32,000 nucleotides of DNA from Massilicoli timonensis. GTDB lineage: Bacteria > Bacillota_I > Bacilli_A > Erysipelotrichales > Erysipelotrichaceae. Shown here piece by piece: positions 1-32,000 of the stretch (the stretch's first letter is position 1; each line of letters begins with the position of its first letter). The stretch is taken from the NCBI RefSeq assembly GCF_900199515.1, contig NZ_LT963434.1, forward strand, positions 1,712,180 through 1,744,179, in the 5' to 3' direction. The notes under the pieces were generated by a model. The model was not told the origin of the DNA and made no database searches. It saw nothing but the letters and a program-made list of their open reading frames with translations. Both the position numbers and the translations under genes were made by a program.

Positions 1-13
1 AGGTGAACTGTAG

Positions 14-346
14 GTGCAGATTAAACATGAAACGCTTGGTGAGATCATCAAGAATGCCCGCATAAAAGCAGATATTACAGTCGAAGATCTGGCCGCCAAG
101 GTCGGAGTAGGCGAGAGATTTATATATCGTATCGAGAACGAAGGCAAAAAGCCCAGCTACGACATTCTCTACAAGCTGATTCGGGAACTGTCCATTTTAC
201 CCGATCAGATTTTCTTCCCAGAAAAGCAGATTGAGGATTCCGAAATGGAAAACCTTGTCCGTATGCTGTATAACTGCGATGAGCGTTCTATGCAGATCAT
301 CAAGGCGACAGTTAGGGCGGCCTTGGACAGCCAGCCCAGAGAGTGA
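14..346 (+). CDS. XRE-family helix-turn-helix transcriptional regulator (GTG start)
   Basis: 110 aa. N-terminal HTH pattern LGEIIKNARIKADITVEDLAAKVGVGERFIYRIENEGKKPS. AGGTGA 7 nt upstream of the GTG, with an in-frame stop just before. Only credible plus-strand gene. Confidence 0.8.
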   Translation: MQIKHETLGEIIKNARIKADITVEDLAAKVGVGERFIYRIENEGKKPSYDILYKLIRELSILPDQIFFPEKQIEDSEMENLVRMLYNCDERSMQIIKATVRAALDSQPRE

Positions 347-392
347 AAAAGAGCCGATGCCCGTGGGAAATTCTCACAGGTTCATCGGCTCT
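345..392 (-). terminator. Rho-independent terminator closing the minus-strand ABC/KTR operon (overlaps stop of the convergent HTH gene)
   Basis: 10-bp stem agagccgatg (350-359) / catcggctct (383-392). On the minus strand it is followed by TTTTT (plus-strand A-run 346-350) and lies 5 nt after the KTR stop codon. Confidence 0.6.
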
Positions 393-396
393 GCGT

Positions 397-585
397 CTAT
401 GCGTCTGGCTCTTTGATGACAACGATATGTAATTGTTTCGCCTGGATTAAGCTCTCTCGTTTGCACTTTGGGCAGTAGAGAGGATAATTGATTAAAACCG
501 TATCCTCCCTGATTCGATCACGGGTTTTATTCCCGCAGACGGGACAATAAACCCACTCTGTTTGCTGCATGGGAATCACCTCCAT
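397..585 (-). CDS. Cysteine-rich KTR domain protein (small zinc-ribbon-like)
   Basis: CPVCGNKTR ... CPKCK motif pair in 62 aa. An alternative start at 570 (MQQTEW) has a better GGAGGTG spacing. Confidence 0.7.
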   Translation of the reverse strand: MEVIPMQQTEWVYCPVCGNKTRDRIREDTVLINYPLYCPKCKRESLIQAKQLHIVVIKEPDA

Positions 586-610
586 TCTCCTGTTTTCAAG
601 ACATGGCCGA

Positions 611-632
611 GGGCTTGCTGCTCTGCAAGCCC
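611..632 (-). other. Intercistronic GC-rich stem-loop between membrane-protein gene and KTR gene
   Basis: gggcttgc / gcaagccc 8-bp stem with a 6-nt loop. No adjacent U-tract on the minus strand. Confidence 0.35.
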
Positions 633-651
633 GCCGGCGTGTCTTTTTTAT

Positions 652-1071
652 TTATTCTTCCTTTTCCCGGAATCCCCAAGCCTCAAAATCCGTATCGTCT
701 TCCTCCGGCTCCACCTCTTCCATAAAGGTGGAGTCAGGGGCCTCTGTCGAGGCGTTGAGCATATAGGGCGTGACCTGTACCGGCATCTCGTTCTTGAGCG
801 CCAGCACCTTGGGGGCTGCCTTGCCGCAAAACACCATGGCGGCGGCAAAGGCGAAATACTGCACACAGCTTGTAAGATAGAGATTCACAATGGCCAGTTC
901 ATTTCCCTGCACAGGAACGCCCTGCTCAAGCTGCCGGGAGATATTTTGGTGGCAGGCTACCAGGGAAACAAAAGCCGTAATCAGCAGCACCGCCGCAAGA
1001 ACATAAAATGCAACGGAAAGGATAGTCCCTTTTTTCGAGGGCTTTGTGATTGGATTGCTGTCCATCTCCAT
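652..1071 (-). CDS. Small membrane protein with acidic C-terminal tail, translationally coupled to the ABC ATPase
   Basis: 139 aa from the ATG at 1071 (TGATG overlap with the ATPase stop; AAGGAGGG 7 nt upstream). About 3 hydrophobic segments, then an acidic tail EEVEPEEDDTDFEAWGFREKEE. The ORF-track start at 1074 is a TTG. Confidence 0.6.
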   Translation of the reverse strand: MEMDSNPITKPSKKGTILSVAFYVLAAVLLITAFVSLVACHQNISRQLEQGVPVQGNELAIVNLYLTSCVQYFAFAAAMVFCGKAAPKVLALKNEMPVQVTPYMLNASTEAPDSTFMEEVEPEEDDTDFEAWGFREKEE

Positions 1072-1775
1072 CAATGCGCCCTCCTTTCACTGCGGGGAGC
1101 GTTGTTTCTGCGGGATTGAGGCTGGGCGGCTCCATCTTGAACGCGCTCTAGCACCTGCAGCTCACCCTTTCTCAGCCGGAACACCACATCGGCCTGCTTC
1201 GCAAGTTCATTGGAGTGGGTAACGACCACCACACACTTGTTCATCTTGTGGGCGCTCTCTTTGAGAATATCCGTGATGTCCTGGGCGGTGTCCTCGTCCA
1301 GATTGCCGGTAGGCTCGTCCGCCAGGATCACTGGGGCCTCACTTGCCAGGGCACGGGCGATGGCCACACGCTGCTGTTGGCCACCGGAGAGTTTCAGTAC
1401 ATTGCGCTTCGATTCTTCTTTCGTCAGGCCCAGCCGCTCCAAAATGGGCAGCGGCGGCAGCTTGGAAGTCAGCGACACATTCTCCGTGGGAGTCAAGTAG
1501 TCGATGAGGTTGTATGCTTGGAAGATAAACGCCACATGGTTTTTCCGATGGTCGGAAAGGCCCGTCTTGGCAATATCCTGCCCGTCAAAGTAAATCTGGC
1601 CGCTACCGGGGCTGTCCAAGCCGCCGATCAGGGAGAGCAGGGTGGTTTTGCCGCAGCCGGAAGGCCCCAGGATGGCGTAGAGTTTGCCCTGTTCCATTTC
1701 GGCGTTGACGCCTTTTAAGACTTTCTTTTTATTATCGTAGGAATATCCCACTTGCTTGATTTCCATGATACTCAT
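1071..1775 (-). CDS. ABC transporter ATP-binding protein (MacB/LolD-type NBD)
   Basis: Walker [10 protein letters not shown], signature [14 protein letters not shown], Walker [13 protein letters not shown]-loop VTHS. GAGGT SD upstream. Confidence 0.95.
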
Positions 1776-1815
1776 AGTGATTACCTCATTTCGTTATTTT
1801 AGGGGGTGGATGGTC

Positions 1816-3093
1816 TTATTCCATCTGCGACAAAATCTGCTTGGGCTTCAGCCGCATGGTGGAGATACTGGACACCAGCACCGCCGCCACCAGCAAAATG
1901 CCGCCCACGATAGCCACCAGCATGAAATGCTCCGGCGTGACGATGACATTCTCCGCCGCCTTACCGAACAGCGTACCCAGGGTGCCAGCCACTTGCTTGC
2001 TGGAGAGGTAGGCCAGCGGGAAGGCCACCACCGCAATCAGCAGGCTTTCCAGCACATACTGGAGAATGACCGCAGGCTTGGCGATACCCACCGCCAGCAA
2101 AATGCCTGTTTCCCGTTTCCGGCTGCGGATAGACATGGAGAGAATGAGAATTATCAAAACCATGCTCACAGCAGTAATGACAATAATCAGCGTCGTAACC
2201 AAAGCGGTTGTGTCAGAGAGAGAACTTGAAATGTTCTGATACACTTCATCATTGGCTGTAACAATAAAGTTGTTCCAGTTGATAGAAGAAATGCTCTGTA
2301 CTTCGTTTATCACGCTCTCTAACTGTGCTGCGTCAGTTACATAGAAATCTGCCTCTTGAATTTTGTTGCCATCACCATAATTTACACACATTGCCTCCAT
2401 CGCAGTTTTGCTACAAAAGGCATAGTTAGAAAAATCCCACATGGTAGACGCATCGTACATTGTGGCCTCATCGTTCTTGTCAGCCACCACTTCAAAAATC
2501 CCCACAATTTCCATATCCACTTCGGGATCATCGGTATAAGGGTCATTGATTCCAACAACTTTGCTGCCGACTTTCAATCCATTCTGTTCAGCACGTTCCC
2601 GGCTGATGATAAGGCCATTGGTCATATCCTCTGTGATATGGGACCCTTCAACCAATTCAAATCGTCCTGATACGAATAAATCGTTATACTCCGTATTGAT
2701 AGAGCCATAGGTATAAAAACTGTTGGTGTATCCCGTTGTAACCACGCTGTCGCCCGTTTCCTTGAAGTAATAAGGCATGGAAACAATCGAAGCATCATAT
2801 CCGGCAATCCCGTCTACTGAGGCAATCTCCTGAAGCATTTCATCTGAAATAAATTCCTGCGTACTATATGAACCGCCATTGCCGCTTGTCCAGCCTCCAG
2901 TAGATAGATTTCGTTCCACAGTAAAACTGGTTCCCGTCACACCCCGCAGTTCCTCAGCCTGCTCCTCCTGGGCGTCGGCAATCGCCAGCCCGGACAGCAC
3001 CAGGGTGGTAATAGCCAGGAGCAGGAAGAACACCAGTAGCGTCTTTTTCCACTTCCGTGCGCTGTATAAAATCGCTCGTATTCCTAAATTCAT
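1816..3093 (-). CDS. ABC transporter permease, FtsX/MacB type (paralog 1)
   Basis: 425 aa. N-terminal TM, large extracytoplasmic segment, C-terminal 3-TM FtsX-like bundle. AGGAGG SD. Confidence 0.9.
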   Translation of the reverse strand: MNLGIRAILYSARKWKKTLLVFFLLLAITTLVLSGLAIADAQEEQAEELRGVTGTSFTVERNLSTGGWTSGNGGSYSTQEFISDEMLQEIASVDGIAGYDASIVSMPYYFKETGDSVVTTGYTNSFYTYGSINTEYNDLFVSGRFELVEGSHITEDMTNGLIISRERAEQNGLKVGSKVVGINDPYTDDPEVDMEIVGIFEVVADKNDEATMYDASTMWDFSNYAFCSKTAMEAMCVNYGDGNKIQEADFYVTDAAQLESVINEVQSISSINWNNFIVTANDEVYQNISSSLSDTTALVTTLIIVITAVSMVLIILILSMSIRSRKRETGILLAVGIAKPAVILQYVLESLLIAVVAFPLAYLSSKQVAGTLGTLFGKAAENVIVTPEHFMLVAIVGGILLVAAVLVSSISTMRLKPKQILSQME

Positions 3094-3106
3094 ATTGCGT
3101 CCTCCT

Positions 3107-4369
3107 TTACTCCATCTGCGCTAAGATTTGCTTGGGTTTCAACCGCATAGTCGAGATACTGGACACCAGCACTGCCGCCACCAGCAAAATGCCGCCCACG
3201 ATAGCTACCAGCATAAAGTGTTCCGGCGTGACGATGACATTCTCCGCCGCCTTGCCGAACAGCGTACCCAGTGTGCCAGCTACTTGCTTGCTGGAGAGGT
3301 AGGCCAGTGGGAATGCCACCACTGCGATCAGCAGGGTTTCCAGCACATACTGGAGAATCACCGCAGGCTTGGCGATACCCACCGCCAGTAAAATTCCGGT
3401 TTCCCGTTTCCGGCTGCGGATGGACATGGAGAGGATGAGAATTATCAAAACCATGCTCACAGCGGTAATGACAATGATGAGAGTGGTAATCAGAGTCCCG
3501 GTGTCGGAAAGGGCGCTGGAGATATTCTGATACACCTCGTCATTGGCGGTGATCTTGTAGTTGTTCCAGTTGATCGAGGAAATGCTCTGCACTTCCTGAA
3601 TCACATTCTCTAATTGGGCGGCGTCCGTGACATAGTAGTAGGCTTCGGAAATGCCCTCGCCATCTTCGCCCCAGCCCTTAATCAGGCCCTCGGCTGCGTC
3701 CATGCTGCAAAAAACATAGCTGGAATAGGCGTAATAGGACGCATCATCATACATATTCACTTGGTCGTTCTTATCCGCCACCACATCGAAGATACCCACA
3801 ATCTCCATATCCACTTCCGGGGTGTTATTCTCCGGGTAGTAAACGCCTGTCAAGGTGTCCCCAACCTTCAGCCCGTTCCACTCAGCTAGTTCCCGGCTGA
3901 TAATAATGCTATTGGTCATATCATCGGTGATGTGGGTGCCTTCCACCAGTTCAAACCGGCCCGACAGAAACAGCTCATGGTATTGGGAATTGTAGGAGCC
4001 GTAGTTGTAGAAGCTGTAATTCTCATGGGCCAGTTCCTCGCCCTTATCATTGAAGATACGGGGCAGGGTAATCAAAGTGGCGTCATACCCCGCAATGCCA
4101 TCCACTGCGGCAATCTGCTGGATCATGTCCTCGGACATAAATTCCTGTGTGCTGTAATTACCGTTCCAGCCGCCCGTAGAGATGTCTCGCTCCACCGTGA
4201 AGCTGGCCCCGGTGGTTCCCCGGACTTCCTCAGCCTGTTCTTCCTGTGCGTCAGCTATGGCAAGGCCGGACAGCACCAAAGTGGTAATGGCCAGGAGCAA
4301 ACAGAACACCAGCAGTGTCTTTTTCCACTTTCGTGCGCTATATAAAATCGCTCGTATTCCTAAATTCAT
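3107..4369 (-). CDS. ABC transporter permease, FtsX/MacB type (paralog 2)
   Basis: 420 aa. Same architecture as paralog 1. AGGAGG SD. Confidence 0.9.
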   Translation of the reverse strand: MNLGIRAILYSARKWKKTLLVFCLLLAITTLVLSGLAIADAQEEQAEEVRGTTGASFTVERDISTGGWNGNYSTQEFMSEDMIQQIAAVDGIAGYDATLITLPRIFNDKGEELAHENYSFYNYGSYNSQYHELFLSGRFELVEGTHITDDMTNSIIISRELAEWNGLKVGDTLTGVYYPENNTPEVDMEIVGIFDVVADKNDQVNMYDDASYYAYSSYVFCSMDAAEGLIKGWGEDGEGISEAYYYVTDAAQLENVIQEVQSISSINWNNYKITANDEVYQNISSALSDTGTLITTLIIVITAVSMVLIILILSMSIRSRKRETGILLAVGIAKPAVILQYVLETLLIAVVAFPLAYLSSKQVAGTLGTLFGKAAENVIVTPEHFMLVAIVGGILLVAAVLVSSISTMRLKPKQILAQME

Positions 4370-4384
4370 ATCGCCTGCACCTCC

Positions 4385-5722
4385 TTAACTCATTTGCGAC
4401 AAAATACTCTTGGGCTTCATCTTCATAATGGGATAGGCCGCCAGTGCGGTAGAAGCCACACACAGCACCATGCCGAAAGCCCACACCAGTGCGTAATCCT
4501 CGGCGGAAACAGCCACCTCGATCTCGGCAAGGTCCAAATCCTCGGTGGGTTCTTGGGCCGCTTCGCTTTCCCCGGTCAAGTCCACCGTTTCATAGGTTTC
4601 GCTTGTCACCTGAGAGAGCAAGCTGCTCCCGATCTGATGGGAAATGGCTGTGCTGGTGCCGAAGGAGATCACAAGGGCGATGGCCGCCACAAGAATCACT
4701 TCCAGCAGGTATTGCAGCAGTACCGAGCCTTTGGAAATGCCCATAGCCAGATAGACGCCGGTTTCATGGACTCGCCCACGGAGCCGCAGCGTCAAGAACA
4801 AGGCCAGCACCAGGAAACAAATCACCGATACCACCGCAATGGCGATAAAGACGATGTTCTGCAAGCCCTCCAAGGATTCCTTGGCGTTCTGATAGTCGTT
4901 GTCGTAGCGGGTCAGGGTGCAGCTCTCCCAATCCACGCCATCCAATTCCTGCACATCGGTCATAATGCGCTCCAGCTCGTCCGGGTCGTTCACATAGAAA
5001 TCCCCGTACTGGACATTGGTGGTTCCCTCCGTGCCGTAGAGCAGGAAAGAGGCGGTGGAGAGGTCGGTGAAAACGATGTTATCGTAAAGGTCATAGGACG
5101 GGGCCATGCCGATGGAATCCTGTTCTTCCGTATTGGTGAAGATCCCGGCCACCGTCACGGGGATGGTCTTATCTTTGTCCTCCACATTCCCCAGCAGCAT
5201 GGTGTCGCCCACAGACAAGCCGTTGCGCTGGGCGAATTTCTCATGGACCAGCACTTGGCTGCCGGTTTCGGTGGTGATGGGGTTGCCCTCCACCATCTCA
5301 AAGCCGCCATCGGTGAAATAGCTGTCCTCCTGGGAATTGGAGTTGGCCACCACCCGTCCGGCGTTCTCATAGCCCTCCGGCACCTGGGCAGCACCCTCGG
5401 TGTTGATCTCCAGAAGGTTCCCGTCTGCGTCAAAATAAGTAGCATAGGTGTAGGAGCGCAGGGTGTACCTGCCACTCAAGCCATCCATAGCAAGAATTTG
5501 GCTTACCGTATCCTCCGGGATGCCGTTTTCCAGCGTCTTGGCGTTGATGGTGAAATAGCCCAGCAGGGCTTTTTTGATATTGGCGTTGGCCGTTTCCGTA
5601 GCCGATTGGATGGAAAGGCAGGTCAGCATCAGCGTAGCCATGACCAGCAGAAACGCCAGCAGTGTGAGGGTCTTGCCCTTTTTGCGGACGGAATACAGGC
5701 AGGCTCGTTTGCACAGGTTCAT
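4385..5722 (-). CDS. ABC transporter permease, FtsX/MacB type (paralog 3, divergent, acidic loop insert)
   Basis: 445 aa. Same 1+3 TM architecture, with an extra acidic segment ESEAAQEPTEDLDLAEIE before the last TM. First gene of the operon. Confidence 0.9.
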   Translation of the reverse strand: MNLCKRACLYSVRKKGKTLTLLAFLLVMATLMLTCLSIQSATETANANIKKALLGYFTINAKTLENGIPEDTVSQILAMDGLSGRYTLRSYTYATYFDADGNLLEINTEGAAQVPEGYENAGRVVANSNSQEDSYFTDGGFEMVEGNPITTETGSQVLVHEKFAQRNGLSVGDTMLLGNVEDKDKTIPVTVAGIFTNTEEQDSIGMAPSYDLYDNIVFTDLSTASFLLYGTEGTTNVQYGDFYVNDPDELERIMTDVQELDGVDWESCTLTRYDNDYQNAKESLEGLQNIVFIAIAVVSVICFLVLALFLTLRLRGRVHETGVYLAMGISKGSVLLQYLLEVILVAAIALVISFGTSTAISHQIGSSLLSQVTSETYETVDLTGESEAAQEPTEDLDLAEIEVAVSAEDYALVWAFGMVLCVASTALAAYPIMKMKPKSILSQMS

Positions 5723-5766
5723 CTCACGGCCACCTCATTTCCTTGTCGTAAAACCAGTGGGTTCAC
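5719..5766 (-). CDS. Candidate 15-aa leader ORF (MNPLVLRQGNEVAVR) coupled by ATGA to permease 3
   Basis: GTG start 7 nt after a strong TAGGAGGT. Its TGA overlaps the permease ATG (ATGA). Too short to validate by composition. Confidence 0.25.
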   Translation of the reverse strand: MNPLVLRQGNEVAVR

Positions 5767-5843
5767 TTGTGTACCTCCTAACGTAGTTTTTCGCCGGGGC
5801 TTTTCCCGCTCCGGTGGTGTCCCCGTCTGCCGGGAACACCCTT

Positions 5844-5898
5844 ATGGTACACTACGAAGGTGGAGTTGAGGTGGAGTGGAGATATTTTTTTGGTGGAG
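5844..5898 (-). promoter_or_regulatory. Putative response-regulator-dependent promoter of the triple-permease ABC operon
   Basis: Minus strand reads CTCCACC (5898-5892), CTCCACC (5876-5870), CTCCACC (5865-5859), with start-to-start spacings of 22 and 11 bp, then 9 nt, then TACCAT (5849-5844). The same box pair and spacing recur at 12056-12088. Confidence 0.55.
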
Positions 5899-5913
5899 CT
5901 GGCGATAAGGTGT

Positions 5914-5949
5914 AAAAAATCGGCGGCCTTGATTGGTTCAAAGCCGCCG
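5914..5949 (-). terminator. Rho-independent terminator after the BlaI/BlaR1-ABC module
   Basis: Hairpin cggcggccttga...tcaaagccgccg (5921-5949), followed on the minus strand by aTTTTTT (5920-5914). Confidence 0.6.
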
Positions 5950-6045
5950 TATAGTCAAACGTAGGACGTGACGATTACCTGCTGAGCAACGGCTTTTTTC
6001 TTTTGCCGTCTGGCGGGGCAGATTAAAGCGATATTCGTTTTTTTA
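5921..6045 (-). repeat. Structured repeat of about 125 bp, copy A (partner at 13059-13190)
   Basis: Block 1 cggcggccttgat..tcaaa.ccgccg. Block 2 tacctgc..gcaacgg(c)ttttttcttt..ccgt.t.gcggggcag.at. Then attcgtttt abutting the stop codon of the upstream gene. Both blocks fold as hairpins, with compensatory changes between copies (acggc/gccgt versus aacgg/ccgtt). Confidence 0.6.
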
Positions 6046-6049
6046 CATC

Positions 6050-6685
6050 TCAATCAACTCTTTTGCATTTCCAGTAAATGGTACACCATAAAAATAGACC
6101 TGCCAAAGTAATAATTCCTTTGTTCCATAGCCAAATATTATTTTGATCTCCGGCAAATCGGATAAACAAATAGACATATTCTAACCCCGGAAATCTTAAT
6201 AGGCTTCGCGTCAATAAGATTATCAGCCATATAACCCCACAGACTAATGTTGCTATATGTTCTTGCCTACATATAATCCCTAACAAGGCACACAGCGATG
6301 ATAAAAAGAATGTTGGTGGGAAATACAGCACAATCAATTCCCATATTGGCATTTCGTATCGCATAACTGACGCGCCTGCCATGCTAAAAACCGCGAATAA
6401 ACTGGATATTGCAAAAGCGATTATATAACGTAACAATACCCATTTGAAAAGAGATTTGCTTTGTGCGGCAATAATATCAAAATTACTGTCTGCTCTCGTC
6501 TTTCCCCATTCACCAACAACGATTGTGACAAAAAACGGGAATACCACTTCAAAGCTGACCGGATAAAAATCAAGCAGATTTCCGGCTATGATAGAAAGAA
6601 CAATCATAGCAACCGTAAAGGCCGCTGATACGATAAAGAAATTTATCCCGAAAATTTTTACTTCGCTTTCAATTCGCGCTTTCAT
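6050..6685 (-). CDS. Polytopic membrane protein, probable permease subunit of the adjacent ABC system
   Basis: About 6 hydrophobic segments. The likely start is the ATG at 6685 (MKARIES), 5 nt after GGAGG. The ORF-track start at 6697 is a TTG lying inside the SD. Confidence 0.7.
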   Translation of the reverse strand: MKARIESEVKIFGINFFIVSAAFTVAMIVLSIIAGNLLDFYPVSFEVVFPFFVTIVVGEWGKTRADSNFDIIAAQSKSLFKWVLLRYIIAFAISSLFAVFSMAGASVMRYEMPIWELIVLYFPPTFFLSSLCALLGIICRQEHIATLVCGVIWLIILLTRSLLRFPGLEYVYLFIRFAGDQNNIWLWNKGIITLAGLFLWCTIYWKCKRVD

Positions 6686-6780
6686 TCTGACCTCCAAAAC
6701 TTGTGTTTCAAAAACAGCAGGCTGCCAAACACAAGACCGCTTCCTACAAGGAAAAATCCATTTGCAATAACGCTCCCCAT
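6682..6780 (-). CDS. Candidate 32-aa single-TM micro-protein (MGSVIANGFFLVGSGLVFGSLLFLKHKFWRSE)
   Basis: Fills the gap between the two permease genes. Hydrophobic core plus a basic tail. Its stop overlaps the next start as ATGA. No clear SD. Confidence 0.25.
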   Translation of the reverse strand: MGSVIANGFFLVGSGLVFGSLLFLKHKFWRSE

Positions 6781-6807
6781 ATCAACAAACGGCCATCTCG
6801 GATGCAC

Positions 6808-7443
6808 TCATATCAAACGGACTAAATCGCCGGAAGTAATCAAGTAAAATGGCATTGCCTCTGCCGAGCCTACATAGGTGGCATTAAACCCAAACAATAT
6901 TGCGGCCAGAATATAGAATAAGCGAATGTCAATCATCCCCGGTAAGGCAATCGAGCAAAAGCTGACAAATAAACTCGTTGGAACTAAAGAAACAAAGATT
7001 GCTTTTATCAACGGGGCAATACATTCAATCAGGGAAATTTCAAATGGCGCAGCAATAAAATAAATTGTCGTGTTAAGTAAAAGAAAAATACACTGCATGG
7101 AGAAAACATATAGAAATCCGCCCAACAGCTTTCCCAACACATATTGCCATTTTCGTAAGGCCGATGACATCAGCAAAGATTTCATTCCTGTCTTAGTATC
7201 TATCGGAATACGTCCTGCCAATAAGAACATCAGACCGAACAATAAAACAAGGCTGTCGAGGCTCACAATCCGATAAACAAAGTATGCTGGCTCATTCAAA
7301 AACTCCAACCGAGCTAAATTCCCAGCAGAGGGGAAATTGTCAAGTAAAGAAAGTGCCGTCGCTACAAGAAGTACACCCCATGTAACCAGACGCTTGAACT
7401 GCATTTTATATTCATAATGGAGAACAGAAAACATTTTACGCAT
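6808..7443 (-). CDS. Polytopic membrane protein, probable ABC-2-like permease subunit
   Basis: About 6 hydrophobic segments. The likely start at 7443 (MRKMFSVLHYEYK) is preceded by GGGAGGG and overlaps the ATPase stop. Confidence 0.7.
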   Translation of the reverse strand: MRKMFSVLHYEYKMQFKRLVTWGVLLVATALSLLDNFPSAGNLARLEFLNEPAYFVYRIVSLDSLVLLFGLMFLLAGRIPIDTKTGMKSLLMSSALRKWQYVLGKLLGGFLYVFSMQCIFLLLNTTIYFIAAPFEISLIECIAPLIKAIFVSLVPTSLFVSFCSIALPGMIDIRLFYILAAILFGFNATYVGSAEAMPFYLITSGDLVRLI

Positions 7444-8314
7444 GGGCTTTCCCTCCCATACAATACACATAAGCATCTTCCAAAGTCGCCGTGACAGGTG
7501 TGGCCTGTAAGAAAAGCCCGCTTTCGTCCATTATTCGCGCAGTCAATCCGTGGCTCTCATATGTCGTCGATAATACTACCGATTTCTTTTGAAGCTCGAT
7601 AAGCTGGTTTTCATTTTCTAAATGTAGGATTTTTACCTTATCTTTTACCCGTTCCAATAAGGTGGCAGATGTGCCAGCATAAAATAGATGCCCTTTCCGC
7701 AGAACAGCAAGTTCTTCGCATAGCTGGTGAATATCTTCGACAATATGTGTAGAAAGCAAAACGGTGCGGCCCTCTCTTGCATATCTTGACAATAGGCCGC
7801 GGAACCTCACCCGTTCTTCTGGATCAAGACCGGCTGTCGGTTCGTCAACAACAAGAATTTGAGGATTGCCAATTAGCGCCTGCGCGATGCCAACCCTCCG
7901 TTTCATGCCGCCTGAAAGCTGACCTATTTTGCGTTTGGAAAATTCCAACATTTCAACCTGTTCCAACACATTGCTGACAGCTTTTTTGTTATGAATGCCT
8001 TTGAGTTCTGCCATGTAATTTACAAAGTCAAATACAGAAAGAGAGGGGTACATGGCAAGTTCCTGTGGCAAATATCCAACTCTTGCTCTGACCTCATTTC
8101 CCTGTTTCACGGTATCAAAACCGCAAATGCGGATTGTGCCTGCTGATGGGGTTAATACCGTAACCAATGCCTTCATCAGCGTAGTTTTTCCAGCACCATT
8201 GTGTCCCAACAGGCCAAAAACACCGCTGCCAACACGAAAGCTGACATCATCAAGGGCGGTAACGCCGTTCTTGTATTTTTTAGTAATGTGACTAATCTCA
8301 ATGTTTGTATTCAT
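7436..8314 (-). CDS. ABC transporter ATP-binding protein (ABC-2/DrrA-like subfamily)
   Basis: Walker A GHNGAGKTT, signature LSGGMKRRVGIAQA, Walker B LVVDEPTAGLDP, H-loop LSTH. The ATG at 8314 follows GGAGG. Confidence 0.9.
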   Translation of the reverse strand: MNTNIEISHITKKYKNGVTALDDVSFRVGSGVFGLLGHNGAGKTTLMKALVTVLTPSAGTIRICGFDTVKQGNEVRARVGYLPQELAMYPSLSVFDFVNYMAELKGIHNKKAVSNVLEQVEMLEFSKRKIGQLSGGMKRRVGIAQALIGNPQILVVDEPTAGLDPEERVRFRGLLSRYAREGRTVLLSTHIVEDIHQLCEELAVLRKGHLFYAGTSATLLERVKDKVKILHLENENQLIELQKKSVVLSTTYESHGLTARIMDESGLFLQATPVTATLEDAYVYCMGGKAHA

Positions 8315-8366
8315 ACGCTCCTCCATTTAACTACATTCGTAGATTTATAGGCTTTAATGATACGGG

Positions 8367-9332
8367 TTACTCATTGTAACCCGCACCATATTCTGTACCA
8401 GTATTATAGGCCGGATAAGGATAGAAATGTTCTCTGCTAAATTGTACGGAAAAAGCAACCGTAAGTATCAGAGAAACAGCCAGAATAGCCGTTATCATCC
8501 TGTCCCTGATCTTTGATGATTTTGTGGTGATCCGTTTGATTCTACGTTTTGTCAACACAAAACTGAGTGCGCCAATCCCTTTACCGGGTTTTGTAGCTTG
8601 AACCGTAGACAGTTCCAGCAGTCGGATAATAGCCGCAGCATATTCTGTTTCTGTGACTTTTCCCTGCGAAAATTTTAAGGCATTGCAATCGCAATCCGTT
8701 TCACAATGTAGTGAAAAATCTCCTTTAGCAATCCACGCAAAAGGGTTGAGCCAGTTTAATATGCAAACATAATCATAGATACGCTCCAAAAGAATATGTT
8801 TCCGCTTAATATGGGTCAACTCATGGATAAAGACAGCGGATAATTCGCCATCGGTCAGCTTTTCTATAACTGTTTTGCTCATGATAATTGCTGGGCGGAT
8901 TGCGCCGGTAACGCAAATGGGGTTATCCAAAGTCCCCCAATATAGTGCAGGCACTTTTTTTAAGCCGACAATTTCCGCACATTGTAAGCAAAGAGCATTT
9001 AGACGCTCAGTGCTACATATCTGGTATCCTTTCAATGCCCGCTTTGCCATTATAGAGCGTATCGTATCATAGACGAAAAGAATACCGCACCCACACACCC
9101 ATACCCAACAGGCAATATAAAATCCATTTAACCATTCCTGTGTTTCTGGTGATATGAGAAACACATCCGGTGAAAGGAATGGAACGCAAAAAAGGATCAT
9201 ACCGCAAAGCGGAAACCATAGCGGCAGCGTACAACGCAGAATGTGATTGATAAAAAGAGATAAAACACAAAATATACCGCCAATAGCAGATACAAAAATA
9301 ATCGCATTGAAAATGTTACCGAGTATCTGCAT
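8367..9332 (-). CDS. M56-family (BlaR1/MecR1-like) membrane metalloprotease lacking a penicillin-binding sensor domain
   Basis: HELTHIKRKH (HExxH) after an N-terminal TM bundle. Only 321 aa, with a final TM and a short tail. 17-nt overlap with the upstream BlaI-like gene. Confidence 0.85.
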   Translation of the reverse strand: MQILGNIFNAIIFVSAIGGIFCVLSLFINHILRCTLPLWFPLCGMILFCVPFLSPDVFLISPETQEWLNGFYIACWVWVCGCGILFVYDTIRSIMAKRALKGYQICSTERLNALCLQCAEIVGLKKVPALYWGTLDNPICVTGAIRPAIIMSKTVIEKLTDGELSAVFIHELTHIKRKHILLERIYDYVCILNWLNPFAWIAKGDFSLHCETDCDCNALKFSQGKVTETEYAAAIIRLLELSTVQATKPGKGIGALSFVLTKRRIKRITTKSSKIRDRMITAILAVSLILTVAFSVQFSREHFYPYPAYNTGTEYGAGYNE

Positions 9333-9705
9333 CTGTTTTCTCCTGCTGCTCGATCAAGCTCTTTAGCTCATGCAATTCATCAGACGAAAGATTGCCGTTT
9401 TTGACAAATCCCATTACCATCTTAGACAGGGAACCATCATATACGCGGCTTAGAAAACTGCGGCTTTCCGCAAGCTGGCATTCACTTTCTGATACTGCTG
9501 GATAATATAAGTATCCCTTTCCTTGACGTTTTGTAGTCAATGCTCCTTTTTTTACCAAACGGGCAAGGTATGTTTGAATAGTCGTCTTGCTCCAACCTGT
9601 TTCTTTTAACCTGTCTAATATTTCGGGAAGTGTTTGTGGAGAATTACTCCAAACAATCTTCATTACTCGCCACTCTGACTCTGAAATAGAAAGTTGCTGC
9701 TCCAT
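9316..9705 (-). CDS. BlaI/MecI/CopY-family winged-helix transcriptional repressor
   Basis: 129 aa. ISESEWRVMKIVW ... WSKTTIQTYLARLVKKGAL pattern. Gene pair with the M56 protease. Confidence 0.9.
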   Translation of the reverse strand: MEQQLSISESEWRVMKIVWSNSPQTLPEILDRLKETGWSKTTIQTYLARLVKKGALTTKRQGKGYLYYPAVSESECQLAESRSFLSRVYDGSLSKMVMGFVKNGNLSSDELHELKSLIEQQEKTDADTR

Positions 9706-9730
9706 AAAGCGCCTCCTTTGATTGATGCTG

Positions 9731-9772
9731 TGTAGTTTATTCTATTATAGCATTGGAACTACATAGTGTCAA
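9731..9772 (-). promoter_or_regulatory. Consensus sigma-A promoter of the BlaI operon with flanking TGTA/TACA inverted repeat
   Basis: Minus strand has TTGACA (9772-9767), 17 nt, then TGcTATAAT (-10 at 9749-9744). The 7-bp inverted repeat tgtagtt (9731-9737) / aactaca (9757-9763) brackets the -10. Confidence 0.6.
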
Positions 9773-9945
9773 CCATTGCATAGAATATCTATACGTAAAA
9801 TTAAACGGAAAACTATGCCTGTCTACGCATTTAAGCCACTGAAAAGCCCGCTATTTCGGGGTTTCCCGGCATGGTCGATGGGCAAGGCAGGACAGATTAT
9901 CTAATCCTCGCCAGAGAGCGCTTCTAAATCTGTAGGGAAATCCAT

Positions 9946-9993
9946 AAAACGTTGGGCATGGTAACTGTTAGCTACACACCCAACGCTTTTTTT
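9946..9993. terminator. Bidirectional terminator-like hairpin downstream of the histidine kinase gene
   Basis: cgttggg (9950-9956) / cccaacg (9979-9985). A long T-run follows on the plus strand (9987-9993) and TTTTA on the minus strand. The loop is rather long (22 nt). Confidence 0.5.
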
Positions 9994-10013
9994 CATAAGA
10001 GTTTATAGTGCCA

Positions 10014-11378
10014 TCACCACAAAAATGCTGTAAACTTCACACCGTTTTCCGTATTAACCATGTTATAGATAATTTCGTGGTGATCCAGGATGGTTTTAGT
10101 GATATACAGCCCCAGGCCGCTGCCGCCGCTGTTCCGGTTCCGGGATTTGTCCACCCGATAGAAGGGAGTGAAGATACGCTCCAAATCTTCCTCAGCAATG
10201 TGGACGCCGGTATTCTCCACGGAAAACACCTCGTCTTTTTGGGTGACAGTAATCACCGCCCCCACCGGCGAATAGGTCACGGCATTTCCGATCACATTGG
10301 TGAACACTTTCTCCATAAGCCGCCGGTCCCCCTGGTAGTGGTATTCCGGCTGGATGTCCATGCGAAGCTCGATCTGCTTATCCTCCATCCGGCCACGGAA
10401 CTGCTGGCAGACCTTTCGCAGCATTTGGCTGATGTCCAGGTCAGTGCGCTCCAGGTGGAAATCGCTGCCGCCCATCCGGGCCGCCGATAGAATCTCCTTT
10501 ACCAGCGCCTCCATGTCATTGGTGGTTTTCATACACCGGCGCAGGTAAGTATCGCGGTCTTTGTATTCGCCAACCTGATAGATCATGCCCTCCAGTTGCC
10601 CCTTGATGATGGCAATGGGAGTTTTCAGCTCATGAGAGACGGCGGTGAAAAATTCCACGCGCTGCTTTTCCTGCTCACGCTCCCGCTCAATATCTTTCTT
10701 CAACTGCCAGTTCGCTGACCGCAGGCTGGCCAGCGCATTGCTGAGCTGCTCCGCCATCTCATTCAGGCTGGTGGCCAGCACACCGATCTCGTCTTTTCGG
10801 TTGACTTCACACTTCCAGGTCATGTCCAGGGTGGTCATCCGCTTTGCCACGTTGCTGATATTGACCAGCGGCTTAGAGTAGTACCGGGAACAAACTACCG
10901 CCCCAATGACGGAGATCAATAGAATCACAACGGCAATAAAGGGGATGAGCTTCAACAGGATGTCATAGGACTGCGCCACCGCAACCAGGGCGGCATTGGC
11001 AAATACATGGTAGGTCTGCCCGCCTTGCTGGAATGTAGCGGAACAGCTCATAGAGGGGGCAGAAGTGTCCATGTTCTCCATATCGGCAAAATTCACGGAG
11101 AACAAATTATTCCCATAATCATCGTTGATTTCCACCGAGGCGTTGTTCGTCATGGAAAATTCCATCAGACTGTCCGAACTGGCCTCCCAGCCGTTTCGCT
11201 CCAAAACCGCCACCAAGTCATAAAAATCGGAAGTGACTTGGCCTTCCAGCTCCGTATGGTAATTCCTCGGCAGGAAAATCATCACCATGCCGTAAATGAT
11301 AATGCAGCAGACCACCAGCAGCGCCAGCATACTGAGGAAGGTTTTGGCCTGAATGCTTTGACTAATCTTCCTTCTCAA
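10014..11378 (-). CDS. Sensor histidine kinase with extracytoplasmic sensor domain, HAMP, HisKA and HATPase_c
   Basis: Two TMs flank about 110 aa. H-box FTAVSHELKTPIA, N-box NVIGNAVTYS, G-boxes ENTGVHI and GGSGLGLYI. TTG start overlaps the response regulator stop. Confidence 0.95.
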   Translation of the reverse strand: MRRKISQSIQAKTFLSMLALLVVCCIIIYGMVMIFLPRNYHTELEGQVTSDFYDLVAVLERNGWEASSDSLMEFSMTNNASVEINDDYGNNLFSVNFADMENMDTSAPSMSCSATFQQGGQTYHVFANAALVAVAQSYDILLKLIPFIAVVILLISVIGAVVCSRYYSKPLVNISNVAKRMTTLDMTWKCEVNRKDEIGVLATSLNEMAEQLSNALASLRSANWQLKKDIEREREQEKQRVEFFTAVSHELKTPIAIIKGQLEGMIYQVGEYKDRDTYLRRCMKTTNDMEALVKEILSAARMGGSDFHLERTDLDISQMLRKVCQQFRGRMEDKQIELRMDIQPEYHYQGDRRLMEKVFTNVIGNAVTYSPVGAVITVTQKDEVFSVENTGVHIAEEDLERIFTPFYRVDKSRNRNSGGSGLGLYITKTILDHHEIIYNMVNTENGVKFTAFLW

Positions 11379-12036
11379 TTTTATATCCCGCCCCTCTCAT
11401 GGTTTCTATGTAGTCCACACCCAGCTTTTTACGGATGTTCTTGATGTGGGTATTCACGATTTTTTCATCGCCAATATAGTCGTAGCCCCAAACCGTGTCC
11501 AGCAGCCTTTCCCTGGACACCACCCGGCCCTGGTTCTCCAGAAGGAGCTTCAAAATCTCAAATTCCCTGGTGGTCAGGGAAACGCTTTCTGTTCCAACAA
11601 GGACGGTAAGGCTGTCCGTGTCCACCGTGATTTCCTTATAGCGGATCACGGTATTGGGCGCAGCGCCGCCCTGTTCAGCCCGACGCAGCACCGCTTCGAT
11701 ATGCTTCATCACAACCGGCATGGAAAAGGGCTTGGTGATATAATCATCTGCCAGAGCGTCAAAGCCCTTCATCTGGCTATCCTCATCATCCAATGCGGTG
11801 AGCATGATGATGGGAACCCGGCTCTCCTTCCGCAGAATCTCACATACGGCAAAGCCATCAATTTTCGGGAGCATTAAATCCAGAAGCACCAGGTCGGGCT
11901 TGTTTACCCGGAACTGTTCAATTCCTTCCAGGCCATCAGCAGCCAGAACCACCGTATAGCCTGCGTCCTCCAGGAACGCCTTGATAATATTCTGAATGGA
12001 TTCTTCATCCTCTATAATCAAAATCATTTTTGACAT
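11362..12036 (-). CDS. OmpR/PhoB-family response regulator
   Basis: Receiver domain (LIIEDEE, LLDLMLP, KPF) plus a winged-helix output domain (LTTREFEILKLL...RGAGYKIE). The ATG at 12036 follows GGAGGTG. The ORF-track extension to 12069 would cover the promoter. Confidence 0.95.
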   Translation of the reverse strand: MSKMILIIEDEESIQNIIKAFLEDAGYTVVLAADGLEGIEQFRVNKPDLVLLDLMLPKIDGFAVCEILRKESRVPIIMLTALDDEDSQMKGFDALADDYITKPFSMPVVMKHIEAVLRRAEQGGAAPNTVIRYKEITVDTDSLTVLVGTESVSLTTREFEILKLLLENQGRVVSRERLLDTVWGYDYIGDEKIVNTHIKNIRKKLGVDYIETMRGAGYKIEKED

Positions 12037-12055
12037 CGCTTGCACCTCCAAAGGT

Positions 12056-12088
12056 AGTGTAACATACAAAGGTGGAGTTTAGGTGGAG
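12056..12088 (-). promoter_or_regulatory. Putative autoregulated promoter of the response regulator / histidine kinase operon
   Basis: Minus strand reads CTCCACC (12088-12082), 4 nt, CTCCACC (12077-12071), 9 nt, TACACT (12061-12056). Geometry is identical to 5844-5876. Confidence 0.55.
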
Positions 12089-12221
12089 AAGGGGGCCTTT
12101 TTTGAAAAACCTCTCTATTCATATTATACCTGAACTGTGTTGCCAGAAAAAGTGTGCGAGTTTGAATTTTGTATATCCTCATAGCACGAGATTGTATGAC
12201 AGGCTGTTTCTATTTGAGAAA

Positions 12222-12264
12222 GTCAAAAATGCCCCTCACCCAACAATATCCAGGCGAGGGGCAT
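12222..12264 (-). terminator. Rho-independent terminator after the sigma-like gene
   Basis: atgcccctc (12229-12237) / gaggggcat (12256-12264), followed on the minus strand by TTTTTG. Begins 6 nt after the stop codon. Confidence 0.6.
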
Positions 12265-12269
12265 TAGAT

Positions 12270-12722
12270 TTAACTCTCCAATAAGAGCTTCAACTTTTTG
12301 AGGACCTTCATTTTCCGAACGTGAACAGCATTACGAAACACGCCAAGCTCGTCTGCATATTGCCGTTCTGTCTTTTCCTCAAAGAACAGTGCCTGGATCA
12401 GCGCACGTTCCTCTGGAGTCAGCAGGGAAAGCGCGGTATGTAGCCTGTCCACTTCCAGCTTGTGAAGCACCACGCTCTCCACACTTTCCTGCTCATCGGA
12501 GAATTGCTGGGCATTTTCATCCACCAGCCGGTCCAAAGAATCTTCGCGGCTGGGGATGATCTGCACCACTTGGCCCTCCTTTCCGAGAACGAATCGCTCG
12601 GTTTTCAAATCGTTCTCAAAATAGCGCATTTTCCGGTCGCCCTGCATATAGGCCCGGTACACTTCATCCGTGACCTCGACAAATTGGCCGCGAATCCATA
12701 TTCTTTTTTTATTAGCGTCCAC
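12270..12722 (-). CDS. Sigma-70 region-4-type regulator (conjugative-transposon sigma-like protein; GTG start)
   Basis: C-terminal LTPEERALIQALFFEEKTERQYADELGVFRNAVHVRKMKVLKKL resembles a sigma-70 r4 HTH. GGAGGT lies 9 nt upstream of the GTG. Confidence 0.75.
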   Translation of the reverse strand: MDANKKRIWIRGQFVEVTDEVYRAYMQGDRKMRYFENDLKTERFVLGKEGQVVQIIPSREDSLDRLVDENAQQFSDEQESVESVVLHKLEVDRLHTALSLLTPEERALIQALFFEEKTERQYADELGVFRNAVHVRKMKVLKKLKLLLES

Positions 12723-12736
12723 GCTGTTTTACCTCC

Positions 12737-12770
12737 GATCAGTCTGAATTGCGAGAAATTCAGACTGGTC
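12737..12770 (-). promoter_or_regulatory. 14-bp-arm inverted repeat immediately upstream of the sigma-like gene SD
   Basis: gatcagtctgaatt / aattcagactggtc (one mismatch) with a 6-nt loop. No U-tract, so an operator or 5'-UTR stem-loop rather than a terminator. Confidence 0.5.
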
Positions 12771-12814
12771 AGGCGGCCCCCTACAACGTGGAAATGATGG
12801 GGTTCCTCTATATA

Positions 12815-12870
12815 GAAAAACGCACCTGCAGAATGAGACAACAGCCCCAACAGCAAGTGCGTTTCTTTTT
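12815..12870. terminator. Bidirectional terminator-like hairpin
   Basis: aacgcac (12819-12825) / gtgcgtt (12857-12863) plus 3 further pairs. A-run on the left and T-run on the right, giving U-tracts in both orientations. Confidence 0.45.
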
Positions 12871-12991
12871 AGTTCGTGTAAATCATGGCATGATAGTTCA
12901 GTGTGAAGGGCGTAAAGCCACGATGAACAGCAAGCGGCTTTTTTGATAGCCTGCGCCCTGTCGCATTATGTCGAAACGCTCTTTGTTTCAT
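12869..12991 (-). CDS. Candidate 40-aa basic micro-ORF (MKQRAFRHNATGRRLSKKPLAVHRGFTPFTLNYHAMIYTN)
   Basis: AGGAGGG lies 7 nt upstream of the ATG, presented in the loop of the ggcggct/agccgcc hairpin. The stop abuts the terminator-like hairpin. No family recognised. Confidence 0.3.
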   Translation of the reverse strand: MKQRAFRHNATGRRLSKKPLAVHRGFTPFTLNYHAMIYTN

Positions 12992-13058
12992 GGCGGCTCC
13001 CTCCTAAAGCCGCCGTGTCAGCGTATAGGCGTCACTCCTTTGTTGAGGGCATAAGGAA

Positions 13059-13190
13059 CGGCGGCCTTGATGTTACTCAAAACCGCCGCAGTACCCTGAA
13101 AATCCATTATGGGCGCACAAAGCTACCTGCCCTGCAACGGTTTTTTCTTTCCCCGTTTAGCGGGGCAGGATAGCTTGTCTTATTCGTTTT
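13059..13190 (-). repeat. Structured repeat of about 125 bp, copy B (partner at 5921-6045)
   Basis: Same two conserved blocks and the terminal attcgtttt abutting the stop of the DtxR-like gene. Confidence 0.6.
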
Positions 13191-13638
13191 ATTCTTGCTC
13201 TTGTGCGGCTGCCTCTTTCAGCCGCGAAAAGCTCTCATCGCTGATAATGTGTTCAATCCGGCAAGCGTCGGCCTCCGCAGTCCTGGGGTCAACGCCTGCG
13301 GCGATAAGCTGCTCGGTAAAAAAGCAATGGCGCTCATAGATTTTTTCAGCAACCTCGCGGCCCACATCGGTCAGATGGAGAAAGTGATCTTCGTCCATTG
13401 TAAGAAAGCCGCCGTCCCGCAAGGTAGCCACTGCATGGCACACGCTGGGCTTTGACACCTCCATGTGCCGGGCCACATCTACGGAGCGCACCATACCGAG
13501 TTTCTTTTGGAGAACAAGGATGGTTTCCAGGTAGTCCTCCCCGGACGGAGTTATTACGGGCTTCATAAACTCTTTGCGCTCCTTTGCCTGTTTTTGTTGC
13601 AATTCTTCCCATGCTTCACGAATAATCAAAGAAAACAC
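13189..13638 (-). CDS. DtxR/MntR-family metal-dependent transcriptional regulator (no SH3-like C-terminal domain)
   Basis: TPSGEDYLETILVL..., wHTH SKPSVCHAVATL, metal-site segment YERH...TEQL...DACRIEH. The family alignment suggests the start is the ATG at 13566 (MKPVITPSGEDY); 13638 is a GTG. Confidence 0.85.
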   Translation of the reverse strand: MFSLIIREAWEELQQKQAKERKEFMKPVITPSGEDYLETILVLQKKLGMVRSVDVARHMEVSKPSVCHAVATLRDGGFLTMDEDHFLHLTDVGREVAEKIYERHCFFTEQLIAAGVDPRTAEADACRIEHIISDESFSRLKEAAAQEQE

Positions 13639-13691
13639 CTTGGCACGCCCCCTTTCAAGAATAATAGGTTCTGATGTTTATGCAAAAGAAA

Positions 13692-15422
13692 TCACTTTAG
13701 TTTCCAGCCACTTGCCAGTTCACGCTGTTTCCAAAAACGACTATAAATTCCATCTTGAGAAATCAGTTCTGCGTGTGTTCCTTTTTGCGCCACTTTGCCA
13801 TCCGATATAACGACAATCTGATTGGCATTTTTTACTGTTGATAAGCGATGTGCAATGGAAATCAGTGTTTTTCCCTTTGTAAGTTGTTCAATCGCTGCCA
13901 ACAGTTCATGTTCATTCTCCGGGTCAACGCTGGATGTTGCTTCATCCAGGATAATGATTGGAGCATCTTTCAAAATGGCTCTCGCTATGGAAACACGCTG
14001 CTTTTCACCGCCAGACAAAGTAGAGCCACCTTCACCCACCTTTGTGTTATATCCTTCGGGCAAAGATACGATAAAGTCATGGCATTGAGCCTTTTTTGCT
14101 GCCTCCACGATTTGCTCATGGCTTGCATCAGGATTGCCAAAGCGAATATTATTCTCAATGGTATCATTGAAAAGGTAGACGCTTTGAAAGACCATGCTGA
14201 TATATTGCATAAGGCTATCCGCAGTGTAATTTTTTACATCCTGCCCGTCCACAAGAGCCTGACCTTCTTGAACATCCCAAAAGCGGGCAATCAGGTTGCA
14301 AAGGGTTGTTTTACCCGATCCCGATGGCCCCACAATCGCGCAGGTGGTTCCCTGTGGGATAAGCAGAGAAACATGGTCGATAATTTTTCTGGACTTTTCA
14401 TATCCAAAAGATACATCCCGAAGCTCAATATCAAACCGTTTCGGGACAAGTTTATTTGATGTTGTGTCCATCTGCGGGATGTTCGTAACTTCTTCCAGGC
14501 GGTTTAAGCCAGCGGTGACGACACGGGAAAGAAACGCACCATTTCCCATCTGCTCCATTTCGGAAAAAATGATAAAGGCACTGACAATCACCATGAGGCA
14601 CCACGGCAACGATAAACTTCCCGCCAGATACAAAAGAACGGCGGCTAACATCAAAACACTGCCGGTTATCTTGTAAACAGCAGAGTACCATTTCATCAAA
14701 GCCATAGAAGCGTGTTCCTGTGCAAGATCAGCTTCTTTCTTTTTGCGAAAAGAGGCATAAACGGCATTTTCGCTACCATCCGCTTGGGAAAAGGCACGAA
14801 GCACCGCAATTCCCCGGATATATTCCAACGCCTGAGTCGTCATATCTTCTTGCGCCGCCAATACTTTCGGTGCGTGTTCCCTTGCAACTTGTCCAATAGC
14901 ATGAAGAATTAGGATGCCGACAAGGGAACCTGCAAGGGTGATTACTGCAAAAACAGGAACGGAAAATAGGAAGAATACGATCATTACCAGCGCCATCAAC
15001 GCTCCGCTGGTCAGATCAGTGACCGCCATCATGGAATATTGTTCCAACTCTGTTACTGTCGTTGTAAGTACATTCTGAATACTTCCCAAACGCTGCTCGG
15101 AAAAATATCCCATAGGTGCTTTTCGCATGAGGGCGCCAACATGAAGTCTGTAATCACGGAATATATCAAAGCCCTTAGCACTCATGGAAATATCCATAAG
15201 CCACTGAAAAAAGAAACGGCCCAACACACTGATACACAAGACAGCAAGAGCTTTCCAGATCACATCCATTGTCAGGCTGTCCAGATCAGAGGCAACAATA
15301 TAAACCGCCCATAAAACCATTGCCATACATACGCTTTTCAGGAAATTAAAGAGGATGCCCAGCAAGATTTTTGATTTATGCTTTCCCGCCAGATTGAGTA
15401 TTCTTTTAATCATAGCAATCAT
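13692..15422 (-). CDS. ABC exporter-fold half-transporter (TMD-NBD fusion), subunit B of a probable heterodimer
   Basis: 576 aa. 6-TM N-terminal domain. Walker A GPSGSGKTT, LSGGEKQRVSIARA, IIILDEATSSVD, H-loop IAHRLST. Confidence 0.95.
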   Translation of the reverse strand: MIAMIKRILNLAGKHKSKILLGILFNFLKSVCMAMVLWAVYIVASDLDSLTMDVIWKALAVLCISVLGRFFFQWLMDISMSAKGFDIFRDYRLHVGALMRKAPMGYFSEQRLGSIQNVLTTTVTELEQYSMMAVTDLTSGALMALVMIVFFLFSVPVFAVITLAGSLVGILILHAIGQVAREHAPKVLAAQEDMTTQALEYIRGIAVLRAFSQADGSENAVYASFRKKKEADLAQEHASMALMKWYSAVYKITGSVLMLAAVLLYLAGSLSLPWCLMVIVSAFIIFSEMEQMGNGAFLSRVVTAGLNRLEEVTNIPQMDTTSNKLVPKRFDIELRDVSFGYEKSRKIIDHVSLLIPQGTTCAIVGPSGSGKTTLCNLIARFWDVQEGQALVDGQDVKNYTADSLMQYISMVFQSVYLFNDTIENNIRFGNPDASHEQIVEAAKKAQCHDFIVSLPEGYNTKVGEGGSTLSGGEKQRVSIARAILKDAPIIILDEATSSVDPENEHELLAAIEQLTKGKTLISIAHRLSTVKNANQIVVISDGKVAQKGTHAELISQDGIYSRFWKQRELASGWKLK

Positions 15423-15425
15423 TGC

Positions 15426-17180
15426 CTATCCCTCCTTCTTTTCCAGATTTGATGCTCCGACATACTGCTGCCACATTCGATGATACAGTGGACACTGTTC
15501 CAGTAATTCTTTCTGTGTTCCTCTGGCAATAATATTTCCCTTATCAACGACAAGAATTTGCTCCGCATTTTGAATAGTGGAAAGCCTGTGGGCGACAACC
15601 ACAAGAGTTTTGCCGTGAACAAGACGCCCAACAGCCTCTTGGATTTGAGCCTCGCTTTCGGGATCAGCGTAGGCAGTTGCCTCGTCCAAAATGATAAGGT
15701 TTGACTGTTTCAGCATAGCCCTTGCAATCGTAATGCGCTGGCGTTCGCCCCCTGAAAGCCGATCTCCCGCGTCACCGGCAAAGGTATCATACCCTTGCGG
15801 CAATTTCATAATAAAGTCATGGCAGTTTGCGGCTTTGGCCGCAGCCTCTACTTCCTGATCAGACGCTTGTGGGTTTCCCATGCGAATATTCTCTCGAATA
15901 GACTTATTAAACAAAAAGTTGTCCTGCGCCACATAGCTGATTTCCTGCATCAACTGATCGAATGGAATGTCTTTTATGTCCTTTCCACCATAGCGAACGA
16001 TACCGGAAGTCGCATCCCAAAATCCAGCCATCAGCTTTGCAATCGTTGATTTGCCAGAGCCGGAAGCCCCAACGATAGCGGTCATAGTTCCTGGTTTTGT
16101 CTGGAAAGATATGCCATGAAGCACTTCTTTGGTATCGTTATAGGAAAATGAAACATTCTCAAAAGAATATGCACTTCCGTCAAATTCAACTTTCGCATCC
16201 GGGCGTTTTTGTTCTGGCGTTGCGAGGAAATCTTTGACGGGCTTCAGATTAGCGGTAATCGTTGTCAGCATTTCGCCGGCACTTGCCAGCTTCATCAAAG
16301 GCGCAATCGCACCAATGGGGATGATAATGCACGCAACAAGGATCGGAAGTGAAATCTGCTGGTTCATATAGAGGTATGCACCAATGGGCAGACTTCCCAG
16401 CATTGTCGATGGAAGAATTGCTTTTACCGCAGCCATCCAAAACCAGCATTGCCGCCACCAATCAAGCGTACTGTCATGGAAAAAGTTCACTGAATTAGAA
16501 AACTTACCAAAAGATGCTCCTGTACGGCCAAAGGCTTTTATGACCTGGATGCCTCCAACATATTCAACCAGCGCTGCGTTCATTTCGTTTCCGCTACGCA
16601 GATAGGTTTCCATTTTCTCACCATATCCGCGAAGCATCCCGAAAATGAAAGGGATGCAAAGAGGAATTGTAATGAGTGACGCCAATCCCATGCGCCAGTC
16701 CAACGCAAACAGCAAAACAATGCAGGCTGCCGGAGCTGCGATATTTGAAGGGATTTCGGGGATAAAATGCGCTATCGCATCTTCTAATTTTGCAACATTA
16801 TCTACGATGAGATTTTTATATACGCCGGATGGCGTTTCCAGCATGACACCCATTGGAACCTTTCGCATTTTTTCTGCAATCGCACACCGAATATTGCACA
16901 AAATGGTAAATGCAATCTTATGGCTGCGGCTGGATGCAACAATACCGAGCAGAGTTTTGAGAATGATACCTGCTGCGGCAATTCCGGCCCAAATCAGTGT
17001 ACTATGTATCGTTGCTGTACCTGCGAAAACTTCGTTGGCAAGCATGGCGGCGGTCAAATAGGGGAGCATACCAAATAACTCTGACAGAACTGTCAAAATT
17101 ACAGACAGCGGCATCTTTCCCTTGGCATCGCCGGAAAACTCAAAAAGAGTTTTTATTGGATTATCTTCTTTCTGCTTCAT
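15426..17180 (-). CDS. ABC exporter-fold half-transporter (TMD-NBD fusion), subunit A of a probable heterodimer
   Basis: 584 aa. Walker A GASGSGKST, LSGGERQRITIARA, LIILDEATAYAD, H-loop VAHRLST. ATGA overlap with the upstream EcfA gene. Confidence 0.95.
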   Translation of the reverse strand: MKQKEDNPIKTLFEFSGDAKGKMPLSVILTVLSELFGMLPYLTAAMLANEVFAGTATIHSTLIWAGIAAAGIILKTLLGIVASSRSHKIAFTILCNIRCAIAEKMRKVPMGVMLETPSGVYKNLIVDNVAKLEDAIAHFIPEIPSNIAAPAACIVLLFALDWRMGLASLITIPLCIPFIFGMLRGYGEKMETYLRSGNEMNAALVEYVGGIQVIKAFGRTGASFGKFSNSVNFFHDSTLDWWRQCWFWMAAVKAILPSTMLGSLPIGAYLYMNQQISLPILVACIIIPIGAIAPLMKLASAGEMLTTITANLKPVKDFLATPEQKRPDAKVEFDGSAYSFENVSFSYNDTKEVLHGISFQTKPGTMTAIVGASGSGKSTIAKLMAGFWDATSGIVRYGGKDIKDIPFDQLMQEISYVAQDNFLFNKSIRENIRMGNPQASDQEVEAAAKAANCHDFIMKLPQGYDTFAGDAGDRLSGGERQRITIARAMLKQSNLIILDEATAYADPESEAQIQEAVGRLVHGKTLVVVAHRLSTIQNAEQILVVDKGNIIARGTQKELLEQCPLYHRMWQQYVGASNLEKKEG

Positions 17181-18661
17181 AAAGCCCCTCCTTCCTCAGA
17201 ACCGAAAAATTGTTGAACATGCTGTCCGTTCTGTGTATCAAACGGCCCATACCATTTCACAGTCCCATCCTCAATAAAAATGAAATAGTCACAGCATTCT
17301 GCAATCAATTCCGGGTCATGGGTAATAATCAGCGATGTTTTCCCTATGGCGCTTAATTTCTTGAGGCAATTTGAAACCTCCAACATATGCCGATAGTCCA
17401 AACCGCTTGTCGGCTCATCAAAAACCATAATTTCTTTTTTTGATGCAATGGCACTTCCAATCGCCACGCGCTGTTTTTGCCCGCCAGATAACGAAAGGGG
17501 ATGGATACTTTTTAATGCAGTTAAATCCATATCATGCAGGATCTCATCAACTATTTCTTCACGCTGAGCATCGTCCGTATGTTCCACGCTTATGGAGATT
17601 TCATCTTCAACGCTTTCTGTAAAAAGCTGATGATTGACATCCTGCATAACCAGATAGCAGATTTTCAGCCGCTGCCGGTTGCTGTATGTTTTACTTCCGA
17701 ACGAGAACAAGCCTCTTGCCCGTTTCTCAAGCCCACACAGGCAACGGGCAAAAGTTGTTTTTCCAGCTCCATTTTCCCCGATAATTCCAACAATCGCACC
17801 TTTCGGAATAGATAAGGTCGGTATTTCAATCCCAACGCCATCCTTGTAATGAAACGATAAATCTTTCACAGAATAGCAGTCCGAACTATACGGTGTTCTG
17901 GCATTGGAGTCAAAAGACACTGGCGATATGGATCGCAGCCCACGGCGCTTGATTTCATCTGCTGACAGGCCCCAGAATGTATCAGCGGGCATATCTTCTT
18001 TGATTTCTCCATCGTTCATATAAACAACCCGATCTGCCACACCCTTCAAATAACTAAGCCGATGTTCAGCAACAATAACGGTCTTTCCCTGGGCTTTCCA
18101 TCGCATGATAATATCTTTCAGCATCCAGATTGAGCGCCAGTCTAAATTAGAAGTGGGTTCATCCAAAACAAAAATGTCCGGCATGGGAATGGAAACTGAG
18201 GCACAGGCTATCTTTTGCTTTTCACCGCCAGACAGATGGAATAGATTTCGCCCAACAAGTTCTCCAATTCCAAATTCATTGATTGCGTTTTCTAAATACT
18301 GGCTGATTTGCTCAACAGGTACAGCCAGATTTTCACATCGAAAAATCAGTTCACTGGTAGAGTCAATATTAAAAAATTGTGTGCGCGGGTTTTGAAAAAC
18401 AGAGCCAACCTTTCGGGCTACCTTATGGATCGGCTGCTTCGAGATGTTTTCTCCATTAAGCAGGACTTCACCAGTGAGCTGCCCCTCATAAAAGCTGGGA
18501 ATAAGGCCATTCAATAGCCGTGTGATTGTTGTTTTTCCGCACCCTGATCCTCCACATATAAGGACAACTTCTCCATCGTGAATAGACAGATTTACATTCG
18601 TAAGAGAATTGTCCTGTTCGCTGTCCTTATAGCGGAAGGACACATTTTTCAGTTCGATCAT
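17177..18661 (-). CDS. Fused duplicated ECF-transporter ATPase (EcfA-EcfA')
   Basis: Two NBDs: GGSGCGKTT / LSGGEKQKIACA / VLDEPTSNLD and GENGAGKTT / LSGGQKQRVAIGSA / VFDEPTSGLD. The start ATG at 18661 (MIELKNVSFRY) follows AGGAGG. The ORF-track extension to 18754 overlaps ecfT. Confidence 0.9.
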   Translation of the reverse strand: MIELKNVSFRYKDSEQDNSLTNVNLSIHDGEVVLICGGSGCGKTTITRLLNGLIPSFYEGQLTGEVLLNGENISKQPIHKVARKVGSVFQNPRTQFFNIDSTSELIFRCENLAVPVEQISQYLENAINEFGIGELVGRNLFHLSGGEKQKIACASVSIPMPDIFVLDEPTSNLDWRSIWMLKDIIMRWKAQGKTVIVAEHRLSYLKGVADRVVYMNDGEIKEDMPADTFWGLSADEIKRRGLRSISPVSFDSNARTPYSSDCYSVKDLSFHYKDGVGIEIPTLSIPKGAIVGIIGENGAGKTTFARCLCGLEKRARGLFSFGSKTYSNRQRLKICYLVMQDVNHQLFTESVEDEISISVEHTDDAQREEIVDEILHDMDLTALKSIHPLSLSGGQKQRVAIGSAIASKKEIMVFDEPTSGLDYRHMLEVSNCLKKLSAIGKTSLIITHDPELIAECCDYFIFIEDGTVKWYGPFDTQNGQHVQQFFGSEEGGAL

Positions 18662-18672
18662 CGTGCCCCTCC

Positions 18673-19392
18673 TTAAAACAAGTAATAGAGAATAAGTGCA
18701 GCAGTTAACAGAACCATCAAAAGGATGTCCAATCCTTTGATCTTTATTTTGCAATAATTACTTCTTTCCGTATCTACGCCGAGGCCGCGTGCAACGGCGG
18801 CAGCGGATAGTTCGTCACCAATTTGCACAACAGAAGCAATCAGCGGTACGAGCCTGTATTCCAACATGGCAATCGGCCCTTTACTAACTCCAATACCGCG
18901 CATTTTCATTGCATCCTGAATACTGTGGTACTCGTCCGCCACCGTAGGAAAGAAGCGAAATATCACAGCGAAAGGGATTGTGATTTTTCTGGTAATGTGC
19001 ATTTTTTCCATCGCCGCCACAAACTCGCTGACTTTTGTTGTCTGTAAAAAACTCATGGCGATAAACAGGGTGGGCATCATACGAAGCACCACCTCGACTA
19101 ACAAGCGAATGATAATACCTAAAAGGCTCATTCCAGATATGTACGCCAGTAGCCCATTTGCCCCATAAGCGGCACAATAGGCCGCCGCATAAACCGCGGC
19201 AAGGCCGGGCCTCCTGATGTTTATCAACATCAGGAAAGCCAGCCCTGCAAACACGATTTTCAAAATGGTATCAAGTTCGCTTTCAGACGATGGAACCATG
19301 ACAAGACTGAACACCATTAAGGTATATAGTTTTGTCCTTGGGTCAAGATTGATAACGGCTTGCTGCGTATTCGTTGATACCTTACCACTCAT
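18673..19392 (-). CDS. ecfT: ECF transporter transmembrane T component (EcfT/CbiQ family)
   Basis: 239 aa polytopic protein. Coupling-helix-like motifs AMKMRG and AVARGL. TAATG overlap with the S-component gene. Confidence 0.85.
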   Translation of the reverse strand: MSGKVSTNTQQAVINLDPRTKLYTLMVFSLVMVPSSESELDTILKIVFAGLAFLMLINIRRPGLAAVYAAAYCAAYGANGLLAYISGMSLLGIIIRLLVEVVLRMMPTLFIAMSFLQTTKVSEFVAAMEKMHITRKITIPFAVIFRFFPTVADEYHSIQDAMKMRGIGVSKGPIAMLEYRLVPLIASVVQIGDELSAAAVARGLGVDTERSNYCKIKIKGLDILLMVLLTAALILYYLF

Positions 19393-19988
19393 TATGCAAT
19401 TCCCGCCCGTTTGAAATGCTTGTTTAGGACAGCGCGGCCAATCAAAGCGCCGATGACACCGCCGACAGCAGTTGCAAGAATGACAACTGGAACCATATAG
19501 CCCTGCACTAAGGCTGCGAGGCTATCTGCAAAGGCATCACCCTGGCTGGCACGATACATTTCAACATAAGCATCGCCCATGATAAACATGGGGAGCTGTG
19601 TCCCGACCTGCCAAACACTGAATACTGCATAGCCTGCCAGCATCGCTTTCCAGCTTTTATATTTTCCAGCCTTCATAATGACATCTGCCAGCAAGCCAAA
19701 GACAATGCCGGTAATCAGAGCGTAGTATCCATATCCCATCAGGAAAAAGATAAGGCCCAGAAGCACACCCATGATTGTCACAAGGCCGAAGGTTTTTACC
19801 TTCGTGTAGAAAAGGATGCAGGGTATGCCTGCAATGATCGCTGTCAGCACAGGATAAAAAACAGCCATCACCGGAACAAAGCCGGTCATTGCACACACAT
19901 AGAAGATCACAAAATAAATGACCGTGAAGATTGCGACATTTACAAGATCGCGCACGCCAATTTTTGAGGTTTGCACATTGTTTTCCAT
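19392..19988 (-). CDS. ECF transporter S component, MptD/Trep_Strep-like
   Basis: 198 aa, strongly hydrophobic, about 6 TM, with a basic C-terminal motif LNKHFKRAGIA as recalled for the Trep_Strep (TIGR02185) family. Sits directly upstream of ecfT and ecfAA'. Confidence 0.7.
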   Translation of the reverse strand: MENNVQTSKIGVRDLVNVAIFTVIYFVIFYVCAMTGFVPVMAVFYPVLTAIIAGIPCILFYTKVKTFGLVTIMGVLLGLIFFLMGYGYYALITGIVFGLLADVIMKAGKYKSWKAMLAGYAVFSVWQVGTQLPMFIMGDAYVEMYRASQGDAFADSLAALVQGYMVPVVILATAVGGVIGALIGRAVLNKHFKRAGIA

Positions 19989-20005
19989 AAAATATCCTCC
20001 TTTGT

Positions 20006-20034
20006 TTGTTAGTTGCTGCTAACCTATTTGTCAA
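20006..20034 (-). promoter_or_regulatory. Putative promoter of the ECF/ABC operon containing a DtxR/IdeR iron-box-like sequence
   Basis: Minus strand has TTGACA (20034-20029), 17 nt, then TAACAA (20011-20006). ATAGGTTAGCAGCAACTAA (20027-20009) matches 14/19 positions of the recalled consensus TWAGGTWAGSCTWACCTWA. Confidence 0.35.
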
Positions 20035-20039
20035 AATGT

Positions 20040-20078
20040 AGCCGACGCTTTGAATATTCTCATATCAAACCATCGGCT
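20040..20078 (-). promoter_or_regulatory. Imperfect inverted repeat just upstream of the putative ECF promoter
   Basis: agccgacgctttga (20040-20053) / tcaaaccatcggct (20065-20078), 12 of 14 positions complementary, 11-bp spacer. The ccgatggt core is also present in the TetR-gene operator. Confidence 0.4.
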
Positions 20079-20123
20079 GTAAGATTGTGTGAAAGCGCCT
20101 ATACGCAGATCATTCGGGCGGCT

Positions 20124-20771
20124 TTAATCCGGCCACATGACATCACCTACTTTCCCGCCTTCAAAAATCGTTTTCCATCCGGCATTGAAGAACCAGCTCA
20201 TACTTTGTATGTGCTTTTTAGCATCTTCTTTGGTCATATCATGGATAACGGTTTCAAAAAGGCCCGTATAAAAAGCGCTCGATAGCAGGTGGGCCAATTC
20301 CATTGTCAACCGGCCAGAAGAAATCGCATCGTTTCCAGTCTTTTCAATATATTGCAAAGTGGTCTGTATATCAATCGCAACCACTCTGTGCATAAACTCC
20401 TGATAGCAATTTGTTTCGCCGCTGAGAAGCATGATTTTGAATTCATCAAGATGAGCGAAAACAAAATCCATCAGCTTTGAAAATTTGCCATTGGAGTAGC
20501 TATTGATTTGTGCTTTTTGTTCTTCCGGCTCTAAAGCCTCAAACCCGGCCAGCGTTTTTTGTAACAACTCGCAAAAGCCATCAGCAACAGGCTGGACAAT
20601 ACTGTGGTATAACGCCTCCTTGTCCGAATACCGATAGAGCAAGGAGCTTTTCGTTGTGCCTGCTTTTTCGGCAATATTACGCAAAGAAGCGTTCTCGTAT
20701 CCATTGGCAAGAAATTCTTCTTTGGCACACTTGAGAATATTCTCCGTTACGCCTTCAATCATCTTGGCCAT
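20124..20771 (-). CDS. TetR/AcrR-family transcriptional regulator
   Basis: N-terminal HTH FLANGYENASLRNIAEKAGTTKSSLLYRYSDKEALY plus a helical C-terminal ligand domain. GGAGGTG SD. Confidence 0.9.
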   Translation of the reverse strand: MAKMIEGVTENILKCAKEEFLANGYENASLRNIAEKAGTTKSSLLYRYSDKEALYHSIVQPVADGFCELLQKTLAGFEALEPEEQKAQINSYSNGKFSKLMDFVFAHLDEFKIMLLSGETNCYQEFMHRVVAIDIQTTLQYIEKTGNDAISSGRLTMELAHLLSSAFYTGLFETVIHDMTKEDAKKHIQSMSWFFNAGWKTIFEGGKVGDVMWPD

Positions 20772-20790
20772 AGGCTCACCTCCTTCTTGT

Positions 20791-20864
20791 TTTAGACCAT
20801 CGGTCTAAACCGATGGTCTAAATATAGCATAGAAAGATCAGATAGTCAAGATGGTCTTTCTATG
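20791..20864 (-). promoter_or_regulatory. TetR-gene promoter with perfect 14-bp-arm palindromic operator
   Basis: Minus strand has TTGACT (20849-20844), 17 nt, then TATATT (20826-20821). This is followed immediately by the palindrome tttagaccatcggt / accgatggtctaaa (20791-20804 / 20809-20822). A second inverted repeat catagaaaga/tctttctatg (20828-37 / 20855-64) brackets the -35, and an extra AGACCATC half-site abuts the -35. Confidence 0.6.
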
Positions 20865-20895
20865 TTTGGTTGTTAATGCTAACGGAAAATAATGT

Positions 20896-20920
20896 AACAG
20901 GCGGAAAAAATCCGCCTGTT
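20896..20920 (-). terminator. Terminator-like hairpin after the TnpV-like ORF
   Basis: aacaggcgga / tccgcctgtt 10-bp stem with a 5-nt loop. The minus-strand tail acattatttt is only moderately U-rich. Confidence 0.5.
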
Positions 20921-20928
20921 CGATGCTG

Positions 20929-21198
20929 TTAAGCCATAATTAACTCATCTAAAACAATTTCCTCCGCCTGCGCTTTCAGCGTGTTCATCAGCCCCACCCA
21001 GCGCATGGGGTCACGGGATTTCAGTTCCTCGGTGACGCCCGCCGCCTCCATCATGCGGGGCAACATGGCGTCCATCCGTTCACGCGCCGCCCGATCAATC
21101 TCCAACAGGTGCGGGTACAGCTTTTCGCTCAAAATCAAGCTGCTGTAAAGGCTGGGCCGGTGTTCCTTCAGATAGCGTTGCCGCATACGGCCATACAA
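20929..21198 (-). CDS. TnpV-family protein, apparently N-terminally truncated (possible remnant)
   Basis: YGRMRQRYLKEHRPSLYSSLILSEKLYPHLLEIDRAA...EELKSRDPMRWVGLMNTLKAQAEEIVLDELI matches my recollection of TnpV from the conserved YG..R..YLKEH onward. About 25-30 N-terminal residues are absent. TTG pseudo-start with no SD. A hairpin lies directly upstream. Confidence 0.55.
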   Translation of the reverse strand: MYGRMRQRYLKEHRPSLYSSLILSEKLYPHLLEIDRAARERMDAMLPRMMEAAGVTEELKSRDPMRWVGLMNTLKAQAEEIVLDELIMA

Positions 21199-21207
21199 AG
21201 TTATGTA

Positions 21208-21242
21208 CCCAGCCGCACTACGCGGCTGGGCTTTTCTTTTTT
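21208..21242. terminator. GC-rich hairpin at the T4SS-module/cargo junction
   Basis: cccagccgc (21208-16) / gcggctggg (21222-30). The T-run (21232-42) is on the plus strand. On the minus strand the stem follows the hydrolase stop by about 20 nt but lacks a U-tract. Confidence 0.45.
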
Positions 21243-21249
21243 GAGGAAG

Positions 21250-23058
21250 TTAATAGGCCGGGGTGCCGTACCCGTAAATCTCATAGTACCCAATGGGGTA
21301 GCTGTTCTGACGCACAGAATCGCCAGAGTTGCCTTCTACGGTGTAGACACGTCCATTCTCTACTTTCTCCACAATGCCCACATGGTCAGATTGCCCGTCT
21401 TGGCCTCCATCATCCCAGTCAAAAAAGATGATGTCGCCGGGGCGCGGCTCATAGCTGTTATCCTGCCATAGCCCACGCTCCTGAAACCAGGGAACGCCCT
21501 GGGACGCACAGGCCGCAAACATCGGGATAACGCCGGCTTCAATATAGCCGCATTGGTCAGCACACCAGCTCACAAAACAAGCGCACCATTCCACACGGCT
21601 ACTAAAACCATACCAGCTCCAGTACGGTTCGCCGCCGATGTTCCCCACCTGGGAGAGCGCCACCGTGACGATTTCTCCATCTCCTCCGGTAATGCCGTAG
21701 AGCACCTGGGACCAAAGGGAATTGTTCTCGTCGGCCAGCAGCTCCGCCATCTGTTCCCGCTGGTCCTCGTTAAAGCCGAACTGGTCTGCCATTTCCTCGG
21801 CGGTCTTATGGCTGACGGTGATATACAGATAGGTGCGGGTGACGGTTACTTCCGTTTCCACGATATTGCCGTTACCATCATCGGATGTTTCAATCACTGT
21901 TTCCGTCTGGGTGGACGTACTGGATGAAATCTCATTCATCTGCCAAAAGATGTCCTTCAAAAGCTCCAGCTTCTCATCATCCATGGTGGCCACTTCCTGG
22001 GCGTTGTCCGGGTCGGTGGTGGTTTTGACAGCATAAACCGCCAGAACCTCTTTCCACACAGCGCGGGAACCGGACATCTCCAGCACATCATAGCTGTGGG
22101 ACGCCTTGATCTCATCCAGATTCTCCTGGTAATCCGTATTGATCTCCTGTACGGCAGTCTGCATGGTCTGCCCGGTGCCGGAATCCTCGCCGGAAAAGAA
22201 AATACCAAAACAGGAGCCGATAATCATACCGATGAGGCAGATCACAATAATCACCAGCACAGCAATCCAACCGCCAGCGGCGATGGCCGCAATCAGCGCC
22301 TTGGTCGCCGCAATGATGGCTTTCACCGCCGCAACCGTAGCCTTAACTGCCGCCTTTGCCGCAACCACCGCAGTCCGGGCCGCTATGCGGGCAGCGTGAG
22401 CCGCAGCCCTGGCAGCCCGCGCCGTGGCCTGGGCAGTGTGCTGGGCGGCTTTGGCCGCCTGCTGACTGGTCTTGATACTGGCCTTGGCAGTCTTTTCCGC
22501 CGTTTTGATGGATTTAGTAGTGGTTTTCACCGTCCCCTTGGCAGTGGAAGAAGCCTGCTTGATGGTCTTGCGGCTCCTGTCCACTGTCTTAATGCCTTTC
22601 TTGCTGCGGTCCAAAGTCTTGATGGCCCCGCGCTCCTGACGGACCGCCTTGGCTGGCTCGGAAACCGTATCCGCCGCCTGACGCCCGCTCCAGCGTGTGG
22701 TAGGCTGTCCAGCCTGCCGAGCCGCCTGTTTCTCCGCTTGTTTTTTCGGCTGTTCGGCTGCGGCTTTCCGCTTTTGGATTTTCTCCTTAACCTTGGAGAT
22801 GTTCTCCCTGGTTGTCTGAACCCCCTTGCGGCCCTGTTTATCAAACTGGTGGAACGCTTCATGGGTGACGTTATCCACCCCAGCGGAAAGGCGGTCGGAC
22901 GCATACTCGCCAGGGGAACTTTCCTCGGCATACATCCCATGCTCGGCCTTATCCTTGGTGCGGATATACGCCTCCTTCATCCGTTCAGAAGCAACCGCCG
23001 CTTTATCAATCGCTTTAATGCCTTTTTCGGCCACTCTTGTTTTAATGCCCTTGCCCAT
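21250..23058 (-). CDS. Membrane-anchored CHAP-domain peptidoglycan hydrolase of the conjugation apparatus
   Basis: C-terminal CHAP pattern ([15 protein letters not shown] ... GDIIFFDWD ... HVGIVEKV...YTVEGNS). Central TM. Lys/Ala-rich N-terminal half. The ATG at 23058 follows GGAGG; the GTG at 23067 lies inside the SD. Confidence 0.9.
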
Positions 23059-23091
23059 GGGCTTCACCTCCTTCCCTGGGCGGGGCCGCCC

Positions 23092-23880
23092 TTATTCCTC
23101 CAGCAGCTTGGCCACAACCACCATCCGCCCGTTGGTCCGGGAATACTCGCAGGTGGAAAGGGTGATGAGCTGGTCGCCATATTCCGCACTCACGCCCGTG
23201 TCATAAAGGGCCAGTTCCTTGCACCCCTCGATAAACTCGTCAAAATCTTCTTCCTGCTCGGCTCGGACGAAATGGTAATACTTAAAGCCAGATTCCGAGT
23301 AGGCCACCGTCTTAAAGGCGGCAACCACTTCATATTCGCCAAAGCTGTCCAGAGTATCAAAGCGGATGGTCTTGTGTTCCTGGTAGAAATCCTCGCTCTC
23401 ATACTTGCACAAATCTGAGAACATACTGCCGTTGTTCATGTGATGGCCGTACAGCACCAGATTGTCGGAAATGCCGATGTCGCAGTTTTCCTGCATATAA
23501 GGCACCCCATAGCTGCTGTACGACTTATCAAAGGCGTGCTTCAGATAGAAGTTGGGGCTATCCTTGGTCTGCATGACAGGGTAATCAATCCGGGTGCCGG
23601 GAATGGAAATCCAGCCCACCAGGTCGCTGTTCTGGGCGTACACATCCGCATATTTCTCAAAGGCCGTGAGTTCTTTCGGCTCCTGGGCCGGGTCATCGGC
23701 CAGCTCCAGCGTGGGCAGCTCCACATCTTCCTTGACCAGCTCGGCCACCTCATCAAAGGCTTCGGCGCTTTGCTTCTGGTCCAGGTATTCCCGGCAGAGC
23801 ATAGCCCCGGAGAAAAGGAAAAGGGCGGCACAAAAGGCCGCCCCCGCGATCATCAGTCTGTTTTTAACTTTGTCACTCAT
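23092..23880 (-). CDS. srtB: Class B sortase
   Basis: N-terminal TM. VLYGHHM (catalytic His), TLSTCEY (TLxTC Cys), and C-terminal R in RMVVVAK. Confidence 0.9.
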   Translation of the reverse strand: MSDKVKNRLMIAGAAFCAALFLFSGAMLCREYLDQKQSAEAFDEVAELVKEDVELPTLELADDPAQEPKELTAFEKYADVYAQNSDLVGWISIPGTRIDYPVMQTKDSPNFYLKHAFDKSYSSYGVPYMQENCDIGISDNLVLYGHHMNNGSMFSDLCKYESEDFYQEHKTIRFDTLDSFGEYEVVAAFKTVAYSESGFKYYHFVRAEQEEDFDEFIEGCKELALYDTGVSAEYGDQLITLSTCEYSRTNGRMVVVAKLLEE

Positions 23881-23898
23881 ATTTTCACCCTCCTGTAC

Positions 23899-24651
23899 TT
23901 ATCGTGCCTGTTCTTTACTGGCCGCTTGGCGGCGCTTCCCGGCCTGGGCCGATTTCAGCCCCTGCAGCTCGGTTTTCACCGATGAGCGCCCTCCATTGAT
24001 TCGCTCCACCGTGAGCGCCGTGTCACGATCCATCTCAGAAAATGCCTTGCCGCAGTACAGCACAAAGCTCCGCAGCTTGGCAAGCACACCCTTATCCGCA
24101 GATAATTCCTTGCTTTCCTGGGGTTCCTCCCCCGCAAGGGCAAGCCCGGCATTTTTGATGTGACCGCCCGCCTGGTGCAATTCTTCCCGCATGGCGTCCA
24201 GCCTTACGGAACACTGTTCCATGCCTTTGCCGGCATGGGCAAAGCCCCGCCCCATCCGGGAAAGAACCGAGGGGATACGCAGGGCCTGTGCTGCATGGCA
24301 CAGGGCGGAGCGCCCTTTCTCTCGGAAAGTCTGCACCATCTGCTTTGCAGATGAAATGAGGTTTTCTTTTGCCGTGGAAACCATCACTTTGGTCTGGTGG
24401 ACTTTACCCTCCACAGTGTCCACAAGCTGGGAGCACCGGGCGCGGATTCCTTTGTCGTGGAGCTTGCCCACCTCCAGACGCATTTCTTTCATTTCGTCCA
24501 TCATCTGCGCCAGCTTTTCTTCCATACCGTCGATATAGCCCACCAGGGCCTGCACTTCTTCTTTCTGCTTTTGAAGCCCGCTCTGTTCCAAAACAGAAAT
24601 CAGGTCTATGATCTGCGGATGGTCCCGCAGCGCAAGAGCTGGTTCAGCCAT
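23899..24651 (-). CDS. Conserved conjugative-element hypothetical protein, coiled-coil rich
   Basis: 250 aa. Good GGAGGA SD. Heptad-like charged segments. No catalytic motif recognised. Confidence 0.6.
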   Translation of the reverse strand: MAEPALALRDHPQIIDLISVLEQSGLQKQKEEVQALVGYIDGMEEKLAQMMDEMKEMRLEVGKLHDKGIRARCSQLVDTVEGKVHQTKVMVSTAKENLISSAKQMVQTFREKGRSALCHAAQALRIPSVLSRMGRGFAHAGKGMEQCSVRLDAMREELHQAGGHIKNAGLALAGEEPQESKELSADKGVLAKLRSFVLYCGKAFSEMDRDTALTVERINGGRSSVKTELQGLKSAQAGKRRQAASKEQAR

Positions 24652-24677
24652 TGTTCATTCCTCCATTCTCAAACGTA

Positions 24678-25082
24678 TCATCGCTCCGGTTCCGCCTGCT
24701 TTTTTGCAGGGGGCAGCTCCCGGCAGTATTCCGGGTAACGGATTTTCACGCCCTCCATAAAGTAAGGTGCAAACTCGCAGCAGAACAAATCCTCCGGGGA
24801 ATAGGCGTTGCTGTGCTCCGGGTCGGTGTAGCCGTTCCAGAGATTGAAAGCAAGGCGGCACACCCGGACGGTGCCGCTGGTCTGCCAGCCGCCGTGCATA
24901 CCATCCGGTTCAATGCAATCCTGCTTGAAATCAAACATCTGGCGGATGTTGGCCCGCGTTTCCGGGGCAATCCCCATCACATAGAAAAAGGCCCGGTGGT
25001 AACAGTCGTTCCGCCGCGCCTTGCTCATCATATCCAAAAAGAAATCCCGGTGTTCCGGGGACGCAAAACGGATATTGCTCAT
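24678..25082 (-). CDS. Conserved conjugative-element hypothetical protein (DUF-type)
   Basis: 134 aa. ATGA overlap with the VirB4 stop. Codon usage matches its neighbours. Confidence 0.6.
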   Translation of the reverse strand: MSNIRFASPEHRDFFLDMMSKARRNDCYHRAFFYVMGIAPETRANIRQMFDFKQDCIEPDGMHGGWQTSGTVRVCRLAFNLWNGYTDPEHSNAYSPEDLFCCEFAPYFMEGVKIRYPEYCRELPPAKKQAEPER

Positions 25083-27436
25083 GCCGGCACCTCCTCGCCG
25101 CCGAATACACCTTCACCGGGCTTGGTGGTCATCAAAGCATAGAGCTTTGTGTCACGGGGGAACCGGTTGATGAAAGGCACCAGGGCGCTGCCATACCGGA
25201 TGAGGCCGCAGCCCGCGTCTGCGTTGGTGACGTAGCTCATCTGTTCATTGGAGATATTGAGGAGCTTCGCCAGCTTTGCCCGGTCGGACGCCGCCTGATT
25301 CAGCATGACAATAAACTCCGAGTTGGAGAGCATGGTGCTGGCCTGGACGGAATCCAAAAGGTACTCCACGTTCTGGGTGATGGCCGTGGGATAAGCACCG
25401 CGCTTTCTAAACTGCCTCCATGCGGAATTAAAGAAAATGCCGCTTTGCTCATTTTCAAACATCACATGAAACTCATCGATGAACACATGGGTACGCTTGC
25501 CCCGTTTCCAGTTGAGGGTGACGCGGTTCAGGATGGTATCGGTGATGACCAGGGAACCGGCAGGCTTTAGCTGCTCGCCCAGGCCGTGGATGTCGAACAC
25601 CACATAGGGCTTGTTCAAATCCACTGTGCTTTCCCGGCCAAAGATGTCCAGGGAGCCGGTGGTGTAAAGCTCCAGGGAAAGGGCAATCTCCTTGGCCTTG
25701 TCCTCCGGCTGCTCCAGCAGCTTATTCCGCAGGTCGCAGAGGGTAGCCACCCGCCCAATCTTCTCCGCCTCCGGGTACACCAGGGCGGTGCAGCGGTCAA
25801 TGATGGATTTATGCTGCGGTCCCACGCCGCGCTTGTCGATCTGCTCGATGAGGGACATGACAAACTGGCTCTTTTCCACGATGGGGTTTTGCTCGCCGTA
25901 GCCCTCCACCATATACATGGCGTTGAGGCGGTCTTTGCCGCCTGCCACCAGATGGGCCACCGTCGCTTTTTCTCGGCCCAGGGCTTTGACGAGTGCGCCA
26001 AATTCTCCCTCCGGGTCGCAGATCAGGATGTCATCATTGGCGTAATCCGGGTGGAGCATGAGAAACGCGATCAGTTCTTTGGCGCTGAAGGATTTACCCG
26101 CACCGGGTACGCCCAGCAGGAAGGCCGACTGGTTCAAAAGGTTCGCCTTGTTGCACATAATGAGATTGTGGGAAATGGCGTTCTCTCCAAAGTAAATGCC
26201 GCCTTTATCCTGGATTTCCTGTACCTTGAAGGGAATAAACACGGCCAGAGATTCCGTAGTAAGAGTGCGAAACGCATTGATTTTCCGCACCCCGATGGGC
26301 AGGGCGGTATTCAGGCCATCAAGCTGCTGGAACTTGAGCACCGCAAGCTGGCACATATGCTTTCGAGCCACGGAGAGTACGGCTTCGGTGTCGCTGTCAA
26401 GCTGTTCTTTGGTATCTGCGGTGATGGCCAGGGTCATTACCGCGAACATCATCCGCTGGTCGCGGGTGGTGAGGTCGTCCAAAAACTCCTTGCTTTCTTT
26501 CCGCTGCAGCTCCATATCATAAGGAACTACGGCGCTGAAATTGTTGTTGGCATTCTGGCGGCGCTGCCAGTTGGTGATGTTGGTTTCCACACCCAGCAGG
26601 CGGTTTTCCACCTCCCGCACAGCTTCGTCCGTAGGCACCGGCACAATGTCGATGGAGAACATCAAATTGCGGTTGAAATCCGTCAGCTCAGTCACCATGT
26701 TATCCTTAATATAAGAGGCGTAGTCTTTGAGGAACAGCACACGGCAGAACTTATCGCCCAGCTTCAGATAGTCGCTGTTTTTCTCGATCCCGTCCGGGCA
26801 GATATAGTCCTTAAAGCTGTGGCCCCGTTTCATCATCTCGCGGGCATTGAAAACAAATTCGGATTCCTCGCCCTGGCGGTAGAAATCGTGCAGGATACGC
26901 AGGCGCTCGGTGGCGTCCAGCTCCACGCACTTGGAGCCAAGGGCCGAAAAGTGGGAAATCAGGTCGGCCCCCACGCGGGCAAAGTAGGCGCGAGCCTCCT
27001 CGATGTCCTTCTTCACCACGGAGATGGTGATATACTTCTCCTGGGTAATGCCGTTGGCTCCGGTGGCCTTGTCCAGCAGCATTTGGTTGTACTCCTTACG
27101 GTACTCATCCCGGAAATCCCCCTGCATGGGCATGAGGATGGACGTTTCAAAGTTGGCCTTGTTCATACGGCGGTTGTTGATGGTGATTTTTGTCACCGCG
27201 CCGGAATCCAGGGAATTGAGCAGCTCCGAGTAGGTGAGGAACATGGATTCCTTGTCCTCCCGGCTGGCCACCAGATAGTTGATGTCGCTGAATTTATAGG
27301 TTTTGGAGAACTTATTCCCCACAAGAAAAATGCCGTCCGGCCAGATACGGCGGACGGGGATGACATCCTGCACCTTCCGGGGGACGGTATAACGCTCCTT
27401 TTCCTGCTTGGACATGGTTTTGATGGTCTTAATCAT
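25079..27436 (-). CDS. VirB4-like conjugal transfer ATPase (Gram-positive TcpF/Orf16 type)
   Basis: 785 aa. Walker A GVPGAGKSF, Walker B-like VFIDEFH. Position between PrgI-like and downstream T4SS genes. Confidence 0.95.
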   Translation of the reverse strand: MIKTIKTMSKQEKERYTVPRKVQDVIPVRRIWPDGIFLVGNKFSKTYKFSDINYLVASREDKESMFLTYSELLNSLDSGAVTKITINNRRMNKANFETSILMPMQGDFRDEYRKEYNQMLLDKATGANGITQEKYITISVVKKDIEEARAYFARVGADLISHFSALGSKCVELDATERLRILHDFYRQGEESEFVFNAREMMKRGHSFKDYICPDGIEKNSDYLKLGDKFCRVLFLKDYASYIKDNMVTELTDFNRNLMFSIDIVPVPTDEAVREVENRLLGVETNITNWQRRQNANNNFSAVVPYDMELQRKESKEFLDDLTTRDQRMMFAVMTLAITADTKEQLDSDTEAVLSVARKHMCQLAVLKFQQLDGLNTALPIGVRKINAFRTLTTESLAVFIPFKVQEIQDKGGIYFGENAISHNLIMCNKANLLNQSAFLLGVPGAGKSFSAKELIAFLMLHPDYANDDILICDPEGEFGALVKALGREKATVAHLVAGGKDRLNAMYMVEGYGEQNPIVEKSQFVMSLIEQIDKRGVGPQHKSIIDRCTALVYPEAEKIGRVATLCDLRNKLLEQPEDKAKEIALSLELYTTGSLDIFGRESTVDLNKPYVVFDIHGLGEQLKPAGSLVITDTILNRVTLNWKRGKRTHVFIDEFHVMFENEQSGIFFNSAWRQFRKRGAYPTAITQNVEYLLDSVQASTMLSNSEFIVMLNQAASDRAKLAKLLNISNEQMSYVTNADAGCGLIRYGSALVPFINRFPRDTKLYALMTTKPGEGVFGGEEVPA

Positions 27437-27842
27437 GCTTGGCCTCCTTTCGCTTGCTAAAGTGTTTCGGCTCCTGCCGGCGCTTCTTGCCGGGACGCCC
27501 GGTTTGCAGCTCCTCGATGGTATCTTTCAGAGCAGCATAGTAGTAGTTGCTGTCCTCGAACTTAAACTCCTTCGGCTCCAGCATTTCCGAGCGCAGCCAC
27601 GCCCAGATGAATTTTTCCGCCGTCATGCCGTGATAGGTGATAAACCCCAGCATGGCAAAGGGGGCCGCCCCCAAAATGCACATCCAGGACAGGGTTTCCA
27701 CCCCAAAGTGGGGGCGCAGGATAAAATAAAGGCCCACGGCCACGCCGCAGGCAAGAACAGAAAAGATGAACTGCCGCATAGACAATCCAAAAAACATACT
27801 CTCCGTGTAATTACGGATTTCCCGGTTGATCTTAACTTCCAA
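27429..27842 (-). CDS. PrgI-family small membrane protein of the T4SS (TTG start)
   Basis: N-terminus EVKINREIRNYTESMFFGLSMRQF followed by two TMs. GAGGTG SD. 8-nt overlap with virB4. Confidence 0.75.
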   Translation of the reverse strand: MEVKINREIRNYTESMFFGLSMRQFIFSVLACGVAVGLYFILRPHFGVETLSWMCILGAAPFAMLGFITYHGMTAEKFIWAWLRSEMLEPKEFKFEDSNYYYAALKDTIEELQTGRPGKKRRQEPKHFSKRKEAKHD

Positions 27843-27846
27843 AATA

Positions 27847-28062
27847 TCACCTCACAATCACATTGCCGGTTTCAAGGTAAACAATGCTGCTCTTGGGAAT
27901 ATAGGCAAAGCCCAGCAGCCGGTCGCCCACGGTAAAAATCTCGTCTGGAGCCGCTTTGGAGAAGTGGCCCACAATTCCCTTTTCAGCGGGCAGGTCGTAA
28001 TCCTCCACCATTGGGATGGCGGTTCCATCAATCAAGTGCAGCACATAGGTTTGATAACGCAT
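27847..28062 (-). CDS. Small conserved hypothetical protein of the T4SS operon
   Basis: 71 aa. AGGAGG SD. Tightly packed between T4SS genes. Confidence 0.55.
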   Translation of the reverse strand: MRYQTYVLHLIDGTAIPMVEDYDLPAEKGIVGHFSKAAPDEIFTVGDRLLGFAYIPKSSIVYLETGNVIVR

Positions 28063-28078
28063 TTGTTTTCCTCCTTTT

Positions 28079-28915
28079 TTACAGGCCCATCATCTCGCGC
28101 ACCACGCGGTCGGCCATTTTCACCGCGCCCACGAGGACGAGCATATTAAAGACCAGCTCCCCGATATAGCTCCACACCTGGGTGACTGCCGCCGCATTGG
28201 GGTCAATGGCAGGCGGGGACGCCGCGAACAGGGAAAAGATGATACAGGCCAGCACAATGATGGCCCCTTCCAGGCACACGGCGGCATAGCTCTTGATAAA
28301 GCTCTTGCCCACGTTTTGGGTCGGCTCCCCGGCAAAGGTGGACAGAGGCACCGGCGCGATGGCCGTGTATAAATAGAGCTTAAAAAACCGCCCGTAAACG
28401 GTCATTATCATAATGAAGCTGAGGACTGTAATAAACAGCCCGCCGATGAGCGTCACCGCCCAGAGGGGGATACTCTCGAAAAATCCGCAGCTTTCCACCG
28501 CGTCAATGATCTCCTGGGGCAACACAGTCTGTTGGGCGGTTCCAAAGCCCGCCGCGTTCATTATTGTTGAAACGAGGCCCTGGACGATATTAAAGAGGGC
28601 CATCATCAGCTCCAGCCCATAGGTCACAACGCCCTTGGCAATGGCAAACCGAATGAACAGCTTCAGCGCGTGTTCCGGTTTTTTCACCTCGGCAAAGCTG
28701 CCGCAGGTGCGCATGACGCCAATCACAAAGAACAACACCAAAAGCGCAAGGCCAATGGCCCGCACCGCGTCATGGATGTTGACAATGACGCCCCAGATGG
28801 AGCCGCCCTTAAACTGTTCCGGGCTTTGGGTGATGAGCTGCCAGATCTCAGACAGGTACTTGTTCCAGGTATCGAGGGCATTTTGCAAATTTTGTACAAC
28901 CCAGTTATCGGACAT
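28079..28915 (-). CDS. Polytopic T4SS membrane protein (VirB6/TrbL-like; CD0415/CD1112-type as recalled)
   Basis: 278 aa, at least 5 TM. Position between Maff2-like and PrgI-like genes. Confidence 0.7.
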   Translation of the reverse strand: MSDNWVVQNLQNALDTWNKYLSEIWQLITQSPEQFKGGSIWGVIVNIHDAVRAIGLALLVLFFVIGVMRTCGSFAEVKKPEHALKLFIRFAIAKGVVTYGLELMMALFNIVQGLVSTIMNAAGFGTAQQTVLPQEIIDAVESCGFFESIPLWAVTLIGGLFITVLSFIMIMTVYGRFFKLYLYTAIAPVPLSTFAGEPTQNVGKSFIKSYAAVCLEGAIIVLACIIFSLFAASPPAIDPNAAAVTQVWSYIGELVFNMLVLVGAVKMADRVVREMMGL

Positions 28916-28943
28916 TCAACAACCTCCTTTCCGGCAACGGTAA

Positions 28944-28969
28944 GGGGCAGGCCGCCACGGGCCTGCCCC
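28944..28969 (-). other. Intra-operon GC-rich stem-loop after the Maff2-like gene
   Basis: ggggcaggcc / ggcctgcccc 10-bp stem with a 6-nt loop, extendable by aacgg/ccgtt. No U-tract. Confidence 0.5.
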
Positions 28970-28988
28970 CACACTGCCGTTATTAGAA

Positions 28989-29342
28989 TCAGCCGGTAAT
29001 CAGGGTCAAAATCTCCTTCGCAAACGTAATCACAACGCCGCCGGCCAGGGTGAGAAAACCATTGGCTCGCTGGCTGGGGTCATGGCTTTTCAGAGAAAGG
29101 CCGATCTGCACGACGCCGAAGCCCAGCAAAATCATACCCACGGCGCGGATCAGGCCGAAGATGAAATCACTGAGGTTGTTGATAACAGTCAACGGGTCGC
29201 TGGCGGCAAAGGCCGTAGTGGTGCAGCAGCACAGCATGAGCACCAGGGCTGCATAAACAGCAAAGGCGCTCCGGCTCTTTTTTCCCATGGGCAGGCTGCG
29301 GGTTTCTTTCTTCTGCTTGCTTTCCTTATGAAACAGTTTCAT
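28989..29342 (-). CDS. Maff2-family small secreted/membrane protein (pilin-like T4SS component)
   Basis: 117 aa from the ATG at 29342 (AGGAGG 8 nt upstream). Signal peptide ending AFA-AS, then two hydrophobic helices. The ORF-track extension to 29456 lies inside virD4. Confidence 0.7.
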   Translation of the reverse strand: MKLFHKESKQKKETRSLPMGKKSRSAFAVYAALVLMLCCCTTTAFAASDPLTVINNLSDFIFGLIRAVGMILLGFGVVQIGLSLKSHDPSQRANGFLTLAGGVVITFAKEILTLITG

Positions 29343-31191
29343 TTTTGGTGTCCTCCTTAAATTGAAAGATATTCTCCATGTCCTCATCGGACAGAAGTTC
29401 GTAAAGGGTTTCCGGCTCCTGGATATTGGCAAGGTCGCCGGGGGTGAGGCGGCCAATGGTCATATCCGCCACGGCGTTTTCGGTGCCGCCGTGGGAATAG
29501 ACGGGCGCGCCGCCATCGGTGGTGTACTTGATGTTGGGGTGTTTCAAGAGGTCATACTTTTCATCCATCAGCGGCGCTTCGCCACGGATAAAGAGCAGGG
29601 CCAGGTTGTTGTCCAGCATACGGACCTCATCGGGCGTCATCAGCTCCCGGCCCGTAATCTGGTTGTTGGTGGAGTAGCTGCCGGAATGCCCGGTGCTCTT
29701 GCCGTAGGTGTCCAGCCAGAGGGTGCTTTTCCCCAGGTAGTTCTCGGAGATCAGCTTGTGGGTGGACGTTTCATTGCCGCCCAGGTACAGAAATTCATCG
29801 CAGTTGCCGATGATGGATTCCCATTGCTTTTCAAACAGCGCCTTGAGCTGGGCAATGTTCTGGATGATGATAGAAACGCTGATATTCCGGGAGCGCATGG
29901 TGGCCAGCAGCTTGTCGAAATCATCCGGCAAGCTCACGTTGGCGAACTCATCCATGAGAAAATGCACCGGTACGGGCAGGCTACCGCCGTGTACCCGGTC
30001 GGCAGAATAAAAAAGTTCTTGGAAGGTGCTGGCATACAGCAGGCTTACCAAAAAATTGAAGCTGGCGTCGTTGTCCGGGATCAGCGCAAAAAGCGCCACT
30101 TTTTTCTCACCCAGGCTGGAAAGGTCCAGTTCATCCGTGGCGGTGAGGGCCGCCACCGAGGAAAGATTGAATTTTTCCAGGCGGGACGCCAAGGTGATTT
30201 GAATGGATTTCAGCGTTTTGGCAGAGCCGGAACGATAATCCTTGTAATACTTCACAGCGATGTGATCCGGGGAGCGCATTTCCAGCCGGTCAAACAGTTC
30301 GTCAAGCGGCGATTGGTAGGAATCATCATCCTCCCGCACCTCCCCGGCTCGGAGCATCTCCATAATCATGGGGAAATTCTTCTCGTCCTCCGGCGCTTCG
30401 TACCACAGGTAAAACACTAAAGCCATGAGGAGCATACTGGCCGCCGTATCCCAGAAAGGGTCGTTGGACTGGCTCCCTTTTGGGGTGGTGGCTTTGAACA
30501 GGTTCGTCACCATCTTCTGCACATCATTGTCGGATTTCAGATAGGCAAAGGGATTGTAGCAGTGACTTTTCTCCATGTTCAGAAGGTCTACCACCTTGAT
30601 CTCATAGCCCATCCGTTCCAACAGGCTGCCGCAGTCACGAAGCAGCTCCCCCTTACAGTCCAAAATAAAAAGGGACGTATTGCATTGGCAGATGTTCACT
30701 TTGGCGTAGAACCGGCTCTTGCCCGCGCCGCTGCCGCCCACCACCAAAGTGTTGAGGTTGCGGCGGTGTTTCCGGCCATCCAGCCCCATGCGGACGTGCT
30801 GGGTGAAAATGCGGTTTTTGAACGGGTCCTTGTCCCGGTATTTCTTATTCACAGCCCGCGGATCGCCCCATTTGGCGGAACCGTGTTCTTCGCCTCTGCG
30901 GTAATTGCGCCGGGATGAGAGATAAATGCCAATGCCCAGCCCATAGGCGGCAATAAAAATGAGGACAGTTTTTACACTGTCCTCACACCACACGATTTTG
31001 AATGGATTGTTCATTGCCGCAGGCAGGGCGCTGACAATCTCCGAAAGTCCCCCGGAAGTGGCAGGCGCAATCAGCAGGGCGAACCAGATCACCGGGACCA
31101 GCCCCAGGGCATAGAGCCAGGGGCCGCCCGCCTTGTTATCTGGCTTCATCCCGACGCTTCGCTTTCTTGTCTTTTTGGGCTGGGGCGTCAA
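29326..31191 (-). CDS. VirD4/TraG-type type IV coupling protein
   Basis: Two N-terminal TMs. Walker A GGSGAGKSRF, Walker B-like HFLMDEF. Alternative start at 31149 (MKPDNK). Confidence 0.95.
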   Translation of the reverse strand: MTPQPKKTRKRSVGMKPDNKAGGPWLYALGLVPVIWFALLIAPATSGGLSEIVSALPAAMNNPFKIVWCEDSVKTVLIFIAAYGLGIGIYLSSRRNYRRGEEHGSAKWGDPRAVNKKYRDKDPFKNRIFTQHVRMGLDGRKHRRNLNTLVVGGSGAGKSRFYAKVNICQCNTSLFILDCKGELLRDCGSLLERMGYEIKVVDLLNMEKSHCYNPFAYLKSDNDVQKMVTNLFKATTPKGSQSNDPFWDTAASMLLMALVFYLWYEAPEDEKNFPMIMEMLRAGEVREDDDSYQSPLDELFDRLEMRSPDHIAVKYYKDYRSGSAKTLKSIQITLASRLEKFNLSSVAALTATDELDLSSLGEKKVALFALIPDNDASFNFLVSLLYASTFQELFYSADRVHGGSLPVPVHFLMDEFANVSLPDDFDKLLATMRSRNISVSIIIQNIAQLKALFEKQWESIIGNCDEFLYLGGNETSTHKLISENYLGKSTLWLDTYGKSTGHSGSYSTNNQITGRELMTPDEVRMLDNNLALLFIRGEAPLMDEKYDLLKHPNIKYTTDGGAPVYSHGGTENAVADMTIGRLTPGDLANIQEPETLYELLSDEDMENIFQFKEDTKNETVS

Positions 31192-31333
31192 TGGTTTTCA
31201 GCAGAACATCCTCCACCGGGCCGGGGTCGCGCTGTTCCTCCAGCATATCGTTGCGCAGCTCATTGAGGGCACGAATCATAATCCCATGCTCATAGCTGTC
31301 CAGGGTGAGGACGACTTTTTCCTGTCTTTCCAT
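31136..31333 (-). CDS. Small conserved hypothetical protein upstream of the coupling protein
   Basis: 65 aa. AAGGAGGT SD. Overlaps the virD4 start region. Confidence 0.5.
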   Translation of the reverse strand: MERQEKVVLTLDSYEHGIMIRALNELRNDMLEEQRDPGPVEDVLLKTIDAPAQKDKKAKRRDEAR

Positions 31334-31347
31334 CGCTCATACCTCCT

Positions 31348-32000
31348 TTACCGTTCCTGGTCTTTTTGCTTGCTGTCGCGGGTGAGGCCCATAGCCCTGG
31401 CCATACGGCCATTGAGGGATTTGAAGGCGTCCCGCATATCAGTGAGGGCCGCAGGAATATCCTCCCTGGGGACCTGCCCCTGAAATACGCCGTCCAGTTT
31501 GGAAATCTCATACTCTTTGGCGTCCACGCCATACCGCTTGCAGAGCATATAGCTGACCGCATAGGCTTTGTAGCCATCTGTCTCTCTGGAATAGCCATCC
31601 ATGCTTTGGGCAAGCTGCACATTGGCAACCTCCAGAGAAACACAGCGGAAGATGTCCGGCGCGTCCATGCCTTTTTTCACCAGGATGGCGTTCTGCTCTG
31701 CAGAAAACATGGCACCTCGGCCCTGGGGCAGTTCCTCCACGGCCCGGATGGGAACCGGGGAACTGGCGATCAGGCCCTTTAAGAGCAGGCGGTCATCGTA
31801 GCTCACCTGGGGATGAACCTGATCCCTCGCCGTAGTCTGGGAAATATCATAGACTTCCTTGGCGTAAAAGTTCTGGCCCACGCTGCCATCCTCACGCCGG
31901 TATGCTTTGCCCGGCTCCAGAATGATGATGGGCAAACGCTTCTCATCCTCCAAAATCTCGACCCCCTGGGCGTGCCACTCTTTGTAACCGCCCACACGCA
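31348..32000 (-). CDS. ArdC-N-like (ssDNA-binding/antirestriction-type) domain protein, 5' end outside the window
   Basis: The ORF is open to the window edge. GGYKEWHAQGVEILEDEKRLPIIILEPG resembles the recalled ArdC N-terminal pattern (W..G..V.KGEK..I). Weak call. Confidence 0.4.
   Translation of the reverse strand, partial: RVGGYKEWHAQGVEILEDEKRLPIIILEPGKAYRREDGSVGQNFYAKEVYDISQTTARDQVHPQVSYDDRLLLKGLIASSPVPIRAVEELPQGRGAMFSAEQNAILVKKGMDAPDIFRCVSLEVANVQLAQSMDGYSRETDGYKAYAVSYMLCKRYGVDAKEYEISKLDGVFQGQVPREDIPAALTDMRDAFKSLNGRMARAMGLTRDSKQKDQER

Follow-up and report, generated by a model that had tools for sequence, protein, structure and literature searches.

Phased CTCCACC repeats as the predicted recognition site of an OmpR/PhoB-family response regulator at its own promoter and at the promoter of a linked ABC transporter operon

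Introduction

Phased direct repeats of the heptamer CTCCACC precede two sets of genes in the window, the 32,000-nucleotide stretch of Massilicoli timonensis DNA analyzed here: those of a two-component system (TCS) and those of an ABC transporter operon. As judged from sequence, these repeats are probably the recognition site of the adjacent OmpR/PhoB-family response regulator (RR), which would activate its own genes as well as the ABC operon.

OmpR/PhoB-family regulators bind, as tandem dimers, direct repeats with a period of about 10-11 bp that replace the -35 element. In the case of PhoB, the pho box is made up of two 7-bp direct repeats with a 4-bp A-rich spacer (18 bp, 11-bp period), is located about 10 bp before the -10 element, and takes the place of the -35 element. 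PhoB acts as a head-to-tail winged-helix dimer; it activates transcription and autoregulates its own operon. PhoB-type direct repeats, positive autoregulation, and TCS-coupled export belong to textbook principles, and the conceptual novelty of the present case is limited. The site itself appears to be a previously undescribed member of this textbook class of regulatory sites. It offers a testable cis-regulatory code, CTCCACC-N4-CTCCACC placed 9 nt from the -10 element, for an uncharacterized TCS. Conjugative elements of gut Lachnospiraceae and Oscillospiraceae commonly carry this TCS, and the motif makes its regulon readable from genomes and metagenomes. An operon located about 4-6 kb from the sensor genes, behind an unrelated insert, would still belong to the sensor, which is useful for annotating mobile resistance or defense cargo.

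Architecture of the Two Boxed Promoters

Both promoters are read on the minus strand. Upstream of the ABC operon, CTCCACC is found in direct reading at 5865-5859 (proximal box) and 5876-5870 (distal box of the pair), and once more at 5898-5892, 22 bp upstream of the next box, so that the starts are 22 and 11 bp apart. The interval that separates the far box from the pair holds a degenerate fourth slot, AAATATC (5881-5887), in 11-bp phase. The -10-like hexamer TACCAT (5849-5844) follows the proximal box after 9 nt (ttcgtagtg). An overlapping extra CTCCAC (5881-5876) was discarded as a feature: it results from a window-specific A-to-C change, and relatives have CTCAACTCCACC instead. Upstream of the RR gene, the distal box (12088-12082), which is kept in all RR orthologues examined, and the proximal box (12077-12071), 11 bp from it, are followed after 9 nt (tttgtatgt) by TACACT (12061-12056). 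The ribosome-binding site GGAGG (12049-12045) and the ATG (12036) come next.

In both promoters, an 18-bp unit of 7+4+7 bp, with an A-rich spacer and an 11-bp period, ends 9 nt before a TAnnnT hexamer and spans roughly positions -39 to -22. A consensus scan detected no sigma-70 -35/-10 pair at either promoter. Two 7-bp repeats about 10 bp before a -10 element and without a -35 element define a PhoB-type (class II) promoter, and this is the arrangement observed at both sites. The RR and ABC promoters have nothing in common except the boxes and the spacer to the -10 element.

The -10 element itself differs between the two promoter classes. RR promoters carry an invariant TGn (TGtTACACT, 12056-12064, in the window), whereas in target promoters the TG abuts the hexamer (TGTACCAT, TGTATTCT; window 5844-5851, minus strand), and the exact assignment of the target -10 is uncertain by 1 nt because TG abuts TAnnnT and does not form TGn. 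This systematic difference may set basal vs. induced expression.

Terminator-like hairpins are found on the minus strand upstream of each promoter. One is located 3' of a sigma-like gene and upstream of the RR promoter (12228-12265); the other, with a 12-bp stem and a T-run (5921-5949), lies 23 nt upstream of the distal-most ABC box. These terminators insulate both boxed promoters, which are the main entry points for transcription because they stand directly downstream of terminators. An Rfam scan of positions 5500-6300 gave no family near threshold, the best matches being a CRISPR repeat (E = 0.11) and SQ2397 (E = 0.47), both far under their gathering scores.

The bare heptamer is over-represented in the window: CTCCACC/GGTGGAG occurs 17 times vs. 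3.3 ± 1.9 expected from dinucleotide shuffles. Twelve of the 17 copies lie outside both promoters, mostly in coding sequence, and include an inverted pair at 709-715 (plus) and 727-733 (minus). None of the copies outside the promoters has a promoter context or scores in a scan with a position weight matrix (PWM), and the excess in the window is probably a codon or composition effect. In contrast, the shared 20-mer CTCCACCTNAACTCCACCTT has exactly two copies in the window, at the RR and ABC promoters, with 3 mismatches allowed; its expectation over 100 shuffles is 0.00, and no shuffle matched. Since the heptamer itself is over-represented, the case rests on the phased pair and its distance to the -10 element. 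The initial annotation had argued in this direction, placing the signal in the pairing and the fixed -10 distance, and the shuffles agree with it. Its coordinates for boxes, spacers, -10 elements, and ATG are all correct on minus-strand reading, and the isolated heptamers that it had reported in coding sequence near 727 and 1858 are indeed present at 727-733 and 1858-1864.

The Response Regulator and Its Kinase

The RR (224 aa; 11362-12036, minus strand) belongs to the OmpR/PhoB family, with the Pfam domains Response_reg (PF00072, 1.1e-28) and Trans_reg_C (PF00486, 4e-26). Its nearest solved structures are those of RegX3, RpaA, Mycobacterium tuberculosis PhoP, MtrA, and KdpE. The histidine kinase (HK; 10014-11378, minus strand) has two transmembrane (TM) helices around an extracytoplasmic loop of about 95 aa, followed by HAMP, HisKA, and HATPase_c domains. 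In NCBIfam, no model reaches its cut-off for the RR, the HK, or any transporter component. With 198.7 bits, the RR stays below the cut-off of the PhoB equivalog (296.2) and is thus not a PhoB orthologue. It scores 200.9 bits against VanR-B (cut-off 480) and the HK 170.8 against VanS-B (cut-off 920), which places the pair outside VanRS-B. The two proteins are generic OmpR/PhoB- and VanS/PhoR-like proteins.

The recognition helix of the window RR, NTHIKNIRKKLG, is invariant across box-bearing orthologues. More generally, all of these orthologues have the helix NTHIKNIR(K/R)KLG and the wing YIETIRGxGYKIEK without variation, and both differ in the boxless outgroups (L041-L045), which are 35-40% identical. 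The gene immediately upstream of the RR promoter (12270-12722, minus strand) encodes a sigma-70 region-4 protein.

Conservation of the Boxes in Related Loci

About 100 related loci were compared overall. A genome scan with the RR protein gave 49 loci, about 40 of which are orthologues with 64-99% identity (Lachnospiraceae, Oscillospiraceae, and relatives). Hosts of the element include Blautia schinkii DSM 10518 (L001) and Allofournierella massiliensis DSM 100451 (L004). RR promoters were sampled as the 110 nt that precede each RR start codon, independently of the motif. All RR orthologues (about 40 genome loci) carry CTCCACC-N4-CTCCAC(C/A/T) or a one-base variant of it, such as CTTCACC or CTCCATC, and the 11-bp box spacing and the 9-nt offset to the -10 element are unchanged among them. 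A MAFFT alignment of 21 non-redundant RR promoters has invariant columns at the boxes, at the ribosome-binding site, and at the TG and first T of TGnTAnnnT; beyond the boxes, the upstream sequences cannot be aligned. Copies of a single mobile element, not independent of one another, account for many of the closest loci, and it is about 20 divergent promoters that carry the argument. Boxes are absent from four outgroup regulators (35-40% identity; outgroups L041-L045).

The target promoters were searched for with a loose pattern and a PWM over 741 kb of relatives' DNA, on both strands. High PWM scores are found solely before RR orthologues and before the target operon, always in gene orientation; the motif is exclusively associated with this TCS clade. 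In divergent loci mapped with tblastn, the gene order is RR-HK, about 100 nt containing the boxes, FtsX genes (two to four copies), and ATPase, followed in L003, L006, L010, and L021 by a 140-aa protein. Target promoters are richer in architecture than RR promoters, a far box and a slot being added to the pair. In about 64 of the 69 unique target promoters, the pair is preceded at a distance of exactly 22 bp by a box-like heptamer (CTCCACC in 46, CTCCATC in 8, and more rarely CTTTATC, CTTCATC, or CTACATC), and TAnnnT is found at the 9-nt offset. The intervening slot is mostly degenerate (AAATATC or ATACTCC); it is a full box in L033-L038 and L109/L142, which gives three or four tandem boxes with 11-bp spacing. 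Modules are mosaic, with FtsX1 97% vs. RR 75% identical in L021, and FtsX1 81% vs. HK 44% identical in L033. Since the boxes are retained in these mosaics, any TCS of the clade could drive any such promoter, and the systems may thus be interchangeable.

The boxes stand before all 40 RR orthologues and, wherever the contig is long enough, before the linked operon, as expected of an autoregulated TCS. No regulator other than RR and HK accompanies the boxes in every one of the 40 orthologous loci. The initial annotation had linked one TCS to its own promoter and to the ABC operon through common repeats. This link is supported by conservation in orthologues, by the co-occurrence of RR and HK, by a recognition helix that covaries with the boxes, and by the lack of a -35 element at either promoter. 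Homologous elements have the box pair in promoters of both kinds, even where the RR is only 64% identical; its 9-nt offset never changes there, and the flanks are not conserved.

The ABC Operon and Its Leader

On the minus strand, the operon encodes three FtsX/MacB-type permeases, then an ABC ATPase, and finally a 140-aa protein. Permease 1 (445 aa; 4385-5722) has a Pfam FtsX domain, permease 2 (420 aa; 3107-4369) has FtsX and MacB_PCD domains, and permease 3 (425 aa; 1816-3093), also of FtsX type, is a tandem duplicate of permease 2. With ABC_tran in the ATPase (1071-1775), FtsX in the three permeases, and MacB_PCD in permease 2, the transporter is of the MacB/FtsX (type VII) class. Permeases 2 and 3 are 77% identical overall, and permease 1 is only 29% identical to them; a PDB sequence search with permease 1 gave no match. 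The N-terminal TM segment and the C-terminal FtsX region of permeases 2 and 3 are near-identical, whereas their extracytoplasmic domains have clearly diverged. This paralogue is present in one to three copies in relatives; the total of permease genes in L001 is four. The 140-aa protein (652-1074), which is also found 3' of the ATPase in L003, L006, L010, and L021, has no family above the Pfam cut-off.

The leader starts with a hairpin in computed folds, GGTGTTCCC-N7-GGGGACACC (5816-5840, minus strand), 3-4 nt past the ABC -10 element, and a second hairpin (5794-5814) lies directly 3' of it. The 5' arm of the first, (A/G)TGTTCCC, is kept across divergent FtsX-type leaders. Because the 3' arm and the loop length vary while pairing is preserved, this conservation suggests an RNA structure at the 5' end and not an operator. 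Further downstream, a 15-codon upstream open reading frame (uORF), MNPLVLRQGNEVAVR (5719-5766, minus strand), is preceded by a strong ribosome-binding site, AGGAGG (5779-5774), and its stop overlaps the permease ATG (ATGA). A uORF ending at or within a few nucleotides of the permease start is found in 39 of 53 unique FtsX-type leaders and is absent from others, for example L022 and L070. Its conserved "NEV" codons coincide with the ribosome-binding site of the permease. The uORF may provide translational coupling or attenuation.

The Insert Between Kinase and Operon

In the window, the HK gene and the target promoter are separated by inserted cargo (6050-9772, minus strand) in which the PWM scan found no box. 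It encodes a BlaI-like repressor (9316-9705), a BlaR1/M56 protein (8367-9332), an ABC ATPase (7436-8326), and two unknown proteins (6808-7476 and 6050-6697), all on the minus strand, and has a perfect consensus promoter of its own, TTGACA-17-TATAAT (9772-9744). The BlaI/BlaR1-ABC insert is not part of the box regulon. Within the clade that includes the window, the loci lose homology directly past the end of the HK gene (about 10011-9974) and regain it shortly ahead of the boxed promoter, at about 6010-5902. The interval after the kinase holds a different insert in each locus (window, L001, L003, L004, L006, L010, L020, L021), and the BlaI/BlaR1 module is common only to the window and L006. The gap of about 4-6 kb between TCS and operon is thus a secondary insertion, in view of this homology break and resumption with locus-specific inserts, of the position of the array about 100 nt past the HK gene in divergent loci, and of the insert's own promoter. 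Other modules seen in the kinase-array slot of relatives are further TCS/ABC sets.

The remainder of the window, 13189-32000, is mobile-element sequence. Besides a DtxR-like repressor (13189-13638), it holds two ABC half-transporter exporters and an ECF-type module (Trep_Strep, CbiQ, double ATPase) with a TetR regulator. Its conjugation genes encode a CHAP hydrolase, a sortase, a VirB4-like ATPase, PrgI, a TrbC-like pilin, and a VirD4 coupling protein. Because this type IV secretion set is present in the window, the region is considered cargo of a Clostridia-type conjugative element.

Proposed Mechanism and Alternative Readings

The boxes are taken as a positively acting RR site because their geometry is that of the pho box, without a -35 element. 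Each 7-bp box would accommodate one winged-helix domain, and the 18-bp unit a head-to-tail dimer of the phosphorylated RR, the signal presumably coming from the HK, whose extracytoplasmic loop has about 95 aa. Bound at -39 to -22, where a -35 element would lie, the dimer would recruit RNA polymerase as PhoB does at the pho box. At the RR promoter, one dimer together with the TGn extended -10 would allow some basal expression and positive autoregulation. At the ABC promoter, the four phased slots could accommodate two dimers, probably in a cooperative manner, and the three-permease operon would be switched on, possibly for protective export. Activator dependence is expected to be stronger there than at the RR promoter, because TG abuts the hexamer instead of forming TGn.

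The same RR might act in the opposite sense, as a repressor that blocks the -35 region, with negative autoregulation and repression of the ABC operon. The box site does overlap the -35 position, and an RR promoter with a perfect TGn extended -10 might need no activator. However, with no recognizable -35 element at either promoter and no canonical TGn at the target, there would be little basal activity to repress, and direct repeats in 11-bp phase, 9 nt from the -10 element and in uniform orientation, are those of PhoB-type class II activation. Moreover, TCS-controlled export operons are typically activated. Repression by the RR is thus considered unlikely.

It is still harder to believe that another nearby regulator binds the repeats, either the sigma-70 region-4 protein (12270-12722) or the DtxR-like repressor (13189-13638), with the TCS as a mere neighbor. 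The sigma-like gene is immediately upstream of the RR promoter, and AAC-containing motifs superficially resemble ECF -35 elements. Yet this gene is found only in the closest relatives (L003, L006, L030) and is separated from the RR promoter by a terminator, and the DtxR-like gene is found only in three genome loci (L003, L006, L008) and, among the metagenome loci listed, in L083. RR and HK, in contrast, accompany the boxes in all 40 orthologous loci, and the RR recognition helix tracks box presence. A reading of the sequence as an ECF-sigma promoter (AAC...CGTA) was rejected: divergent promoters do not keep the CGTA, and most loci lack the sigma gene.

Finally, chance, or shared ancestry of a duplicated promoter fragment without function, is the least credible explanation and is contradicted by the phylogenetic footprint. 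The heptamer is in excess (17 copies vs. 3.3 expected) and many loci are near-identical copies of one mobile element, but zero copies of the paired 20-mer are expected, orthologues with unalignable flanks keep the boxes at a fixed 11-bp spacing and 9 nt from the -10 element, the RR and ABC promoters are alike only in the boxes and the spacer to the -10 element, and the far box is exactly at -22 in about 64 of 69 unique target promoters.

Relationships With Known Systems

The predicted activator site resembles the pho box in its 7+4+7 bp geometry, its distance to the -10 element, and the missing -35 element. It differs in box sequence (CTGTCAT for PhoB vs. CTCCACC here) and in its regulator, which is not a PhoB orthologue. 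PhoB serves phosphate acquisition, whereas the operon found here is an export-type ABC operon on a mobile element.

The closest functional analogue is HssRS-HrtBA, the heme sensing and efflux system of Staphylococcus aureus and Bacillus anthracis, in which an OmpR-type TCS activates an adjacent operon encoding a MacB-like (FtsX) permease and an ATPase (PMC11237747). The S. aureus hssRS promoter is not signal-induced (PMC11237747), whereas the TCS promoter described here has the same boxes as the target. Both systems have an OmpR-type RR and a two-TM HisKA kinase, with an external domain of about 100-130 aa in HssS and about 95 aa here. In the hrtAB promoter, HssR likewise recognizes a direct repeat. 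HrtBA has a single permease, whereas the present system has two to four permease genes of two paralogue types. No Hss/Hrt model is among the best 25 NCBIfam matches of each component, none of which passes its cut-off, and the library may hold no such models.

Bce-type modules (BceRS-BceAB, GraRS-VraFG, NsrRK-NsrFP) are sense-and-protect systems of Firmicutes in which a TCS is associated with an FtsX-domain ABC transporter and the RR activates the transporter operon (PMC11009047, PMC9169098). The genetic coupling of a TCS to an FtsX-domain ABC transporter is the same here. However, BceB has about 650 aa and 10 TM helices, as compared with MacB-type permeases of 420-445 aa with one FtsX domain, and Bce-type kinases are intramembrane kinases with almost no extracellular loop, as compared with a loop of about 95 aa and a HAMP domain. 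Permease size and topology as well as kinase architecture thus set the system apart from Bce-type modules. BceR-type sites are inverted repeats, unlike the CTCCACC direct repeats.

Named NCBIfam models that score best against the RR and HK include VanR-B and VanS-B of the VanB-type VanRS (Tn1549-like), and VanRS-B is likewise cargo of a Clostridia-type conjugative element, represented here by the type IV secretion genes. VanR activates its own and target promoters, with more binding sites at the target. The scores are far below the cut-offs, and the output here is an ABC transporter, with no van resistance genes. A literature search on VanRB binding sites gave nothing usable. Literature searches turned up neither the CTCCACC motif nor the TCS-FtsX module, the motif text giving only primers or unrelated text. 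A search on such elements in Lachnospiraceae led to the lanFEG "LRS" system, a different one of ABC-2 type that is said to be constitutive (PMC10793476).

The more interesting leads are peripheral to the boxes: the variable cargo slot, re-use of the array, diversifying permease paralogues, and the leader hairpin with its uORF. It can tentatively be imagined, though this is rather doubtful, that the array is a portable, clade-specific "plug-in" promoter of a mobile TCS, that the kinase-array interval acts as a cargo slot in which unrelated modules are captured again and again, and that the array is re-used for different outputs, to which the leader hairpin and uORF could add translational control, for example by peptide- or drug-dependent ribosome stalling.

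The Box Pair in Metagenomes and Other Outputs of the Array

Public metagenome contigs were scanned for the box pair alone, CTCCACCNNAACTCCACNTT, which gave at least 136 matches in at least 119 loci; each match was oriented and its downstream DNA compared with the window proteins. Since the loci were retrieved by the motif, box conservation is circular in this set; only gene context, far box, and distance to the -10 element are free of this bias. Among the matches listed, 43 precede RR orthologues and 44 precede FtsX operons. A further 7 of those listed are too short to classify, and about 11 have the full promoter architecture with other downstream genes, some of them next to an orthologous TCS, as in L127 and the L084/L124/L156 group. 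The remaining class, about 30 of the matches listed, lies within coding sequence of unrelated environmental contigs; these are chance matches, as expected for 17 specified bases. A scan of viral contigs for the box pair gave three matches, all unrelated and without homologues of window proteins.

Outputs behind the array differ. Besides FtsX sets with two to four diversifying paralogues, they include solute-binding lipoproteins and an ABC-2 ATPase that is accompanied by an M1-peptidase-like membrane protein. Loci with the latter two kinds of output are L013, L015, L017, and L025, as well as L056, L109, L127, L141, L142, and L161. In L013, L015, L017, and L025, the array precedes an ABC-2-type ATPase and an M1-peptidase-like membrane protein of about 730 aa with the metallopeptidase motif HELVHQWWG. 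The solute-binding lipoproteins, of about 460 aa, stand behind arrays of four or more phased boxes, and L127 has up to about eight degenerate repeats. In L127, an RR and HK that are 71% and 65% identical to those of the window lie directly upstream of the boxed lipoprotein gene.

In L053, L084, L124, and L156, a complete target-type promoter (far box, filler, pair, and -10 element) is followed by serine-recombinase genes, without permeases. Three of these loci (L084, L124, L156) have an orthologous RR-HK pair upstream of the boxed promoter and the recombinase genes. Such an arrangement looks like a mobile element inserted between promoter and operon, or like an element junction.

Follow-up and report, generated by a model that had tools for sequence, protein, structure and literature searches.

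Comparative evidence points to a putative metal-chelate uptake role for a widespread, never characterised ECF–ABC cassette

The prototype for the locus described here is mptABCDEF, a horizontally acquired cluster on the LSP14 island of Mycobacterium avium subsp. paratuberculosis (MAP), in which an MptD-family S component, an EcfT protein and an ECF ATPase are encoded together with two IrtAB-like TMD-NBD proteins. The mptABC(DEF) genes are regulated by Zur/zinc and induced on metal starvation (PMC4298942), and the function of mptABCDEF is still unknown (PMC4132290). Each half of this arrangement has better described counterparts. The siderophore importers YbtPQ (Yersinia, E. coli) and IrtAB (Mycobacterium) adopt an exporter fold and, like the ABC pair examined here, are heterodimers of TMD-NBD half-transporters; multidrug (MDR) exporters of the LmrCD, BmrCD, EfrCD and TM287/288 type share both the type IV fold and the two-gene heterodimeric organisation. 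Group I dedicated ECF transporters (CbiMNQO/NikMNQO and the haem importer LhaSTA) likewise have their S, T and A genes encoded together, and LhaSTA of Staphylococcus lugdunensis imports haem under iron control, exerted by the metal-responsive repressor Fur (PMC7299338).

Organisation and mobility of the cassette

The window, a 32,000-nucleotide stretch of DNA analysed as a whole, contains seven intact open reading frames, all on the minus strand (13189–20771, Table 1), encoding a TetR regulator, an MptD/Trep_Strep S component, EcfT, a fused EcfA-A', two TMD-NBD proteins (Exp1 and Exp2) and a short DtxR/MntR-like regulator. The co-orientation and family assignments proposed in an earlier sequence-only reading were borne out, profile searches giving the same families (TetR_N, PF09605/TIGR02185, CbiQ, ABC_tran, ABC_membrane, Fe_dep_repress). 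Its claim of minimal or overlapping junctions stood for the four that it quoted: the S and EcfT genes share one base (S stop codon/EcfT start codon), 11 nt separate EcfT from EcfA-A', the EcfA-A' stop overlaps the Exp1 start as ATGA, and 3 nt lie between Exp1 and Exp2. It failed for the other two, since the TetR–S spacer measures 135 nt, with a promoter-like site and candidate operators inside it, and Exp2 is followed by 53 nt before the GTG (126 nt before the ATG) of the DtxR-like gene. The five transport genes are closely linked, and both regulator genes are set apart. As had also been proposed, the block has a higher AT content than the T4SS module, with a GC fraction of 0.43–0.48 in the TetR and transport genes against 0.54–0.59 at 21–32 kb; the DtxR-like gene stands at 0.52.

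The block from 12984 (or 13228) to 21196 is 98–99% identical, by blastn, in three other genomes (L005–L007) whose flanking regions are different. It is a discrete mobile cargo, common to different mobile elements and genera, and the earlier claim of mobility is upheld by this identity. Strains that carry the cassette include Owariibacterium komagatae 13GAM1G and Pseudoflavonifractor An85. In the window it is carried on a conjugative element (ICE). The TnpV remnant at its left border covers only profile positions 26–111, and identity to the three genomes begins at 21196 (blastn breakpoints); TnpV is full-length in L005. Compared with mptABCDEF, the genes here run S-T-AA'-Exp-Exp, no siderophore-synthesis genes adjoin the unit, which is carried as ICE cargo, and the host is a gut bacterium rather than an actinobacterium. 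This comparison was made without MAP sequences, and orthology was not directly tested.

Table 1. Coordinates of the genes and sequence elements of the cassette and its border
Feature	Position	Strand	Support
Short DtxR/MntR-family metalloregulator, 149 aa, last gene of block	13189..13638	-	PF01325 + PF02742
Exp2, partner type IV TMD-NBD half-transporter, 576 aa	13692..15422	-	ABC_membrane + ABC_tran
Exp1, type IV (exporter-fold) TMD-NBD half-transporter, YbtP/IrtA-like, 584 aa	15426..17180	-	ABC_membrane + ABC_tran
Fused EcfA-A' ATPase, 494 aa, two NBDs	17177..18661	-	two ABC_tran domains
EcfT (CbiQ family) transmembrane coupling component, 239 aa	18673..19392	-	PF02361, 1.6e-17
MptD/Trep_Strep-family putative ECF S component, 198 aa	19392..19988	-	PF09605, TIGR02185
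GGTTAG-N6-CTAACA palindrome, candidate DtxR-family operator	20007..20024		half-sites and position, no binding data
Imperfect inverted repeat AGCCGATGGTTTGA-N11-TCAAAGCGTCGGCT in TetR–S spacer	20040..20078		86% complementary
TetR-family regulator, 215 aa	20124..20771	-	PF00440, 4e-11
Perfect palindrome TTTAGACCATCGGT-ttag-ACCGATGGTCTAAA, candidate TetR operator	20791..20822		14-nt arms, 100% complementary
Sigma-70-type promoter of TetR gene, TTGACT-17 nt-TG-TATATT	20821..20849	-	10/12 matches, extended -10
Terminator-like hairpin closing upstream TnpV transcription unit	20896..20920	-	10-bp stem, then ACATTATTTT
TnpV remnant, 89 aa, left border of shared mobile block	20929..21198	-	Pfam TnpV, 2e-32

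The ECF module and its ABC partner

The S component matches PF09605 (Trep_Strep) at 2e-60 and clears the TIGR02185 (MptD family) cutoff (139.9 bits against 76.45); the profile search thus places it in the MptD family that had been proposed, and no vitamin family was matched. The fused ATPase, whose coordinates assume an ATG start (the mechanical ORF begins at TTG 18754), exceeds the TIGR01166 (cbiO subfamily) cutoff (231 bits against 211.8) and carries Walker A, signature and Walker B in both halves. Unlike CbiMNQO, NikMNQO and LhaSTA, the module has a fused A-A' ATPase and an S component of the PF09605/TIGR02185 family without significant structural match to solved S components. The AF2 model of this protein (pLDDT 90) is all-helical with approximately 6–7 TM helices, and a Foldseek search with the model returned no significant hit, the best-placed S component being PanT (E 4.5, TM 0.32). 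The predicted S-component fold is therefore not confirmed structurally, and its conserved residues show no His/Cys cluster from which the ligand could be deduced; both points count against a metal-chelate reading.

Among solved half-transporters, Exp1 is closest to YbtP (309.6 bits) and IrtA (283 bits), versus 249 bits for Sav1866. With the TMD alone, YbtP (5e-17) and IrtA (1e-13) again precede TM288 (1.6e-8), so that TMD similarity to TM288 and Sav1866 lies much below that to YbtP/IrtA. The alignment with IrtA begins at its residue 293, and Exp1, unlike IrtA, has no SIP/FAD domain. Exp2 is best matched by YbtQ and YbtP (∼269 bits), and its TMD alone finds only IrtA (2e-5); the apparent importer likeness of this TMD is weak, which counts against uptake. 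The importer reading of the pair rests on YbtP, IrtA and YbtQ being the best solved matches, and import by Exp1/Exp2 is inferred only, not demonstrated as for YbtPQ and IrtAB. The label ‘exporter pair’ used earlier is probably misleading, the nearest solved relatives being importers, whereas the siderophore-import option raised alongside it survives.

In the NBDs of both Exp1 and Exp2, Walker A matches the consensus, the signature reads LSGGE, Walker B contains D-E and an H-loop is present, so that both ATP sites are consensus, as was first noted from the sequence. In Firmicute heterodimers for MDR (LmrCD/BmrCD/TM287-288 type), one of the two ATP sites is typically degenerate, and the window pair departs from them in this respect and in its linkage to an ECF module and a metalloregulator. 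These differences bear on the possibility that Exp1/Exp2 form a TetR-controlled multidrug or antimicrobial efflux pump, the ECF and DtxR-like genes being functionally unrelated neighbours on the same ICE. TetR next to a heterodimeric ABC exporter is the classic drug-efflux layout, TetR-regulated Firmicutes exporters such as LmrCD also have an adjacent repressor with a palindromic operator, and the TetR family most often controls efflux, a point against uptake. Other resistance-like modules are present on the ICE (BlaI/BlaR1-like genes, MacB/FtsX ABC genes, a two-component system), and YbtPQ itself is reported to affect antimicrobial susceptibility (PMC7876324). Nevertheless, efflux is very unlikely in our estimate, given the consensus ATP sites, the putative metalloregulator-type operator ahead of the transport genes and the comparative data that follow.

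Genomic context was surveyed in 48 related loci with full flanks. EcfT adjoins the S component in all 48, AA' is present in 45, and at least two exporter-type genes lie within 9 kb in 43, so that ECF module and ABC pair stand together in 43/48 loci, many of them with the two fused. Adjacent pairs comprise one Exp1-like and one Exp2-like subunit in 58 of 68 cases. A TetR, DtxR or AraC regulator occurs in 45/48; TetR is cluster-linked in 24/48, and in half of the loci AraC or DtxR regulators take its place, a further point against efflux. The ECF and ABC transporters co-occur almost obligatorily, which separates the window ECF module from CbiMNQO, NikMNQO and LhaSTA, and the window pair, of a kind often fused to the ECF ATPase, from YbtPQ and IrtAB. 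With this set of genes found again in dozens of unrelated genomes, coincidence is far from sufficient to explain the arrangement.

An unexpected result was the natural fusion of AA' with Exp1, found as a single ORF of ∼1080 aa in four related loci (L012, L013, L014 and L018). Full-length homologues of this fusion fall into at least 120 protein clusters, spread over Firmicutes, Spirochaetes and Actinobacteria (Lachnospiraceae, Blautia, Ruminococcus, Treponema, Atopobiaceae). In Treponema bryantii and Blautia, genes called independently are arranged as S, T, fusion, Exp2. Through these fusions the two transporters appear physically coupled, which suggests that they work as one machine. Such coupling would also fit an import-plus-export shuttle, the option named first in the earlier reading, in which the ECF module imports the metal-loaded chelator and the type IV pair expels emptied or new chelator, recycling it. 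The type IV fold is used mostly for export, both NBD sites are fully competent by motif, and relatives linked to NRPS/PKS genes need an exporter. However, the nearest solved relatives are importers, the loci with biosynthetic clusters often have a separate MATE transporter as a possible exporter, and both the window cassette and a Corynebacterium plasmid keep the pair without any biosynthesis genes. The shuttle is accordingly regarded as unlikely, though not negligible.

Two regulators and a recurrent palindrome

The DtxR-like protein shares both domains of DtxR/IdeR and MntR but, unlike DtxR/IdeR, has no SH3-like domain, and it missed every NCBIfam equivalog cutoff. Initiation at GTG gives the 149-aa form, and an ATG at 13565 gives 125 aa, a better fit to homologues. 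All metal-ligand positions are kept (D, E, H, C, E, H) in a hybrid set, with Asp and Glu as in MntR (D8, E11) and Cys-Glu-His as in DtxR (C102, E105, H106); this set does not identify the metal, which weakens the metal-chelate reading. The same subfamily, with metal-ligand residues kept, is encoded 3' of the ABC pair in many related loci. The window thus carries cluster-encoded DtxR/MntR-like and TetR regulators, in contrast to the Zur control of mptABCDEF.

The GGTTAG-N6-CTAACA palindrome, the sole such site in the window, is placed between TTGACA (20029–20034) and the Shine-Dalgarno of the S gene, overlapping the promoter region of that gene. Its half-sites (GGTTAG/CTAACC) are those of DtxR/IdeR, whose 19-bp consensus is TTAGGTTAGSCTAACCTAA, but are 6 nt apart rather than 1. 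Related loci totalling 1.43 Mb contain the exact 16-nt motif GTTAG-N6-CTAAC 95 times versus ∼1.4 expected; it lies ahead of the first transporter gene in the window and in the majority of relatives, mostly 20–30 nt upstream (median 22 nt to the start codon). It also precedes DtxR, ZIP and Peripla_BP_2 (siderophore-type binding-protein) genes, with two copies at the stand-alone DtxR genes of L067 and L070. The fairly constant distance to the start codon and the 5-bp stem that can form would be compatible with a 5' leader RNA hairpin acting on translation or mRNA stability, which would not imply metal control. This is very unlikely: the fold is weak (-3.6 kcal/mol, z -0.7, equalled by 47/200 shuffles), the arms are invariant in sequence and the spacer free, 16/17 near-variants lose pairing rather than compensate, the element also stands ahead of unrelated genes, regulator genes included, and an Rfam search of the window found no riboswitch and no other Rfam match. 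A DNA operator remains the preferred interpretation; its link to DtxR is inferred from half-site resemblance and position only, and since the motif stands in 38 loci that lack a DtxR gene nearby, it could be bound by some other global regulator.

TetR reached no NCBIfam equivalog. Its promoter layout recurs upstream of TetR genes in related loci, and the perfect palindrome begins inside the -10 hexamer and extends downstream, making it a candidate autoregulation operator, without binding data; TetR-bearing related loci have long palindromes of locus-specific sequence at the same position. The imperfect repeat in the TetR–S spacer has CCGATGGT in common with this candidate and may be either a second TetR site or a hairpin ending the TetR gene, its function being unresolved.

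Metal-linked neighbourhoods and a proposed uptake mechanism

In four related loci (L084, L035, L055 and L083), NRPS modules are accompanied by a GFO_IDH_MocA reductase, a TE and an AraC regulator; on a C. butyricum plasmid, the related cassette lies beside a hybrid NRPS/PKS together with genes for an AraC regulator and a MATE transporter. These relatives resemble the ybt and pch loci, which carry AraC regulators, NRPS/PKS genes and a GFO_IDH_MocA reductase. Other neighbours include FeoB, ZnuA, ZIP and P-type ATPase genes.

The hosts of these loci are gut and oral anaerobes, many of them haem scavengers, which would favour a role in uptake of haem or another tetrapyrrole or cofactor, iron-regulated like LhaSTA. 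Haem is handled by some type IV ABC proteins, CydDC among them (PDB matches of the Exp1 TMD), a Peripla_BP_2 gene falls within the putative regulon, and LhaSTA shows iron-controlled ECF haem import to be possible (PMC7299338). LhaSTA, however, has no ABC pair, its S component is probably not PF09605 (family not determined), and its repressor is Fur rather than the DtxR-type site inferred here. The recurrent neighbours are NRPS/PKS, AraC, FeoB, ZnuA and ZIP, no haem-degrading or NEAT-domain genes were seen among the neighbours of related loci, and the MAP prototype is zinc-responsive rather than iron-responsive. Haem uptake is decidedly unlikely.

Metal-chelate uptake draws on the MptD-family S component, the ECF/ABC pairing, the DtxR-like genes, the palindrome, the metal-gene neighbours and the zinc-regulated MAP prototype. 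The earlier proposal of a mobile metal or metallophore acquisition unit of a poorly characterised type is supported by all comparative tests run, metal regulation and substrate being inferred without experiment. The specific proposal, that 13189–21196 is a self-contained, horizontally mobile cassette for uptake of a chelator-bound metal (xeno-metallophore), stands in our judgement evenly between right and wrong, no experiment being available on the cassette or a close relative. The metal is most likely iron, with zinc and manganese not excluded. Under metal-replete conditions, the DtxR-like repressor with Fe, Mn or Zn bound would occupy GGTTAG-N6-CTAAC and switch off the S-T-AA'-Exp1-Exp2-DtxR transcript. 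TetR would act as a second lock, released by a small ligand, plausibly the chelate itself. With both locks open, the S component would capture the metal-chelate on the external side of the membrane, and the ECF module and the YbtPQ-like pair would then import it side by side, as one assembly. Substrate, metal and transport direction being unproven, the comparative evidence points to a widespread, never characterised cassette type that may represent a metal-controlled machine for metal-chelate uptake.

An intact cassette within a conjugative element

The cassette consists of seven intact open reading frames, all on the minus strand, whose Pfam and NCBIfam assignments match the co-oriented set of families named in the sequence-only reading (see the table below). 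The four junctions quoted in that reading are correct (a one-base overlap, 11 nt, ATGA and 3 nt), but both junctions with regulator genes are longer: 135 nt separate TetR from the S component gene, and 53 nt lie between Exp2 and the DtxR-like gene, or 126 nt from the ATG that matches homologues. The fused EcfA-A' ATPase (AA') and Exp1, one of two type IV (exporter-fold) half-transporters, are separate genes here, overlapping by ATGA (17177-17180) and translationally coupled. The TetR and transport genes have a GC content of 0.43-0.48 against 0.54-0.59 for the type IV secretion part, bearing out the AT-richness claimed earlier; the DtxR-like gene stands at 0.52.

Coordinates of the cassette genes, of other window features and of features in related loci. 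Positions without a prefix are those of the window; L-numbers denote loci fetched from other genomes.
Feature	Position	Strand	Assignment or content
TetR	20124-20771	minus	TetR_N (Pfam/NCBIfam)
S component	19392-19988	minus	MptD/Trep_Strep
EcfT	18673-19392	minus	CbiQ
EcfA-A'	17177-18661	minus	double-NBD ATPase; cbiO subfamily above cutoff
Exp1	15426-17180	minus	ABC_membrane + ABC_tran
Exp2	13692-15422	minus	ABC_membrane + ABC_tran
DtxR/MntR-like	13189-13638	minus	PF01325 + PF02742; SH3 domain absent
GTTAG-N6-CTAAC motif, single window copy	20007-20024
TnpV gene	20929-21198		remnant; matches Pfam profile positions 26-111 only
Second AT-rich accessory module (GC 0.40-0.43)	6050-9705		BlaI-like repressor (Penicillinase_R), BlaR1-like M56 peptidase, ABC ATPase
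MacB/FtsX-type gene set	1071-5722 and 10014-12722		three MacB/FtsX-type permease genes, ABC ATPase, OmpR-type response regulator, HAMP histidine kinase, small sigma-70 region-4 protein
Split TetR gene	L087:13112-13758		metagenomic copy of the same element; gene in two parts
Split Exp2 gene	L088:18464-20195		metagenomic copy of the same element
IS-flanked insertion	L092:12763-19183		between CHAP and TnpV genes; glycosidase, AraC regulator, aminoglycoside-phosphotransferase-like gene
Five transport genes	L093:8184-14528		essentially sole cargo of a mobilisable 20.7-kb MOBF plasmid of Corynebacterium aurimucosum
AA'-Exp1 fusion ORFs (~1080 aa)	L012:8394-11645; L013:2316-5666; L014:2837-6088; L018:11321-14575		NBD-NBD-TMD-NBD
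Further AA'-Exp1 fusion ORFs	L085:8001-11276; L086:8001-11345
Transporter set directly downstream of NRPS or NRPS/PKS genes	L084:92-9858; L055:2840-8728; L035:8687-9805; L083; L094:1-8810
Extra motif sites	L085:1132; L085:4822; L085:6612; L086:3962; L086:6648

Upstream of the cassette lie genes for a type IV coupling protein, a VirB4-like ATPase, DUF6075 and DUF6674 proteins, a sortase and a CHAP hydrolase, together with the TnpV remnant. Downstream are genes for a small sigma-70 region-4 protein, for a response regulator and a histidine kinase, and for a BlaI/BlaR1-like pair accompanied by an ABC ATPase, besides ABC genes of the MacB/FtsX type. This flanking content identifies the window as a conjugative element (ICE) with several accessory modules. 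The MacB/FtsX-type set looks like a peptide-antibiotic sensing and detoxification module on the same ICE, and two ORFs of the BlaI/BlaR1-like module (222 and 215 aa) have no Pfam match.

The cassette moves as one unit. Three genomes match the window at 98-99% nucleotide identity, but only over 12984/13228-21196: Owariibacterium komagatae (L005), Ruminococcaceae AM07-15 (L006) and Pseudoflavonifractor An85 (L007). The S protein of O. komagatae is 100% identical to that of the window, yet its gene is flanked differently, by a MobA/MobL relaxase, a primase-helicase, a large serine recombinase and a full-length TnpV. Many gut metagenome assemblies contain the same ICE including the cassette module, and in Corynebacterium the principal cargo of a 20.7-kb MOBF plasmid is S-T-AA'-Exp-Exp. 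Identity to the Owariibacterium element starts exactly within tnpV (breakpoint 21196), and this position inside the TnpV remnant suggests that the cassette was exchanged between different mobile elements by recombination within tnpV.

Further copies vary in detail. Three Corynebacterium plasmid records, each of 20,681 bp, gave the same S component match. The split TetR gene in one metagenomic copy of the ICE (L087) may mark a derepressed variant. A 29-kb contig from an archaeal Methanosphaera metagenome-assembled genome (L064) encodes Exp-Exp, two AraC proteins, S-T-AA' and a flavodoxin, which reflects either inter-domain transfer or a binning artefact.

The transport proteins and their conserved pairing

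The S component belongs to the MptD family by both curated profiles, TIGR02185 (139.9 bits, cutoff 76.45) and PF09605 (Trep_Strep, 204.3 bits over the full length, cutoff 28.7), which settles the profile assignment proposed as a check in the sequence-only reading. At 198 aa it fits the expected type, a strongly hydrophobic protein of ~190 aa with a basic C-terminal motif; the C-terminal KHFKRAGI is invariant across 14 homologues. An AF2 model is all-helical (pLDDT 90.4, pTM 0.85), and a Foldseek search of it against the PDB gave no match at E<=0.001, the best S component being PanT (6zg3_C, E 4.5, TM 0.32). Without a significant structural neighbour in the PDB, the label ‘S component’ rests on family naming and context. 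The conserved family residues are D14, K63, D102, Y110, K111 and W126 as well as KHFKRAGI, and a His/Cys cluster is absent among the conserved positions of the family alignment. Their absence makes a bare metal ion a slightly less likely substrate, without identifying the ligand. The S gene, a CbiQ-type T gene and a double-NBD CbiO-type ATPase gene are adjacent and translationally coupled, as required of a dedicated (group I) ECF transporter, and they are co-encoded in 45 to 48 of 48 related loci as well.

Adjacent Exp1 and Exp2 genes, each encoding ABC_membrane and ABC_tran domains, have the arrangement required of a heterodimer. Firmicutes multidrug heterodimers of the LmrCD/BmrCD/TM287-288 type typically have one degenerate, non-catalytic ATP site. 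Unlike these, the pair has no degenerate site: both subunits carry Walker B D-E, an LSGGE signature and an AHR H-loop, so that the canonical motifs reported earlier are fully consensus in each. Closeness to importers or exporters was judged against solved structures only, without a phylogeny. Exp1 scores highest with YbtP (309.6 bits), followed by IrtA (282.7), YbtQ (260), Sav1866 (248.7) and TM288 (243). Its transmembrane domain alone gives 65.4 bits with YbtP and 54.3 with IrtA, versus 37.4 and 27 for the exporters compared (E-values: YbtP 5e-17, IrtA 1e-13, TM288 1.6e-8, YbtQ 4e-8, CydD 1e-6, Sav1866 2.5e-5). Exp2 reaches 269.7 bits with YbtQ, about 269 with YbtP and 256.8 with MsbA, and its transmembrane domain alone matches only IrtA (27.6 bits, 2e-5). 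On these alignment scores the pair is nearest to YbtPQ and IrtAB, the two known siderophore importers with an exporter fold, by a good margin for Exp1 and a thin one for Exp2. IrtA differs in possessing an N-terminal siderophore-interaction (SIP/FAD) domain, which is missing from Exp1 (its residue 23 aligns with IrtA residue 293); YbtPQ, like Exp1 and Exp2, lack such a domain.

The pairing of the two transporters extends well beyond the window. Across 80 genome loci encoding S component relatives, ORFs were classified with the window's proteins as queries, and counts were restricted to the 48 loci flanked by 7 kb or more on each side. EcfT lies near S in all 48 and fused AA' in 45, and at least two TMD-NBD genes occur within 9 kb of S in 43, so the genomic-context statistics called for earlier uphold the association of MptD-type S components with such pairs. 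Adjacent pairs in related loci usually combine one Exp1-like and one Exp2-like subunit (58 of 68). Gene order is variable (S-T-AA'-Exp-Exp, Exp-Exp-S-T-AA', or interrupted by an AraC gene).

AA' and Exp1 form a single ORF of ~1083 aa in four rumen genomes, in which AA' residues 1-487 are succeeded, after a gap of ~15 residues, by Exp1 residues 3-576. When the fusion protein was searched against the database, full-length homologues (1068-1114 aa, 38-100% identical) came from at least 120 clusters formed at 90% identity, one of which has 8364 members. Hosts include Lachnospiraceae, Butyrivibrio, Blautia, Ruminococcus, Treponema and Atopobiaceae (Firmicutes, Spirochaetes and Actinobacteria). Gene calls made independently for Treponema bryantii and Blautia place Trep_Strep, CbiQ, the fusion and a second TMD-NBD in this order, the fusion having the domains ABC_tran, ABC_tran, ABC_membrane, ABC_tran. 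By Rosetta-stone reasoning, such natural fusions are evidence for a physical association between the ECF ATPase and the type IV half-transporter. No description of an AA'-Exp1-type fusion was found in the searchable literature.

Regulators and a conserved palindrome

At least one of three regulator types lies near S in 45 of the 48 loci: AraC in 30, TetR in 24 and a DtxR-like protein in 17. The window's TetR protein (PF00440, 4e-11) is preceded by a strong promoter-like site, TTGACT-17-TGnTATATT, and by a perfect palindrome with 14-nt arms that begins inside the -10 hexamer and extends downstream. Related loci have long, locus-specific palindromes at the same position, as expected for autoregulated TetR genes. 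In several relatives (L008, L009, L010 and L016) a small zinc-ribbon-like ORF stands immediately downstream of TetR, ahead of the transporter genes; it contains a pair of CxxC motifs (for example GWIHCPCCGNKTRTK...FCPKCGKEH) and is absent from the window.

Alignment of the regions upstream of S genes revealed a second, conserved palindrome, GGTTAG-N6-CTAACY. For its exact core, GTTAG-N6-CTAAC, 95 sites were counted in the 1.43 Mb that loci L005-L084 span, where ~1.4 would be expected. It precedes the first transporter gene (S or Exp1) by ~20-30 nt (median distance from motif end to start codon, 22 nt), alike in TetR, AraC and DtxR loci, and is also present in Treponema and Blautia. It was seen before DUF3793, methyltransferase and GNAT genes as well. 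The window's single copy lies downstream of a TTGACA and ahead of the S gene's Shine-Dalgarno sequence, overlapping the sole plausible -10 element; no second copy was found upstream of the window's TetR or DtxR genes, even with two mismatches.

The palindrome could act as a DNA operator or as an RNA hairpin. Its arms do not vary and its spacer does, pairing is lost and not compensated in 16 of 17 near-variants, and the predicted hairpin is weak (-3.6 kcal/mol, z -0.7). A riboswitch or other RNA control was rejected on this weakness and on the lack of any Rfam match in the window. The better reading is a DNA operator recognised by a dimeric protein, inferred from these patterns and without binding data.

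The half-sites of the motif match those of the DtxR/IdeR consensus; they are 6 nt apart in the motif but 1 nt apart in the consensus. Two copies sit ahead of the stand-alone DtxR genes of L067 and L070, a ZIP transporter gene has one and a Peripla_BP_2 gene has two. The motif may define a metalloregulon common to several phyla, and binding by a DtxR-family repressor is inferred, not shown. The motif does not track a local DtxR gene (38 loci have it without DtxR, 16 have both), so the regulator may be encoded elsewhere or may not be DtxR.

The window's DtxR-like protein matches PF01325 (9.5e-10) and PF02742 (5.2e-11), both above cutoff. Among NCBIfam equivalogs it is a member of neither MntR (PRK11050, the best match, 81.3 bits, cutoff 153) nor DtxR (45.9 bits, cutoff 290). 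Aligned to 2h09, 6kta and 1g3y, its ligand positions read D, E, H, C, E, H, a set repeated in cluster-linked homologues from many loci. The reference positions are D8, E11, H77, E99, E102 and H103 in MntR and M10, C102, E105 and H106 in DtxR; the protein is a hybrid of the two sets, and the metal therefore cannot be read from sequence.

In AraC-type loci (L045-L048, L065, L067, L070 and L079) a conserved leader lies ~60-170 nt upstream of S (near 9830-9960). It contains a direct-repeat-like element (CATTTGGAGYATTTTCAAACTATYCAGAGTGG) and a -10-like TATAGT/TATGAT, followed by a hairpin, GCGAAAT..TTTCGC, with a T-run directly before GTTAG-N6-CTAAC. Possible roles are AraC binding for the repeats and attenuation for the hairpin.

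Candidate metallophore clusters and the proposed function

Biosynthetic genes adjoin the transporters in several relatives. Four loci have a single-module NRPS and a saccharopine-dehydrogenase-like reductase directly upstream of S. Mediterraneibacter glycyrrhizinilyticus adds further NRPS modules, a GFO_IDH_MocA reductase-methyltransferase and a TE, and a C. butyricum megaplasmid encodes an AMP-ligase, a hybrid NRPS/PKS, a thioesterase, an AraC regulator and a MATE transporter. The layout of yersiniabactin and pyochelin loci likewise combines a YbtPQ-like pair with an AraC regulator and with an NRPS/PKS plus reductase. These Clostridia clusters are candidate metallophore biosynthetic clusters of gut anaerobes. 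Other recurrent neighbours are FeoB, ZnuA, P-type ATPase, MatE, ZIP and flavodoxin genes. Biosynthesis genes are lacking from the window's cassette, which would therefore be used to take up a chelator that others make.

In Mycobacterium avium subsp. paratuberculosis (MAP), the mptABCDEF genes belong to a horizontally acquired metal-gene island and specify a pair of putative ABC transporters; mptABC is repressed by FurB/Zur and induced by zinc, not iron, starvation, and the function of mptD is unknown (PMC4298942, PMC4132290). The ECF transporter LhaSTA serves iron acquisition through haem (PMC7299338). Beyond the MAP papers, only incidental annotations of the MptD/Trep_Strep family were found in the searchable literature. 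The cassette is a new variant of the mpt-type cluster, differing from that of MAP in regulators, host phylum and ICE context. The Bifidobacterium sifABCDE system, considered as a possible equivalent, was ruled out, having FtsX-type permeases and an FMN reductase.

Independent comparative evidence supports the earlier proposal of a mobile metal or metallophore unit. The function we favour, at roughly even confidence, is uptake of a metal chelate by the ECF transporter and the YbtPQ/IrtAB-like pair together, on a cassette that would be repressed when the metal is abundant, would also be gated by TetR and is carried as transferable cargo. Direction, metal and ligand are inferred, and the main rival is a shuttle coupling import to export, by which the chelator would be recycled.

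Joint uptake of a metal chelate can be taken one step further, although only tentatively and with the balance leaning against it: the MptD-type ECF transporter and the pair may form a single supercomplex with four NBDs. Rather than a pair of adjacent transporters, this would be a kind of ABC machine not described so far, reflected in the widespread natural EcfA-EcfA'-TMD-NBD polypeptide with its linker of only ~15 residues. The S component would capture the metallophore, and a coupled cycle with the type IV unit would proceed by hand-over or by import and recycling. The whole machine would be repressed through a previously unrecognised DtxR-family operator, GTTAG-N6-CTAAC, in Clostridia, Coriobacteriia and Spirochaetes. 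As ICE or plasmid cargo it would spread among gut bacteria, whose recipients would pirate the metallophores of other species.

Chelated-metal acquisition in strictly anaerobic Gram-positive gut bacteria is largely unknown, and the MptD family, with 1257 clusters at 50% identity, has no assigned substrate. The AA'-Exp1 fusions and the putative GTTAG-N6-CTAAC operator, both family-wide, are reasons for experimental follow-up, and the compact, intact and naturally transferable cassette, with near-identical copies in cultured strains, offers a direct experimental handle. It gives access to the function of MptD-type ECF systems, to whether ECF and type IV ABC transporters form one machine, as the fusions imply, to a candidate metalloregulator operator by which metal regulons might be defined in several phyla, and to whether metal piracy is a trait traded on gut conjugative elements.
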